64,000 nt of DNA from Syntrophales bacterium (GCA_963668175.1 OY764159.1:352001-416000); one strand, 5' to 3'; positions 1 through 64,000 are shown, numbered from the stretch's first letter. The notes: generated by a model not told the origin, from the letters alone. Program-made: numbers and translations.

Positions 1-698
1 TCTTTCTCCTTCTTTTCTTTTTGGCCGCCTTGATGTTGGCGCTGCTGCGCAACCGCCGGACAACCGACATTCTTGTACTTACGGCGACTTCTCTTATGGC
101 CTTTCAGCACGTCCGGCACGAAAGCCTGTTCTTCATCGCCATGGGCTGTTACGGGCCATGCTATTTCACGCAGGCATGGGACATCATGAAAACATCCTCG
201 GCACGGGCGGAATTCTGGAGTAATTCGGTCCGGCGCATCGCACCGGTTCTGTTCTTGGTTCTTCTTATCGTTTTCGGAGCCCGGTTTGTGACCGGACACC
301 CCTTCGACTTGACGCTTCGCTCCCCGAACAAAGAGAAGGCGGTCGATTTCAACTATCCCACGGGTGCCGTAAATTTCATCCGCGATAATCATCTAAAGGG
401 CAATATCCTGACCGAATTCAGTTGGGGTGAATTCATCATCTGGAACCTGCCCGAAAGCCGAGTCGCCATGGACGGGCGATACGAAACGCTCTACACGGAA
501 GAGGCAACCCGCGAGTATTTTCGCTTCACGAAAGGCGAGACCGTCTGGCGGGATTATCTTCTCAAGTATCGCCACGATCTTATCCTTTTCCGCCCGGACA
601 GCATCGTCAGTGATATGCTGAGCAGGGACCCTGGCTGGGTGAAAATATATGCCGATGCCGACTGTATTTTGTTTATCCGAAGGAAAATCCCGTCATGA
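1..698 (+). CDS. 5'-truncated polytopic membrane protein, putative GT-C-fold glycosyltransferase; paralog of 1927..3396
   Basis: Frame is open to the window edge. Hydrophobic helices are followed by a soluble domain YPTGAVNFI...GNILTEFSWGEFIIW...RVAMDGRYETLY, matching YPIRALEWI...GNIIPNFEWGEYVIW...RVSMDGRLETVY in 1927..3396. Confidence 0.6.
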   Translation, partial: FLLLFFLAALMLALLRNRRTTDILVLTATSLMAFQHVRHESLFFIAMGCYGPCYFTQAWDIMKTSSARAEFWSNSVRRIAPVLFLVLLIVFGARFVTGHPFDLTLRSPNKEKAVDFNYPTGAVNFIRDNHLKGNILTEFSWGEFIIWNLPESRVAMDGRYETLYTEEATREYFRFTKGETVWRDYLLKYRHDLILFRPDSIVSDMLSRDPGWVKIYADADCILFIRRKIPS

Positions 699-1924
699 AA
701 CAGCGCCACGCCGACACGCCCTTGCGGTTGCATGTTCTAACGACTCGGCAGATCGGTATGATCATGTCGGCGGCGGCCTTGGTCATGATGTTCTGGTTTT
801 GTGCATCGACGTTACCTCTTTCATTTAACGGGGAGCGGCCGAACGATTTTCCCAATTATTATGTCGCCGGCCTCCGACTGTTTGAGGAGCGCCCTATTTA
901 TGAACCGCTGGAAGCGGAAGTATTCCACCGCCTGGGTTTTGCCCATTATCCGACCAACATCGCCGACACGCCGGCAACGGTCGTCCTGCTTGCCCCTTTG
1001 TCACGATTGACCTATCGAGCCGCTTTTTTCACATTATACTTTTTTTCTCTCCTGTCCGTTCCGCTGTTAACCTATTATGCGGGAAGATATCTAGGAATGA
1101 CATTCTGGGAAGCGGTCTGTGCCGTTTCGTTGTTGACCTTCAGTAACCACTATCGCTTTCTCCTCCTCTGCAATCATATGGAGTCTATTCTTCTTCTGTG
1201 CCTGACCTTTGGCTGGATATACCTCAAAAAAGACTGGGATCGCACCGGCGGTTTCTTTTGGGGTTTGGCTGCGGCATTGAAACTCATTCCGGGCCTACTG
1301 CTGTTCTTGCTGATGCTTTCCCGCTGGAAACGGGCAGCCTTGACCGGTATCATTGCAGCCGCCGTCCTGCTCGCCCTTGCCGGCGTCACGATCGGTCGAG
1401 CCGATTCTTTCGCCTACATCATTCAGGTTATTCCACAGTCTCAACAATGGTACGGTCATGACGGTAACTTCTCTCTTATGTCCATCGGTTATCGTCTGGG
1501 CGGCCTGACCGTCGGATGGACGTTGACCATCGCGGCAGTTATCGTCATTACCGTTCTCGCGTTTAAGAACAGGGACAATAAAGATTGTATTTTTGCAGTG
1601 GGGACGGCCGGCATGCTTATAATCAGTCCTCTTTCCTGGTTGGGATACGGCATTCTTCTCATTCCCGTCCTTCTTCTCTTATTTACAAAACTCGACCGGA
1701 AGACATCGCGTCTGAACGTATGGATATTCATAACAGCGTTGGTGCTGACTCAGTATTGGCCTTTTCAATCCAAACCAATGATAAGTTCCATGATCGAATT
1801 TCTGTTATTCACGATTCCCCCTGTTTGCGGGTATACATTGGTTATATTTCTTGCCTGTCGATTACTGGACGTTGAACCGACTCGGGTAGTAACGGAAATC
1901 TCACCGGAAAGGACGGCCGCCTGA
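695..1924 (+). CDS. GT87 (DUF2029)-like membrane glycosyltransferase
   Basis: DFPNYY after the first TM helix, GLAAALKLIP, NFSL and ISPLSW motifs, many TM segments; ATGA overlap with the upstream stop. Confidence 0.7.
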   Translation: MKQRHADTPLRLHVLTTRQIGMIMSAAALVMMFWFCASTLPLSFNGERPNDFPNYYVAGLRLFEERPIYEPLEAEVFHRLGFAHYPTNIADTPATVVLLAPLSRLTYRAAFFTLYFFSLLSVPLLTYYAGRYLGMTFWEAVCAVSLLTFSNHYRFLLLCNHMESILLLCLTFGWIYLKKDWDRTGGFFWGLAAALKLIPGLLLFLLMLSRWKRAALTGIIAAAVLLALAGVTIGRADSFAYIIQVIPQSQQWYGHDGNFSLMSIGYRLGGLTVGWTLTIAAVIVITVLAFKNRDNKDCIFAVGTAGMLIISPLSWLGYGILLIPVLLLLFTKLDRKTSRLNVWIFITALVLTQYWPFQSKPMISSMIEFLLFTIPPVCGYTLVIFLACRLLDVEPTRVVTEISPERTAA

Positions 1925-1926
1925 CC

Positions 1927-3396
1927 TTGAAAATACCGAAAATGCATTGGGGAGCCTTGTTGACGATCGCCGGCTTTTCAGCCTACTTTCTCGGCCGCTT
2001 TGTTAATATCCTTGCGGACTACGACCTGTGGGGCTACCTCGCCTTCGGAAGGCTCTTCTGGGAAAACGGTTTCCCTTACTGTGACGTCTTCTCCTATGTC
2101 CCGACGAACAACGTATGGGTCTACCACGAATGGCTGACCGGCGTGATTTTCTTTCCGATTTATGAACGATTCGGATCGGAAGGGCTGCAATTGCTGCGTT
2201 ATGCCGTTATGATGGCGACCTTGGCGTTCATGGTCAGCGCTGCCCTCAGGCGCAACGGCAATAAATTGGCCATAGGAATTGCCTTATTCCTGTCAGGAAA
2301 CGGCCTCACATACGGCTATGCCCCGGTAAGGGCCCAGGTCTTCACTTACCTGTTTTTCGCCTTCTTCATCTATATTCTCGAACGCTATAAAGGAGAGCGC
2401 AAGCCCTACCTTCTCTGGTTTCTGCCTATTCTCGAAATCGTCTGGTGTAACGTTCACGGCGGTTTTGTAGCCGGACTTGGTCTTATTGCTCTTTATGCGC
2501 TCGGCGAGGGGCTCGCGCGGCGGCCATTCACGCCCTACCTAAAAATAGCGCTCGTAACCGTCCTGGCAACACTTGTGAACCCTTATGGCTTCTCCTACTG
2601 GATATTTATCATCCAGGCCGTCACCCTGCCCCGTGCGGACATTACGGAATGGATGTCTGTCCCTTCCGCAATCGCAAGCGGCAATTATCGCGACGAGACG
2701 ATCCTCTTCGCCGCTCTTTTGCTCATCACGGTTTTTCTGATGGTCAGATCAAGAAAGAAGAATCCTACCGATATCCTCGTTCTGGCCGTTACGGCTTTTC
2801 TCGGATTCAAGTCTATCCGCCACATCATCCTCTTTTTCCTGGTTTTCGGCGCTTACGTGCCGGCGCTTATGTCAGAGTATATGGATTCCCTGAAAAGAGA
2901 CCCCAAAGTGGCGTCCACATTAAACAGGGTCCGTAAACCCGTCTTGCTGCTCTTAAGCCTGATCTTTCTGTGTCTCGCGGCGCTGTCATTCCGGCATTTT
3001 ATATTCAGTCCTCGTTTCGCCTTGGTAACGCCGGCGCATTCCTATCCGATTCGGGCTCTCGAATGGATCGACGCCAACCGCTGGCAGGGCAATATCATCC
3101 CCAACTTTGAATGGGGCGAGTATGTCATATGGCGAACTTACCCCCGCTGCCGCGTATCAATGGACGGCCGCTTGGAAACGGTGTACGGCACAGAGCTGCA
3201 AAAGGAATATTTCGATTTCCTTCATGGGAGGGCCGGCTGGCAGATATTTCTGAAGAAATATGCTCATGATATGGTCCTTATTAGAAAAGGTTCAAGGACC
3301 GACAGCCTTATGAGAGAACAACAGGACTGGCGGTTGGCGTATGAAGACGGTCTGAGCGTAATTTTTCTTCGCGCAGCGAGGCAGATCACCCGATGA
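1927..3396 (+). CDS. Polytopic membrane protein, putative GT-C-fold glycosyltransferase (start may be ATG 1942)
   Basis: Acidic DYD after TM1 (DYDLWGYLAFGR), WVYHEWL and WCNVHGGF motifs, multiple TM helices, soluble C-terminal domain. Confidence 0.6.
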   Translation: MKIPKMHWGALLTIAGFSAYFLGRFVNILADYDLWGYLAFGRLFWENGFPYCDVFSYVPTNNVWVYHEWLTGVIFFPIYERFGSEGLQLLRYAVMMATLAFMVSAALRRNGNKLAIGIALFLSGNGLTYGYAPVRAQVFTYLFFAFFIYILERYKGERKPYLLWFLPILEIVWCNVHGGFVAGLGLIALYALGEGLARRPFTPYLKIALVTVLATLVNPYGFSYWIFIIQAVTLPRADITEWMSVPSAIASGNYRDETILFAALLLITVFLMVRSRKKNPTDILVLAVTAFLGFKSIRHIILFFLVFGAYVPALMSEYMDSLKRDPKVASTLNRVRKPVLLLLSLIFLCLAALSFRHFIFSPRFALVTPAHSYPIRALEWIDANRWQGNIIPNFEWGEYVIWRTYPRCRVSMDGRLETVYGTELQKEYFDFLHGRAGWQIFLKKYAHDMVLIRKGSRTDSLMREQQDWRLAYEDGLSVIFLRAARQITR

Positions 3397-3414
3397 GGCT
3401 GTTTTTTTAAAGAC

Positions 3415-5283
3415 ATGGATAATGGCGGATTGATAAAAAAACTTGACCTCATCATCAGGTCAAGGACAGACCGGCATCTTGTTTTGCTCGGTCTGTTTGT
3501 TATGGCCTTGACGGTCAAGATCGCGATCTTCCTTCTCTTAACGGACCCTATCATCTTCAGCAAATATCCTTACTTCGCCGAAAGGATTGTTCAGGGCCTC
3601 GATATCGGGGAAAGGCTGGTCGATCTCAGCCCGGCTTATTTATACATCAACGTTATTTTTTACAGAGTATTCGGACCTGATTGGCAATTGCTGACTATCT
3701 TTCAAGTTCTCGTCGGCAGTATGACTTGCGTGATCGTTTTCACCATCGGCGAGAGATTATTTAACCAATCCGTCGGGATCATCGGAGCTGTCATCCTCGC
3801 CCTTTACGGCAACCTTACCCTGATCGAGTTGACACTGGAGCCCGAAACATTTGTCCTCTTTTTCAATTCACTGGCCGTCCTGTCTCTCATCCTGGCGCAA
3901 AATGACCCTTTTTGGAGGCAATGTTCCACTAAAAATGTGATTGAAACCGCAGACAGGAATGGGGTTGGCATCATACACGGGCGGATACCGATCATGGCCG
4001 GGCTTCCATGGAAGTGGTTTGCGGCCGGAATGCTCCTCGGCCTGTCGGTCATCACCAAGCCCAACGCTTTGCTTGTGATCCCCGGAGCCCTTATTTGGAT
4101 CTGGTGGAATAAAATTTCGGTCAATAGAAGGTTAATGGCAACCGTATCCCTGCTGCTCGGCTCAGCATTGCTGATTTCGCCGGTGACATTGCGAAACTAT
4201 ACTAAATTCCATGATGTCATCCTGGTCAGCGCTGACGGCGGCAAGGTCTTTTTCCACGGCAACGGCCCCGGGGCCACTGGCATGGACCGGGCGGATCTGC
4301 CTCATCAGGGATTCCTCGAAGAGGGACAAGCCGAACCTGATTACGCCCATAAGCTTTTCAGAAATACGGCGAGGACATTGAGCGGAAAATCTCTCAAACT
4401 GTCAGAGTGCTCAGAATATTGGTTCCGTTACACCCTAAATTACATGGCTGCTCATCCAATGGCCGCCTTTGTACTTGAGATTAAAAAATTCTGCTTTTTT
4501 TGGAATAACTATGAGGTCCACGATATCGACTCGAATTATAAGAATTATGTCACCATCCAATCCTGGCCGCTCATTCCTTTCGGAGCAATAGCTGCTTTGG
4601 GAATCATTGGCATGGTCATAGCACGTCAGCGTTTCAGGGACGTATTCCTGCTTTACTGGCTGGTTCTTGTTTATCTTGTTTCTGTTCTTGTCTTCTTTGC
4701 CGCTACCCGTTACCGCCTGCCGGCGGCTCCGTATCTTGCGATCTTTGCAGCTCTTGCACTCTACCACTTGTCGTCGCTAATAAGAGACAAGCAGTGGAAA
4801 AAATGCGGTGCTTACCTGATCTCCAGCGCGATTCTTGCCGCAGGCACCGTATTGCCCTTCCGGCACGATATTGCAAGATTTGACCGCTGGCAGCAAGCGT
4901 CGAGAATCCATTATTCTCTGGGCGGTATGATGTTCTTCAAGAAGGGGTTCTACAAGGAAGCTATCACTGAATTTCAACGCGCTTTAGCGATAGACCCGAA
5001 TTTTCTTCCAGCCTACAACTATCTTGGTAAATCTTACGCCATCCTCAACGATTATGCTCGCGCAGAAGAGGCCTTCATGAAGGTTATTCAGTCGGCGCCG
5101 ACTATCGATGAGGGTTATATGAATTTGGGGATGCTCTACGAGTTACAAGGCCGCATTCCTCAAGCGATCAAGTATCTCCAGGAGGCGCTTGCCATCAATC
5201 CCGGAAACGAAAAGGCTTTACGCCACCTGCAGGCTTTATCGGTCCAGCCGCAAGATCAGGCCCATCAGAGGAGTCAGAAATGA
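3415..5283 (+). CDS. ArnT/PMT-like (GT39/GT83-type) glycosyltransferase with C-terminal TPR repeats
   Basis: Multi-TM N-terminal part with PETF, GLSVITKPN and RYRLP; TPR units such as KEAITEFQRALAIDPNFLPAYNYLG. Confidence 0.7.
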   Translation: MDNGGLIKKLDLIIRSRTDRHLVLLGLFVMALTVKIAIFLLLTDPIIFSKYPYFAERIVQGLDIGERLVDLSPAYLYINVIFYRVFGPDWQLLTIFQVLVGSMTCVIVFTIGERLFNQSVGIIGAVILALYGNLTLIELTLEPETFVLFFNSLAVLSLILAQNDPFWRQCSTKNVIETADRNGVGIIHGRIPIMAGLPWKWFAAGMLLGLSVITKPNALLVIPGALIWIWWNKISVNRRLMATVSLLLGSALLISPVTLRNYTKFHDVILVSADGGKVFFHGNGPGATGMDRADLPHQGFLEEGQAEPDYAHKLFRNTARTLSGKSLKLSECSEYWFRYTLNYMAAHPMAAFVLEIKKFCFFWNNYEVHDIDSNYKNYVTIQSWPLIPFGAIAALGIIGMVIARQRFRDVFLLYWLVLVYLVSVLVFFAATRYRLPAAPYLAIFAALALYHLSSLIRDKQWKKCGAYLISSAILAAGTVLPFRHDIARFDRWQQASRIHYSLGGMMFFKKGFYKEAITEFQRALAIDPNFLPAYNYLGKSYAILNDYARAEEAFMKVIQSAPTIDEGYMNLGMLYELQGRIPQAIKYLQEALAINPGNEKALRHLQALSVQPQDQAHQRSQK

Positions 5284-7181
5284 CTATCGTGAAAGAGCGG
5301 CATGTTAAACTCGTCGGATTGATGCTGATAGTCGTCCTAGTCGCCGCGGCATATTCCAACACAATGCAAGTGCCTTTCCTTTTTGACGACCAGGGCAACA
5401 TAGCGGACAACATGTCGATCAGGAGCGTATGGCCGCCATGGGAGCCCTTCTATATCTCCGCCGATACGGGCATCACCGGGAGGCCGCTGATCAACTTCAC
5501 TTTCGCCCTCAACTACGCCGTCAGCGGCGATCATGTCTGGAGCTACCATCTCTTCAACCTCGCCATTCACATCCTGGCGGCCCTGATTCTGTGGGGATTA
5601 ATAAGGCGAACACTGGAACGTCAGCAACTCGACATCAACAAGACATGGCAACCGGCATGGACCGCCCTCGGATGCACACTCGTGTGGGCCCTCCATCCCC
5701 TCCAGACCCAGGCCGTGACCTACCTGTCCCAGCGATGCGAATCCCTGATGGGGCTTTTCTTTCTCCTGGTCTTCTACTGTGCCGTCAGGGGCTGGCAATC
5801 AGACCGGCACCAGAGGGCGTGGCACCTGCTGGCCATCCTCTCCTTCGTTGCAGGAGCCGGCTGCAAGGAGGTGATCGCCGCCTCTCCCGTCCTTCTGTTC
5901 CTCTACGAATGGGTATTCACCAGAAGGAGTTGGAAGGACATACTGAAGGCTTCCCCCTTGCTGTATACAGGGCTCGCGCTGGGCCTGGCCTGCGAACTCC
6001 TCCTCATCGCCGCAGGAGGGACGGCCTCGACCAATACGGCCCATGCACCGTTTACCTTGGTAGAATACTGGCTGCTCCAGCCTCCCGTGATCCTTCATTA
6101 CATCCGTCAAGTATTCTGGCCTTCGGACCTGTGTCTCGACTATGGCATGGATTTTCACGGTATGATCGAAACATGGCCGGCCCTTTTCATCGTCGCCGCC
6201 CTGATCGTCAGCTCTCTGTGGCTGTTGTACAGAAGACGGCCGGCAGGATTCTTGTCTGCCTGGTTCTTCGTCATCCTGGCCCCGACATCGCTGTTCCCCC
6301 TACCCGACGTCGTCTATGAACACCGGATGTATCTTCCTTCCTTAACGGTTATTATCCTAGCCCTAGGCTGTTTATATCGGGGTACTTTCCTGGCAAGCAA
6401 AAGGCTCTTCCCCGAAACCGTTGCCCGGCAAGCCATTTTGTCTAAAACCAGTTTATATATCATGTTCCTGCTTGTTCCGGCGGTCGGTGTTTCAACCTAT
6501 ACGCGTAATCTATACTACCAAACAGATCTTTCTCTTTGGGCGGACAACACAGCGACAAGACCTCGAAGCGCAAGGGCTCAGGTTAACCTGGGCAACGCCT
6601 TCTTCGCAGTTGGCAGACCGGTGGATGCGCTCCGCCATATGCATCAGGGGATCCGCCTCATGGAATCGCAATATCTTCAGCCCCACTCTCAAAATCTCAT
6701 AGACGCTTATAACAATTTGGGTGTTGTTTACCTCCATACAGGTCAAGGGGAGTTGGCGGAGTCCTATTTGCGGAAATCGCTGAAAATCGGACCGAATAAT
6801 GCCCATGCCCATTCCAATTTAGGGCGGGTACTATTCATGCTGAATAGAAACGACGAAGCCTTGCACCATTTCAGGCAAGCGCTATCCCTGGATCCAGATT
6901 ATGTTGACGGTCACACCAATTTAGGCGTCTTGCTTCTTAAGCAGGGGAATCTGCAAGACGCTTCAATCCATTTTCAAACAGCCCTGAATATAAGACCAAA
7001 CCATATCGGGGCCATGAACGGCATGGGCAGGGTGATGTACTTGCGAGGACGATTTCCTGAAGCCAGGGTCTATTTCGAAAAATCGCTGGCTTCAAAAGCA
7101 GACAACGCATATGCCCGCAACATGCTGATCGAAATCGACAAAAGAAACGGGGCAACGGGACGCCCTTCGGAGAAACCTTAA
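5280..7181 (+). CDS. TMTC-like (DUF1736-type) GT-C protein O-glycosyltransferase with TPR domain, copy 1
   Basis: FLFDD acidic motif, HPLQTQAVTYLSQRCESL, CKE and EHRMYLPS, then TPR repeats (AHAHSNLGRVL). Confidence 0.75.
   Translation: MTIVKERHVKLVGLMLIVVLVAAAYSNTMQVPFLFDDQGNIADNMSIRSVWPPWEPFYISADTGITGRPLINFTFALNYAVSGDHVWSYHLFNLAIHILAALILWGLIRRTLERQQLDINKTWQPAWTALGCTLVWALHPLQTQAVTYLSQRCESLMGLFFLLVFYCAVRGWQSDRHQRAWHLLAILSFVAGAGCKEVIAASPVLLFLYEWVFTRRSWKDILKASPLLYTGLALGLACELLLIAAGGTASTNTAHAPFTLVEYWLLQPPVILHYIRQVFWPSDLCLDYGMDFHGMIETWPALFIVAALIVSSLWLLYRRRPAGFLSAWFFVILAPTSLFPLPDVVYEHRMYLPSLTVIILALGCLYRGTFLASKRLFPETVARQAILSKTSLYIMFLLVPAVGVSTYTRNLYYQTDLSLWADNTATRPRSARAQVNLGNAFFAVGRPVDALRHMHQGIRLMESQYLQPHSQNLIDAYNNLGVVYLHTGQGELAESYLRKSLKIGPNNAHAHSNLGRVLFMLNRNDEALHHFRQALSLDPDYVDGHTNLGVLLLKQGNLQDASIHFQTALNIRPNHIGAMNGMGRVMYLRGRFPEARVYFEKSLASKADNAYARNMLIEIDKRNGATGRPSEKP
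5571..5948 (+). repeat. ~380 bp core shared nearly identically by all three TMTC-like genes (also 7493..7870 and 9421..9798)
   Basis: Direct comparison from atcctggcggccctgattctg to catactgaag; offsets 1922 and 1928 bp. Confidence 0.9.
6135..6341 (+). repeat. ~205 bp segment shared by copy 1 and copy 2 (8057..8263); copy 3 diverges after 10040
   Basis: ctcga..ggcatggattttcacgg through caccggatgtatcttccttcc at offset 1922. Confidence 0.85.
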
Positions 7182-8112
7182 TCATGTCCAAGGAGGAGGA
7201 AGTGCCTACATCCCGTGAGACAAAATACAATCTGATCTGTGTCCTCATTACGGTTCTTCTAATCGTGGCCGCCTATTCGAATACCCTGCGCGCGCCCTTT
7301 ATCTTTGACGACCAAGTCAATATCGCCGACAACATGTCCATCCGGAGCATGTGGCCGCCCTGGGAGCCTCTCTATGTCTCCCCAGACACGGGCATAACCG
7401 GAAGACCTTTAATCAACTTCACCTTCGCCCTCAACTATGCCGTCAGTGGCGACGATGTCTGGAGCTATCACGCCCTCAATATTATCATCCAAATCCTGGC
7501 GGCCCTGATTCTGTGGGGATTCATCAGGCGAACACTGGAACGTCAGCAACTCGACATCAACAAGACATGGCAACCGGCATGGGTTGCCCTCGGCTGCACA
7601 CTCGTGTGGGCTCTCCACCCCCTCCAGACCCAGGCTGTGACCTACCTGTCCCAGCGATGCGAATCCCTGATGGGGCTTTTCTTTCTCCTGGTCTTCTACT
7701 GTGCCGTCAGGGGCTGGCAATCAGACCGGCACCAGAGGGCGTGGCACCTGCTGGCCATTCTCTCCTTCGTTGCAGGAGCCGGCTGCAAGGAGGTGATCGC
7801 CGCCTCTCCCGTCCTTCTGTTCCTCTACGAATGGGTATTCACCAGAAGGAGTTGGAAAGACATACTGAAGACTTCCCCCTTGCTGTACTCGGGACTCGCG
7901 TTGGGTTTGGCCTGCGAACTCCTCCTCGTCGCCGCGGGAGGGACGACCTCAACCGGCACGGGTAATCATGCTTTTACTTTAACGGAATACTGGCTGACGC
8001 AGACTCCGGTGATTCTTCACTACATTCGGCTGGTCTTCTGGCCTTCCGATCTCGCTCTCGATTACGGCATGGATTTTCACGGCATGATCGAAACATGGCC
8101 GGCCCTTTTCAT
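7059..8112 (+). repeat. ~1.05 kb direct repeat unit crossing a gene boundary (second copy 8987..10040)
   Basis: Constant 1928 bp offset from gaagccaggg through the stop/RBS junction to ggcccttttcat; scattered substitutions plus one short diverged patch (~7205-7235). Confidence 0.9.
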
Positions 8113-9133
8113 CGTCGCCGCCCTGATCGTCAGTTCTCTGTGGCTGTTGTACAGAAGACGGCCGGCAGGATTCTTGTCTGCCTGGTTCTTCGCCATCCTG
8201 GCCCCGACATCGCTGTTCCCCCTTCCCGACGTTGTTTTTGAGCACCGGATGTATCTTCCTTCCATGGCGGTCATCGTTTTGTCCATATGCTGCTTATATC
8301 GAATGGGGATCTTGATCTGTCGGCGGTTCGCTTTTTTGGACCCGCAAGACACTTTGATCAGGACCGGCAGATATGTCATGGTTTTACTCATTCTGACCGT
8401 GGCAATATCGACTTACGCCAGGAATCTTTACTACCAGTCGGCGCTCTCCATCTGGGCGGACAATGTCGCCAAGAGACCGCATTCGGCCGGGGCGCAGGTT
8501 AATTTCGGTAAAGCCCTCTCGGATGCAAATAGGCCGTTGGACGCCTTGCCCCATTTACGACAGGGAATCCATCTTATAGAAACGCAACAGGCAAAGGCTC
8601 GTCCGGAGACATTGCTCACGGCCTACAATAATACTGGTGCCGTGTATCTTCAACTTGGCCAATGGAAGGCCGCAGAATATTTTTTACGAAGATCGCTGCA
8701 AATCCAAACGAAAAGTATCTACGCTCGCGCCAGTGCTCATTCGAATTTAGGGATTACTTTATTCATGCTCAAGAAAAGCGATGAAGCCGGTGAGCATTTT
8801 CGTCAGGCCATTCTGCTTAGACCGAATTTCGCCAACGGTCATGCCAATTACGGAGCTTTTCTTCGCGCACAGGGAAATACAAAAGAAGCGACGGATCATT
8901 TCCAAGTTGCCCTTCAATTGAAACCCGATCATATCGAGGCCAACGATGCCATGGGCACGATTATGTACCAACGCAGTCAATATCGAGAAGCCAGGGCCTA
9001 TTTCGAGAAATCGCTGGCTTCAAAAGCAGACAACGCATATGCCCGCAACATGTTGATCGAAATCGACAAAAGAGACGGGGTAACGGGAAGCCCTTCAAAG
9101 AAACCTTCATCATATCCAAGGAGAATGAAGTGA
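7184..9133 (+). CDS. TMTC-like GT-C glycosyltransferase with TPR domain, copy 2 (true start probably GTG 7202)
   Basis: Same motifs as copy 1; AGGAGGAGG lies just before the in-frame GTG at 7202. Confidence 0.75.
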   Translation: MSKEEEVPTSRETKYNLICVLITVLLIVAAYSNTLRAPFIFDDQVNIADNMSIRSMWPPWEPLYVSPDTGITGRPLINFTFALNYAVSGDDVWSYHALNIIIQILAALILWGFIRRTLERQQLDINKTWQPAWVALGCTLVWALHPLQTQAVTYLSQRCESLMGLFFLLVFYCAVRGWQSDRHQRAWHLLAILSFVAGAGCKEVIAASPVLLFLYEWVFTRRSWKDILKTSPLLYSGLALGLACELLLVAAGGTTSTGTGNHAFTLTEYWLTQTPVILHYIRLVFWPSDLALDYGMDFHGMIETWPALFIVAALIVSSLWLLYRRRPAGFLSAWFFAILAPTSLFPLPDVVFEHRMYLPSMAVIVLSICCLYRMGILICRRFAFLDPQDTLIRTGRYVMVLLILTVAISTYARNLYYQSALSIWADNVAKRPHSAGAQVNFGKALSDANRPLDALPHLRQGIHLIETQQAKARPETLLTAYNNTGAVYLQLGQWKAAEYFLRRSLQIQTKSIYARASAHSNLGITLFMLKKSDEAGEHFRQAILLRPNFANGHANYGAFLRAQGNTKEATDHFQVALQLKPDHIEANDAMGTIMYQRSQYREARAYFEKSLASKADNAYARNMLIEIDKRDGVTGSPSKKPSSYPRRMK

Positions 9134-11028
9134 TAAAATCCGTTGAGAGAAAGCACGCTCTGGTCTGTGTCCTCGTTACGGTTCTTCTAATCGTGGCCGC
9201 CTATTCGAATACCCTGCGCGCGCCCTTCATCTTTGACGACCGAGTCAATATCGCCGACAACATGTCCATCCGGAGCATGTGGCCGCCCTGGGAGCCTCTC
9301 TATGTCTCCCCAGACACGGGCATAACCGGAAGACCTTTAATCAACTTCACCTTCGCCCTCAACTATGCCGTCAGTGGCGACGATGTCTGGAGCTATCACG
9401 CCCTCAATATTATCATCCAAATCCTGGCGGCCCTGATTCTGTGGGGATTAATAAGGCGAACACTGGAACGGCAGCAACTCGACATCAACAAGACATGGCA
9501 ACCGGCATGGGTTGCCCTCGGCTGCACACTCGTGTGGGCTCTCCACCCCCTCCAGACCCAGGCTGTGACCTACCTGTCCCAGCGATGCGAATCCCTGATG
9601 GGGCTTTTCTTTCTCCTGGTCTTCTACTGTGCCGTCAGGGGCTGGCAATCAGACCGGCACCAGAGGGCCTGGCACCTGCTGGCCATCCTCTCCTTCGTTG
9701 CAGGAGCCGGCTGCAAGGAGGTGATCGCCGCCTCTCCCGTCCTTCTGTTCCTCTACGAATGGGTATTCACCAGAAGGAGTTGGAAAGACATACTGAAGAC
9801 TTCCCCCTTGCTGTACTCGGGACTCGCGTTGGGTTTGGCCTGCGAACTCCTCCTCGTCGCCGCGGGAGGGACGACCTCAACCGGCACGGGTAATCATGCT
9901 TTTACTTTAACGGAATACTGGCTGACGCAGACTCCGGTGATTCTTCACTACATTCGGCTGGTCTTCTGGCCTTCCGATCTCGCTCTCGATTACGGCATGG
10001 ATTTTCACGGCATGATTGAAACATGGCCGGCCCTTTTCATTGTTGCTGCTTTGCTTCCTGTCTCTCTATGGCTTCTGTATAGGCGACAGCCGACGGGATT
10101 TTTGTCCGCCTGGTTCTTCATCATCCTGTCCCCGACATCGCTGTATCCTCTGCCCGACGTAATTTACGAGCATCGCATGTATCTGCCATCCATAGCGATC
10201 GTCGTCCTGGCCACAGGCGGGTTATATCAAATCATTCGCCTGGCAAGCGAGCATTTCATTCCAGGTGTCGCTGCCCGGCGAGTTATTTTAAACAAATCCG
10301 GCCAATATGTCTTGACCCTGCTTATTCTGGCCGTGGCGGTGTCGACCTATGCCAGGAATCTCTACTATCAAGCAGATGTTTCCATCTGGGCGGATAATGT
10401 AGCCAAAAGGCCACAATGCGCCAGAGCACACGTCAATTTAGGGAATGCGCTTTCTGTCATTGGAAGGCCTGTCGATGCCATCCGCCACTTTCAACAGGCT
10501 ATCTCTCTTATAAAATCGCAAGGCATGAGAACCAATTCTCAGAGTCTTATCAACGCTTACAGCAATATGGGTGTTGCTTATCTTCAACTCGAGCAATGGA
10601 AGTCGGCGGAATACTATTTCCGGAAAGCTCTCCAGATTTGGCCGAATAGCGCCCATGCACATACGAATTTAGGTAGGGCTTTATTAATGCTGAAACAAAA
10701 CGATGAAGCCTTTTTTCACTTTCAACAGGCAATTTTAATCAAGCCCCATTATGCCGATGCTCAAGCCAATTATGGTGTCTTCCTTAATGAACAAGGAAAT
10801 TCTGAAGAGGCGATGGTTCATTTTCAGACCGCTCTTCAGGTCATGCCAAAACATGTTGAAGCCAATAACGGCATGGGCACTGTCATGTATCGACGGGGGC
10901 TGTACCCTGCGGCTCGAAACTATTTTAATAAAGTCCTTGAGGTGAGACCGAATCACGAATTCGCACGCAACATGTTGATCGAGCTTGACAAGAAGTCAGA
11001 CAATGGGAGAGAAAGAACAGGTAGATAA
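9130..11028 (+). CDS. TMTC-like GT-C glycosyltransferase with TPR domain, copy 3
   Basis: Same motifs; AAGGAG before a GTG start that overlaps the stop of copy 2. Confidence 0.75.
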   Translation: MIKSVERKHALVCVLVTVLLIVAAYSNTLRAPFIFDDRVNIADNMSIRSMWPPWEPLYVSPDTGITGRPLINFTFALNYAVSGDDVWSYHALNIIIQILAALILWGLIRRTLERQQLDINKTWQPAWVALGCTLVWALHPLQTQAVTYLSQRCESLMGLFFLLVFYCAVRGWQSDRHQRAWHLLAILSFVAGAGCKEVIAASPVLLFLYEWVFTRRSWKDILKTSPLLYSGLALGLACELLLVAAGGTTSTGTGNHAFTLTEYWLTQTPVILHYIRLVFWPSDLALDYGMDFHGMIETWPALFIVAALLPVSLWLLYRRQPTGFLSAWFFIILSPTSLYPLPDVIYEHRMYLPSIAIVVLATGGLYQIIRLASEHFIPGVAARRVILNKSGQYVLTLLILAVAVSTYARNLYYQADVSIWADNVAKRPQCARAHVNLGNALSVIGRPVDAIRHFQQAISLIKSQGMRTNSQSLINAYSNMGVAYLQLEQWKSAEYYFRKALQIWPNSAHAHTNLGRALLMLKQNDEAFFHFQQAILIKPHYADAQANYGVFLNEQGNSEEAMVHFQTALQVMPKHVEANNGMGTVMYRRGLYPAARNYFNKVLEVRPNHEFARNMLIELDKKSDNGRERTGR

Positions 11029-11040
11029 AGGGAATTCAAC

Positions 11041-12465
11041 ATGAAAGTATTGCTTATTTATCCGCCCATCACCATGTGGGAGCGCTATTCGTCGGATATC
11101 GGACACGCGGGAGGGCGGCAGTTGCCCCTCGGCATTTTTTATCTGGCATCCTACATCAGGAGCAAGGGTCACGAAGTGTGTGTCATCGATGCGGAAGCGC
11201 AACAAAAGACGGTTGCCGATCTGGTGGCCATCGCAAGTCAATTTCACCCCGATGCCGTAGGCATCAGTGCCACCACCGTCGCATTCCCCCGGGCCATTCA
11301 GGTTGCCGAGGCTATCAAAGAACAGTTAGGCGATATTCCGATCATTTTGGGCGGCCCCCATGTGACGGCGGCAGCCGAGGATGCGATGTCTCATCCGTCC
11401 GTCGACCTAGCCGTCATGGGCGAAGGAGAAGTCACGCTGACCGCTCTGCTCGAAACCCTGGACAAGGGAGGCGACTTGTCCACCCTCGATGGAATTGTCT
11501 TCCGTCGCAACGGACAGGTGGTTTCGACGCCTCGTCACCCCTATATCGATGATATCGACAATATACCGTTTCCCGCCTACGACCTGGTGCCGGACATGAC
11601 CCTCTACAATCCGCCGCCGGCCAATTACAAAGCCTTGCCCATCGCCAACATTATCACCAGCCGCGGCTGCCCGAATCAATGCACCTTCTGCGACCGCTCG
11701 GTTTTCGGCCAGAAATTACGACTCCGGAGCCCTGAAAACATCGCTGCGGAAATCGAAATGCTTTACCGGCAATACCATGTCCGGGAAATCGCGTTCGTGG
11801 ACGACACGTTTACACTACGTCCCGACCACATTATTGAACTATTTAAAATCCTTGACGAAAAAAACATCCACTTCCCATGGACATGCATGAGCCGTATCAA
11901 CACGGTCGATCATGACATATTGAAATTCATGAAGGAGCATGGATGCTGGCACATTTCTTTTGGCATCGAATCCGGCAGCGACGAGATACTGAAACTGATC
12001 AAAAAGAAGATATCTCTGAAAAGAGCCGCGGAGATTATCGCCATATGCAGCAATCTTCATATCCGGACAAAAGGCTTTTTCATCGTTGGTCATCCCGGGG
12101 AAACTGCCGACACCATCGAGCAGACGATTCGGTTGGCTCTCGGACTCCCTCTCGACGATGTCGTTGTTACACTCAATACACCCTTACCGGGAACAGAACA
12201 GTATGAGGCGGCCGCAGATTTCGGGACACTGGGCATGTTGGATTGGTCAACTTTCAACATGTGGAATCCCGTCTTTGTTCCCAGAGGACTTTCCCGGGAA
12301 TTCCTAATTTCGAAACACAAGGAGTTCTATCGCCGGTTTTATCTGAGACCCCGGATCGTGGCCAGGTACCTGCTGAGTTTTTTGTCCGCATCGGGTATCC
12401 GCCGTTTTTTTGCACTATTGCAGAGCCTACCGTTTCTCCTGCAAACCAGAAAAGGAAAACGGTAG
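11041..12465 (+). CDS. Cobalamin-binding radical SAM protein (class B methyltransferase-like)
   Basis: N-terminal B12-binding region (PLGIFYLAS, ILGGPH, GEGE); TSRGCPNQCTFC is the CxxxCxxC motif; FGIESGS. Confidence 0.85.
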   Translation: MKVLLIYPPITMWERYSSDIGHAGGRQLPLGIFYLASYIRSKGHEVCVIDAEAQQKTVADLVAIASQFHPDAVGISATTVAFPRAIQVAEAIKEQLGDIPIILGGPHVTAAAEDAMSHPSVDLAVMGEGEVTLTALLETLDKGGDLSTLDGIVFRRNGQVVSTPRHPYIDDIDNIPFPAYDLVPDMTLYNPPPANYKALPIANIITSRGCPNQCTFCDRSVFGQKLRLRSPENIAAEIEMLYRQYHVREIAFVDDTFTLRPDHIIELFKILDEKNIHFPWTCMSRINTVDHDILKFMKEHGCWHISFGIESGSDEILKLIKKKISLKRAAEIIAICSNLHIRTKGFFIVGHPGETADTIEQTIRLALGLPLDDVVVTLNTPLPGTEQYEAAADFGTLGMLDWSTFNMWNPVFVPRGLSREFLISKHKEFYRRFYLRPRIVARYLLSFLSASGIRRFFALLQSLPFLLQTRKGKR

Positions 12466-12567
12466 CCGCTACGGATCAAAAGCTTCAGACCTGCTATTGA
12501 AAGGGAATGCAAAGCGTCTTTTCATGCTGTTCTCTCTCATGGCTTCGGAAAAGGAGTGAATGAAAAA

Positions 12568-13584
12568 ATGGGAATCGAAAATCGAAACCTCGCCGTCGTG
12601 ATCCCGGCTTACAAAGCGGAAGCGACAATTTCGGCCGTCGTGGACCTGATCCCATCGTATGTCGATTGGATCGTTATCGTCAATGACGCCTCGACGGACA
12701 GAACGCAGGAAGTTGTCGAGCGTATTCGCGATCCCCGCATTCATTTGATCAACCATCAAAAGAATCAGGGAGTCGGTGGGGCCATGCTCTCCGGTTTCAA
12801 AAAGGCAGTGGACCTCGGTGCGGATATCATTGCCAAGCTCGATGCGGACGGTCAGATGGATCCCCGGTTTCTGGATCGTTTCGCTCTCACGGCGATCCGC
12901 TACCAATGCGACTACGTCAAGGCCAACCGCTTCGGCCACATCGAGGCCCTTCCCGCCATGCCCAAAATCCGGCTGGCCGGAAATCTTCTCCTCACGTTTT
13001 TAACCAAATGGGCGTCCGGCTACTGGAACGTCTTCGATCCTCAAAACGGCTATGTGATGATTACCCGAAGAATGATCAAACGCCTTGATTTTACAAAAAT
13101 AGATAAGAGCTATTTCTTTGAAAACAGTATGCTCATCAACCTGAATATTTTAAGGGCCCAAATCGGCGAAATTTACCTTCCGGCCCTTTACGGTGAGGAG
13201 GTGTCCTCCATGCGGTTGGGAAGAATCATCAAGGATTTTCCCGTGAAACTGATGCGCGGCTATTTGCATCGCATCTACCAGAAATACATCTTCCGGAGCC
13301 TCTCTCCGTTTATCTTTCTTTTCCTCTTCGGAATTCTGTCCACGGCTTGGGGCTGTGCATGGGGCGGCGTCGCCTGGTGGAAGTCCTATTTCACCGGAAC
13401 ACCGGCGACCACCGGCACAGTCATTCTTGCCCTGCTACCCCTTCTCTTAGGCTGGACGGCCCTGCTGCAGGCATTCATTCTGGATGTTCAGGATGCGGGC
13501 CCTTGCTTACTCTTCGATCACGATGACGAAACATTAAAATCGGTTGAAAGGAACGAATCCGATCGTTTAAGAAATCGGGGATGA
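12568..13584 (+). CDS. GT2 glycosyltransferase, polyprenol-phosphate sugar synthase (DPM1/GtrB-like) with C-terminal TM helices
   Basis: VVIPAY, VNDASTD, NQGVGGA, DADGQ and DPQNGY motifs; AAGGAG at 12551 precedes ATG 12568. Confidence 0.8.
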   Translation: MGIENRNLAVVIPAYKAEATISAVVDLIPSYVDWIVIVNDASTDRTQEVVERIRDPRIHLINHQKNQGVGGAMLSGFKKAVDLGADIIAKLDADGQMDPRFLDRFALTAIRYQCDYVKANRFGHIEALPAMPKIRLAGNLLLTFLTKWASGYWNVFDPQNGYVMITRRMIKRLDFTKIDKSYFFENSMLINLNILRAQIGEIYLPALYGEEVSSMRLGRIIKDFPVKLMRGYLHRIYQKYIFRSLSPFIFLFLFGILSTAWGCAWGGVAWWKSYFTGTPATTGTVILALLPLLLGWTALLQAFILDVQDAGPCLLFDHDDETLKSVERNESDRLRNRG

Positions 13585-13614
13585 TTCGACCCTATTCCGT
13601 CGGTTTTATAAAAT

Positions 13615-13642
13615 AAAAAAGGGGGCAAGTAAACTTGCCCCC
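13615..13642 (-). terminator. Intrinsic terminator downstream of pilA, between convergent genes
   Basis: GGGGGCAAGT-AA-ACTTGCCCCC with an A6 run on its left, which is a U-tract on the minus strand. Confidence 0.8.
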
Positions 13643-13667
13643 TGCATAAAAACCGGTTACGTTATCG

Positions 13668-14039
13668 TTACGGTGCTGAGGTGATGACGCCGGCCGAGTC
13701 GATGGTGAACGTCTTGGGACCGCTTGCATGTTTCGCAGTGATGGTACCCGCACTCTGACCCATGGCAGGAGTTACCGCGACATCCGTCGTCTGGTTAAAC
13801 CCGTAGGACTTCAAATTATCCAGAGTCGGCGTGCCAGCGGGATTGTCCGAGAAATAGGCCTGCGCCGCTGTATAGGCATTCTTGACGTCCGCATTGGCGG
13901 AAGCATTGTAGCCTCTCTGCCTGTAAGCCGTAAACTGCGGGATGGCGATGGCAGCCAGAATACCGATGATCGCGATGACGATCATGAGTTCGATCAACGT
14001 GAAACCTTTCTGTCCTCTCTTGTGAAACGCTCTAATCAT
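13668..14039 (-). CDS. pilA: Type IVa major pilin
   Basis: Prepilin cleavage site [26 protein letters not shown] with E5; RBS AAGGAG; 111 aa mature protein. Confidence 0.95.
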
Positions 14040-14207
14040 ATTTTTTCTCCTTTATTTAAAGTATATTATTTCTTATTCATTGAAAACCGCATAAAACTTC
14101 TATCTCTTCCCAAATCACCTCCTTTTCTGATCGTTCGTTTTACGATGGTTTCCTTTTCAAACGAATTTGAATTTCAAAGTCTCTTGTATCGGACGTTAAT
14201 GACCGTT

Positions 14208-14223
14208 TGCAACCCGTGTGCCA
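14208..14223 (-). promoter_or_regulatory. Sigma54 (-24/-12) promoter of pilA
   Basis: Minus strand TGGCAC-ACGGG-TTGCA matches the TGGCAC-N5-TTGCW consensus exactly; pilA genes are commonly RpoN-dependent. Confidence 0.85.
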
Positions 14224-14467
14224 CGCTCTCCCGCGGCACAACATATTCATGAATTTATCTTTACATATAGATACTTGCGATTTCGCAACCATTCACGTTG
14301 CACGCAGAGGCTGATATGGGTTGGTCCTTAAATCCGGTGATTTTCACCGCTCACTGTTTTTTTCACGACTTTTTCATGAAACACGGGCGGAGCTCACGAC
14401 TTTGTGATATTGATCTTCCCATTGCATATCGTGATACCGTAGCGAGAGAACGTGAACATTGTAAATC

Positions 14468-16339
14468 ATGATAAACACTTATATACATCACGCTTTCACC
14501 CTTCTGCTCATGATCGTTTTGAGCGGGGTTGCTGTTGGGACCGGCACCATCTTCTTGAACAGAATAAACGTTGCTTTCGCCGGCATCGCAGAGCGAATAT
14601 TTTATTCGCTGGGATTGGGATTGGCTGCCATGGCTTATGCAGTCTTCATCCTTTGCGCCCTACAAGCCATTTATCCGTCTGTTATTTATACTCTTATGGC
14701 CTTTTTTTCACTCGTTGGCCTGCCGGGTAGTCTGAATCTCATTAGACAGATCACACCCTCGCGCGCGTTGTCACACCAAGGTATATTAGAGAGTGGGGCC
14801 TTCATTCTTTTGGCAATAACCCTGGGTTCGCTGTTCCTCCTCGTTCTGACACCGGAAATCGGTAAAGACGCCCTCATCTATCACCTGGCCGTCCCAAAGC
14901 TCTTCATCGAACACCATGGCTTCTATTTCATCGAAGGCAACGCTTTCGCAAACTACCCTCTCTTCGGCGAGATGCTGTATATTATGGGATTGGTCCTCCA
15001 GGATGACATCCTGGCAAAAACCATCCATTTTATTCCCTTGTTAGCGATTCTCACGGGTACAGGGATATTCATCCATCAACGGTTCGGCAAAAGCGCTTTT
15101 CCTTATCTTACGCTCCTCATCTTCTTGTCCGTTCCATCTGTCTTCATAACAGCCCATATGGCCTATAATGATTTTTTCGTTACCTATTTCTGCTTAGCGG
15201 CGGTTCTTGCTTTCATCTCGTGGTCGGAACAAAATGGCGACGGATGGCTGATATTGTGCGGGCTATATTCGGGACTGGCTGTCGCCTGCAAATACACGGC
15301 CCTGCTGTTGCCTTTTCTGGGGGTGCTGGGCCTTCTCTGGAACGCCAGAAGCCGGAGCTTATCCACACGGGAAACCGTTCATATCCTTATTCTTTATGCG
15401 ATCAGCCTGATTCTGGCCGGCAGTCCTTTCTACATCAAGAACTGGATCGTAACCGGCAATCCCGTTTATCCTTTTCTGTATAGCATCTTCGGCGGCGTGG
15501 GTTGGGATCCTGATCAGGCAAGGCTTTACGATATCTTCGTTCAAACGCTCGGCATGGGTAAAGAGGCGATAGATTATCTCCTCCTTCCCTGGAATGTGAG
15601 CCTCAGGGCAAAATTGGACAGTCCCCAATTCGACGGTATCCTGGGACCGGTTTTTCTGCTGACCCTGCCTTTCATTCTGGGCATACGCAAGCAGGGACGT
15701 GACTTCACGATCATCCTGATATATTGTGCCTGCATGCTGATCTTCTGGGCTGCTTCCGTCCATCAGATCCGCTACCTGTTCCCGGTCCTGCCGATGCTAT
15801 GCATCACGATAGCTTATATTCTTTCTTACTATAAGGATCGCAAGTCCGTATCGGCCGTCCTTTTTATCCTTGTTGCCATCTCTCTGATCTATAATTTTTA
15901 TTACATCGCACAGGATTTCCGGAAAATAAGGCCCCTCGGCGTCGTTTCCGGAATGGAAAAACGGACCGATTTTCTAAAGCGCACAATCCCCGTATACGTT
16001 ATGTACGACTACATCAACCGCGAACTGCCGCCCGATGCGAAAGTCTATCTCGTCTTCATGAAAAATTACGGTTTTCTCTGCGATCGCACATTTTATGCCG
16101 ATGCGATGTTTGAATCATACACCCTTCAGAAGATTCTCTCGATCTCTCGAAATGGACAGGAAGTCAACGAAGCGTTTAAGAAAAAAGGGGTCACCCATAT
16201 CCTGTACGACGCCCATTATGTTACCGGGGACCTGAGCACGCTGTCGCCTCAGGAAAAACGTCTTTTTACATCTTATCGGAACGAATACCTGAACTTTATC
16301 GCAGGAGATAAGTCTTATCTTCTGTACGTTTTAAAATAA
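14468..16339 (+). CDS. ArnT/GT39-like polytopic membrane glycosyltransferase, divergent from pilA
   Basis: DALIYHLAVPK, YND, GLAVACKYT, NWIVTGNPVYPF and QIRYLFP motifs; more than 10 hydrophobic segments. Confidence 0.65.
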   Translation: MINTYIHHAFTLLLMIVLSGVAVGTGTIFLNRINVAFAGIAERIFYSLGLGLAAMAYAVFILCALQAIYPSVIYTLMAFFSLVGLPGSLNLIRQITPSRALSHQGILESGAFILLAITLGSLFLLVLTPEIGKDALIYHLAVPKLFIEHHGFYFIEGNAFANYPLFGEMLYIMGLVLQDDILAKTIHFIPLLAILTGTGIFIHQRFGKSAFPYLTLLIFLSVPSVFITAHMAYNDFFVTYFCLAAVLAFISWSEQNGDGWLILCGLYSGLAVACKYTALLLPFLGVLGLLWNARSRSLSTRETVHILILYAISLILAGSPFYIKNWIVTGNPVYPFLYSIFGGVGWDPDQARLYDIFVQTLGMGKEAIDYLLLPWNVSLRAKLDSPQFDGILGPVFLLTLPFILGIRKQGRDFTIILIYCACMLIFWAASVHQIRYLFPVLPMLCITIAYILSYYKDRKSVSAVLFILVAISLIYNFYYIAQDFRKIRPLGVVSGMEKRTDFLKRTIPVYVMYDYINRELPPDAKVYLVFMKNYGFLCDRTFYADAMFESYTLQKILSISRNGQEVNEAFKKKGVTHILYDAHYVTGDLSTLSPQEKRLFTSYRNEYLNFIAGDKSYLLYVLK

Positions 16340-16490
16340 GCATTCCGGCCGATGCACGGCTTAAGGAATAAAAAGGATTTCATCGTGTCTTAAGAAAGGC
16401 ATACCGCAATTGTCTCGACAATCGAGCCTTGACACTCATCCGATATTCGCATTATAGATGGCATAGAGAATGGATTGGAACTTACAGAAA

Positions 16491-16871
16491 ATGTACGAAG
16501 TTACCATAAAACGGTCTTTCTCCGCCGCCCACACCCTGAAGAACATCGGGGGACAATGCGAAACGCTCCATGGGCACAACTTCGTCGTGGAGGTGACTGT
16601 ATCGGGACAGAAATTGAATGGGGAAGGCGTTCTCATCGATTTCAGAATTCTCAAGCAGTGGACCGACCAGGTCCTCGTATCCCTGGATCATCAATACTTA
16701 AACGATCTTCCTTATTTCAAGGATATCAACCCCTCTTCCGAACAGATTGCGAAATATATTTACGATTGGATCGGCGGCCGGACCAAATCGCTTGATCTGG
16801 TCGTGGCGAGCGTTACCGTCTGGGAATCGGAAAACGCCAAGGCAACGTACCGCGTTGAAACGAAGGAATGA
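16491..16871 (+). CDS. queD: 6-carboxy-5,6,7,8-tetrahydropterin synthase
   Basis: FSAAH, CETLHGHN, LDHQYLND, PSSE and VWES; start taken at MYEV. Confidence 0.9.
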   Translation: MYEVTIKRSFSAAHTLKNIGGQCETLHGHNFVVEVTVSGQKLNGEGVLIDFRILKQWTDQVLVSLDHQYLNDLPYFKDINPSSEQIAKYIYDWIGGRTKSLDLVVASVTVWESENAKATYRVETKE

Positions 16872-17638
16872 TGATCGATATCCAGAACCAGAAAGATACG
16901 AGAAAGATCAATATCCAGAAGGTCGGGGTCAAGGGCATCAAGTACCCTATCATCGTCCTGGACCGCGCTCACGGCACCCAGCCGGTCAATGCCTCCATCA
17001 ACATGTACGTCAATCTGCCCCATCATTTCAAGGGAACCCATATGAGCCGGTTCGTCGAGGTTCTGAATGAATTCCGCGGTCAGATCAACATTAAGACCTT
17101 CCAGACGATTCTGACGAAAGTGAAAGAAAAACTCCATGCCGCCTCGGCGCATATGGAGATCGAATTCCCCTATTTCCTGGAAAAAACGGCTCCGGTATCC
17201 AAGGCCAAGAGCCTGATGGAATATCGATGTTCGTTCTGCGGCGAGAACAACGGCCGAAAGACGGACTTTCTGGTGAGCGTCGTCGTTCCTATAACCACCG
17301 TTTGTCCTTGTTCAAAAGAAATCAGCAATATGGGCGCTCATAACCAGCGCAGCATAGTTACCGTGAAGGTTCGATTTGCGAAATTTTTCTGGATAGAGGA
17401 TATTATCAGGATCGTCGAAAATTCGGGAAGCGGCGAGGTCTATTCCCTCCTCAAGCGGATCGATGAGAAGTACGTCACGGAAAAGGGATTCGAAAACCCG
17501 ATGTTTGTAGAGGACGTGGTTCGCAACGTGGCACAGCAACTCAAGAAAGACGATAATTTTACCTGGTTCAGCGTCGAAGCGGAAAACTTCGAAAGCATCC
17601 ACAACCACAGCGCCTACGCCTATGTGGAGAAAGAGTAG
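16868..17638 (+). CDS. folE2: GTP cyclohydrolase I type IB (FolE2)
   Basis: KGTHMSRF, CPCSKEIS, GAHNQRS, NPMFVED and ESIHNHSA. Confidence 0.92.
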   Translation: MMIDIQNQKDTRKINIQKVGVKGIKYPIIVLDRAHGTQPVNASINMYVNLPHHFKGTHMSRFVEVLNEFRGQINIKTFQTILTKVKEKLHAASAHMEIEFPYFLEKTAPVSKAKSLMEYRCSFCGENNGRKTDFLVSVVVPITTVCPCSKEISNMGAHNQRSIVTVKVRFAKFFWIEDIIRIVENSGSGEVYSLLKRIDEKYVTEKGFENPMFVEDVVRNVAQQLKKDDNFTWFSVEAENFESIHNHSAYAYVEKE

Positions 17639-17641
17639 CCT

Positions 17642-19714
17642 ATGACCCAATCTGCATCGCTGCCTGACTATTTCAATTTGTACCGGCACGGCTTCATCCG
17701 GACTGCCGTCTGTATACCCGAGGTGAAAGTCGCCGACCCGGCCTTTAACGCCAAAAGCATCCTCGACCTCGCGCGAAAGGCCGCATCGCGTAAGGCGATT
17801 CTAGCTCTCTTTCCCGAGCTGGGCCTTTCGGCCTATTCGAACGAAGACCTTTTCCATCAGGAGGCCCTGCTGGGAGGCGTATTGCAGTCTTTGGAAACGA
17901 TCATTGCGGCCAGCACAGAGCTCGACCTTATCATGATCGTCGGAGCGCCTCTCCGTTTTGATAATCGCCTGTTCAATTGCGGGATCATCCTATACAGGGG
18001 GCGCATTCTCGGCATCGCCGTAAAGTCATACCTGCCGAATTACCGGGAGTTTTATGAAGCCCGTCAATTCAGTCCGGCGGAGGATGCATTGTCCAAAACT
18101 GTAAATCTATGCGGTCAGCGAGATATCCCATTCGGTGCGGACCTCTTGTTCCAAGTGGTCAATATACCTAATTTTGTTTGTTATTTCGAAATTTGCGAAG
18201 ATGTCTGGGTTCCCATTCCGCCATCCAGTTTTGCCGCGATGGCCGGCGCCACGGTGATGGGAAACCTTTCTGCTTCCAACATTACGATCGGCAAGGCGGA
18301 ATACAGGAAAAGCCTGGCGGAAAACCAATCCGCCCGATGCGTATCCGCGTATCTTTACGCCGCAGCGGGTCCCGGGGAATCGACGACGGACCTCGCCTGG
18401 GACGGACATGCCCTGATCTGCGAAAATGGCAATCTCCTTGCGGAATCGGAAAGGTTTGCCCAGGAGGCGCAAATCGTCTACTCGGACATCGATCTCGACC
18501 GACTGGCTTTGGACCGCATGCGCCAGACGAGTTTTGGGCAGAACGCCCGAACGCATAGGGAACGCGTTCTGCAATTTCGCAAGATACCCTTTTCGGTGGA
18601 CGTCATGGAGGGCAGAATCCTGCTCGACCGTATTTATCCCAGGTTCCCATACATACCGACCGACCCGGAGAAACAGAATCAGCGATGTTACGAGGCGTAT
18701 AATATCCAGGTCCAGGGACTGGCCCAACGTCTGAAATCTTCCGGCATTGAAAACGTCGTCATCGGCATCTCGGGAGGGCTCGATTCAACCCATGCCTTGA
18801 TCGTTGCCGCCCGTACAATGGATTTGCTGAAGCGGCCGAGACAGAATATCAAGGCATACACCATGCCGGGATTTGCAACGACGGGCAAGACCTATACCAA
18901 CGCCAAATTGCTCATGGATTCTCTGGGCGTGGAAGCCAACGAAATCGATATTAGACCAAGCTGTATGCAGATGCTCAAGGATCTGGGACATCCCTATGCG
19001 GAAGGACAGGAACTTTACGACATCACTTTCGAAAACATTCAGGCCGGCGAACGGACGTCCCATCTCTTTCGCATCGCCAACATGCGGAACGGCCTTGTGG
19101 TCGGTACGGGCGATTTGAGCGAACTGGCTCTGGGATGGTGTACGTACGGCGTGGGCGACCATATGTCCCATTACAACGTCAATGCAGGCGTCCCTAAAAC
19201 CCTGATTCAGCACTTGATCCACTGGGTCGCCAGTCAAGTCATCTTTTCGAAAGAGACTTCGTCCATTCTGCTGGATATTCTCGACACGGAAATCAGTCCT
19301 GAATTGATACCCAGCCAGGAAGCCGGCGGGCCGACGCAGAAAACGGAATCCGTTATCGGCCCCTACGAACTGCAGGATTTCAACAATTTTTACACCACGC
19401 GCTTCGGCTACCTACCGACCAAGATCGCCTTTATGGCTTACTGTACATGGAAAGACAAAGAGGCCGGCTTCTGGCCGGACACGCCGCAAGAAAAGAGAAA
19501 TCAATATACCATCGGAGAAATCAAGCGTTGGCTGGAACTCTATGTCTGCCGATTCTTCAAGACGAGCCAGTACAAACGCTCCTGCATTCCGAACAGTCCG
19601 AAGGTGGGCTCCGGCGGTTCCCTTTCGCCCCGGGGAGACTACCGGGCTCCGAGTGACAGCGAAGCCGTAGTTTGGCTGGACAATGTGCGGCTGATACCCG
19701 ATAACGACGTATAG
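17642..19714 (+). CDS. nadE: Glutamine-dependent NAD+ synthetase
   Basis: Nitrilase domain ([21 protein letters not shown]) fused to a synthetase domain ([16 protein letters not shown]). Confidence 0.95.
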
Positions 19715-19716
19715 CC

Positions 19717-19917
19717 ATGACAAGGGAACAGTACAAGGATTTCGACGCCACCCAGCTATATTGCGCCGCCTGCAAACAAGCGGTACCGGTCAGAAAAAGG
19801 TTGCTCCTCATACTGCCGGAAGGCGACAAGTACGACTACACCTGTGTATATTGCGGCGCGTCCGTAGGGGAGAAGATCGTGACCGATCAAAACCACCTCG
19901 GGACCATCATCAAATGA
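19717..19917 (+). CDS. Small zinc-ribbon protein
   Basis: CAAC...CVYC; 2 nt after nadE, with an ATGA overlap into the next gene. Confidence 0.7.
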   Translation: MTREQYKDFDATQLYCAACKQAVPVRKRLLLILPEGDKYDYTCVYCGASVGEKIVTDQNHLGTIIK

Positions 19918-20915
19918 AGGCCTTCGTGCTTAGTCAGCCCAAAAGCATCACGCAGGACCCGCTGCAGGCGGCCGACATGCCTCTGCCGTCGCTGAATCCA
20001 GACGAGATCCTGGTCAGAATTCATGTCTGCGGAATCTGTCACACCGACCTCCATACGGTCGAAGGAGATATTCATCCGCCGGCCCTGCCGATCGTTCCGG
20101 GACATCAGATCGTCGGTACCGTAACAGACAGGGGCCCTCAGGCCCATCGGTTCAATCAAGGAGACCGTGTCGGTATAGCCTGGCTCCAGTACACGTGCGG
20201 AAAGTGTGCCTTCTGCCGCTCGGGCAGGGAAAATCTCTGCGAGCGTCCTCTTTTTACGGGATTCCATCGAAACGGCGGCTATGCCGAATACGCGGCAGTC
20301 CATGAGGATTTCGCCTACCCTGTCCCGCCCGGATTTTCAGATCAGGATGCAGCGCCCCTTCTCTGCGCGGGCATCATCGGCTATCGTTCCTTGAAACGAA
20401 GCGAATTTGCGAGAGGAAAGCGCCTGGGGCTATACGGCTTCGGGGCTTCTGCCCATATAGCGATACAGATTGCCATTCACGAAGGATGCGAAGTTTTCGT
20501 CTTTACCCGGGGCAAGAGGCACCGGGAATTGGCTTCACAACTCGGAGCCGTGTGGACAGGCAGTGCCGCAGAAACCCCACCAGCCAAGATGGACAGCGCC
20601 ATCATCTTTGCACCTGCGGGAGAACTCGTCCCCTTAGCTCTGAAGAACCTTAACAAGGGTGGTGTTCTGGCCCTGGGCGGCATTCACATGAGCACGATCC
20701 CGCCACTCGATTATGCGGCCTGTCTCTTCGATGAACGGACCGTCCGCAGTGTAACGGCCAATACCAGGCAGGACGGCATGGAACTGATGAATCTCGCCGC
20801 CGAGATCCCGATCAAGACCGAAACCAGCCTGTTTCCCCTTCAGGAAGCCAATCGGGCCCTGAATTTATTAAAGACCGGGCAGATCAACGGTGCGGGTGTC
20901 CTCTCCGTCAGCTGA
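19914..20915 (+). CDS. Zinc-dependent alcohol dehydrogenase family protein
   Basis: CGICHTD, PGHQIVG, CGKCAFC...C and GLYGFGASA; start at MKAFVL. Confidence 0.9.
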   Translation: MKAFVLSQPKSITQDPLQAADMPLPSLNPDEILVRIHVCGICHTDLHTVEGDIHPPALPIVPGHQIVGTVTDRGPQAHRFNQGDRVGIAWLQYTCGKCAFCRSGRENLCERPLFTGFHRNGGYAEYAAVHEDFAYPVPPGFSDQDAAPLLCAGIIGYRSLKRSEFARGKRLGLYGFGASAHIAIQIAIHEGCEVFVFTRGKRHRELASQLGAVWTGSAAETPPAKMDSAIIFAPAGELVPLALKNLNKGGVLALGGIHMSTIPPLDYAACLFDERTVRSVTANTRQDGMELMNLAAEIPIKTETSLFPLQEANRALNLLKTGQINGAGVLSVS

Positions 20916-20916
20916 T

Positions 20917-20960
20917 AAAAAAGGAGCCGTGACAAGAAATAATCACGGCTCCTCATTTTT
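20917..20960. terminator. Bidirectional intrinsic terminator between adh and gctB
   Basis: AGGAGCCGTGA...TCACGGCTCCT flanked by A and T runs. Confidence 0.75.
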
Positions 20961-20986
20961 AATGATCTTTGCGTCTTAAGCGGCTG

Positions 20987-21757
20987 CTATCTTCCGATCA
21001 CGTAGCGATAGGGATCGATCTCTTCGCGCAGAATGGACAGCTCCTGCTTCGTGGGCGGTTTGTTCTCGACGATCTTCTTCGCCTTCAGAAGCTCAAATCC
21101 GCAGTTTTCCTGAACGTCTTTCTCCGTGTAACCGGGATTGACGGCGATGATTCTCATTCTCTTCGATTCCGGTTCAAAATCCATGACGGCCATGTTCGTG
21201 ATGATCTTGTAAGGGCCGGCTCCCAGCGGAAGGCCGGATTTCGCGCGGGAATCCCCGCCCGTCAACCAACCGGGCGTCGTGATGTAGTTGATTTTCTCTG
21301 CGAATCGCTTGGGGTCCTGCGGCGTCATGACCATCATCCTCCAGCAGAAGGAGGCAAAATCATTGGCCCCACCGCTGCCGGGGAATCTGACCTTCGGTTT
21401 CTGGTGATCGGGACCGATTCGGGTCGAATTAAGGTTACCGTACATATCGATCTGGGCGCCGCCGAGGAACGTATAGTCCAGCATGCCTCTGCAGGCCGTT
21501 TCCATAATTTCGCACATACCGGCTGCGATAACCGCTTTGTAAGTGGTCCGGGAATCGCCGACCGAAATGGGCATTTCGGGAATCAAAGGGGCAGCTCCGC
21601 CGGCCTCGAAGAAAATGGCCAGGTTCGGGCTACCGGTTTTTTGGGCAAGCATCGCCGCGGCGCAGGGAGCACCGGTTCCGACGCCGATGGAGGCACCGTC
21701 TTCCAGCTCGCGGGCTGCGGTCGTTATCATCAGTTCCATGGTATTGTAATCAGCCAT
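20987..21757 (-). CDS. gctB: Family I CoA-transferase beta subunit (glutaconate CoA-transferase-like)
   Basis: MADYNTMELM, GVGTG, FEAG catalytic Glu, GGAQIDMYGNLNST and PGSGGAND. Confidence 0.8.
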   Translation of the reverse strand: MADYNTMELMITTAARELEDGASIGVGTGAPCAAAMLAQKTGSPNLAIFFEAGGAAPLIPEMPISVGDSRTTYKAVIAAGMCEIMETACRGMLDYTFLGGAQIDMYGNLNSTRIGPDHQKPKVRFPGSGGANDFASFCWRMMVMTPQDPKRFAEKINYITTPGWLTGGDSRAKSGLPLGAGPYKIITNMAVMDFEPESKRMRIIAVNPGYTEKDVQENCGFELLKAKKIVENKPPTKQELSILREEIDPYRYVIGR

Positions 21758-21775
21758 ACCGTATTCTCCTCCTTT

Positions 21776-22786
21776 CTAGTCTCTGGCTTTGGTGAACATG
21801 AACTCTTTGGCTCTCAGCTTCAACAGCTTGTGCATCCCGCCATTCTTGTCGATGTAATCGAAGTGATCCTTGCAGCTGTATATGTTCTTATCGAGGAATT
21901 TTTTCAATTCATCGGGATTCTCTTCCACCTTCATCCATTCTTTAAGGTGGTCCTCGTCAGAGAAATATTCCCCGTACATGTTGCCGGGGTAGCTGCCGTA
22001 AGGCACTTCGCACACCGCGTCCACGAGCCAGTAAGGAATTACGGTGAAACTTGGGTCTCTGCGAATTTCCTCGTTGGGAATCAGTCTTTCGCAGGTGATG
22101 ATAAGACGCTTGGATGCCCGGGCCACGTCGTAGTCGGATACGGTGATGCCGCGCATACGGCAGTTCCCGTAAATGTCCGCCTCATGAACATGGATGGCCG
22201 ACACATCGGGATAGATGGCCGGCTGGGCAACATACTTGGTCCCCGTGAAGGGGCATTGAATGATTTTGCCGCCGCTGAACTTGAACGTATCGGTTCCCAT
22301 CATGTTTCTTGCGGGATAGAACGATACGCCGGCCGCAGCAGCCTTGAAACGGACGGACAGAGAATAGTTCGTCCATTCGCTGACATCGACTTTGCCGCTT
22401 TCCATGTAGCGTCTTGCATTGGGAGAGAGCCCGCGGGCCTCAAGACCTACGATATAAGCGACATCCAGTTTGTTAAAAACCTCGCCGGCACAGAGAATCT
22501 GGAAATCGTGGGTTGACGTGTGGCCTGCGAAACCCATGTTCTTTCTGCCCTGCCTGACAATTTCATGGGCGACCGCCGCAGGGATCCTGTTGGCGCCGAA
22601 CCCGCCAAGGGTCAAGTAGTCGCCGTCATGGACAAACTTCTCCACGGCCTCTTTGACAGACATCACCTTGGATTCCAGTTTTCGGCTTTTCTTTCGGAAA
22701 AATGCCCTTGCCTTGTCCGCATCAGGGTCTGTGAAGATTTTGCCTACACCTTGATCAATTACTTCCACTGGACTTACCTCCTTCAT
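21776..22786 (-). CDS. gctA: Family I CoA-transferase alpha subunit (glutaconate CoA-transferase-like)
   Basis: VHDGDYLTLGGF, PDVSAIHVHEADIYGN and IPYWLVDAVCEVPYGSYP. Confidence 0.8.
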   Translation of the reverse strand: MKEVSPVEVIDQGVGKIFTDPDADKARAFFRKKSRKLESKVMSVKEAVEKFVHDGDYLTLGGFGANRIPAAVAHEIVRQGRKNMGFAGHTSTHDFQILCAGEVFNKLDVAYIVGLEARGLSPNARRYMESGKVDVSEWTNYSLSVRFKAAAAGVSFYPARNMMGTDTFKFSGGKIIQCPFTGTKYVAQPAIYPDVSAIHVHEADIYGNCRMRGITVSDYDVARASKRLIITCERLIPNEEIRRDPSFTVIPYWLVDAVCEVPYGSYPGNMYGEYFSDEDHLKEWMKVEENPDELKKFLDKNIYSCKDHFDYIDKNGGMHKLLKLRAKEFMFTKARD

Positions 22787-22959
22787 GATTATTCTTGGCG
22801 ATACGTCAAATAAGCAAACAATACCGCCTTGTTGCCATCGTCCACCTCGTTGGCAAGCAACACCACACCATGTGAATTAATCGTCAAGGCACTAGCATAA
22901 ACAACATGTCTTGGCAAGGAAAAACACAAAAGAAACGATTGGAAGTATATGAGGACGGG

Positions 22960-23421
22960 CTATGAATCCTTTTTCTTATCAGCAAGGACTTTCCTGAGTT
23001 TTTCTCCCAGGGTTCCAAGGCCGGATTCCGACCTTTCCTGATAGGCAACGGCTACATCCGGCTTGGATGCCTGGCCGCCGAAATAGTCCCCCAGAAGTCC
23101 CCGGCTGTGTTCATCTTCATGACAATAGACGCAGAGGTTCTCCCAGTTGCTTCCGTCCGGGGGATTGTTGTCGTGATTGCCGTCTTTATGATGGACGGTA
23201 AGCAAGTGGCGGTTGGTGTGATCGAATTCTCTCCCGCAATGGGCGCATATCAGGCCGTGGATGGCAAGCGATCTCTCGCGGTAATCGGCCCCGGCCTGCA
23301 GTTGCTGCGCGGCTTTTATATCGCGGACGACATCTTCCAGAGGCCTGGCCGATTTCGTGTCGACTTTGACCGGGCGGGAACGCATCCGCGTCCCCTTGGG
23401 TCCGAAGCTCATTTTCGCCAT
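22960..23421 (-). CDS. yajD: YajD-family HNH nuclease
   Basis: YRERSL, CAHCGREF and LTVHHKDGNHDNNPPDGSNWENLCVYCHEDEH. Confidence 0.85.
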   Translation of the reverse strand: MAKMSFGPKGTRMRSRPVKVDTKSARPLEDVVRDIKAAQQLQAGADYRERSLAIHGLICAHCGREFDHTNRHLLTVHHKDGNHDNNPPDGSNWENLCVYCHEDEHSRGLLGDYFGGQASKPDVAVAYQERSESGLGTLGEKLRKVLADKKKDS

Positions 23422-23442
23422 GACCGGGCTCCTTCAAGACAT

Positions 23443-23829
23443 TCATTTCCCCGAACGATAGACGGAAAGGAATGCCATAAGCCCTCTCTTGAAGGCCATG
23501 AAATTCGTAAGGATATGGAAGGCGGGCAATTTCATTTTCCCCCGCAGCAGTTCTTCCAGATCGAGAATGAAACCCATGATGCTTTGTATCCTTCCTACGA
23601 CAAGAGCCAGCCCCTCCACCTGCACTTGAACCGTATTGGATGCCAGACGGATATTGAGAGTGATTTCTTCAAGGTTCTTCAATATCCCCGGGAGACTGCC
23701 GTTGAGCGTTGACAAAGTCTCGGAGAGATGCTTAGCCGCTCTGCGTACTTGCAGAAGTGAAGGAATGATGAATATCACCATAAGAAGAAACGCCACGCTT
23801 ATAAGGGCGATGCCGGTCTCCAGAGACAT
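23443..23829 (-). CDS. DUF948-like membrane-anchored coiled-coil protein
   Basis: N-terminal TM helix (ISVAFLLMVIFIIPSL) followed by a heptad-patterned region; GGAG RBS. Confidence 0.6.
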   Translation of the reverse strand: MSLETGIALISVAFLLMVIFIIPSLLQVRRAAKHLSETLSTLNGSLPGILKNLEEITLNIRLASNTVQVQVEGLALVVGRIQSIMGFILDLEELLRGKMKLPAFHILTNFMAFKRGLMAFLSVYRSGK

Positions 23830-24067
23830 ACGTTCTCTCCTTTATAGGTCACGGTTGTCGGTTCATGAAGTCTCGTGCCGAATGCCGTTATGATACAGAC
23901 TGTACCATAAGTATCCATCGACACACAAGAAACAATTCGAAACACCTGGATAGCAAGCCTCTGGGCGCCCGCGTTTTCATGTCGCGGGAGTAACAGCGCT
24001 GCCTTTTCTCGTCACCTTTAACCGACCATTCAGCATTCCGGCACGTCTCATTTCATGCTCCTTCCCG

Positions 24068-24112
24068 AAAAAAAGCCAGCCGGAAATTCCCATTGCGGGT
24101 TTTCTGGCTGGC
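24068..24112 (-). terminator. Intrinsic terminator after the small lipoprotein gene
   Basis: GCCAGCC...GGCTGGC stem followed by U7 on the minus strand. Confidence 0.65.
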
Positions 24113-24144
24113 CTTCTTGATTCAGGACTATGCTACTGTCTATG

Positions 24145-24366
24145 CTATTTTGCTGCCGGTGTTGTCGCCGCGGGGGCCGCCGGAGGTACGGCGGGAGCGG
24201 GCGTCGTCGCTGCAGTCGTGGCTGCAGGAGCGGGTGCCGGCGGTGGCGCAACGGTCTTAACCTCGGCAGGCTTCTGCTCTTCTGTTTTCTGGCAACCAAT
24301 TACGAAAAAAGAACTCGTGACCAAGAACAAAAGAGACAGCGTCATCGCGAACATCTTCTTCATCAT
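24145..24366 (-). CDS. Small Pro/Ala/Thr-rich lipoprotein
   Basis: GAGGAGGTG RBS, signal peptide ending in lipobox VIG-C, low-complexity tail. Confidence 0.75.
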   Translation of the reverse strand: MMKKMFAMTLSLLFLVTSSFFVIGCQKTEEQKPAEVKTVAPPPAPAPAATTAATTPAPAVPPAAPAATTPAAK

Positions 24367-24496
24367 GGGTTCACCTCCTCTCGTAAATTATGGTAAGTGC
24401 CTGTGAAAATACGCTTATTTTTTACCTTGTCAAGACATATTTATCATTATATAAGGTTGCACGAACGGGTGTTTTCACGCACGGGGAGACTGTTGC

Positions 24497-26158
24497 ATGA
24501 TACTGGGTATCGATGTCGGAGGCACACACACAGATGCGGTTCTTATAAAAAATCACGAAGTCGTAAAAAAAGCAAAAGTCCTCACGGAAAATCAGAATAT
24601 CCTGGCTTCACTTCTCAAGGTAACCGAGGCCTTGTTCCGGGACAGAAATCCCGGGGACCTGCAACGGGTGGTTCTCAGTACTACTATCTCGACCAATGCC
24701 ATTGTTCAGAACAAAATCGGACGGGTGGGAATGGTCCTTGTCGCCGGTCCCGGTTTGTCCCATTCCTATCTGAAAATCAGTGACGATACCCATTTCGTTT
24801 CCGGTTACATCAATCATCGGGGTATCGAAGCTGCACCGCTCAACAACGAAGAAATATCCGGCATACGAAAAACCTTTCAAAATGAAGGCATCGTGCACGC
24901 GGGCGTCGTGGGAAAATTTTCCTCGCGCAATCCGGAGCAGGAAATAGCCATCCGGGACGGCATCAACCACGGAATGGAACATGTCTCCATGGGCCATCGG
25001 TTGTCCGGTCATCTCAATTTCCCCCGCCGTATAGCGACTACTTTTCTCAATGAAGCCATTTGGGACATTTACAGCAATTTCGTAACCCAGGTCGTTCGTT
25101 TCGTCAGGGAACTGAAGATCACGGCCCCTATTTACATCCTCAAGGCGGACGGCGGCACTTTCGATATCCGTCAATCAACGGAGTATCCTGTCGAGACGAT
25201 TCTGTCGGGACCGGCGGCAAGCATCATGGGTATATTAAGCCTGGCGGACATCAAGGAAGATGCCGTTGCGCTGGACATAGGCGGGACGACGACCGATATC
25301 GCCGTCTTTGCCGACGCAGTCCCATTGCTTGAACCTTACGGCGTTCAGATCGACCGTTACAAGACCCTGATCCGCGGTCTTCAGACCAAATCCATCGGCA
25401 TCGGCGGCGACAGCCGCGTGAAACTGGAAGCGGGCAAACTGGTCGTCGGTCCTGAGCGGGAAGGTCCGGCCGCTGCGTGCGGCGGTGCACATCCCACTCC
25501 GACGGACGCCATGGTTGTTTTGGGTTTGACGGATTTCGGCGATAAACGTGCTGCGGAAACCGCCATTGCCGGCATTGCCGATCAATGGAAACGCTCCGTC
25601 ATGGAGACGGCAAAGGCGATCTATGAAGAAAGCTGCTTGAAGATCGCATCTCATGTTTCCGAAATGATACGAAAAATCAATGACAAACCCGTGTACACCA
25701 TCCACGAACTTCTGGAAGGCAAACGGCTGGCCCCCAAAATCCTTTATGTCGTGGGCGGACCTGCCGGGGCCATGGCCCCCAGGCTGGGAGAACTTTTGGA
25801 GTGCCCCGTGCAGATTCCCCCCAATGCCGAAGTCGCCAATGCCATCGGGGCGGCCCTGGCCAGAGCAACGGCCGAATTGACGATTCTTGCCGATACGGAG
25901 CGCAAGACCCTCGTCGTTGCCGAAGAAGGACTGCAAATGTCTATCCCCGCGCGCTTTTCCCGGGAAGACGCCGTAAAGATCGGCAGGGAAAAATTGCGGG
26001 AAAAGGCGGCCGTTATGGGTGCAGAAGACAAGGATCTGGCCGTTGAAGTCGTCGAATCTCAGGAATTCAACATGGTGAGGGGCTTTTACACATCCGGCAA
26101 GAATATCCGGGTGAAGCTGCAAATTAAACCGGGCTTGATCTCAGGGCCGTCGAAGTGA
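24497..26158 (+). CDS. Hydantoinase/oxoprolinase A-family ATP-dependent protein
   Basis: GIDVGGTHTDAV, LSTT, TILSGPAAS, DIGGTTTDI, PTPTDA and ANAIGAA. Confidence 0.85.
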   Translation: MILGIDVGGTHTDAVLIKNHEVVKKAKVLTENQNILASLLKVTEALFRDRNPGDLQRVVLSTTISTNAIVQNKIGRVGMVLVAGPGLSHSYLKISDDTHFVSGYINHRGIEAAPLNNEEISGIRKTFQNEGIVHAGVVGKFSSRNPEQEIAIRDGINHGMEHVSMGHRLSGHLNFPRRIATTFLNEAIWDIYSNFVTQVVRFVRELKITAPIYILKADGGTFDIRQSTEYPVETILSGPAASIMGILSLADIKEDAVALDIGGTTTDIAVFADAVPLLEPYGVQIDRYKTLIRGLQTKSIGIGGDSRVKLEAGKLVVGPEREGPAAACGGAHPTPTDAMVVLGLTDFGDKRAAETAIAGIADQWKRSVMETAKAIYEESCLKIASHVSEMIRKINDKPVYTIHELLEGKRLAPKILYVVGGPAGAMAPRLGELLECPVQIPPNAEVANAIGAALARATAELTILADTERKTLVVAEEGLQMSIPARFSREDAVKIGREKLREKAAVMGAEDKDLAVEVVESQEFNMVRGFYTSGKNIRVKLQIKPGLISGPSK

Positions 26159-27474
26159 GCAAAGACATGGCGAAACAACGAAAAACCGGCTTGATCTTTT
26201 TCCCGGCATTTGACTGGGCGATATCGCCCACGCATCCCGAGAGGGAAGAGCGACTGCTCTATACCCAGGACCAGGTGATCGAAGAAGGGCTGCTCGATCT
26301 GGACAACATCGTCGAATACAAACCCGGTTTGGCAACCGTTGCGGATATCAACCGTGCCCATATATGTGTCCCCAACGCGAAAAGCGTAATCACCGAATCC
26401 CATCTTATTTCAGCGGGGGGCGCCATAACGGCGGCAGAGAAGGTCATGCAAAAAGAGGTCGACAACGCCTTCGCCCTCGTCAGGCCGCCCGGCCATCATG
26501 CCATGCTCGTCGTTCACGGCGCCAGGGGTTTCTGCAACATCAATATCGAAGCGGTCATGATCGAATATATCAGGCAGCATTACGGCGTCCGCAGGATCGC
26601 CGTCATCGATACGGATTGCCATCACGGGGACGGCACCCAGGACATTTATTGGAACGATCCTGATACTTTATGCATATCCATTCACCAGGACGGACGCACC
26701 CTTTACCCGGGAACAGGTTTCGTCGAAGACCTCGGAGGCCCCAACGCCCTGGGCGCGACGATCAATATTCCCCTTCCGCCCAGAACGGGTGCCGAAGGGT
26801 TTTTATATGCCCTGGATCATGCCATACTGCCCATCCTGGATGAATTCAAGCCTGATCTCATCATCAATTCGGCAGGACAGGACAACCACTACACGGACCC
26901 GATCACCAATATGCAGTTTACGGCCCAGGGCTATGCGACGTTAAATGAAAGGCTCCGTCCGGACATTGCCGTCCTGGAAGGGGGCTATTCCATCGAGAAC
27001 GCTTTGCCTTACGTAAATGTCGGGATTATCCTGGCCATGGCGGGAATCGATTACAGCGGCGTCAAAGAACCCGACTATAACCCTGATCTCCTCACCCAGT
27101 CGAAGGATATTACCCGAACCATAGAAAAGACCGCCGCAGAAATCTACAAAATCTGGAAGAATCGGGCCGCTTTGAAAGAGAAACTCGTAGGCGATGCCCG
27201 TTATGCCAAGCGCAGGAAACACATCTATTACGATACGGACGGCATCAGCGAACAGCAGGAAGAAACCGTGCGCATCTGTAACGATTGCGGCGGGCTTGTC
27301 GTCATCGACTCTATTTCCGACAGAGGCAACAGGATTTATGCCGTTATCGTGCCCCGCCACTCATGCCCGGACTGCAGGCACGACGGCGAAGAAATGTTCA
27401 ACTCCACCGATAAGGGCAAGTATCGCTTCATCTTTTTTCAAGACAAGGACAAGGATGTTTTCGAAGTGAAATAG
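26155..27474 (+). CDS. Histone-deacetylase-family amidohydrolase with Cys-rich C-terminal extension
   Basis: HPE, RPPGHH, GFC, DTDCHHGDGT, SIHQ, YPGTG and LEGGY; CNDC...CPDC in the tail. Confidence 0.88.
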   Translation: MSKDMAKQRKTGLIFFPAFDWAISPTHPEREERLLYTQDQVIEEGLLDLDNIVEYKPGLATVADINRAHICVPNAKSVITESHLISAGGAITAAEKVMQKEVDNAFALVRPPGHHAMLVVHGARGFCNINIEAVMIEYIRQHYGVRRIAVIDTDCHHGDGTQDIYWNDPDTLCISIHQDGRTLYPGTGFVEDLGGPNALGATINIPLPPRTGAEGFLYALDHAILPILDEFKPDLIINSAGQDNHYTDPITNMQFTAQGYATLNERLRPDIAVLEGGYSIENALPYVNVGIILAMAGIDYSGVKEPDYNPDLLTQSKDITRTIEKTAAEIYKIWKNRAALKEKLVGDARYAKRRKHIYYDTDGISEQQEETVRICNDCGGLVVIDSISDRGNRIYAVIVPRHSCPDCRHDGEEMFNSTDKGKYRFIFFQDKDKDVFEVK

Positions 27475-27662
27475 CCGTGTCCGGATGGTGAAGGACGAAG
27501 CGATGGGACGGGACAACTGCCGCTTCCATGAATGCACGGTCTATCCCTTCATCTAAAATGTCAGTTTCCCGAACAGCTACCGATCAGTAACGATGCGTTT
27601 CCGGCTGTCCAAAGCAGCCGTTAAACGATCAAAATAAAAACAAAAAAGGAGAGGACGAGAGA

Positions 27663-28055
27663 ATGAGCGACGATGTCAACAAAAGAACACAGGAAACGGC
27701 GAAGAAGCTTTTTTCAAAAGGCGTCAAGATGGACCCGCCATACTTGATGTGGAAGGAATTTGACAAAGACCTCGCGAATGACTTTTCCCGGTTTATTACG
27801 GGAAATCTTTATTCGCGAACGGTTCTGACGCTTCCGGAACGGCAGATGGTTGCCTGCGCCATGTTGGCCGCCCTCCGTGCCGGCGGCGAACTCAAGCTGC
27901 ACGTCAATGCCGCATTGAACGTAGGCTGCGATCCTAAAAAACTTGCCGAAGTCTTTTTCCAGGTTGCGACTTACGCCGGCATGCCGGCCGTCAATGAGGC
28001 TCTGGAGGTATACAGGGAGGTTCTTAAAGAAAGAGGGGAATGGCCGGTTAAATAG
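27663..28055 (+). CDS. Carboxymuconolactone decarboxylase (CMD) family protein
   Basis: LYSRTVL..ER, ELKLHVNAALNVG and YAGMPA. Confidence 0.8.
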   Translation: MSDDVNKRTQETAKKLFSKGVKMDPPYLMWKEFDKDLANDFSRFITGNLYSRTVLTLPERQMVACAMLAALRAGGELKLHVNAALNVGCDPKKLAEVFFQVATYAGMPAVNEALEVYREVLKERGEWPVK

Positions 28056-28060
28056 AAAAG

Positions 28061-28978
28061 CTATGCGGTGCGGGATGCGGTTCTGATCCCGTCCGCCGAT
28101 TTTTTATCCGCCCCGGATATGATATCGATGATTTCGTCGCCGTGCTGGCCGATTTTGTCATTGGACAAGATCCCGGCATGCGCCAAATCATCCCTGCTTT
28201 GAACCTTGATTTTAGATAACGCGAACAGATTCTGATCGGACATAACCATGAAAGCTGCGCGGTTGGCGTCTCTGGCTTTGCGAAAACGCCAGCCGAACAG
28301 CTTTTTCAGAATAATTTTCTGCTCCGCACTCAAGGTCAGATAGCCTTTGATCTTTTTATGTCCTTGGGGGTCTAAATCCTTGGCCCGCCACGTGAGTGAG
28401 GCGATGTTCTCAAAATGCGCCGCCGCCATCTGCCCCAGCCCCTTCTCCTGGATGTCAGAAGCCAGCCTTTCATACAATGCCGGCAGATATGCCGTATCCA
28501 ACGCCGCATAAGCCATTTGCTCTTCCGTAAGGGGCCTGTTATCCCACTGGGACCGCTGAATGGTCTTCTTTTTTGAAAACTCAACCCCGAGGTAATCCGT
28601 AATCAACTTGGAAAGGGCCAGATAATGGTTGCCCAGGATGTAAGCGGCGCGATGCGTATCGAAGATATTGCGGAATTCAAATCCGTAATCGCGTTTGAGG
28701 AGACGTATATCGTTGTCACCGGCATGCAGAACCTTAAGGACATCCGGATCGGCAAAGGGTTCTCCCAGAAATGAGATGTCCAGGCCGTTGAGAGGATCGA
28801 GCAAGTAGGTCATCCTCTCCGTTTTCAACTGGATAAGACACAGTTTATCGTTGAAATATCTGAACGAATCATACTCCGTATCCAGGCAAATGATACGGGA
28901 TGACGCAACATCACTTTTGATTTCAGTGAGTTTGCGTATTGTATCGATCCATATCCAACGACGCTTCATGTTAGACAT
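28061..28978 (-). CDS. rnd: Ribonuclease D (3'-5' exonuclease plus HRDC)
   Basis: LDTE, LCLIQ, KVLHAGDND, FDT, WDNRPL and YAALD; HRDC segment WR..AR..NRAAFMV. Confidence 0.85.
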   Translation of the reverse strand: MSNMKRRWIWIDTIRKLTEIKSDVASSRIICLDTEYDSFRYFNDKLCLIQLKTERMTYLLDPLNGLDISFLGEPFADPDVLKVLHAGDNDIRLLKRDYGFEFRNIFDTHRAAYILGNHYLALSKLITDYLGVEFSKKKTIQRSQWDNRPLTEEQMAYAALDTAYLPALYERLASDIQEKGLGQMAAAHFENIASLTWRAKDLDPQGHKKIKGYLTLSAEQKIILKKLFGWRFRKARDANRAAFMVMSDQNLFALSKIKVQSRDDLAHAGILSNDKIGQHGDEIIDIISGADKKSADGIRTASRTA

Positions 28979-29299
28979 CCGAATTTACATATTTTAAGGA
29001 GCTTGCCGCATAAGTCGCTTAATTATATTAAGCAATTAAAACAAGCGTGCCGCAAAATCCCGCCCCATTCGGGGACACCAGGCCTAACCGGCGGTGCATG
29101 CTTATCAGATTTTTGCGAAAAGGTCTAACTTAAAAAAACATTATTCGTCCATTCATTGGCATTATTTTCGACGGCATGTTATTGACGGTCTTCATCTTAA
29201 CGTTACGTGCGATCAGCAAAACGGGTCGGAATCCATCATTGATCTTAGTCATGCGCATCGCCTGGAAGAAAGTTTTCGGCGTGATTTGGAGGTAAGTAA

Positions 29300-30919
29300 T
29301 TGAGGTTGATGAATTCCCGGGCTTACACGGAATACCCTTTGAAATTTATATGGATTTTATCGATTATGGTCGCCATCGGCTCTGTTGCATCCGTCTATGC
29401 CGGCAACTCTCAGAATGACATGGCCAGGGCGGAAAGCCTGCTGGAAGATGGGCAGTATCTCGAAGCGGTTGCGGTTTATCAGGCCGTTGCCGAGGGAACC
29501 GCGGAAACCGAGATCAGGGCCAAGGCGATCTTGCGTATCGGCGACACTTACGGTTTTCTTCTCAACAATTACGACCTCGCCCTGAATAAATACTGGTTGA
29601 TTAAGAGAGATTATCCAAAGACGCCTCAGGCGGAAACGGCCTATTTTAATTCGGGCATGATCTATTACGAAAAGCGCCAGTACAAAGAGGCTCTACAGCA
29701 ATTCAGCACGTACTTGAAGAATTATCCTCGGGGCGACCGCAGAGAAACAGCAGCGTTCATGGTCGAGGCGTGCAAGAAATCCGCAACGCCCTCCGGATCG
29801 ACGGAGGCCCGCCGGGCACGAACCGACGACATCCTGAAGAAGGACCAAGGCAACGCGATCAGGGTCATCATCGCTGCAAACGTTCCGGACATCCGGCTCA
29901 GGGCCGATTCCCCTTTTACTCTTTCCAGCAGCTCCGTAGGGAAGCAGGGAGCCAGCAAAGCATACCGGGAGGCCGCCATAAGGATGGCCCGAGGCGGCCT
30001 GGTCATTAACGAAACGGAAACGGAAGCGACTGAGATCACGGCCCAGCCCTCAGGCAATTCCCCTTTGATATCCGTCAACGGAAAAGCATACCGGGGCATG
30101 CTGAAGATTCAAGTCGTCAACAGGAACAGCCTTAACGTCATCAATATATTGGACATCGAAAGTTACCTTTACGGCGTCATACCCAAGGAAATGTCGCCGC
30201 AATCGCCGCTGGAAGCCCTAAAGGCCCAATCCGTGGCCGCCAGGTCCTTTGCCTTATACCAGAAGGCAAAAAGCAGGAACAAGGCTTACGACGTCTCCGC
30301 ATCTACGGGATCGCAGGTTTACGGAGGATTTTCCGTGGAATCGGCCGCGGCCAATCGTGCCGTCGACGAAACGAAAGGCGTGGTCATGATGTATAAGGGG
30401 CAACCTGCGCTGGCCTATTTTCATGCCAACAGCGGAGGCATAACCGAAGATGCCGGGAACGTATGGACCGCCGAGATTCCATACCTGAAATCAATTGCGG
30501 ACGAACCGAGTACGAGGGCCGCGAATATTGCGTGGTCGGCCTCTCTGAGTTTGGATACATTAAAGAAAGCTCTTTACAATAACGGCGTCAGAATATCGGT
30601 TATAACGAAAATCCGCGTCCTGCAGAATAGCCCCTCGGGACGAGTGACGAAGATCGCGATATCCTCTCCGGAAGGTGAAGTCGTCATGGACGGCAACGAC
30701 TTCCGCCTGAAAATCGACCCGGCTGTCATCAAGAGCACGCTTTTCACTATATCTTCAGGCGAAGCTGATGAGAACGCGATGATTCGTTTCGAAGGAAGGG
30801 GTTTCGGGCACGGCGTCGGTATGAGCCAGGGAGGGGCGCTCGTCATGGCCCGCGACGGATCCACTTACCGGGACATTCTTGCCCATTACTATCGGGGCGT
30901 TGAAATCATGGGGCCGTGA
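29300..30919 (+). CDS. SpoIID/LytB-family peptidoglycan lytic enzyme with N-terminal TPR (start uncertain)
   Basis: Signal peptide and TPRs; ESYLYGVIPKEM, EALKAQSVAARS, SQVYGG and GFGHGVGMSQ. Confidence 0.85.
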   Translation: MRLMNSRAYTEYPLKFIWILSIMVAIGSVASVYAGNSQNDMARAESLLEDGQYLEAVAVYQAVAEGTAETEIRAKAILRIGDTYGFLLNNYDLALNKYWLIKRDYPKTPQAETAYFNSGMIYYEKRQYKEALQQFSTYLKNYPRGDRRETAAFMVEACKKSATPSGSTEARRARTDDILKKDQGNAIRVIIAANVPDIRLRADSPFTLSSSSVGKQGASKAYREAAIRMARGGLVINETETEATEITAQPSGNSPLISVNGKAYRGMLKIQVVNRNSLNVINILDIESYLYGVIPKEMSPQSPLEALKAQSVAARSFALYQKAKSRNKAYDVSASTGSQVYGGFSVESAAANRAVDETKGVVMMYKGQPALAYFHANSGGITEDAGNVWTAEIPYLKSIADEPSTRAANIAWSASLSLDTLKKALYNNGVRISVITKIRVLQNSPSGRVTKIAISSPEGEVVMDGNDFRLKIDPAVIKSTLFTISSGEADENAMIRFEGRGFGHGVGMSQGGALVMARDGSTYRDILAHYYRGVEIMGP

Positions 30920-31020
30920 AGAGCAGGCCTTTTTTACTTCCGCATGATCAATCCCCCGTAGATATTTCATAACCTGATTTTGTCCCGATGGCATCCCCTT
31001 GACCAGTCGTATCGGACGGA

Positions 31021-31056
31021 AAAGAAAAAGCCGGAGTTTTCGAACTCCGGCTTTTC
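31021..31056. terminator. Bidirectional intrinsic terminator
   Basis: AAAAGCCGGAGTT-TTCG-AACTCCGGCTTTT between convergent genes. Confidence 0.8.
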
Positions 31057-31079
31057 ATTATACAGACCCCGAGAGACGA

Positions 31080-32393
31080 TTATTTGTCATCTTCCTCGTC
31101 ATCGTAGTGCTTGATGGCTTCCTGGGACTCCAGCGGGATCTCGGCTTCGATCGATCTCGTGATGCCCCTCGCCAGAAGCGCCATGATGAAGAATAGCAGA
31201 ACAACGGATATGATGATGATGAGTGTAATCGTTGTGATCCAGGATTTGGACTCTTCCTGGATTTTCTTCGCCGTGGCAGCAGCCAGTTCGTTCGTCTTAT
31301 CGACGTCTATCCCCATCCCGATCCATCCAAACCCGGCCGGTTTCGGCAGATTCGCCGCGTAAAATTTGATGGGTGCATAGGCCACAAACTTCGTGTGTCC
31401 GGCAAATTTATAGGTTTTCATTCCATCCTTGCCGGCAGCGGCATCTTTAGCAATACCCGGCAGATTCGGATCCATAAATCCAAGCAGATTCAGATTTAAG
31501 ACTTCCTCCCCCTTCTTGATTTCGGCATCCTTGTTCTGCTCGGTGAGAGGCGGAACGGCCGATCCGTCGGGATAAAGACCGGCGATGTGGTAATCGGCAG
31601 GATGGGAAATGATGAAGCCCCTGCTGTCAACCATATACGCGTAATTACCCGTCGAGGGATCCGCTTCAAAGACCGGGGTGGACTGCGTCGGGACGATGTG
31701 GTCCGTTATACCCTCCAGGTGCCTCACATCAACGGCAAGGCAAAGAACCCCTGCGAAACCTTCTTTCCCGAAAACCGGTGCGGCGAAACGAATAACACCG
31801 GTGAAACGCTTACCTTTATCGAACTCGGCCTTGTTAACGTACCAACCGGCTATGTTGGATACGTAAATCTCGCCCCTGTTCAAACTTTTCGCTTTATTAA
31901 AATAGTCTTCATTCTTAAAGGTCGTATTAGCGGGGACTCCGACATTAGCCAGCTTCGCCTTGGGCGCTATCTCGCCATTGGCGATCTTGATAACTTCGTT
32001 ACCTTTGGGGTCGATGAGGGACATCTCGGTATAAATGAGCGTCGGCACCTGCTGAATATTGGCACCATCCTTCACCCAAAGCGCTTTCCTGTTTTCGTTG
32101 ACGAATTGCTTGAACGCCGATTCGGTTGCAGGAATAATTGTCGCAATCAACAAATCTTTCTTCCGCTCGTTAAGAAAGCTTGCTACCTCATCTGCCGTGT
32201 TAATGGCTCTTATTTTTATTTCTTCCTGGGATTTTTGATCCATGACGGCAACAGCGCGCTGCCTTGCCGTATCCCCTAATTTGTACATTCCGTTGGCAAT
32301 CAAAATAGCCATCAGTGATAAGGGGATGACGATAAGCAGGAAGAAGACTCTCGCCACAGTGAACAGCTGCTTATCTTTTTTTGTTTCTGACAT
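31080..32393 (-). CDS. Two-TM membrane protein with a large extracytoplasmic Cache-like domain and no cytoplasmic signalling domain
   Basis: TM1, then EDYF...GEIYVS, IRFAAPV, YAYMVDSRGFIISHP and KFVAYAPI, then TM2 and a ~30 aa acidic tail. Confidence 0.75.
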   Translation of the reverse strand: MSETKKDKQLFTVARVFFLLIVIPLSLMAILIANGMYKLGDTARQRAVAVMDQKSQEEIKIRAINTADEVASFLNERKKDLLIATIIPATESAFKQFVNENRKALWVKDGANIQQVPTLIYTEMSLIDPKGNEVIKIANGEIAPKAKLANVGVPANTTFKNEDYFNKAKSLNRGEIYVSNIAGWYVNKAEFDKGKRFTGVIRFAAPVFGKEGFAGVLCLAVDVRHLEGITDHIVPTQSTPVFEADPSTGNYAYMVDSRGFIISHPADYHIAGLYPDGSAVPPLTEQNKDAEIKKGEEVLNLNLLGFMDPNLPGIAKDAAAGKDGMKTYKFAGHTKFVAYAPIKFYAANLPKPAGFGWIGMGIDVDKTNELAAATAKKIQEESKSWITTITLIIIISVVLLFFIMALLARGITRSIEAEIPLESQEAIKHYDDEEDDK

Positions 32394-32445
32394 TCGTTTT
32401 TCCCCCTAACTGTTCTGTTAATTTTGACGTTAATGTGATTTCGGA

Positions 32446-32823
32446 TTAACCCAAAAATAACGACTTATAGGGGTTCGCATAGAGCAGAACGAGTGAAACA
32501 ACCAGGGCATAAATACAAACCGACTCCGCCATGGCCATACCAACGAGCATCGTCGTCATGATCTTACCCTGAACCCCAGGATTTCGTCCGACTGCCTGGC
32601 ACGCACCGTTCGCGGCATTACCGATACCGGCGCCCGCTCCGATGGCCCCGAGCCCGATGGCAAATCCAGCGGCCAGCATGGCTCCGACGGTGAACAGCAC
32701 TTTTACGTAAGACTCCCCTGTTGGAAGGTTCTCCCCCGCAGCGTAGGCCAGCGGAGAGGTGATGAGAACAGCCGCCATTGTTGCCATGATTGACAATACA
32801 CCTTTTCCAAATCTCCTTAACAT
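32446..32823 (-). CDS. atpE: F0 ATP synthase subunit c with a signal-like N-terminal extension, outside any atp operon
   Basis: GLGAIGAGAGIG glycine motif, RNP loop, conserved carboxylate in MAESVCIYAL, ANP ending. Confidence 0.92.
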   Translation of the reverse strand: MLRRFGKGVLSIMATMAAVLITSPLAYAAGENLPTGESYVKVLFTVGAMLAAGFAIGLGAIGAGAGIGNAANGACQAVGRNPGVQGKIMTTMLVGMAMAESVCIYALVVSLVLLYANPYKSLFLG

Positions 32824-32936
32824 CTTCCTTCTCCTTTCCTTTATGTACTTAATAAAAAAGATTTTTTATATTTTACCCGACCCTAGCACAGAAAGCAAAC
32901 CAGGGAAAGGCAAATATTCAAAACGTTGAATGGAAG

Positions 32937-32952
32937 AGCAATTGTTGTGCCA
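32937..32952 (-). promoter_or_regulatory. Sigma54 (-24/-12) promoter upstream of atpE
   Basis: Minus strand TGGCAC-AACAA-TTGCT is an exact consensus match, ~115 nt before the atpE ATG. Confidence 0.8.
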
Positions 32953-32989
32953 CCGGTACGCTCAACGCCAGATATTCCCTATCCATTTA

Positions 32990-33002
32990 TAATGATTTGA
33001 TT
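32990..33002 (-). promoter_or_regulatory. IHF-binding consensus site
   Basis: Minus strand AATCAA-ATCA-TTA fits WATCAANNNNTTR, in an AT-rich stretch ~40 bp upstream of the sigma54 element. Confidence 0.6.
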
Positions 33003-33286
33003 ATTATAATACGAACCCTCCCGAATGGACGTGCATTCGGAACGGTCATTTAAACGTTTCGATAAATCGATTCGAGCAATTGAACAAAAAGTAAAAAAGT
33101 GTGGATTAAGTAAAATGCCGGTTTGCGATGAACGGCCCGGGGATGATATGATTTCCTTTATTTTTTTAACATTTATGTTGATAATTTCACGTGACGTGGG
33201 TAGTATTTTTAAACTGCCGGATGTTGTTCCGCTCTGGCGGTAAGGTATCCTTTCCCAAATAGAATCCACCAGAAAGAGGTTATCGA

Positions 33287-33457
33287 ATGCAGGAAATATT
33301 GACGGCCGTAACCTATCTTATTACCTGGTTCTTCTGCGAACGCGTTCTCGGCATTGAAAGTGGTTTGGTTAACCTTATCGTTTCGCTTGGCGTTGCCGTG
33401 GCTGTTTATGTCATCATCGCCGTCAGGGCAAGTCGCAAGAAATCCGGTTCAGATTAA
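33287..33457 (+). CDS. 56 aa two-helix membrane protein (below the ORF-track cutoff)
   Basis: GAGGT RBS; MQEILTAVTYLITWFFCERVLGIESGLVNLIVSLGVAVAVYVIIAVRASRKKSGSD with a basic C-terminal tail; ends 26 nt before the kinase gene. Confidence 0.65.
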   Translation: MQEILTAVTYLITWFFCERVLGIESGLVNLIVSLGVAVAVYVIIAVRASRKKSGSD

Positions 33458-33483
33458 AGTGAACCGCTGACAGACCTCGCTTC

Positions 33484-36400
33484 ATGGAAGATTCTTCGCA
33501 CAACAAAAGAAAAGGCTTTTTCCCGATCAGTGCCTCCTTGTCCATCTGGCTGACAACGATCACCATCATTGTCCTTATTTTGCTGTTGGCCATTACGATC
33601 AACCGGTCCCGGGAGAAGGAACTGGTTGCGGATTTCTGCCAGCAGCAGACCTCCCTGGCCAAAGGGGCGGCGGCCGGGATCGAAGACTTGGTGATCGGCG
33701 TTGAAAAGAGCATGATCCTGCTTTCCCGATTGACGATCACCCGCGGCGATCTCTACAGGGAGAAGTCAATGACCAGTATGAGGGCGATTTACGACGATCT
33801 GGAAGGCAAAGTCTCGTTCATTGCAGAAACGGATAAGAACGGTATCGTCCTGACGGGGTACCCGGAGGCCATCCTTGAGGAAATCAAGGGACAGGATTTC
33901 AGCCGGTATCCCTTTTTCCAGGATATACGACGGACCCGCTCCCCCGATATCGGCCCCTCTCCCGCCATTGTCCATCTCAAAGACAAGGTCCCGGCCGCGG
34001 GACTTAAGTCCATTATTGTCGGCGCACCGCAACTATCTGCCGGACGAGAGTTTGCCGGGACTATTTTCACAACCCTGTCCCTGAATACGACTATCGACCG
34101 ATACGTCAAACCGATTAAGGACAATCCGACAAACGAATATTGGGTTATCGACGATACCGGCATTCTCGTCGAGCATCCGAATGCGGCTCTCGTCGGGAAA
34201 AACATCAATGCCATAGAATTCTTTGACGAAACGGGCCGGATCAGGCTCGATGATCTTGTGAAGAACGGCAAAGAGGGCTGTTTCGAATGCAGAATGCGGA
34301 AAGGCAGGAACGCCTTCGAGAAGAATTTGTTTGCCTATGCCCCCATCCATGTGGGTCACGAAACATGGTATATTGTCGTCGTGACGCCTTATGAAAAAGT
34401 CGTCGCCATGATCAGAAGGACATTCACCCATACGATGTTCATCGCCTTCGGCCTGATCGTCGTCGTCGTGATTGCGAGTTTCACGATTATCGGTGCCGGC
34501 CGGAGGCGGACGAGAATCGACGCCGAACTGAAACGGCTCCGCGAGAGAGAATCCTGGCAGGAACAGCTGATCAGGGAAAAGCGGACGATAGAAGGCATCA
34601 TCGCGGGTTCGCCCATTCCCACCTTCGTCATCGACAAGGAACATAAAGTCATCCTGTGGAACAGGGCTTGCGCGGAATTGACGGGCGTCGGTTCTCAAGA
34701 TATCATCGGCACGGATAAACACTCCGTTCCTTTTTACGGCGCGCAAAAGAGACCGCTTATTGCGGACCTGATCATCGATCAGGACGTCGGCGGCCTGGAA
34801 AAATTTTACAGCGACAAAAGAATCAGGAAGTCGGAGAAGGTTCAGGGCGCTTACGAGGCCATGGACTATTATGAGAACCTGGGGGGCATGCAGCGCTATC
34901 TCTATTTCCTGGCCGCCCCGATACTCGACGAGAAGGGGGAGATCATTGCCGCCATCGAAACGCTCCAGGACATGTCCGGAGAGGAGGCGATGTCTCAAAG
35001 CCTGCGGGAATCTCAGGAACAGCTCCTCCGTGAGAAGAAAACCATAGAAGGAATCATCGAAGGATCGCCCATCCCCACCTTTGTCGTTAACAAGGAACAC
35101 AAGGTCATCCTCTGGAACCGTGCCTGCGCAGAACTCACGGGGCTGGAAGCTAAAGACATGATCAATACGGACAAGCAGTATATTCCTTTTTATCGGAACA
35201 AGCGATCGATCCTCGCCGATCTGATCATCGATCAGGATATCGAAGGCCTGACCAAATACTACGGAACCAAAAGAGTGAAGAAATCGGAAACCGTCGAAGG
35301 TGCTTATGAAGCCATGGATTTCTATCAGAACCTCGGTGGAAAATCCCGTTACCTGTTCTTTCTGGCGTCGCCCATCTACGATGAAAAGGGCGAAATCGTC
35401 GCGGCGATAGAGACGCTTCAGGATGTCACTCATGAAAAAGAAATGGCCAGGAATCTTCAGGAATACGCCGAGACCCTGGAAAACGAAGTCACGGAAAACG
35501 TAACACTCCGGCAGGAGATCGAATCGTTATACAACTATCTCCAGTCCATCGTCGAAAGCTCGCCCGACACCCTGTTCGATATCAGCAGCGACGGCATTAT
35601 CAATTACATCAGCCGCGATTTGAAAGGAAAGAACCGTTTCGCTTCCGATCAGATCAAGGGCAAGCATTTCACGGAAGTGATCGATCAGGAGCATCGGGAC
35701 GTGATCATTTCCATGTGGGAGAACGCCAAGAAGGGCATATACAAACCCTATGAAATCGAGGTCCGGAAGGATGACGATACCGTCATGAATCTTTTAATCA
35801 CGTGCCGGCCTGTGGCCAAGACGGATCGTTACGTCGTCGTCCAGCGGGATATCACCGAATTCAAGAACCTGGAGAAGAAATTTTACGAAAGCCAGAAATT
35901 GGCGGCGATCGGCCAGTTGTCCGCCGGTATCGCCCATGAAATCAGAAATCCCCTCTCTTCGATCAAGATGAGCCTTCAGATTCTGGACAAAAGGATGCAG
36001 CCGACGGGAAACGATCAGAAGAGGTTTCAAATCGCCCAGCGGGAAGTGGAACACCTGGAAGAACTCGTCAACGACGTGCTGATCTACGCCAAGCCGGCCG
36101 ACCCGGTCAAGGAAAAATCGAATCTGCAAAGCATATTGGAACACGCCCTGGCCATGGCGGAGAAATCCATTATCGATAAACATATTCACGTCCAGCTCGA
36201 AAGTGCTGATATGCCGCTTGTCTCGGTCGACGCCGCCATGATAGGACAGGCCTTTCTGAATTTATATCGGAATGCCGTCGATGCCATGGAAACGGGAGGA
36301 ACGCTTTCCATCTCCGCCCACCTCTCGGCGTCCAACGGATCGGTCAGTATCACCGTACGGGATAACGGGTGCGGCATCGACGAACAGGACTTGGGCCATC

Positions 36401-36561
36401 TCTTCAATCCCTTCTTCACCAAGAAGAGTTTCGGCACGGGACTGGGTTTGAGTCAGGTCAAAAAAATCATTGACCTTCATCAGGGAAGCATAGAGATTGC
36501 GAGCAAGAAAGGGACCGGCACCAGCGTAACCGTGACGCTCCCCATCGAATCAACCCCTTAA
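33484..36561 (+). CDS. Sensor histidine kinase (TM-Cache-TM, three PAS domains, HisKA, HATPase)
   Basis: H box AHEIRNPL, N box NLYRNAVDAM, DNGCG, FNPFFT and GTGLGL. Confidence 0.92.
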   Translation: MEDSSHNKRKGFFPISASLSIWLTTITIIVLILLLAITINRSREKELVADFCQQQTSLAKGAAAGIEDLVIGVEKSMILLSRLTITRGDLYREKSMTSMRAIYDDLEGKVSFIAETDKNGIVLTGYPEAILEEIKGQDFSRYPFFQDIRRTRSPDIGPSPAIVHLKDKVPAAGLKSIIVGAPQLSAGREFAGTIFTTLSLNTTIDRYVKPIKDNPTNEYWVIDDTGILVEHPNAALVGKNINAIEFFDETGRIRLDDLVKNGKEGCFECRMRKGRNAFEKNLFAYAPIHVGHETWYIVVVTPYEKVVAMIRRTFTHTMFIAFGLIVVVVIASFTIIGAGRRRTRIDAELKRLRERESWQEQLIREKRTIEGIIAGSPIPTFVIDKEHKVILWNRACAELTGVGSQDIIGTDKHSVPFYGAQKRPLIADLIIDQDVGGLEKFYSDKRIRKSEKVQGAYEAMDYYENLGGMQRYLYFLAAPILDEKGEIIAAIETLQDMSGEEAMSQSLRESQEQLLREKKTIEGIIEGSPIPTFVVNKEHKVILWNRACAELTGLEAKDMINTDKQYIPFYRNKRSILADLIIDQDIEGLTKYYGTKRVKKSETVEGAYEAMDFYQNLGGKSRYLFFLASPIYDEKGEIVAAIETLQDVTHEKEMARNLQEYAETLENEVTENVTLRQEIESLYNYLQSIVESSPDTLFDISSDGIINYISRDLKGKNRFASDQIKGKHFTEVIDQEHRDVIISMWENAKKGIYKPYEIEVRKDDDTVMNLLITCRPVAKTDRYVVVQRDITEFKNLEKKFYESQKLAAIGQLSAGIAHEIRNPLSSIKMSLQILDKRMQPTGNDQKRFQIAQREVEHLEELVNDVLIYAKPADPVKEKSNLQSILEHALAMAEKSIIDKHIHVQLESADMPLVSVDAAMIGQAFLNLYRNAVDAMETGGTLSISAHLSASNGSVSITVRDNGCGIDEQDLGHLFNPFFTKKSFGTGLGLSQVKKIIDLHQGSIEIASKKGTGTSVTVTLPIESTP

Positions 36562-36573
36562 CAAGGATATGAC

Positions 36574-37956
36574 ATGTCCAACATTCTCGTGATCGACGAC
36601 GACAGTTCCATCAGGGAAACGCTTGACCTGTATCTCGCGGAAGAAGGATACAAGGTGTTCACCGCCAAGGATGGTACGGAAGGGCTCGACATGTTCGTCC
36701 AGAAATCGCCCGACGTCGTGATTCTCGACATACGCCTGCCGGACATCGACGGATTCACCGTCCTTGAGGACCTGCGGGAAGAGAATGAAAATGTCAAGGT
36801 CATCATGATCACGGCGCATCACGACATGGAATCCACGATCAAGGCCATGAAGGGGGGGGCCTTCGATTACATCCACAAGCCGGTGAACGTCGACGAACTC
36901 GATCTGGCCATCAAGAAGGCCCTGAAGGCCCTCGAGATGGAAAAGAAGATCGACGGTCTGCTCATGGAACCGTCCCGGCAGTTCAAGGTCGGCGACATTA
37001 TAGGCTCCGGACGCGAGATGAGGGAAGTGTTCAAGACGATCGGGGTCGTATCCCAGAGCCGGACGACCGTCCTTATCCTGGGCGAAAGCGGAACGGGCAA
37101 GGAGCTCATCGCCAAGGTCATTCATCACAACACGTCCCGGGACGAACCCTACATCGCCATCAACTGCTCCGCCATCGTGGAAACCCTCCTCGAATCGGAG
37201 CTTTTCGGGCACGAGAAAGGATCCTTTACCGGCGCCGTCACAAAAAAGCTGGGAAAATTCGAGCAGGCCCGTTATGGAACCGTTTTTCTCGATGAAATCA
37301 GTGAAATGTCCCTGAACCTCCAGGCGAAGCTCCTCCGCGTCCTGCAGGAACTGGAATTTGAACGGGTGGGGGGAAAGGACCGAATCCGCGTCAACGCGAG
37401 AATCATCGCGGCGACCAATAAAGACCTCAAGGCTATGGTACAGGAAGGCAGGTTCCGGGACGATCTCTATTACCGCCTGAATATCGTCTCCATCCGTATA
37501 CCGCCTCTCCGTGAGCGAAGAGAGGACATCCCCATGTTGGTCGAGTATCTTTTGGCCAAGATCAACCGCGACCTCCATAAGCGCGTGCTCGGCATAGCCG
37601 ACGATATGATGGACATCTTCATGAAATACCCCTGGCCGGGCAACGTGCGCGAGTTGGAGAACCTCCTCGTCCGGGCGGTCGTGGTAACGAAGAGCCAGAT
37701 CCTGGGCAAGAACGACTTCCCCGAACTGTCCATGAGCGGCACGGAAACCGCCGAGAAGAAACTTTCGGCGGCGGACGACTCCAGCGCCGCCGGGAAATGG
37801 CTGACGCTCGATGAAGTGGAAGAGAGACACATCCGTAAAATCATCAGCGAGGCCGGAGGAAAGAACAAGGGAGAATTGTGCGAGATACTGGGCATTTCCC
37901 GGCCCACCTTAGAACGCAAGCTCGAAAAATACGGCATCCATTTCGAACGGGAGTGA
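36574..37956 (+). CDS. NtrC-family sigma54-dependent response regulator
   Basis: Receiver (DDD, LDIRLP), GESGTGKE, GSFTGA, FLDEI, WPGNVREL, C-terminal Fis-type HTH. Confidence 0.95.
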   Translation: MSNILVIDDDSSIRETLDLYLAEEGYKVFTAKDGTEGLDMFVQKSPDVVILDIRLPDIDGFTVLEDLREENENVKVIMITAHHDMESTIKAMKGGAFDYIHKPVNVDELDLAIKKALKALEMEKKIDGLLMEPSRQFKVGDIIGSGREMREVFKTIGVVSQSRTTVLILGESGTGKELIAKVIHHNTSRDEPYIAINCSAIVETLLESELFGHEKGSFTGAVTKKLGKFEQARYGTVFLDEISEMSLNLQAKLLRVLQELEFERVGGKDRIRVNARIIAATNKDLKAMVQEGRFRDDLYYRLNIVSIRIPPLRERREDIPMLVEYLLAKINRDLHKRVLGIADDMMDIFMKYPWPGNVRELENLLVRAVVVTKSQILGKNDFPELSMSGTETAEKKLSAADDSSAAGKWLTLDEVEERHIRKIISEAGGKNKGELCEILGISRPTLERKLEKYGIHFERE

Positions 37957-37966
37957 CCTGTAGACG

Positions 37967-38554
37967 ATGAAAGTAACAACGGCCGAATTTGTGAAATCGG
38001 CAGAAACGCCATCCCAGTACCCGAAGGAAGACTTTCCGGAAATCGCCTTTGTCGGCCGATCCAACGTCGGCAAATCCTCCCTCATCAACTGCATCCTGAA
38101 ACGCAAGAAGCTCGCCCACACGAGCAATACGCCGGGACGCACCCAATTGATCAACTTCTTTCTGGTCAACAACGGTTTTCTATTTGTGGATTTACCCGGT
38201 TACGGTTATGCGAAAGTCCCGGAGAGCGTGAGGAAGAAATGGGGACCCATGATCGAGACGTATCTGACGACAAGGCGATCGCTGAAGATGGTGGTCATGA
38301 TCCTCGATATCAGGAGAGATCCGTCGGAAGACGACCTTTCTCTCATCCGTTGGTTCGACCATTACGACATCCCTGTGTGCTTCGTCCTGACCAAGGCCGA
38401 TAAACTGACGAGAAGCAACCGGTTAAACCGCCAGACCGAAATCAGGGAATCATTGGGACTTCCGAAAGAGCAGGAACTGCTTCTCTTTTCCGCCAAATCG
38501 GGCGAAGGCGCGGAAACGCTGAGAAGGGAAATAGAGAAGAACCTCTCCTCCTGA
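37967..38554 (+). CDS. engB: Ribosome biogenesis GTPase EngB/YihA/YsxC
   Basis: GRSNVGKSS, TPGRTQ, DLPGYG and TKAD. Confidence 0.95.
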   Translation: MKVTTAEFVKSAETPSQYPKEDFPEIAFVGRSNVGKSSLINCILKRKKLAHTSNTPGRTQLINFFLVNNGFLFVDLPGYGYAKVPESVRKKWGPMIETYLTTRRSLKMVVMILDIRRDPSEDDLSLIRWFDHYDIPVCFVLTKADKLTRSNRLNRQTEIRESLGLPKEQELLLFSAKSGEGAETLRREIEKNLSS

Positions 38555-38659
38555 GGCACATGCCGTCTGTTCCGTGCGCGGCAGAAGCCGCTTGTCTTAG
38601 GGTCGGTTCGATGAATCCGGCTGGAAATCGCCTGAATTAAAAATAAGGGATATAACGAT

Positions 38660-38703
38660 AAAGCCGCCCTTGCAGCCGGTTTCGCCGAAGGGCGGCGTTT
38701 TTT
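38660..38703. terminator. Intrinsic terminator between convergent engB and aldolase
   Basis: GCCGCCCTT...AAGGGCGGC followed by GTTTTTT. Confidence 0.7.
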
Positions 38704-40100
38704 CAATGGCTCGTCAGGACCGCCGGGGCCTTGAGCGGCACATCGACTGTCTTCACGTATTTATTCACGGCGTCGCGGGTCCTGGCCATATTCAATTTTT
38801 CAAACAGGAAGAGAAACTGGTTCTCCAGCTCTGCCCCGATGGCGTTACGGATTGCCGCCGGCAATGCCCGGAGCTCTTTCTTGAACGGCCCGAACCCCTT
38901 CTTGCGAGTCTTGTAAATGAACTGCTCTTCCGTATCCTTCTCTTTTCTCTCCCCCGCAAAATGAGAGCCGATATAATCGTACATTTTTCGCTTCAGGTCG
39001 GCGGGAAAGTGGCTGCTGTCGTAAATAATGTTCTGGAATCCCGTCGCCAGATGGACTTCGGCCGTGCCGACGGCGGGAAATTTGTCGAAGGCCTCGTTCG
39101 GCAGGGTTGAGGCTCCGTGTTGGACCGCGCCAGCCAAACCGTAGACAGAGCGCCCCATTTCCGAAAGTTTCTCCAGGGTGTCGAAGTCCAGCTTGACCTT
39201 GGCGACGGTGCCGTCGGGCATGGGAACACCGCCATGGGAGGTGCCGGTCTGGATGCTGATCTTACTGATCCCTTTCATCTCCGGACCGCTCTTTTCGAGG
39301 GTTTCCAGATATCCATCCATGTAGGCCTTCAGTTCCTCAACGGTGCTGTTCTTACCCCCCACCTCGCCGATTTCGCCGCCGACGGATATGGTAATGTCCA
39401 GCGGTTCCAGATCGCGGATCATGACGGTCAATTCGGCCGCGAGGTCATAATTGAGCTTTTGCTGCTTCTTCACGGTTGCCTGCGACAGGTCGACGAGGGT
39501 CGATGTATCGATATCGATGTTATAGAACCCTGCTTCGATGGCCTCCCAGATCAAATCTTTAACGAACTGCACTTCCTTGGCCGCATCCTTGGCGAATTTC
39601 CCCGCGTTGACCTGGAAATGATCTCCCTGGAGAAAGAGGGGCCCCCGATACCCTGTTTTGATGGCGGCGGCCATCACGGCGCTCGTGTATTCGGCCGGTC
39701 TCTGGTCCGTATAGTCGATTTCGGACCGGGCTATTTCAAAAAGGACGGCGCCGACGTCGAGTTTCGCGGCGGCCCGGAAAATGGCTTGAGAAGTTTCATA
39801 GGTGAGGGCACGGATATTGATCGCGGGCACGGTCATACCCGACACGTCCTTGCGCCCCATGGCTTCGTAAAAAGCCTGGATGGACGATAGATAGATGCCC
39901 AAGGAAGCCCCGGCACGGCGAATGATCCAGCAGGCGGCATCCCGGACATCTTTATCGGCAGAGAAAATCGCCGTATCGATGAGATTGTCGATGAGTCCCT
40001 GTCGCAGGCGATCTTCATCCAGAACGGTTATGCCCTCCCCGGCCAGCGAGAGGACGCCGTGGTATCCTTTCTTCAACTGTTCGATATTTTCATAAACCAT
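38703..40100 (-). CDS. Class II (metal-dependent) fructose-bisphosphate aldolase family protein with N-terminal extension
   Basis: VPAIN, QGDHFQ, GEIGEVGG, GTSHGG and QHGAS; GAGGTG RBS before MVYEN; downstream of fbp. Confidence 0.8.
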   Translation of the reverse strand: MVYENIEQLKKGYHGVLSLAGEGITVLDEDRLRQGLIDNLIDTAIFSADKDVRDAACWIIRRAGASLGIYLSSIQAFYEAMGRKDVSGMTVPAINIRALTYETSQAIFRAAAKLDVGAVLFEIARSEIDYTDQRPAEYTSAVMAAAIKTGYRGPLFLQGDHFQVNAGKFAKDAAKEVQFVKDLIWEAIEAGFYNIDIDTSTLVDLSQATVKKQQKLNYDLAAELTVMIRDLEPLDITISVGGEIGEVGGKNSTVEELKAYMDGYLETLEKSGPEMKGISKISIQTGTSHGGVPMPDGTVAKVKLDFDTLEKLSEMGRSVYGLAGAVQHGASTLPNEAFDKFPAVGTAEVHLATGFQNIIYDSSHFPADLKRKMYDYIGSHFAGERKEKDTEEQFIYKTRKKGFGPFKKELRALPAAIRNAIGAELENQFLFLFEKLNMARTRDAVNKYVKTVDVPLKAPAVLTSH

Positions 40101-40181
40101 ACATGACACCTCTGTTAGGAGTAAGAATAGATGTGTGAGCAACCGGCGCAAACGATATTCAGGAATTCGGGATATCGGATC

Positions 40182-41117
40182 TTATATGCCGAATTCTTTT
40201 GTCTTATCCACTTCCGTGCGGCTGCCGATATAGATGGGACAGCATTGATCTATGCTCTCCACATTCAGGGCCAGGATGTCCTTGCGCCCGTCAGTCGCCT
40301 TGCCGCCGGCCTGTTCCATGATAAACGCCATAGGCTGGAGCTCGAATAAAAGTCTCAATTTGCCCTTGGGATTGTTCTTGAGCGCAGGGTAAGAAAAAAC
40401 GCCGCCGTTCTTGATCAGCACCTGGTTGATGTCGGGTACGAAACCCCCGCTGTAGCGCAATTTATATCCCTGCTCTTCCAGGTACTCGACATACCGGCGA
40501 TGTTCCGCCGTCCAGTCCTTTCTCAGTCCTCCGAGACTGTAAATCGAGCCCTTGTCTTTCAGGCGGATGTTCTCTTGCGACAGGACATATTCCCCTTCGC
40601 GGTTGAGAACGAATTCATGGGTTCCCTTCCCAGCGGTATAAACCATGGTGATCAGCGGCCCGTACGTTATATAAAGGGCGGCGACCATGGATTTTCTTCC
40701 TTCCGTAAAAACCGGCTCCTTGTGAATCCCGATGATGGTCCCGATAGCCAGGTTCGTATCCACCAGGGAGGAACCGTCGAGGGGGTCCGCGGTTACATAA
40801 TAGGTTTCGTTCCCCTTGCCCATATGGATGACCGAATCCTGTTCCTCCGAGTAATAATCCCGGACAAAACCGGAATGCTGGAGCTGACTTTGGAGAATGG
40901 TGTCGGCGCTCCGATCAAGGGCAAGCTGCTTGTCCCCGTAAATATTGTTGAACCCGGCGAGCTTCCTGTTGGATTCATGGATTTTAGCCGAAATATATTT
41001 ACCGGTGACCGCAAGCTGCCAAATCAACCGGCGCAATTCCGTTTCGACGCCGGCCATCCACATATGGCGCCTTAGATCAACCGCCCACTTTGTGTAATCC
41101 GATATCCCTTCACCCAT
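40182..41117 (-). CDS. fbp: Class I fructose-1,6-bisphosphatase
   Basis: SEE, DPLDGSS, LRYSGGFVPD and GKLRLLFELQPMAF. Confidence 0.92.
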   Translation of the reverse strand: MGEGISDYTKWAVDLRRHMWMAGVETELRRLIWQLAVTGKYISAKIHESNRKLAGFNNIYGDKQLALDRSADTILQSQLQHSGFVRDYYSEEQDSVIHMGKGNETYYVTADPLDGSSLVDTNLAIGTIIGIHKEPVFTEGRKSMVAALYITYGPLITMVYTAGKGTHEFVLNREGEYVLSQENIRLKDKGSIYSLGGLRKDWTAEHRRYVEYLEEQGYKLRYSGGFVPDINQVLIKNGGVFSYPALKNNPKGKLRLLFELQPMAFIMEQAGGKATDGRKDILALNVESIDQCCPIYIGSRTEVDKTKEFGI

Positions 41118-41318
41118 GGGTTTTCCTCTGCCATTTTTTGATTTTTCTTAACAACGAATGACTGTTTTGACAAGGATATTTTGCATCTATCGCCAGATTA
41201 ATTGCTTGACAAGGCGCAGGGGACTAGGTATTTCCTTGGCAAGATTATATCATTAAAATGCTGGCCATTATTTAAGTAGGAATGTTTGGTGACGACAATG
41301 CTTACCTAGAGGTGGATC

Positions 41319-42158
41319 ATGATCGTTCGGTGCTGGGGTGCGAGAGGCTCGATACCTGTTTCAGGCCGGGAATACTTGAAATACGGAGGCGACACAACCT
41401 GTATAGAAATCAGAACCAACCAGGACGATATCATTATCGTCGATGCAGGTTCGGGTCTGCGGATGCTGGGCAACAGGCTGCTCGCCGAAGGCCGGCACCA
41501 TTACTCGCTGATCATTACCCATACCCATTGGGACCACCTGATGGGACTTCCTTTTTTTAAACCCATCTATTTCAAGAAGACGAACATTCACGTATACGGT
41601 TGCCCTTACTCGCCCATATCCCTCAAGCAGGTATTCTCCCGTATGATGGCTCCTCCGAATTTCCCCGTCGATTTTGACAGCATCAAGGCCAGCATAAGCT
41701 ACCCCAATTCCTGCCTTGAGAAATTCAAAATCAAATCCCTGACCGTCACGCCGATTGCGCTCAGTCATCCCAACGGAGGAGAGGGTTATCGGTTCGAAGA
41801 AGACGGGAAGTCCTTTGTGTTTCTTACCGACAACGAGTTAACGCATAAGCATCCGGGAGGGCTCGATTTCCAGGATTATTGCGACTTTGCCGCCGGCGCC
41901 GATCTCCTTATCCATGACGCCGAGTACAACGACGCGGATTACAAAAGGACATTCAAATGGGGCCATTCCATTTACACGGATGCCCTGCAGCTCGCGCTCG
42001 ATGCGGGCGTTAAGAACTTCGGCCTGTTTCATCATAATCAGGAGCGGTCGGACCAAGCCGTGGACGCCTTTGTCAAGGATTGCCGGCAGATCATCAAGGC
42101 CAAACACAGCACCCTGAAATGCTTCGCCGTCCATCAGAACATGGAGATCATTCTCTAG
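41319..42158 (+). CDS. MBL-fold metallo-hydrolase (RNase Z/phosphodiesterase-like)
   Basis: GARGSIP, YGGDTTC, DAGSG, THTHWDH, HP, TDNE, WGHS and FHH. Confidence 0.85.
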   Translation: MIVRCWGARGSIPVSGREYLKYGGDTTCIEIRTNQDDIIIVDAGSGLRMLGNRLLAEGRHHYSLIITHTHWDHLMGLPFFKPIYFKKTNIHVYGCPYSPISLKQVFSRMMAPPNFPVDFDSIKASISYPNSCLEKFKIKSLTVTPIALSHPNGGEGYRFEEDGKSFVFLTDNELTHKHPGGLDFQDYCDFAAGADLLIHDAEYNDADYKRTFKWGHSIYTDALQLALDAGVKNFGLFHHNQERSDQAVDAFVKDCRQIIKAKHSTLKCFAVHQNMEIIL

Positions 42159-42189
42159 TTCCGCTGGAAAACATGAAAAAGGAGGAGGA

Positions 42190-42582
42190 ATGATGAAAAT
42201 GAGACGTCGATGTCCGGGAATCGTCTGGATGGGCATTGTCCTGATTTCAGCCTTGCTCCTGGCCGGCCCCGTTACGGCGGTAGCTCATGCCCCAAAGGAA
42301 ATCAAGCTGGAAATGGACAGCGGCATGCAGAATCTGACCGTTACCATTACCCATAAATCGCCTCTCCCCAACTGGCATTACATTAAACTGGTGCAGATCA
42401 CGAAGAACGGTGCCGTCGTCAGTAAAAACGAATACAAGAACCAACCGGACCAAGAAACCTTCGAATACAAGTATCCGCTTGCAGCAACGGCCGGAGACGT
42501 CATCGAAGTGACGGTCACGTGCAACATGTCGGGTTCCAAATCGGCAAAACTGGTTATCAACCAGGCATCCAAGACCCCGTAA
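42190..42582 (+). CDS. Exported small beta-rich protein with a superoxide-reductase/desulfoferrodoxin-like ligand pattern
   Basis: GGAGGAGG RBS; signal peptide AVA|HAP; H33, H55, H63 (HYI) and C111 in CNMSG. Confidence 0.55.
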   Translation: MMKMRRRCPGIVWMGIVLISALLLAGPVTAVAHAPKEIKLEMDSGMQNLTVTITHKSPLPNWHYIKLVQITKNGAVVSKNEYKNQPDQETFEYKYPLAATAGDVIEVTVTCNMSGSKSAKLVINQASKTP

Positions 42583-42591
42583 GGGAACATC

Positions 42592-42987
42592 ATGGACCTT
42601 TTGTTACACGCCGCCCTCATGACCATCGCATTGCTGTCCATGGCCTCAGGCGTCGCGGCCGCCATGTTCATGAGGAAGAAACGATGGTGGCTCCGATATC
42701 ACCAAAAGGCCGGCATGAACGGAGCGGTTTGTCTGCTGATCGGTCTGACGGCCGGCATTGTCATGGTCTTTCTGGATAAGGAACAACATTTCAAGGTGGT
42801 CCACTCCCAGTTGGGCGCTGTTACGATCCTGTTGGGCTGCGCAGCGGCCATTCTGGGCAAGCTGCAATTCGCGATGAAAAACCGGGCTCAAAGGCTCAGG
42901 ATCGTTCATAAGTGGTTGGGACGAACAACTATGCTTTTCATGCCGGCGGTCTTGATCCTGGGATTGTTTAGCGCGGGTATCCTCTAA
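42592..42987 (+). CDS. Four-TM cytochrome b561-like protein
   Basis: H6, H37, H71 (HFKVVHSQLG) and H106 (HKWLGR), one His per TM helix. Confidence 0.65.
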   Translation: MDLLLHAALMTIALLSMASGVAAAMFMRKKRWWLRYHQKAGMNGAVCLLIGLTAGIVMVFLDKEQHFKVVHSQLGAVTILLGCAAAILGKLQFAMKNRAQRLRIVHKWLGRTTMLFMPAVLILGLFSAGIL

Positions 42988-43319
42988 TAAAGCGTTTTCG
43001 TGTACTGATGATCGCTGGACACCCTGCTCTCCTCGGACTTAGCGAAGCCCGTACCAGCAGCGGCGAACATCTTGCCGGTTCCGTCCGGATGAACCGGCAG
43101 CATCTGTAAAAAAGTCTCCATGAACATGATTTTTCCAATATCTCCTTAACCCCGGGAAATGGAGATCGACATCCTGATCGGGCTTCATTTCTCTCGAAGT
43201 ATCAACAAACGGGGTTCCCGCGATCACGCCTCTATCCGACCGGATTGGCCGCGCAAAAGCGCCGCAGGAACAGAAAATAGCCCACATTGGAAATATTGAC
43301 CGTATCCAGAGGGAAGCGG

Positions 43320-44609
43320 CTATTTCCGGTAATCGAAGACGCGTTTGGACTTTCTTTCCGTCCTGGGAAGAGCCTGGTAGTCGACGATTTCGACGACGGC
43401 GCTCACCAGAGTTTCTTTTCTGATGTCCCTTTCGAGCTTCTTGGCCGTTGTTGCGTCGGCGGAAACGTCGCCTCCTTCGACACGCTCCACCTTGATCTTC
43501 ATATAATCTTTGCCGTCGGCTTCATGATCCAGATGGATCTGGAATTCGCTGCCGATCCCCTGCTGGCGGGAGAGAATCTCGTCGATGTGGCTCGGGTAGA
43601 TGTTGACGCCCCGGACGATGAACATATCGTCGGACCGGCCGACGATCTTCCCATGCCTGGGCAACGGCGAACCGCAGGGACACTCGCCCGGGATGGCCCG
43701 CGTCAGATCACGGGAACGGTAGCGGACGAGCGGCGCCCCCTCTTTGCGGAGCGTCGTATAGACCATTTCGCCCACTTCGCCCTCGGGAACGGGTTCGAGG
43801 GTGTCGGGATCAAGAATCTCCAGGATATAGTAATCGGCCCAGTAGTGAATCCCCTGGTGATGGATACAGTCCAATCCCGTTCCCGGACCGTAGACTTCCG
43901 TGAGTCCGGGGATATCGAAGGCATGCTCCGCTCCCAGAAGGTCCTTGATCCGTTTCGCCATGGCCTCACTGGTCCGTTCCGCGCCGAAGATGGCCTTCTT
44001 GACCTTGATGGCGTCCCTCATGCCTCTCCTGTCGACTTCCTCGGCCAGCAGAAGGGCCATAGATGCCGTGCAGCAAAGGACAGTCGTTTCAAAATCGACC
44101 AAGAACTGGAGCTGCATGTCTATGTTACCGGGACCGGCGGGTATAGCCAGGGCGCCGAACCGCTCACAGCCGAGCTGAAATCCCACCCCGGCGGTCCATA
44201 CGCCGTAGCCCACGCAGATCTGTACCCGGTCGTCCGGCGACAGGTCGGCAATCTCATAGCACCGGGCAAACATATTCGCCCAGTCGTCGATATCCTTCTG
44301 CGTATAGACCATCACCTTCCGCTTGCCCGTCGTTCCAGATGAGGCGTGGAGCCTGACGATATCCGTGAGAGGGACCGACAGAAGCGGCCAGGGGTAGTCT
44401 GCCTGGAGGTCCTGGGCGGTCACGAACGGCAATTTGCGCAGATCGTCCAGGCTTTTTATGTCTTCCGGTTTTACGCCGGCCTCATCGAATCTTTTCCGAT
44501 AGAACGGCGACCCCTGGTAGGCATGTTTCACCGTCCATTTAAGTCCTTCCAACTGGATGCCGGCGAGTTCGTCACGATTTTTCCAGGCCGGCAAAAACGA
44601 TTTTTTCAT
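43320..44609 (-). CDS. paaK: Phenylacetate-CoA ligase family
   Basis: HASSGTTGK, GAE, GLTEVYGPG, PLVRYRSRD and GRSDDMFIVRGVNIYP. Confidence 0.88.
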   Translation of the reverse strand: MKKSFLPAWKNRDELAGIQLEGLKWTVKHAYQGSPFYRKRFDEAGVKPEDIKSLDDLRKLPFVTAQDLQADYPWPLLSVPLTDIVRLHASSGTTGKRKVMVYTQKDIDDWANMFARCYEIADLSPDDRVQICVGYGVWTAGVGFQLGCERFGALAIPAGPGNIDMQLQFLVDFETTVLCCTASMALLLAEEVDRRGMRDAIKVKKAIFGAERTSEAMAKRIKDLLGAEHAFDIPGLTEVYGPGTGLDCIHHQGIHYWADYYILEILDPDTLEPVPEGEVGEMVYTTLRKEGAPLVRYRSRDLTRAIPGECPCGSPLPRHGKIVGRSDDMFIVRGVNIYPSHIDEILSRQQGIGSEFQIHLDHEADGKDYMKIKVERVEGGDVSADATTAKKLERDIRKETLVSAVVEIVDYQALPRTERKSKRVFDYRK

Positions 44610-44693
44610 GGATGCCTCACTTCCTGTACCCTGCTGATTTTATCAAGGATGGTTTCTGCTAGCACACATCCCTGTCAAATTCAATCCTTGTCA

Positions 44694-44737
44694 AAAAAAA
44701 GGGTGCATCGCCATACGCAGGCTTGATGCACCCTTTT
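44694..44737 (-). terminator. Intrinsic terminator after the glutamate-synthase-family gene
   Basis: AAAAGGGTGCATC...GATGCACCCTTTT with an A7 run on the left. Confidence 0.75.
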
Positions 44738-44756
44738 GTCTTCTATAGATGGTTAA

Positions 44757-46346
44757 TTATCCGGCCAGAATTTTCTTGGCTTCTTTGAGATACGCATCCA
44801 TGACGTAGGGAATGCCGGAGATCTTTCCCGCTTCTTCCGTCAACGCCACGAGGTCTTTACGGCCGACAAGGGACAGATTGAAGTTCCTGCTGCCCGCCAT
44901 CAACTGCTGGAGGCCGATTTTGAATTTCTGGCTGAAGGTATAGATACCCAAAGCGCCGAGGGGGATGTCTTTTACTTCCTTGCCGTATTTTTTCTTCAGT
45001 TCCTCGTAGCAGACAAATATCTCTTCGACCGAATTGCCGTACTTAGAGACCGTCTTGGGCAGTTTGCCGGCCTTTATCCATTCGCCGATATTCTTGCCGA
45101 CCATGCCCGGAATCATCAATGCCCGGCCCATACACACGGCCTTCACATAGGGGGCGCCCATGGCAATGGCCTTGAAGACGCCGTCTTCCGTCGAAAATCC
45201 GCCGGCAAAGGCGATATCCGGCACACGGACCTTTTTCTTTCGCAATTCCTCGCAGAACTGATAGGTCAGGCTGTGGAGATAGAAGCTCGGAATGCCCCAT
45301 TCATTCATCATCGGCCAGGGACTCATCCCCGTTCCGCCGGGCGCCCCGTCGATCGTCAGAAGGTCGATGTTGGCATCGGCGCAGAAGCGAATCGCCATGG
45401 CCAGTTCAACCGCTGAATAGGCACCGGTCTTGAGTGTGACTCTCTTGAAACCGATCTTCCGGAGCCGGGCGACTTCAGCCATGAAGCCTTCCTTGGTGAC
45501 AAAACCCAGCCGGGAGTGGCGCTCGAATTCTTTAATCGCCCCGTCTTTGTAAGCGGCCTTGATTTCCGGCAGTGTCGGATCGGGCAGAACAATGTAGCCT
45601 CTCCTTTTCAACTCCTGAGCCCTCTCGAGGCTATTGACCTTAATCTCGCCGCCGATGTTCTTGGCTCCCTGCCCCCATTTCAATTCGATAGTATCCAATT
45701 TATGCTTGCTGCTGACGTACTCGGCCACACCCAACCGTGTGTCCTCGACATTCATCTGCACAAGGATTTCGCCGTAGCCTTCGTGATAACGCTTATACGT
45801 TTCGATGCGGCGGTCCATCTCCGGAGACTTCTTCACTTTGCCCTTGCTGTCGAGCTCCAGGCCGGGATCAATGCCGCAGACGTTTTCGCCGCAGACGATC
45901 GTTACACCCGAAATCGAGGCGCCGATGGCAAAGTGCTCCCAGTTTTTACGGGCAATTTCCGTCGAACCCAGGGCACCGGTAAATATAGGCGCCCGCATCT
46001 TGACCTTCTTCTTCCACCCGTATTCCGTTTCCGTGTCGACTGCGGGAAAGACGGCGGTATCGGGACCGGGTTTGACACCCTTAGGCAGCCCCTGGGCACC
46101 CACCGCATAGCCCTGAATACTCAAATGCGAGTAATCGACCGGATAATTCTTGTCGGCCCCGGCGGTCATTTCCCCGAAACCGATCGGGTAGATGACTTCA
46201 CGGCCCCGGAACGAGGATAACCACAATTCACACCCACCCGTACATCCATCAACGCAGCGCGTACAAATCCCCGACATGGGAACGACACTCTTTGATCGAT
46301 TAAAGGTCCCGGTTGCCTCATTGGCGTTCGGCTGTCTAAGATTCAT
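44757..46346 (-). CDS. Stand-alone FMN-binding glutamate synthase family protein
   Basis: GALGS, IELKWGQGAK, TIDGAPGGTGMSP, AGG and KAIAMGA; N-terminal CTRCVDGCTGGC. Confidence 0.85.
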   Translation of the reverse strand: MNLRQPNANEATGTFNRSKSVVPMSGICTRCVDGCTGGCELWLSSFRGREVIYPIGFGEMTAGADKNYPVDYSHLSIQGYAVGAQGLPKGVKPGPDTAVFPAVDTETEYGWKKKVKMRAPIFTGALGSTEIARKNWEHFAIGASISGVTIVCGENVCGIDPGLELDSKGKVKKSPEMDRRIETYKRYHEGYGEILVQMNVEDTRLGVAEYVSSKHKLDTIELKWGQGAKNIGGEIKVNSLERAQELKRRGYIVLPDPTLPEIKAAYKDGAIKEFERHSRLGFVTKEGFMAEVARLRKIGFKRVTLKTGAYSAVELAMAIRFCADANIDLLTIDGAPGGTGMSPWPMMNEWGIPSFYLHSLTYQFCEELRKKKVRVPDIAFAGGFSTEDGVFKAIAMGAPYVKAVCMGRALMIPGMVGKNIGEWIKAGKLPKTVSKYGNSVEEIFVCYEELKKKYGKEVKDIPLGALGIYTFSQKFKIGLQQLMAGSRNFNLSLVGRKDLVALTEEAGKISGIPYVMDAYLKEAKKILAG

Positions 46347-46707
46347 GGTTCCCTTTCTCCTCCCTTGATTTAATATAAGATTGAATCGACTTGACTCATG
46401 AGCATGCTCAAGTGCGCCGGCTGATAAGCCGTCAATGCATTAAAGATAAGACATGATTTCATTTTTTCTCTATTTCGATAACGTATCGCCGAAGCAGGTA
46501 CCACCAAGGGGGGCGAAATGTCAATGACAAAATTGTAAGTTATATAAATAATCTATATTACATTTTTGTAATTTATTCCGTTGCACGCTTCTCAATACGG
46601 GCCATCCACCTTCACAGATGCAACCACAGAAACCGGGAAAATATTTATTCACATATTATCAAATAGATGCACAACAAGCTCATTGTACACCCCTGACATA
46701 TTACCCC

Positions 46708-46736
46708 TTGACATCGCCAGGGAACTTTTTTATATT
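46708..46736 (+). promoter_or_regulatory. Sigma70-type promoter upstream of carB
   Basis: TTGACA-17 nt-TATATT. Confidence 0.7.
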
Positions 46737-46843
46737 CCGCCTCCCATCGATACATACTTGTCAATTGATCGTTTAACGTTCATTACATTTATGTTTACAT
46801 AAGAACGGCCGATCGGCCAAACCGTCAGAAAAGGGGATGCAAT

Positions 46844-49800
46844 ATGCCGAAAAGAGAGGATATTCATAAGATACTCATCGTAGGATCGGGTCCTATCATC
46901 ATCGGACAAGCTTGCGAGTTCGATTATTCAGGCACTCAGGCCTGCAAGGCCCTTCGCAAGCTGGGATACAAAATTGTTCTCGTAAACTCGAACCCGGCAA
47001 CCATCATGACGGACCCAGGCATGGCCGACGTCACCTATATCGAACCCTTAAATTTAACGTCTCTTACGGAGATTATTGAAAACGAACGGCCCGACGCCAT
47101 CCTGCCCAATCTTGGCGGACAGACGGGACTCAATTTGACATCGGAGCTCGCCCGCACCGGCGTTCTGAGCAAATACGGCGTCCAGGTCATCGGCGTCAAA
47201 ATCGATGCCATTGAACGCGGAGAAGACCGGATTGCTTTCAAAGAAACCATGAACCGCCTCGGCATCGAAATGCCGCGGAGCGAAGCGACATTCAGCGTCG
47301 AGGGGGCCAAAAAGATCGCGGCTGCACTCGGCTATCCCGTCGTGATCAGGCCCGCTTACACCATGGGAGGAACAGGAGGAGGACTGGTTTACAACCTGGA
47401 AGAGCTTCGTGTGGTTGCCAGCCGCGGCATATCGGCCAGTCTCGTCGGTCAGATCCTTGTGGAAGAATCCGTTCTGGGTTGGGAGGAACTGGAACTCGAA
47501 GTCGTGCGCGATGCCAAGAATCAAATGATCACGGTCTGCTTCATCGAAAACGTTGACGCCATGGGCGTTCATACGGGCGATTCGTACTGCACGGCCCCGA
47601 TGCTCACGATATCCTCGGAATTGCAGCAGAAGCTGCAGAAATACTCCTACGATATCGTCGAAGCCATCCAAGTCATCGGCGGCACCAATATCCAATTCGC
47701 CCATGATCCCGCTACGGGCAGGGTCGTCGTCATCGAAATCAACCCCCGGACGTCGCGATCATCGGCCCTGGCATCCAAGGCAACGGGATTCCCGATCGCC
47801 TTGATTTCTTCGATGCTCGCATCCGGCTTGACGCTTGATGAAATTCCCTACTGGCGGGATGGGACCTTGGATAAATATACGCCGTCGGGCGACTATGTCG
47901 TCGTCAAGTTTGCCCGGTGGGATTTCGAGAAATTCCCGGGTTCGGCCGACAAACTCGGAACGCAGATGCGCGCCGTCGGCGAAGTGATGAGCATCGGCAA
48001 GAATTACAAGGAGGCCTTCCAGAAATCCATCCGATCTCTGGAGAAGGGGAGATACGGATTGGGATTCGTAAAAGATTACAACCGTAAATCACTCGAAGAA
48101 CTGCTTGATCTGTTGTCGGAACCGTCGAGCGAAAGACAGTTCATTATGTACGAGGCATTGCGGAAAGGGGCCGACATCGATGTCCTTTTCAAAAAGACAC
48201 ACATCAAGCCCTGGTTTATCCGGCAGATGCAAGAGCTGGTGGAAAGGGAGACGGAAATTCTCGCATACAGAGGCCGCAAACTGCCGGAGGCCCTGCTTGC
48301 GGCGGCGAAGAAAGACGGGTTTTCGGACCGGTATCTCGCCCGGATTCTCGAAATACCGGAAGTCGAGATTCGGATGGCGCGGGCGGCCATAGGCATGCTC
48401 GAAGGCTGGGAGCCCGTCCCCGTAAGCGGTGTCGAGAACGCCGCCTACTACTTCTCCACATACAATGCACCCGATAAGGTAACAACGACGGCCAAAAAGA
48501 AAATCATGGTGCTGGGCGGCGGCCCGAATCGGATCGGCCAGGGCATTGAATTCGATTACTGCTGTGTCCATTGCGCCTTCTCGCTTCGCGATGCCGGATA
48601 TGAATCCATCATGGTCAATTGCAACCCGGAGACGGTATCCACCGATTACGATACGTCCGACAAACTCTACTTCGAGCCTCTCACCGTCGAAGATGTTTTG
48701 AGTATCTATGAAAAGGAGAAACCGGAAGGCATGATCGTCCAGTTCGGCGGCCAGACGCCCCTCAATATCGCTGCCGACCTCGCCAGGGCCGGAGTGAACA
48801 TCATGGGCACAACGCCGGAAACGATCGATCTGGCCGAAGACCGCGACCGTTTCCGCAAGATGATGCAGAAGCTGAACATCCCCATGCCGGCTTCCGGTAT
48901 GGCGAGCAACCTCGCCGAAGCCATTCAGATCGCGACCAAAATCGGTTATCCCCTGATGGTGAGACCCTCCTATGTTCTGGGAGGAAGAGGCATGGAGGTC
49001 GTTTATGACCAGTCGATGCTGAAGCGTTACGTGGAGGCTGCCGTCGGCGTCACTCCCGAACGCCCCATCCTCATCGACAAATTCCTGGAAAACGCCATTG
49101 AGGCGGAGGCCGACGCCATCTCCGACGGCAGTGATGCCTTTGTGCCGGCCGTGATGGAACACATCGAACTGGCGGGCATCCATTCGGGCGACTCGGCCTG
49201 CGTTATACCTCCGATCAGCATACCGGCCAAGCATATTGAAACGATCTGCGAGTATACAAAGAAGATCGCAATCGCATTCAACGTCATCGGCCTCATGAAC
49301 ATCCAGTATGCCATCGCCAATGATGTCGTCTACATCCTCGAAGCCAACCCCCGCGCATCCCGTACGGTGCCTCTCGTTTCGAAGATATGCAACATTCAGA
49401 TGGCGCGCATCGCGACGCATATCATGCTCGGCAAAAAACTGGCGGATTTCAATCTCAAATCGAGATCGTTCCCCCACTTCGGCGTCAAAGAGGCGGTTTT
49501 CCCCTTCAATATGTTCCAGGAAGTTGACCCTCTGCTCGGACCCGAAATGCGGTCAACAGGTGAAGTCCTGGGGTTGGCCGACTCCTTCGGATTGGCTTTC
49601 TATAAGGCGGAGGAAGCGGCCCAACAGACCCTTCCCGGATCGGGCACTGTTTTGATTACGGTGAATCAAAAAGACAAAGGCGCCATCATCGAAATAGCGC
49701 GACGGTTCCGTGAACTGGGATTCACGATCAAGGCGACGGAAGGGACGCATGATTTCCTCGGCGGACAGAACATTGATTCGGAACATATCCTCAAGATGCA

Positions 49801-50044
49801 CGAGGGCCGACCCAACATCGTCGACAGCATCAAGAACGGTGAAATCCAACTGGTCATCAATACTCCGGACGGGAGAACAGGTGCGTTCGACGACTCGTAC
49901 ATCCGCAAAGCCGCGATCAAATATAAGATACCGTACATAACGACTGTAGCGGCGGCCATTGCCGCGGTCAAGGGAATCGCCGCCTGCCGGCAGGGACACG
50001 GACGGGCAAAATCGCTGCAGAATTACCACGCCGAGATCAAGTAG
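46844..50044 (+). CDS. carB: Carbamoyl-phosphate synthase large subunit
   Basis: MPKR, GSGPIIIGQACEFDYSG, second half GGGPNRIGQGIEFDYCC, C-terminal MGS domain. Confidence 0.97.
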   Translation: MPKREDIHKILIVGSGPIIIGQACEFDYSGTQACKALRKLGYKIVLVNSNPATIMTDPGMADVTYIEPLNLTSLTEIIENERPDAILPNLGGQTGLNLTSELARTGVLSKYGVQVIGVKIDAIERGEDRIAFKETMNRLGIEMPRSEATFSVEGAKKIAAALGYPVVIRPAYTMGGTGGGLVYNLEELRVVASRGISASLVGQILVEESVLGWEELELEVVRDAKNQMITVCFIENVDAMGVHTGDSYCTAPMLTISSELQQKLQKYSYDIVEAIQVIGGTNIQFAHDPATGRVVVIEINPRTSRSSALASKATGFPIALISSMLASGLTLDEIPYWRDGTLDKYTPSGDYVVVKFARWDFEKFPGSADKLGTQMRAVGEVMSIGKNYKEAFQKSIRSLEKGRYGLGFVKDYNRKSLEELLDLLSEPSSERQFIMYEALRKGADIDVLFKKTHIKPWFIRQMQELVERETEILAYRGRKLPEALLAAAKKDGFSDRYLARILEIPEVEIRMARAAIGMLEGWEPVPVSGVENAAYYFSTYNAPDKVTTTAKKKIMVLGGGPNRIGQGIEFDYCCVHCAFSLRDAGYESIMVNCNPETVSTDYDTSDKLYFEPLTVEDVLSIYEKEKPEGMIVQFGGQTPLNIAADLARAGVNIMGTTPETIDLAEDRDRFRKMMQKLNIPMPASGMASNLAEAIQIATKIGYPLMVRPSYVLGGRGMEVVYDQSMLKRYVEAAVGVTPERPILIDKFLENAIEAEADAISDGSDAFVPAVMEHIELAGIHSGDSACVIPPISIPAKHIETICEYTKKIAIAFNVIGLMNIQYAIANDVVYILEANPRASRTVPLVSKICNIQMARIATHIMLGKKLADFNLKSRSFPHFGVKEAVFPFNMFQEVDPLLGPEMRSTGEVLGLADSFGLAFYKAEEAAQQTLPGSGTVLITVNQKDKGAIIEIARRFRELGFTIKATEGTHDFLGGQNIDSEHILKMHEGRPNIVDSIKNGEIQLVINTPDGRTGAFDDSYIRKAAIKYKIPYITTVAAAIAAVKGIAACRQGHGRAKSLQNYHAEIK

Positions 50045-50073
50045 CGGCATATAAGCCGACGGGGGCCGATTGA

Positions 50074-51447
50074 ATGGAAACAATACAAGATAAATGCGGC
50101 GTTTTCGGAATCTACTCCACCTCATCCTGCGTTCAGGATATCTATCACGGTATCGATTTTCTTCAGCACCGGGGTCAGGAATATTGCGGGATAGCCACCT
50201 ACGACGACCATATCCGCCAGGTCACGCACCACGGCAAGGTAGCCACTTCATTTAACGAAAAAGAGCTCGATTACCTCACTGGCAATTCGGGGATAGGGCA
50301 CGTCAGTCTTTGGGAACGCCAGCCCATGACATGGCAATCAAGGCTGGGGCAGATATCCGTTGCTTTCAGCGGCAACATCATCAATGCAACGGAACTCATT
50401 GGCGACATGAAGAACCAGGGACACGCCTTTTACCGCAGTTACGACACGGAAATCATAGCCAAAATCGTTATGGACGGTACAGATGTCGTCAACGGTATTG
50501 CTAATCTGGCAAAGCGTACGAAGGGCGCATACGCCCTGGTTATCTTAACCGAAAACGGCATCTATGCGGCTCGCGATGTCTATGGTTTTCGCCCCCTGAT
50601 CATGGGACGGGACGCAACGCGTCTCGTTGTCTGCTCCGAGTCGCGGGCATTGCAAAACATGGACATGGATATTTATCGGGATGTCAATCCTGGCGAAATA
50701 GTCCTTATTAATAACGACGGATTCCACAGTGTTCATACGCTCAATTCGCCGCGGAAGGCCCACTGTGCCTTCGAATGGGCCTATACGGCCAGCATCGACT
50801 CCAAGATCGACGGCGTCTACGTCCAGGCAGCCAGGAACCATTTGGGACAGAGTCTTGCCCAACGGGACATCGATGATCGCGACATGAGCGCTGATATCGT
50901 CGCTCCGGTACCCATGTCCGGAATCGGACATGCCATCGGGTACCATCAACGCTCCGGGGTCAATTATCAGGAGGTCTTTCTCTATAACCGATACGCAGAC
51001 CGCAGCTATACCCAATCGACCCAACACGCCCGGGAGAAAATGGCCAAGCGCAAGCTTTCCGTACTCAGCCATGCCGTGAAAAATAGAAGCATCGTCATCT
51101 GCGATGATTCGATCGTCCGGGGAACCCAGATCCTCTACAAAGTCCGGGACCTGAAGAATGCCGGTGCCCGGGAAGTACACGTTCGCATTGCCTGCCCCCC
51201 CCTTATGTATCCCTGTGATTTCGGTGTCTCTACGCGCTCGCAGGAAGAACTCGCAGCGCGCCACTTTTTCAAAACGGGCGATATTGCCAATCTGGATCAG
51301 TTGAAATCTCTGGAAACCTGGATTGCCGAGCAAATCGGCGCTGATTCGGTTAAATACAATACGATCGACAACTTCGTTGCAGCTCTCGGTATTCCGAGGC
51401 ACGATCTCTGCCTGAAATGCTGGGACGGCATCCGTCCCAACGAATAG
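50074..51447 (+). CDS. purF: Amidophosphoribosyltransferase-like protein with an atypical glutaminase domain
   Basis: Propeptide then CGVFG; LQHRGQE; RDVYGFRPL; PRPP motif DDSIVRGT; Fe-S cysteines (HCAFE, YPCDFG, CLKC). Confidence 0.8.
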   Translation: METIQDKCGVFGIYSTSSCVQDIYHGIDFLQHRGQEYCGIATYDDHIRQVTHHGKVATSFNEKELDYLTGNSGIGHVSLWERQPMTWQSRLGQISVAFSGNIINATELIGDMKNQGHAFYRSYDTEIIAKIVMDGTDVVNGIANLAKRTKGAYALVILTENGIYAARDVYGFRPLIMGRDATRLVVCSESRALQNMDMDIYRDVNPGEIVLINNDGFHSVHTLNSPRKAHCAFEWAYTASIDSKIDGVYVQAARNHLGQSLAQRDIDDRDMSADIVAPVPMSGIGHAIGYHQRSGVNYQEVFLYNRYADRSYTQSTQHAREKMAKRKLSVLSHAVKNRSIVICDDSIVRGTQILYKVRDLKNAGAREVHVRIACPPLMYPCDFGVSTRSQEELAARHFFKTGDIANLDQLKSLETWIAEQIGADSVKYNTIDNFVAALGIPRHDLCLKCWDGIRPNE

Positions 51448-51578
51448 TTCGAATCATCCCTCCGTATTCGAATACCGAACGGCTGTGACTCCGCATAATC
51501 CCCGGCCTGCCTTTTTGCTGCAATGTGGGTCCGTCTGTGCTAGAATCACGGATCTTAATTAATCATGGATTGGATCGT

Positions 51579-52190
51579 ATGAAAGGTAGATTGGTTTTGG
51601 CTTCAGCGTCGCCTCGGCGCATAGAACTTTTACAAATCATCGGACTCGACGTCCTCGTCATCCCCAGCGGCATCAGCGAATCCCCTTATGACGGCGAAAC
51701 GCCGGAAACCCACGTCATTCGCCTTTCCCGGGAAAAAGCGGGAAGCGTGTCCCGCGAATATCCGCATGACTGGGTGCTCGGCGCAGACACCATCGTCGTG
51801 ATCGACCGGGAGATTCTGGGCAAACCGGAGACGGAAGAGGAGGCGCGGCGTATGCTCACGAAACTGAGCAACCGCGAACATACCGTTTTCACGGGCTATA
51901 CAATCTCCAAGGAAGCGGAAGAGACCGTCATCAGCGATGTCGTAACATCTCGTGTTCACTTCAAAGACATTTCCGACGAGGAAATCGCTTGGTATATAAA
52001 GACCGACGAACCCTACGACAAGGCGGGCGGTTACGCGGTGCAGGGCCGGGGCGCTTTTTTCATCCGGGCGATTCACGGCTCATACACGAACGTTATGGGG
52101 CTGCCGTTATGTGAAGTCGTCGACGCTCTTCATCGTGTCGGTGCCATCGGATTCAATGGAGGTCATCATGGACTACCCGGTAAAGGATAA
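51579..52190 (+). CDS. maf: Maf/YhdE nucleoside triphosphate pyrophosphatase
   Basis: LASASPRR, GADTIV, GKP, DKAGGY and GSYTNVMGLP. Confidence 0.92.
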   Translation: MKGRLVLASASPRRIELLQIIGLDVLVIPSGISESPYDGETPETHVIRLSREKAGSVSREYPHDWVLGADTIVVIDREILGKPETEEEARRMLTKLSNREHTVFTGYTISKEAEETVISDVVTSRVHFKDISDEEIAWYIKTDEPYDKAGGYAVQGRGAFFIRAIHGSYTNVMGLPLCEVVDALHRVGAIGFNGGHHGLPGKG

Positions 52191-52863
52191 CATCCTCGCC
52201 ATCAGGCGGAATATAGCGGCTGCCGCCGAAAAAGCAGGCAGAAATCCGGCGGAAGTTAAATTGATGGCCGTCAGCAAAACGGTCGACGATGAGAGAATAT
52301 TGGCCGCCATTGACGCCGGCGTGGACATGGTTGGAGAGAATTACATCCAGGAAGCGAAAAGGAAGATCGAATCCATGGGCCATGGTATAGAATGGCATTT
52401 TATCGGCCATCTCCAAACCAACAAGGCCAAGTATGCAGTCAAGCTGTTCGACATGATCCACTCCGTGGACAGGATGGATTTGGCACAGGAATTGGACAAG
52501 CGATCGGCCAATTTCGGAAAAACGTCCGATATCCTGATAGAAGTTAACGTCAGCGGAGAGGCATCGAAAAGCGGCGTGCCGTTGAACGAGGCACTGACGC
52601 TCGTTGCGGCCGTCAGCGAATTAAAACATCTCTCCATCCAGGGTCTCATGACCATGCCCCCCTGGTTCGACAATCCCGAAGACGCCCGGCCTTATTTCGT
52701 CGCCCTGCGGGAATTGAAGGAAAGGATCAGCCTCGCAAACATCGATCGCGTCCGGATGAAGGAACTTTCCATGGGCATGTCGGGCGATTATCTGGTCGCC
52801 ATCGAAGAAGGGTCCACGATTGTCAGGATCGGAACGGCCATATTCGGCAAACGCCCCTCATGA
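52168..52863 (+). CDS. yggS: PLP homeostasis protein YggS
   Basis: GGAGG RBS; AVSK, GENYIQE, WHFIGHLQTNK and LSMGMSGD. Confidence 0.93.
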   Translation: MDYPVKDNILAIRRNIAAAAEKAGRNPAEVKLMAVSKTVDDERILAAIDAGVDMVGENYIQEAKRKIESMGHGIEWHFIGHLQTNKAKYAVKLFDMIHSVDRMDLAQELDKRSANFGKTSDILIEVNVSGEASKSGVPLNEALTLVAAVSELKHLSIQGLMTMPPWFDNPEDARPYFVALRELKERISLANIDRVRMKELSMGMSGDYLVAIEEGSTIVRIGTAIFGKRPS

Positions 52864-53642
52864 AAAACATACGAAGCGAGCAGTCCGTACCGCCGGAAGA
52901 GTATCGCCAGGCCATAGCCTTATCGGAATCCATTGCGGAAAGGGTTGGTCTTCCGGCGTTTTACAGGGAGCATGGTGACGATGTCGCACTGTCCTTCCGG
53001 TTGTTGGCGAGCGAAAAGATGGTCAAGGATTGTATCCGGATCGTCAGGGAGCGGGGCGACATGATCGGCCACGGTGCCATCCACGTGCAAAAAGTCGCCA
53101 TCGACGCGGGCGCCATCGTCCTGATAGAAGGCAAGAACGCCGTCGATCGGGACAACGTGAAAAGGCGCGTCCTGTTGGCCCATATTGCGGCGATTCTGCA
53201 CGACATCCGCCGATCGGAAAAGCATCACGCCCAGCTGGGCGCTACGGAAGCCGCCGATCTTCTCAAGCCTTTCAGTCTGACCGCCGGGGAGCGCCGGGCC
53301 ATATGCACTGCCATCGCTAACCATGAGGCTTTTCAGCCCTCTCAAGACCTTGATGAACCTGACGATCAACTGCTTTCCGACGCCCTGTATGATGCCGACA
53401 AGTTCCGCTGGGGACCGGACAATTTCACGGAAACCTTGTGGGCTATGGTTATCCCCCGTAAGGTTCCCCTTGACGCACTACTTAACCGTTTTCTCCGGGG
53501 GCTTGACGGTGTAAACAGAATAAGGGATACTTTCCGCACGGAAACCGGAAGGCTTTACGGACCGGATTTTATCGACCGTGGCATGGAGATCGGCCGGGAA
53601 CTTTATACGGCGCTGACGGAACAGCGACGGGAAAACACATGA
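52860..53642 (+). CDS. HD-domain protein
   Basis: GHGAIH, LHDI, HA, IANH and LYDADK. Confidence 0.75.
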   Translation: MKNIRSEQSVPPEEYRQAIALSESIAERVGLPAFYREHGDDVALSFRLLASEKMVKDCIRIVRERGDMIGHGAIHVQKVAIDAGAIVLIEGKNAVDRDNVKRRVLLAHIAAILHDIRRSEKHHAQLGATEAADLLKPFSLTAGERRAICTAIANHEAFQPSQDLDEPDDQLLSDALYDADKFRWGPDNFTETLWAMVIPRKVPLDALLNRFLRGLDGVNRIRDTFRTETGRLYGPDFIDRGMEIGRELYTALTEQRRENT

Positions 53643-54040
53643 ATCAGATGACCATCAAAACCGGTGCCCGGTTCGAGATGATCGATATTACGGGACGAAT
53701 CAGGAGCCTGCTTCAAGACAAAGGGTTTACCGACGGATTCTGTTTCATCTTCGTGCCTCACACCACGGCGGCGGTGACGATCAATGAAAACGCCGACCCC
53801 GATGTGCCGCGCGATATCATCACCATCCTGGATCGCGTGGTTCCGCTCACCGGCAATTACCGGCATATGGAAGGCAATTCGGCGGCCCATGTCAAGGCAT
53901 CCTTGATCGGGGCATCCGAATGGCTGATGGTGGAGAACGGCAGCCTTGTCCTGGGCACGTGGCAATCCGTCTTCTTCTGCGAATTCGACGGACCGAGAAC
54001 GCGTAAGATCATCGTTCGACTGTTGCCGTCGAAAACCTGA
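53639..54040 (+). CDS. yjbQ: YjbQ/UPF0047 family protein
   Basis: PHTTA, INENADPDV, HMEGNSAAH, LGTWQ and EFDGPR. Confidence 0.9.
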   Translation: MNQMTIKTGARFEMIDITGRIRSLLQDKGFTDGFCFIFVPHTTAAVTINENADPDVPRDIITILDRVVPLTGNYRHMEGNSAAHVKASLIGASEWLMVENGSLVLGTWQSVFFCEFDGPRTRKIIVRLLPSKT

Positions 54041-54112
54041 CAGTTCCAATGAACTGTCTTGAGTGACTCCCAGGCGGCAAAGCCGTCCGCAAGGCGCTGG
54101 TACAGCACTCCT

Positions 54113-54883
54113 TCAAGGATTCAACACGTCTCTCATCTGGGCGTGTATTATTCCGTTGGATGCCAGGACGTGAGGCGAAAGGAGATGATAGGGGCCGCCG
54201 AAAAGGTCCGTTACCTCGCCGCCTGCTTCCGTGACCAGCAGCCATCCCGCCGCCGTGTCCCAGGGCTTCAATTTCAGTTCCCAGAACCCGTCGAAACGGC
54301 CGGCGGCAAGATAGGCCATGTCAAGGGCCGCAGCTCCGGCACGTCGTATGGCTTGAGCCCGCCTGGCCATCCTTGCAAAACGGTCGAGATTGTTATCGCT
54401 GCTGACGCTAATGTCGTACGGAAATCCTGTTGCCAGAAGACTTCGGACAAGTTCCTGTTCGTGCGATACGGTTATGGCTACATTATTCAGAACCGCACCG
54501 CGGCCCCGCTCGGCAACGAACATCTCGTCAAGCATCGGATTGTAAACAACACCTAATTCAACTTTACCCCTGATTTCCAAGGCAATGGACACACAAAAGA
54601 CAGGAAAACCGTGGGCATAATTCGTCGTCCCGTCCAGAGGATCGACGATCCAGCGATACTCCGATTTTTTGGCCGTTGCCGACGATTCTTCGGCGACGAT
54701 GTCATGCTGCGGATAAGCTCGGGCAATCCTATTAACAATCAGGTCTTCCGATAAACGGTCCGCTTCCGTAACGAGATCGATGGTTCCTTTGTAAGCCACC
54801 GTATGCTTCGTATGAAACCGGTCTTTCAGCAAGCGGCCGGCATCGGCGGCCAGGGTTACGATAAATGCTCTGAGTTCAACCAT
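54113..54883 (-). CDS. suhB: Inositol monophosphatase family
   Basis: DLVTEAD, EE, WIVDPLDGTTNY, GAAALD and WDTAAG. Confidence 0.9.
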   Translation of the reverse strand: MVELRAFIVTLAADAGRLLKDRFHTKHTVAYKGTIDLVTEADRLSEDLIVNRIARAYPQHDIVAEESSATAKKSEYRWIVDPLDGTTNYAHGFPVFCVSIALEIRGKVELGVVYNPMLDEMFVAERGRGAVLNNVAITVSHEQELVRSLLATGFPYDISVSSDNNLDRFARMARRAQAIRRAGAAALDMAYLAAGRFDGFWELKLKPWDTAAGWLLVTEAGGEVTDLFGGPYHLLSPHVLASNGIIHAQMRDVLNP

Positions 54884-55035
54884 GGGTCCATCTCCCCTGT
54901 CGCGATTTTATGTCGTCCTATACACAACACCGGAGAAAACCTCAATGAAGATCATGGAAACAGGCGGAAGATAGATAATTATGATTGAACACATAGCAAT
55001 TTGATGCTAAGGATAGGTAAAACAAAGGAAATAAT

Positions 55036-55917
55036 ATGAGTGGGATGGAAAAGAATAACGACTCGGCGCCGTCTGCAGATCAGAGCGACGAAAGCGTTAA
55101 GGATGAGAAATACGACCTCAAGAGCATTCGGGAAGCCCGGGGCATCACGCTGCACGACATTTTTCGTGCCTCCCGGGTCAGCGTCATCAACCTGGAAGCC
55201 ATAGAGAAGGCAAATTTTCAATTTCTGCCGACGCCTTTCATCGCCAAATCTTTCATCAAAACCTATGCGAAAGCCATAGGGGTTGACGCTAACACGATCA
55301 TTCGACAGTATGACGCTTTCCTGAAAAATCGAGACAAAGCCCCCGTCGAAGAGAAGACGGACCAAGAGCCCCAGGATCGACGTCGGCAAACCAAGATTAT
55401 CAGCTTATCCATTATCGCTGTGGCGGTTGCAGGCGCCTTTATTTACCTCATCTACTCATTTTACCCCATGTTGAAAGAATGGAGCAACATGCAGAGCGTC
55501 AATACAGCGGCCCCTACCGCCGAGGTAGCTCCGCCTCCGGCCCCTCCGGCCCCTCCGGCGCCGCAGAACCCACCGGCAGCAACGGAAAACGCGCTTCCCG
55601 CTCAGCAATCGCAGCCACCCATACAGCAGCAAGTCCAGCCGGTCCAGCCGGCACCGGCCGCAGCCCCCCCGGCGGTCGCAGCCAGCTCACATCAGCTTAT
55701 TATCGAAGCCACCGGTTTTTCATGGATAAAAATTGTTGAAGATCGCAAACTTCCCGTCGAAATCCTCTTGAGACCGGGTGAAAGAGTCGAGCGGACGGCA
55801 TCGCAATCATTTGAATTGGATATCGGTAATGCCGGAGGCACCAATATCACATATCAGGGAAAACCGCTGGGAGTTTTAGGCAAACAGGGGCAGGTTGTCC
55901 ATTTGAAGCTCCCGTAA
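55036..55917 (+). CDS. rodZ: RodZ-like protein (HTH, TM helix, Pro-rich linker, DUF4115)
   Basis: LKSIREARGITL, LEAIE, FIKTYAKAIG, single TM helix, SWIKI and IGNAGG. Confidence 0.8.
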   Translation: MSGMEKNNDSAPSADQSDESVKDEKYDLKSIREARGITLHDIFRASRVSVINLEAIEKANFQFLPTPFIAKSFIKTYAKAIGVDANTIIRQYDAFLKNRDKAPVEEKTDQEPQDRRRQTKIISLSIIAVAVAGAFIYLIYSFYPMLKEWSNMQSVNTAAPTAEVAPPPAPPAPPAPQNPPAATENALPAQQSQPPIQQQVQPVQPAPAAAPPAVAASSHQLIIEATGFSWIKIVEDRKLPVEILLRPGERVERTASQSFELDIGNAGGTNITYQGKPLGVLGKQGQVVHLKLP

Positions 55918-56020
55918 GCTGAGGCACAAGGAACAATATTCTTCGTCGGACCTTTGGCGGCAGAGCCACATGAGATTTCACGCGTGAACCGTGGAATCAC
56001 GATAAGAGAGGAAAACCCTT

Positions 56021-56212
56021 ATGTTTGGAATAGGCATGCAGGAATTGATTATTATCCTGATCCTCGTCCTGATCATTTTCGGCGCCGGCAAACTGCCGGA
56101 AATCGGCGGCGCCATCGGTAGAAGCATCAAGAATTTCAAGAAGGCGACTCAGGACCAGGAAGAAGTCAAGCCGCCTGCAGAAACTGAAAACAAGAAAATA
56201 GAACCTAAATAA
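56021..56212 (+). CDS. tatA: Twin-arginine translocase TatA/E
   Basis: [13 protein letters not shown]...[18 protein letters not shown]. Confidence 0.93.
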
Positions 56213-56288
56213 ACGCTCGCAGACAAGCACTTCCGATCAAGCGGTCATGGCGTTTACCGGCCTCTGTTCCGTTCGAAAGGGCCGTCGG

Positions 56289-56699
56289 CTAGAACGGCAC
56301 ATCGTCGTCGGATGCGTCGTTTCCGGGAAACGGCGCCGCCGAATCATCTGACGGAACCCCGGGTCCCTTCTGTCCCTTCCCGTCGAGCATCTGCATGGTG
56401 GACGCGACGATTTCCGTTGTATAGCGTTTGTTTCCGTCCTTATCATCCCAGGTTCGGGTCTGGATCCGTCCCTCAAGATAGACGAGCTTTCCCTTGGAAA
56501 GGTAGTTGCCGCTGATTTCGGCCAGCTTGCCGAAGGTCACGATCCGGTGCCATTCCGTTTTCTGGACACGCTCGCCGCTCTTGTCCTTCCAATACTCATC
56601 CGTCGCCAGCCTGAAACTGGTTACCATGGCCCCATCCGGCGTATAGCGGACCTCGGGGTCGGCTCCCAATCGGCCGACCAAAATGACTTTGTTAATCAT
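56289..56699 (-). CDS. ssb: Single-stranded DNA-binding protein
   Basis: [22 protein letters not shown]-terminal DDDVPF; GGGGAGG RBS. Confidence 0.96.
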
Positions 56700-56811
56700 T
56701 CCCTCCCCTTTCCTGCAAATGAAATATCCTGGTTCATACAGAAATTGGATGTAGATAGCAACCGATATATTCGGCGCGCGGCGTCGCGATGGGGCATAAT
56801 CCGCCGTCGGC

Positions 56812-58551
56812 TCATGATACAAACAGCGGTACATGAGTGAATTGTAACACGTCCACCAATCCCCGATCCGTAATCTTCAGGCTGGGAATCACCGGCAAGG
56901 CAAGAAACGATAGCTCCATCAACGGTTCACGCTGCCGGCAGCCCAAAACTTTCGCAGCGCGATCGACCATGTGCCATCCATGAGCCGTTTCTTCGAGGCT
57001 TCTTCCGGACATAAGACCGGCAACGGGCAAGGCAAGCGAGGCCTCGACCCGGCCTTTGCGCACGACGGCAATGCCTCCCCGCATCGCCTCGACGGTCTTT
57101 ACAGCCAGATACATATCTTCATCGCTGCACCCGACGCAGATGATATTGTGGGAATCGTGGGACACCGACGAAGCGATGCTTCCTTCCCTGATCCCGAAGC
57201 CCTGGACCAGCCCGAGCCCGATGTTTCCGGTGGCCCGATATCTCTCCAGAACGGCTATCTTGGCGATATCCCTCTCGGGATCGGCAACAACCAAGCCATC
57301 CTGAACGGGAGCCCCGATAATACGCGCATCCGTCAGGATCTGATCGGGTATCAATCCGATCACGCGCACATTTTCACCCTCCCGCCTGATGGAAAAGGAA
57401 TCAGGGCGGTAGGGTGCCGGGTTCATCGGACCGATGCCCTCCGCCCCGTGCCGGAAAGGCATATCGCAGGTCCACTCTTTTCGATCGAAGATCCTGACGC
57501 CTCTTTTGAAGACCGTTTCAACCGAGACGGGATTCAGGGAAGAGAGAATCAATACATCGGCTTGATACCCGGGGGCGACGGCACCTATATTTTTCAGGCC
57601 GAAATATCGGGCCGTATTGATCGTGACCATCATAACCGCCAGAATCGGATCGAGGCCCTCCTCCTGCGCCCTGTCGATCAGGTGATTCAGATGCCCGCGG
57701 CTCAGCAGGTCATGGGGATGGAGATCGTCCGTTACGAGGGAGCAGTGCTGGACGGTAGCGTCAGATACGATGGGGATCAACGTTTTAAGGTTCTTGGCCT
57801 GGGTTCCTTCCCTTATCATGACATGCATGCCGAGGCGGAGTTTTTCCCTGGCTTCTTCCTCTTCCGTACATTCGTGATCCGACCCTATCCCCGACCCGAT
57901 ATAGGCATTCAAGTCACGTCCGGATAGGAGCGGCGCATGGCCGTCCCTGATCTTATTCGCAAACGCCGCAATCTTCTCCAACACAGGCTCCATGCCCGCT
58001 ACCACGCCGGGATAATTCATCATCTCCGCCAATCCCAAAACGCGGGGATCCGAGGAGAAGGTCATCAGGTCCCGGGCCGTCAACACGGCCCCCGACGTCT
58101 CCAAATGGGTCGCCGGAACGCACGACGGAAGCATGAAGAAGAAATCAACAGGCAGATGAAGGCTTTCGTCTAGCATGAACCGGATGCCCGGGGGCCCCAG
58201 GACGTTCGCAATCTCATGAGGGTCGGCGACGATAGCCGTCGTCCCATGGGGGAGCACAGCTTTCGCCAGCTCCGGCGGGGTCAGCATGGAACTCTCAATG
58301 TGAAAATGGCCGTCGATGAATCCGGGGCAGATGAACTTCCCACGGACGTCGAGCGTTACCGGTCCGTCGTAACGACCGACACCGATGATGATGCCGTCCG
58401 ATATGGCGACGTCTGTCTCATAAATCTCCCTGGTGAAGACGTTGATCAGGCTGCCGCCCTTCAATACCAGATTGGGGGGTATTTCGCCGCGTGCTGCAAG
58501 GAGACTCTGCTTCAATTTATGGATAGTGTCGTCTGTTTCAACTTGCATCAT
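56812..58551 (-). CDS. ade: Adenine deaminase (start uncertain)
   Basis: [44 protein letters not shown] and SHDSHN. Confidence 0.93.
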
Positions 58552-58964
58552 GTGAATGATATTGCCTCGCGAACGAGGAAAAATCGAATGGCTCGTTATG
58601 TCGCCCACCGGCCTTCTGTTCGCCGGATCCGTTCATGGGTCCAATGTTTCATTGGAATCCGCGGGACCCTCGAACGTCTGAACCGATTGGCATCGTTCCG
58701 ACCGATTCTGGAATTGGAATACGGCGATATCCTATTACATGGCCTGCGAAAAGACAACCGCTGCAAAACGGTTTATGCGAACTTTTTTCAGGGATACCCG
58801 CCTGAGAAAAGGCTCGTTAATCATGAGTAACTACAGAGGATTTTTAATACGGGCTTGAAGGGAGCAGAGCCCCCCCAGCGGGAGGGCGAGGGGCACGCTG
58901 TTTTTTCGTTAATGAATAGAGCATGCCTCGTGAACAGATAAACGGGTGTGATCTTCGCCGCAGC

Positions 58965-59438
58965 CTACCAAACGACGAGGGCACCTTCATAATTATGAAC
59001 GATATGCTTATTGCCCTTCCGGACGACGCGATGGCCTTCGGCTTCGAGCCTTGCTTTTTGCCCCTCGATGCCGCCGGGATACTTTGGATTAAGCTCGCCA
59101 TCCGTCTTGAGGGTGCGCCAATAAGGGGTCACCTTGTTACGGCCTTCGGCTTCATCGTCGGCCGCGGCCTGGGCTGCAATCCAGGCAGACATCCCAGTCA
59201 TGACGGGGCAGGTCACGTCAGCTTCATGTTTTTTCGCTATCATCTCCTGAATTCTGCCGATGGTGATGAGCTTCCCCTGGGGAACCATCCACATGATTTC
59301 ATCGACTTCCGCCGGAGCCGGCGTCACCATGGTTCCGCGCCCCCATTTTTTGCTCATTTTTTCGGTGATCGGTTCAATCTTCGGCAGGCTTCCATTCCCA
59401 TATAATTTATCCCGCCATGTTCTCTTCTGACCAGCCAT
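58965..59438 (-). CDS. MGMT/alkyltransferase-like DNA-binding protein
   Basis: VPQGKLIT, PYWR at the PCHR position, YPGG..GQKARLEAEG; GAGGGTG RBS before MAGQK. Confidence 0.75.
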   Translation of the reverse strand: MAGQKRTWRDKLYGNGSLPKIEPITEKMSKKWGRGTMVTPAPAEVDEIMWMVPQGKLITIGRIQEMIAKKHEADVTCPVMTGMSAWIAAQAAADDEAEGRNKVTPYWRTLKTDGELNPKYPGGIEGQKARLEAEGHRVVRKGNKHIVHNYEGALVVW

Positions 59439-59491
59439 CTTCACACCCTCATACGACAAAGCGCACAGCAACAGCGTCAAGGCATATCCCG

Positions 59492-59650
59492 TCACTTATC
59501 CTTGACAGGGATATACCGTTCGGTATCCTCTTTGACATCGTTCCCTTCCTGCCGGCATGAACAGGAAACGGCCATTTCGCCGTCCCAGCCGGTCGTACAT
59601 TGGATCATTCCGGTTCCATAACAATATTTGCAGGTCTTCTTGGCACTCAT
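59492..59650 (-). CDS. 52 aa Cys-rich microprotein, putative zinc finger
   Basis: GGGGGAGG RBS; MSAKKTCKYCYGTG...C...CSC. Confidence 0.55.
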   Translation of the reverse strand: MSAKKTCKYCYGTGMIQCTTGWDGEMAVSCSCRQEGNDVKEDTERYIPVKDK

Positions 59651-60401
59651 GCCTCCCCCCTTCACATCTATAAAAGGATGAATCTCGACATACCCGTTCA
59701 TCATAGCGAGTCCTCCTATTCGCCCGTTAATTATGGAAGCAATTTGAATACCACAGATTGGCCGACCCATAATGCGTTTATTATTCGAACCTTTATCATG
59801 AGCCGCGTTACAGGCCCCGGCATGACAAAGATACATATTTGCTCCCGGCATCCGCACGAGCGACACATATTTGTATCAAAAAACAAAACATCGGGAGCGG
59901 TGATCGAGTCGATCCCTCTCCGCCCCCCTTCATCTAAAAATATTTTATAATAACAATCAGGTGTCATGATGACCTTCCCGGTCTTCCTGTTTTTTACCAC
60001 TTCTGAGGCGTCTATCTCGTCATGTGAGCGCAGACAAAAGTGTCCCTCTCCGCAAAAACGACCTCGAGATCGACATATCTATAATTAGCCAGCATTATCA
60101 ATATGTTTCCCGGTTGTGGAGACACCCGGCCCGCAGCGCGTTACAATCTTGTCTTAAACATGTTCCTCGCGTTGCGCGGATCATGGAGACGCATCTATCT
60201 CATTCCCACCGTCTTCGCTTGGGCCGGCACTTACTTATATTTATAATTCCATAAACAAATCGTCCGTACCCTGCCTTGGCAAGCAAGTCATTGATAAAAA
60301 CAGATTTGCGTATTATAAGTCCGGGGCATGGATATTTCAGATTATTAGGCGGGACAGGAAAAAAGCTTGTCCGAGGTCCGAGTTCACGTGAGAGGTGTAT
60401 C

Positions 60402-61154
60402 ATGGGAAAACGATCCATAAACATTGATTACCGGGACCGCATAGCGATCCTGCAAATGGACAAACCACCGGCCAATGCCATCGACCTCGCTTTTCTGAAG
60501 GATGCCGAAGACGTCCTGGCCGATCTGCATCGCCGGACGGATCTGAGGGCCGTCGTGATTACCGGGACGGGAAAGTGTTTCTGTGCCGGCGTGGACCTGA
60601 AGACCGTGCCTTTCTACAGCCAAAGCCAGCAGCGTGAAGCGGTCGCAGCCATGAATCAGATCACCGCCCATCTCTATTCACGGCCATACCCATTGATCGC
60701 CGCCGTCAACGGTCACGCTGTTGCGGCGGGATTCATGATCGTTCTCGCCTGCGATTACCGCATCGGGGCTGATTCCGAGTGCAAATTCGGTTTTACGGAA
60801 GTCCGCGCCGGGATTCCTTTCCCCGCCGCCACCATGGAAATCCTGAAGGCGGAATTGCCGGCGCATGTCGCACGAAGGCTTACGCTCACCGGAAAAACGA
60901 TTTCTCCGGCGGAAGCACTGACCTGCGGCATCTTCGACGAATTGAGGCCGGAGCCGGACGTTTTGCCGCGTGCTTTGGAAGTCGCAGTGGAATTGAGCGC
61001 CTCCCCGGCACATGCCTATGCTGCAATCAAAAAACAGTTGCGGGCGGAAACCTTTCAGCGCATCGATGGCATCATAGGTTCCGACCCGTTGCTCGCCTCC
61101 TGGCTCGTCGAAGAGACGAAGACGGCGTCCGGCAGGCTTCTGGCCGATAAATAA
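60402..61154 (+). CDS. Enoyl-CoA hydratase/isomerase (crotonase) family
   Basis: GAGGTG RBS; PPANA, FCAGVDLK, AAVNGHA, LACDYR and FTEV. Confidence 0.88.
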   Translation: MGKRSINIDYRDRIAILQMDKPPANAIDLAFLKDAEDVLADLHRRTDLRAVVITGTGKCFCAGVDLKTVPFYSQSQQREAVAAMNQITAHLYSRPYPLIAAVNGHAVAAGFMIVLACDYRIGADSECKFGFTEVRAGIPFPAATMEILKAELPAHVARRLTLTGKTISPAEALTCGIFDELRPEPDVLPRALEVAVELSASPAHAYAAIKKQLRAETFQRIDGIIGSDPLLASWLVEETKTASGRLLADK

Positions 61155-61188
61155 ATTCATAAAATACCTATCTTTGGATAACGCAGCG

Positions 61189-62517
61189 ATGATGATCGAT
61201 CGGGAACCGCAAATCAGCGTGGGGCTCATGGAACGGCAGCCGCGTATCAAAGGCCGATTGAACGGAATCTTTCATACGGATCGGGGCCTGCAATTTACCG
61301 GCGATTTTCAAGTTCATGCCTCCCAGGGAAGCGTTGTCCTGTCACTGGCATCGGGCCAGGAGATCAAAGGCCCGCAAAAGATCGCTCTGACTGTAAGCGG
61401 AAAAGCATCCTTCATGCTTGCCGGGGTCACGATCGGTATCGATTTCCATTGGCAGCAGAAGGAGAATCTCGAATACCGGGGCAACCTAAAAATTCTCGCC
61501 CATGAAGACGATACCGTGACGGTCGTCAATGAAATCCTCCTCGAAGACTATCTGGCCAGCGTAATCTCCTCGGAAATGAGCGAATCCGCCCCCCTGGAGT
61601 TTCTGAAGGCCCATGCCATCATGTCGCGGAGTTGGCTTGCTGCCATGCTGCTGAAAAGAGAGGCCTCCGTGGAAGAATCGGGGTCGTCGATGCCCTCGCC
61701 GGACGAAATCGTCCGCTGGTACAGCCGGGAAGACCACCGTCATTTCGATGTCTGCTCCGACGATCATTGCCAAAGGTATCAGGGTATTACCAGGTCCGCA
61801 TCCGGTCGTCCGGCTGAAGCCGCAGCGGAAACGCGGGGCCGCTTTCTCGTCTTTGAAGGAAAAATTTGCGATGCGCGCTATTACAAGGCTTGCGGCGGAT
61901 TGACGGAAAACTTTGAAACCGCTTGGGAAGACAAACACATTCCATACCTTACATCCATAGCCGACAGCCCTGTCCGGCACAAGCCGATAAGGACGGAAGA
62001 AGAAGCACGGGACTGGTTTCTATCCTCGCCGGAAGCCTACTGCCATGTTACCGACACCGCCGTTCTCTGCCAGGTGCTTCCGGCATTCGATCAATCCACG
62101 GGAGATTTCTTCCGCTGGCAGGTGGTTTATGTCAGGGCGGACCTGGAAAAGATCCTCAGGGATAAATCGGGAATCGACTTCGGCACACTGACCGATCTCG
62201 TTCCTCTCTCCCGGGGACCATCCGGCCGGATAGTCCGGCTTAAGATCAAGGGCACGAAACGAACGGTTGTTGTCGGGAAGGAACTGGAAATCCGGCGCTG
62301 GCTGTCTCCAAGCCATCTCCTCAGCAGCGCCTTCATTGTTCGTACGGAACGGGACACTGCGGGCGTTCCGGAACGTTTCATCCTGATAGGCGGCGGCTGG
62401 GGGCACGGTGTGGGCTTGTGCCAGATCGGCGCCGCCGTGATGGCGCTCAAAGGATTCTCCGCGGAAGAGATTCTCGCTCATTATTTCATGAATACGGGGA
62501 TTGAGAAGCTGTATTGA
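61189..62517 (+). CDS. SpoIID/LytB domain protein (start uncertain)
   Basis: EDYLASVISSEM, LKAHAIMSRS, DVCSDDHCQRYQG and GWGHGVGLCQ. Confidence 0.85.
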   Translation: MMIDREPQISVGLMERQPRIKGRLNGIFHTDRGLQFTGDFQVHASQGSVVLSLASGQEIKGPQKIALTVSGKASFMLAGVTIGIDFHWQQKENLEYRGNLKILAHEDDTVTVVNEILLEDYLASVISSEMSESAPLEFLKAHAIMSRSWLAAMLLKREASVEESGSSMPSPDEIVRWYSREDHRHFDVCSDDHCQRYQGITRSASGRPAEAAAETRGRFLVFEGKICDARYYKACGGLTENFETAWEDKHIPYLTSIADSPVRHKPIRTEEEARDWFLSSPEAYCHVTDTAVLCQVLPAFDQSTGDFFRWQVVYVRADLEKILRDKSGIDFGTLTDLVPLSRGPSGRIVRLKIKGTKRTVVVGKELEIRRWLSPSHLLSSAFIVRTERDTAGVPERFILIGGGWGHGVGLCQIGAAVMALKGFSAEEILAHYFMNTGIEKLY

Positions 62518-62583
62518 GCCTTCGCGCGGAGGCCCTCGAAAGAAGGAATATTACGGGACATTCCATAGCCCCGCTTTTTCATC

Positions 62584-62612
62584 TTGACTTTTGGGCCGTT
62601 ATTATCTAAAAG
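62584..62612 (+). promoter_or_regulatory. Possible sigma70 promoter for the tRNA pair
   Basis: TTGACT-17 nt-TAAAAG. Confidence 0.45.
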
Positions 62613-62637
62613 GCGCTTTTTGTGTGGCCTGATTTGT

Positions 62638-62711
62638 TGGGGGATCGTCTAGCGGTAGGACATGGGACTCTGGATCCTAGTACCGAGGTTCGAATCCTTG
62701 TCCCCCAGCCA
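62638..62711 (+). tRNA. tRNA-Gln (anticodon CUG)
   Basis: Acceptor TGGGGGA/TCCCCCA, anticodon loop CT-CTG-GA, GGTTCGAATCC, encoded CCA. Confidence 0.95.
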
Positions 62712-62713
62712 TA

Positions 62714-62788
62714 GGTCCCATCGTCTAGTGGTCAGGACGCTGGCCTCTCACGCCGGAAACTCGGGTTCAAGTCCCGGTGGGACCACCA
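62714..62788 (+). tRNA. tRNA-Glu (anticodon CUC)
   Basis: Acceptor GGTCCCA/TGGGACC, anticodon loop CT-CTC-AC, GGTTCAAGTCC, encoded CCA. Confidence 0.95.
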
Positions 62789-62796
62789 AAAGACAT

Positions 62797-62832
62797 CAAA
62801 GGGTTAAGCTTCAGCTTGACCCTTTGTTTTTT
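62797..62832 (+). terminator. Intrinsic terminator after the tRNAs
   Basis: CAAAGGGTTAAGCT-TC-AGCTTGACCCTTTG followed by T6. Confidence 0.85.
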
Positions 62833-62976
62833 CAATCTACGTTTATTCTTCGACACCTTCTTTGCGTTTCTGCAATGAAACACCGACGATATACAGTCAA
62901 GAATATATCATCTGTGCCGTTTACCGCGGATCGTCCATTCGGATGGCTGCAAACAGGCTGACCTTGGCAGAAGGCG

Positions 62977-63738
62977 TCAATCTCGGCGAGGCATGTCTCG
63001 CTTCTCGCACTTGCCAAAAACGATGAGGCTTTCGCTTTCGCGACGGTCTATTGCATAGCCGCAATAGCCATCCGCAATGATTTCAAGGAGCCGTGGCGCA
63101 TCTGCACCGGATACGGCGATGCTGTCCGACGAAGAGGCGAGAAGGGGATTTTCACAATCCTGAAAACAGAGCAGGCGGTACATACCCAGCCGGTTGATGA
63201 TTAACCGAACGGCCAACATCCCCAAAGAAAACGGAAAATTCAAGGAGGCATAATTCTTGGGCGAATGCAGAGAGCAAAGGTAGCGAGGCGGCGGATTGAA
63301 CAAACGGGCCCTTTCAAGGAGGGCCGGCGCCATGATTTTCATGACCGAATTGCCGCCTCCCTGCAGATAGGGATGCAGCGCCGAATGGCGAAAACGAACG
63401 ACCCGGGGAATCTCGTCGTGAGGCAGGGCGGCCGACTGTTCGAGATTCAATTCGTCATTTCGCCCTATGTCCCAGTGCACCCAGTGCAGGGACATGTACC
63501 CGCACAACTCTTTTCCCATGAACAATCCGACCGTTATGCCTTCGGAACCGAGGTCACGGGCCACGGCTTCGGCATTGCTGGGGGCAAAGAGATCCCTGTC
63601 CGGCAAGACCGCCAGGACTTTCTCCTGAAGGTCCAGCATGGCGGAGACATGGCTTTCGTCCAGAAATGCCAGGTTATAGGCATGTTTCCGTCCATCCGAC
63701 GGGGAGCGAAGAAAACCTGTATTCATCATGTTCTCCAT
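62977..63738 (-). CDS. Hypothetical protein, possible GNAT-like fold
   Basis: 253 aa ORF; LHPYLQGGG and HSPKNYASL resemble GNAT motifs A and B. Confidence 0.45.
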   Translation of the reverse strand: MENMMNTGFLRSPSDGRKHAYNLAFLDESHVSAMLDLQEKVLAVLPDRDLFAPSNAEAVARDLGSEGITVGLFMGKELCGYMSLHWVHWDIGRNDELNLEQSAALPHDEIPRVVRFRHSALHPYLQGGGNSVMKIMAPALLERARLFNPPPRYLCSLHSPKNYASLNFPFSLGMLAVRLIINRLGMYRLLCFQDCENPLLASSSDSIAVSGADAPRLLEIIADGYCGYAIDRRESESLIVFGKCEKRDMPRRD

Positions 63739-63842
63739 TTAGATCCGGTCAGTCTTCATTTTTTTATGATATCGTTTGTCTTGCCTGTCCGCCATATATT
63801 TTAATCTCCGCTCTTGCGGGAAAGTGCGGCGTAACAGCACTT

Positions 63843-64000
63843 TCAGTTGCCGTTATTCCGACCGGCTGCTGCTCCCCGACGGGCACCGAGCAGAAAAAAC
63901 ATCAAGCAGGCCAGATATGCAGCGCCAACCCAGCCGACGCCCGACGTCGTTCCTGAGATCATGATCCAGCTGAAAACGAGGGGACCCGACGTCTCGCCGA
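63843..64000 (-). CDS. C-terminal fragment of a membrane protein, possibly an MFS transporter (runs off the window)
   Basis: Open frame GETSGPLVFSWIMISGTTSGVGWVGAAYLACLMFFLLGARR...stop at 63843. Confidence 0.45.
   Translation of the reverse strand, partial: GETSGPLVFSWIMISGTTSGVGWVGAAYLACLMFFLLGARRGAAAGRNNGN

Follow-up and report, generated by a model that had tools for sequence, protein, structure and literature searches.

A gene for an F-type ATP synthase c subunit (atpE, its product here called c1) stands alone in this stretch of Syntrophales DNA, directly followed by a gene for a Cache-domain membrane protein and preceded by a sigma54 promoter, with a two-component system encoded divergently beyond it. 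On comparative sequence grounds, the c1-Cache pair, its promoter, and the two-component system next to it constitute a regulatory module found throughout the Syntrophales, and no published description of such a system was found. Our preferred reading is that c1 is a second isoform of the rotor subunit, expressed conditionally under the control of the two-component system; we hold it tentatively, at a little short of an even chance. The features are collected in Table 1, with positions counted in the window, by which we mean the whole 64-kb stretch of DNA that was analysed. The first-pass annotation had described a lone atpE, a Cache gene 52 nt past it closed by a terminator, and divergent genes for a 56 aa membrane protein, a Cache/PAS kinase, and an NtrC-type activator, and every element it listed is present where it was placed. 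The isolation of atpE extends over the 44 large ORFs of the window that were scanned with Pfam, among which there is no further atp gene, and rpoN is likewise absent from the scanned ORFs.

Table 1. Features of the c1 locus, in window coordinates
Feature	Position	Strand	Description
Terminator-like hairpin closing the c1-Cache operon	31025-31056	-	Stem of 14 pairs (6 GC), 4-nt loop, T run; 24 nt past the Cache stop codon
Cache membrane protein gene	31080-32393	-	437 aa; dCache
c1-Cache spacer	32394-32445	-	52 nt (from gene coordinates); own GGGGGA ribosome-binding site
c1, F-type c-subunit gene	32446-32823	-	125 aa; PF00137 and TIGR01260 above cut-off
c1 5' leader stem-loop	32862-32918	-	RNAfold z, covariance model R1
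Sigma54 -24/-12 element	32937-32952	-	TGGCACAACAATTGCT, exact match
IHF-consensus match	32990-33002	-	AATCAAATCATTA, exact to WATCAANNNNTTR; weakly supported
Upstream inverted repeat	33058-33087	-	TTGTTCAAT-N11-ATTTATCGAA
56-aa hydrophobic membrane ORF	33287-33457	+	First in divergent operon
Sensor histidine kinase	33484-36561	+	1025 aa; TM, dCache_1, TM, 3 PAS, HisKA, HATPase
NtrC-type response regulator / sigma54 enhancer-binding protein	36574-37956	+	460 aa; Response_reg, Sigma54_activat, AAA_lid_14, HTH_8

The c1 protein scores 65.7 bits against PF00137 (cut-off 24) and 48.5 bits against TIGR01260 (cut-off 43.95). Its N-terminus resembles a signal peptide, and it has the RNP loop and Glu100. 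Its helical hairpin is mostly invariant across 35 aligned family members, and both in that alignment and in a joint one with the paralog c2, taken up below, the Arg80-Asn81-Pro82 loop and Glu100 are invariant, as are Ser101 and Tyr105. Among solved structures, its best relatives are c rings of the F type; the loop and Glu100 align with these, and at the position of the Gln found in Na+ rings c1 has a hydrophobic residue. Mature c1 carries a conserved periplasmic N-terminal tail that is missing from c2. From these sequence features, c1 has the look of a functional rotor subunit and of a complete F-type c subunit.

For comparison, 80 Syntrophales genome loci were used. The Cache gene lies directly after c1 in 78/78 loci with continuing sequence, the divergent genes, with a homologue of the small ORF in its usual place, are present in 72 of the 76 with room for them, and the activator gene is found in 51 of the 55 having more than 6 kb upstream. 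In L014, L030, L063, and L066, the two-component system is not adjacent and the c1-Cache pair is still together. The spacer between the two genes is conserved in sequence and measures 36-58 nt in 74 of 79 measured regions, and that of the window contains no terminator-like site.

The sigma54 and IHF motifs are unremarkable when judged within the window alone, where the sigma54 pattern with up to one mismatch gives 3 matches (1.53 expected) and the IHF pattern also gives 3 (2.25 expected, i.e., chance level). What makes the sigma54 element significant is its conservation among related loci: the -24/-12 pattern occurs 90-160 nt ahead of the c1 start in 75/80, and in the remaining 5 that position is taken by a near-consensus GG-N10-GC. 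The exact element reported earlier upstream of atpE is confirmed, and its GG-N10-GC core extends to 80/80 loci. The IHF site fared less well, since the consensus match does exist, between the upstream repeat and the promoter, but the strict consensus is retained in just 2/70 regions (against 1.4% of shuffles), which leaves it without support from conservation. The upstream inverted repeat, with consensus half-sites TTTCGTTCAAT and ATTGAAYGAAA, is found in 44/70 regions and in 14/1400 shuffles, the pattern having been derived from the same regions in which it was counted. It lies 133-139 nt upstream of the -24 box in 42 of those 44 regions and is absent or different in the Smithella-like loci. 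It is probably where the activator binds. Sigma54 dependence alone does not prove conditional expression. In the leader, invariant TT and TGnTA are spaced as in an extended -10 promoter of the sigma70 type, which, if real, would give activator-independent transcription of c1.

The c1 leader itself contains a stem-loop that begins ~7 nt downstream of the inferred transcription start. RNAfold gives c1 leaders a mean z of -3.1, with 51/60 under -1.5, against control means of 0.05 (3/70 under -1.5) and -0.56 (10/70). The covariance model R1 scores 40.1 bits at the leader in the window, and over 1.25 Mb it finds c1 leaders only, save for reverse-strand echoes and one weak match. Formal covariation support for the hairpin is modest. 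It has no Rfam match, and we regard this conserved 5'-leader hairpin as a new element, which probably stabilises or tunes the c1 mRNA.

Turning to the divergent operon, the first ORF has no Pfam or NCBIfam family, and its homologues in the same divergent position are 46-74% identical. The activator matches Sigma54_activat (PF00158) at 227 bits, and its translation has a GSFTGA loop of the GAFTGA type. AtoS and AtoC are the best NCBIfam matches, and the two proteins are like them without reaching equivalog level, the kinase scoring 278 bits against the AtoS cut-off of 646, and the activator 487 bits against the AtoC cut-off of 714. Among the loci, aligned stretches of the kinase have a median identity of 60% where they extend into the kinase core and ~42% where they cover the sensor region.

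The case for c1 as one of two isoforms depends on the relatives. In 8 loci, all from one clade, a second c paralog, c2, ~45% identical to c1, adjoins the module tail-to-tail; the scanned flanks of L003, L014, and L063 contain no atp gene besides c2. Ahead of c2 there is a sigma70-like TTGACA-N15-TAGAAT in 8/8 loci, and a sigma54 motif in 0/8. The two paralogs have in common the Glu/Ser/Tyr ion site, the loop, and the hydrophobic residue replacing the Na+-ring Gln, and comparing their sequences reveals no functional difference. For Ca. Smithella cisternae M82_1, Table S9 of PMC5606693 has two genes for subunit C alongside a single atpB and a single F1 cluster; one c gene, 437_33, is on the scaffold that gives our locus L029, and the other shares a scaffold with atpB. 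The conserved regulation, the c2 paralog, and the two c genes with one a subunit in M82_1 make a regulated alternative rotor subunit plausible, the picture of two isoforms in one enzyme being drawn from one draft genome table and 8 related loci of one clade. Of the first-pass proposal to that effect, the layout and the regulatory logic stand, and the second c subunit is seen in relatives only; the re-gearing of the ATP synthase, the separate ring, and the inducibility that it put forward are conjectural. The shared ion-site residues lend no support to a change of ion specificity between the paralogs. A second ATP synthase in S. aciditrophicus is suggested by the UniProt names atpA1 and atpF1 that appear in PMC8942843's supplement, and so paralogs could also serve different enzymes.

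A first alternative concerns which of the two paralogs is the ordinary one. If c1 were the principal housekeeping c subunit of an F1Fo enzyme with scattered Fo genes, and c2 the accessory or specialised copy, then sigma54 with a normally active two-component system would simply be how this lineage ordinarily transcribes c1. Scattering has been described, the Fo genes of M82_1 being called dispersed, and the set reported for S. aciditrophicus, SYN_00544-00549, encodes alpha, beta, and gamma along with two homologues of b, neither a nor c being among the proteins detected in that report. The wide occurrence of c1, at up to 276 genome loci found by c1-specific peptide patterns, its high conservation, including the mostly invariant hairpin, and its invariant, strong GAAAGGAG ribosome-binding site also fit a housekeeping subunit, and the 5' hairpin is of a kind typical for stable, abundant mRNAs. 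The promoters speak against it, however, c2 being the copy whose -35 box is a perfect TTGACA and which lacks a sigma54 motif, and so do the database relatives, 2877 for a c2 query versus 617 for a c1 query, a count by which c1 may be the lineage-specific copy. It is also the other c gene of M82_1, besides 437_33, that is on the atpB scaffold, and the module's having a kinase of its own, equipped with four sensory domains, suggests that a signal is in control. On balance, we consider a housekeeping c1 rather unlikely, with a chance that is still substantial.

In the Cache protein, a periplasmic double-Cache domain is flanked by two transmembrane helices, TM1 and TM2, and a short, acidic tail follows in the cytoplasm. 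Its dCache_1 score of 39.8 bits is under the Pfam cut-off of 45, and precomputed annotation has PF02743 in all the listed homologues. The AF2 model has a pLDDT of 74.8, and Foldseek against the PDB matches it with probability 1.0 to dCache ligand-binding domains, among them Mlp24, PctA, and kinase sensor domains, with a TM-score of ~0.6 on the target. Apart from the protein itself, the nearest representative is P0363, a fused relative that shares 52% identity over residues 9-416 and is a 1138-aa PAS/GAF histidine kinase. Only ~25 residues follow TM2, with no attached output or transmitter domain. The Cache protein is a sensor module of the histidine-kinase type that lacks a transmitter.

Two further alternatives to our reading turn on what such a module does beside a rotor subunit. 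One has c1 and the Cache protein forming a complex of their own outside F1Fo, which could be a c-ring ion conductor under ligand control, or else has the Cache module docking on rotors that contain c1 and braking or gating them when a periplasmic ligand binds. The pairing persists in all 78 loci, even where the two-component system has left the neighborhood, TM1 of the Cache protein is near-invariant among 44 homologues, as the c1 helices are and as the kinase sensor region is not, and the periplasmic tail is peculiar to c1. Adjacency by itself, however, is weak evidence for binding, and contact between the two proteins is hypothetical. In F-type enzymes, the Arg-Asn-Pro loop contacts gamma and epsilon, and its retention in c1 argues for a role in F1Fo. 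This reading, in either form, seems improbable to us.

The other alternative makes the Cache protein the true output, a feedback co-sensor of the kinase like CpxP or MgrB, with c1 an ordinary copy of the c subunit that only shares its transcript. Accessory regulators encoded within the operon they help control are a known design, and the homology of the Cache protein to kinase sensor modules is full-length. BLASTP finds no significant similarity, though, between the Cache protein and the adjacent kinase's own sensor domain (best E = 0.39). It is also c1 that is promoter-proximal and carries the conserved leader, and across loci the conservation of c1 is no lower than that of the Cache protein (median identity 70% versus 64%). 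We think it very doubtful that c1 is a passenger.

Returning to c1 as a conditional second isoform, the regulatory path would run as follows. The adjacent Cache/PAS kinase would phosphorylate the NtrC-type activator, which we infer binds the inverted repeat, located ~135 nt ahead of the -24 box, to turn on the sigma54 promoter, driving the two-gene operon of c1 and then the Cache gene. In this scheme, c1 would be the conditional one of the lineage's two c isoforms, c2 being under sigma70-type elements, and it would join the c-ring of a single F1Fo ATP synthase, either by itself or together with c2, which would leave rotor composition to the two-component system. The Cache protein would most likely bind a periplasmic ligand and act through its invariant TM helices and acidic tail, on either the kinase, as feedback, or the c1 ring. 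If this is true, a switchable spare rotor subunit may let Syntrophales tune their energy-conserving motor to conditions. A bolder version, which we rate as a long shot, has the Cache module docking on c1 rings by its invariant TM helix and the conserved periplasmic tail of mature c1, with a periplasmic metabolite directly gating or braking the passage of protons, whether in the ATP synthase or in a c1 ring on its own, and the two-component system timing the swap from the ordinary c2 rotor. Organisms at the thermodynamic limit would then have an ATP synthase regulated by a ligand.

Several known systems resemble parts of this one. In Acetobacterium woodii, the c genes are part of the atp operon and transcribed with it, one of them encodes a duplicated four-helix form, and the ring binds Na+. 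The A. woodii F1Fo (hybrid c-ring, PDB ID: 4BEM) is like our proposal in having more than one kind of c subunit in one F-type enzyme, and no solved structure matches the c1 of the window better than its c1 chain does (E = 7.6 × 10−23). The c1 of the window differs in being encoded apart from other atp genes, under a sigma54 promoter and a regulator of its own, in consisting of one hairpin only, and in lacking the Na+-site Gln. The N-ATPase, an alternate F1Fo operon, offers a second rotor gene set in one genome, maybe for other conditions, and in this it resembles c1. An N-ATPase c subunit was rejected as the identity of c1, which at 64.9 bits falls short of the 130.85 required by TIGR03322 and has no accompanying atp gene among the scanned ORFs of the window.

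For the regulatory half, DctBD and MifSR combine a double-Cache kinase, an NtrC-type activator, and a divergent membrane-protein gene. DctB/DctD-dctA, MifS/MifR, and AtoS/AtoC share with our module the periplasmic Cache-type kinase, the NtrC activator, the divergent sigma54 membrane-protein target, and the upstream repeat, but their target is a transporter or catabolic operon, and here it is a rotor subunit with an orphan sensor module. Finally, the c subunit of Aquifex aeolicus reportedly has a cleavable N-terminal signal peptide, and c1 and c2 appear similar to it in sequence, both having a hydrophobic N-terminal extension with an Ala-x-Ala-like end before helix 1.

The module is centred on c1, a stand-alone gene for an F-type c subunit, with its neighbours and candidate control sites collected in the table. 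By its profile scores the c1 product is a bona fide F-type c subunit, and a proposed membership in the N-ATPase family was rejected on a score under that family's cut-off. The first-pass annotation had described an atpE with no other atp gene nearby, separated by 52 nt from a Cache-domain membrane gene that ends at a terminator, with a sigma54 element upstream and a divergently encoded 56-aa membrane protein, Cache/PAS kinase and NtrC-type activator. All of these are borne out by the ORF listing, profile scans and hairpin, and Pfam scans of 44 large ORFs in the 64-kb window find no further atp gene. The nearest database relatives carry the names Syntrophales, Syntrophobacterales, Syntrophus or Smithella, and the window is accordingly assigned to an uncultured Syntrophales member. 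Assignment of the kinase and activator to AtoSC was rejected, as both scores are under cut-off.

Features of the c1 module and an example of its paralog c2 (positions in the window unless a locus is named)
Feature	Position	Strand	Details
c1, F-type c subunit	32446-32823	-	125 aa; PF00137 65.7 bits (cut-off 24), TIGR01260 48.5 (cut-off 43.95)
c1-Cache spacer	32394-32445	-	52 nt
Cache protein	31080-32393	-	437 aa; dCache_1 39.8 bits, weak, under cut-off 45
Strong terminator-like hairpin	31056-31025	-	3' of Cache gene
Hydrophobic ORF	33287-33457	+	56 aa
Kinase	33484-36561	+	1025 aa; dCache_1, three PAS, HisKA, HATPase
NtrC-type activator	36574-37956	+	460 aa; receiver, Sigma54_activat, lid, HTH_8, GSFTGA loop
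Sigma54 element TGGCACAACAATTGCT	32937-32952	-	113 nt upstream of c1 start codon
Inverted repeat, window copy	33058-33087		probable activator-binding site
c2 example	L003:11991-12371	-	equivalent places in L001, L002, L004-L006, L008, L049

One genome per species was scanned for relatives of the c protein using two c1-specific peptide patterns, giving 276 confirmed loci, of which the best 80 were analysed; the titles of these are mostly Syntrophales, Syntrophaceae, Smithella, Syntrophus or unclassified Deltaproteobacteria. Conservation of the arrangement and promoter across Syntrophales, put forward in the first-pass annotation as a check on the module, is largely borne out in these 80. The Cache gene directly follows c1 in 78, and in the remaining 2 the contig stops 114 and 16 nt past c1. 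The divergent 56-aa ORF is upstream of c1 in 72 of the 76 loci with room for it, and the regulator gene is found in 51 of the 55 having more than 6 kb of upstream sequence. A -24/-12 pattern lies 90-160 nt upstream of c1 in 75/80, and in the other five the same position is occupied by AGGCAC-N5-TTGCA, CGGCAT-N5-TTGCG or TGGCAC-N5-TTGCG. In four loci (L014, L030, L063 and L066) c1 is still paired with the Cache gene but different genes lie upstream, and there the -24/-12 element is still present by pattern in the first three and near-consensus in L066. Two loci have broken frames, L049 (9879-11695), a complete-chromosome record in which c1 and the Cache gene are split into several ORFs, and L037 (10427-11734), with the Cache gene likewise split; these may be assembly indels and not real pseudogenes. 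Directly 3' of the regulator gene in the window is a small GTPase gene (MMR_HSR1, 37967-38554, plus strand), which we take to be of the EngB/YihA type, and for most of the 80 loci tblastn detects a homologue in the upstream flank, on the side of the regulator. The adjacency is probably plain synteny, and the gene could be co-transcribed with the regulator.

Within the window by themselves the sigma54 and IHF motifs are unremarkable, with 3 matches to the sigma54 pattern at no more than one mismatch versus 1.53 expected. The IHF consensus pointed out earlier upstream of c1 does match, but at about the chance level for the window (3 matches versus 2.25 expected), and it is not conserved, the strict consensus being retained in only 2 of 70 upstream regions. 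Apart from the c1 element, TGGCAC-N5-TTGCW is matched exactly just once in the window, by TGGCACACGGGTTGCA at 14208-14223 (minus strand), which lies antisense inside a 174-aa ORF (13728-14252) with no Pfam family. The regions upstream of c1 have in common an inverted repeat with consensus half-sites TTTCGTTCAAT and ATTGAAYGAAA, then CGTTAAA. It is found in 44/70 regions versus 14/1400 shuffles by a pattern built from the same regions in which it was counted, and since the pattern derives from the same data, the stronger argument is its fixed position: in 42 regions it stands 133-139 nt upstream of the -24 box. The repeat was not found in Smithella-like loci, which have other upstream sequence in common. 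From this arrangement it is very likely that the kinase would act through the activator, that the activator would bind at the inverted repeat, as predicted, and that the sigma54 promoter would drive a c1-Cache transcript.

The c1 leaders, taken from the inferred transcription start (about 32925) to the start codon, have in common a pyrimidine tract, a TGnTA that is invariant and a purine tract. Around TGnTA, a segment of 61 nt forms an extended hairpin with a mean z of -3.1 against mononucleotide shuffles, 51 of 60 leaders being under -1.5, while control segments have mean z of 0.05 (3/70 under -1.5) and -0.56 (10/70). Stems specific to clades remain complementary, as with CCTCTTTTCCG and CGGAAAGAGG in L041 and CTAAGT and ACTTGG in L080. 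RNAalifold predicts 0 pairs from two leader alignments because the stem registers shift between clades, so the hairpin rests on the folding-energy z-scores together with a modest covariation signal. When the structure is imposed, the covariation score of 0.276-0.277 exceeds all slid controls and is reached by 0 of 500 shuffles (0.224-0.231), and pairs altered on both sides are no more numerous than in shuffles (224/500). A covariance model run over 1.25 Mb finds c1 leaders only, besides reverse-strand echoes and one weak match at E = 0.34, and it recovers loci outside the seed including L014, L019, L027, L028, L030 and L063. Rfam has no match to the element, and two tRNAs are all its matches in the window. 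The conserved letters could also be read as DNA, with the leader TT and TGnTA as the -35 TT and extended -10 box of a sigma70 promoter; both are invariant and spaced like sigma70 elements, but the -7 position is unconserved.

Among 79 regions measured, 74 have a c1-Cache spacer of 36-58 nt. The spacer sequence is conserved (ATTAAC...AAAATTAACA...GTTAGGGGGA), including its own GGGGGA ribosome-binding site, and this hints at a small structure or a signal for translation that may set the ratio of the two products.

Over 35 sequences the c1 family has a mean column identity of 82%, with Arg80-Asn81-Pro82, Glu100, Ser101 and Tyr105 invariant. It has an N-terminal hydrophobic extension with Ala-x-Ala at its end, and a conserved Glu-x-Leu-Pro-x-Gly-Glu-Ser-Tyr tail ahead of helix 1. 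The c-subunit loop contacts the central stalk, and since all the features of a rotor subunit are kept, that loop included, c1 most likely works in F1Fo. Among solved relatives F-type c rings match best, with the Acetobacterium woodii c1 at the top. In the Ilyobacter tartaricus ring the Na+ ligands are Gln32, Glu65, Ser66, Thr67 and Tyr70. In the alignment with the A. woodii chain, Ile67 of c1 stands opposite the Gln of Gly-Ile-Gly-Gln-Gly, and c1 has Glu-Ser-Val opposite Glu-Thr-Ser. Two polar Na+ ligands are thus missing from c1, and on that account we tentatively regard it as probably proton-coupled.

A permissive search of the locus flanks finds a second c-subunit gene, c2, in 8 loci (L001-L006, L008 and L049), a few hundred bases past the Cache gene on the opposite strand, tail-to-tail and also solitary. 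It encodes about 126 aa, likewise with a signal-peptide-like start. Identity to c1 is about 45% overall, with about 55% for the hairpin; c2 has the same loop and Glu-Ser...Tyr, and Met at the position of c1 Ile67. Nothing in the two sequences points to a difference in ion or ring size. The c2 family is widespread, with 2877 database matches, Syntrophales and Smithella among them. Upstream of c2, TTGACA-N15-TAGAAT is present in 8/8 copies and a sigma54 motif in 0/8, and the leader is long (about 190 nt), with a conserved perfect palindrome GAGACATG-N3-CATGTCTC immediately 5' of the ribosome-binding site.

For a count of subunits in one draft genome there is Table S9 for Ca. Smithella cisternae M82_1 (PMC5606693), which lists one F1 cluster (463_2 to 463_7), two b genes (463_8 and 463_9), one atpB (4_23) and two genes named "ATP synthase subunit C" (4_31 and 437_33). 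Scaffold 437 of that assembly, which is locus L029, carries the module, so we infer that 437_33 is c1. For S. aciditrophicus, PMC8942843 discusses Atp1 via its alpha subunit (SYN_00546), its beta subunit (SYN_00544) and its gamma subunit (SYN_00545), gives two b homologues (SYN_00548 and SYN_00549), and has neither an a nor a c subunit among the detected proteins; the names atpA1 and atpF1 there hint at a second enzyme. The literature searched does not describe a stand-alone atpE that is under sigma54 control and paired with a Cache gene.

The question is then what c1 does beside c2. We lean, tentatively, to c1 as a conditional isoform, because a second isoform with sigma70-type elements exists, because c2 outnumbers c1 among database relatives, and because one genome table has two c genes to a single a subunit and a single F1 cluster. 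The alternative that c1 is itself the housekeeping c subunit appears rather unlikely.

The Cache protein was compared with 44 homologues at 66-90% identity, with an N-terminal cytoplasmic stub and TM1 that are almost invariant and a tail whose consensus ends Tyr-Asp-Asp-Glu-Glu. One AF2 model (pLDDT 74.8, pTM 0.68; the other four were poor) has a long TM1-stalk helix, a double-PDC domain and a TM2 helix, and Foldseek groups it at probability 1.0 with the dCache ligand-binding domains of chemoreceptors and kinases, in agreement with a language-model search. An exhaustive profile search gives 435 representatives, of which the nearest outside its own cluster, P0363 (52% identity over residues 9-416), continues into PAS, GAF, HisKA and HATPase domains, and others, with identities of 33-38%, are kinases of the HAMP or PAS kind. 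By these matches the Cache protein is a kinase-type sensor module without a transmitter. It is not a close paralog of the adjacent kinase's sensor (best BLASTP E = 0.39). SYN_03116, an abundant S. aciditrophicus "hypothetical exported protein" of 433 aa and pI 4.79 (PMC8942843), was rejected as its orthologue, since the peptide given for it is absent by reading from the Cache translation of L035, and the computed pI of that translation, 6.57, also counts against orthology. A complex prediction of the Cache protein with mature c1 (residues 29-125) scored 0.07 (mark 0.32) and weighs neither way. A separate or receptor-gated ring of c1 we find quite improbable. That the Cache protein serves purely as a feedback co-sensor we hold to be very improbable.

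Syntrophic oxidisers of fatty and aromatic acids subsist on fractions of an ATP and need ATP synthase in both directions for reverse electron transport, and the ion-to-ATP ratio is set by the number and kind of c subunits. A candidate rotor isoform that comes with a sensor kinase and sigma54 switch of its own, a leader RNA and a sensor protein as companion, conserved in at least 80 species-level genomes, would give a concrete handle on the long-standing question of whether syntrophs tune the coupling ratio or gate ATP synthase by conditions. Its testable parts include a defined promoter/operator and an orphan Cache module open to ligand screening, and mature c1 and c2 should be separable by mass spectrometry since their sequences differ.

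Elsewhere in the window there are two large ORFs without a Pfam family (1927-3396 and 20969-22516, both plus strand; 489 and 515 aa) and an isolated HNH-endonuclease ORF (22960-23421, minus strand). At 3415-11028 (plus strand) four paralogs, each encoding about 620-650 aa, stand in tandem; all four products have a C-terminal TPR block, and three also have a membrane part that resembles glycosyltransferases (PMT_2 or DUF6056). Next to this array are genes of the GT87, B12-radical-SAM and GT2 families and another PMT_2 gene, and the region looks like a glycosylation cluster.
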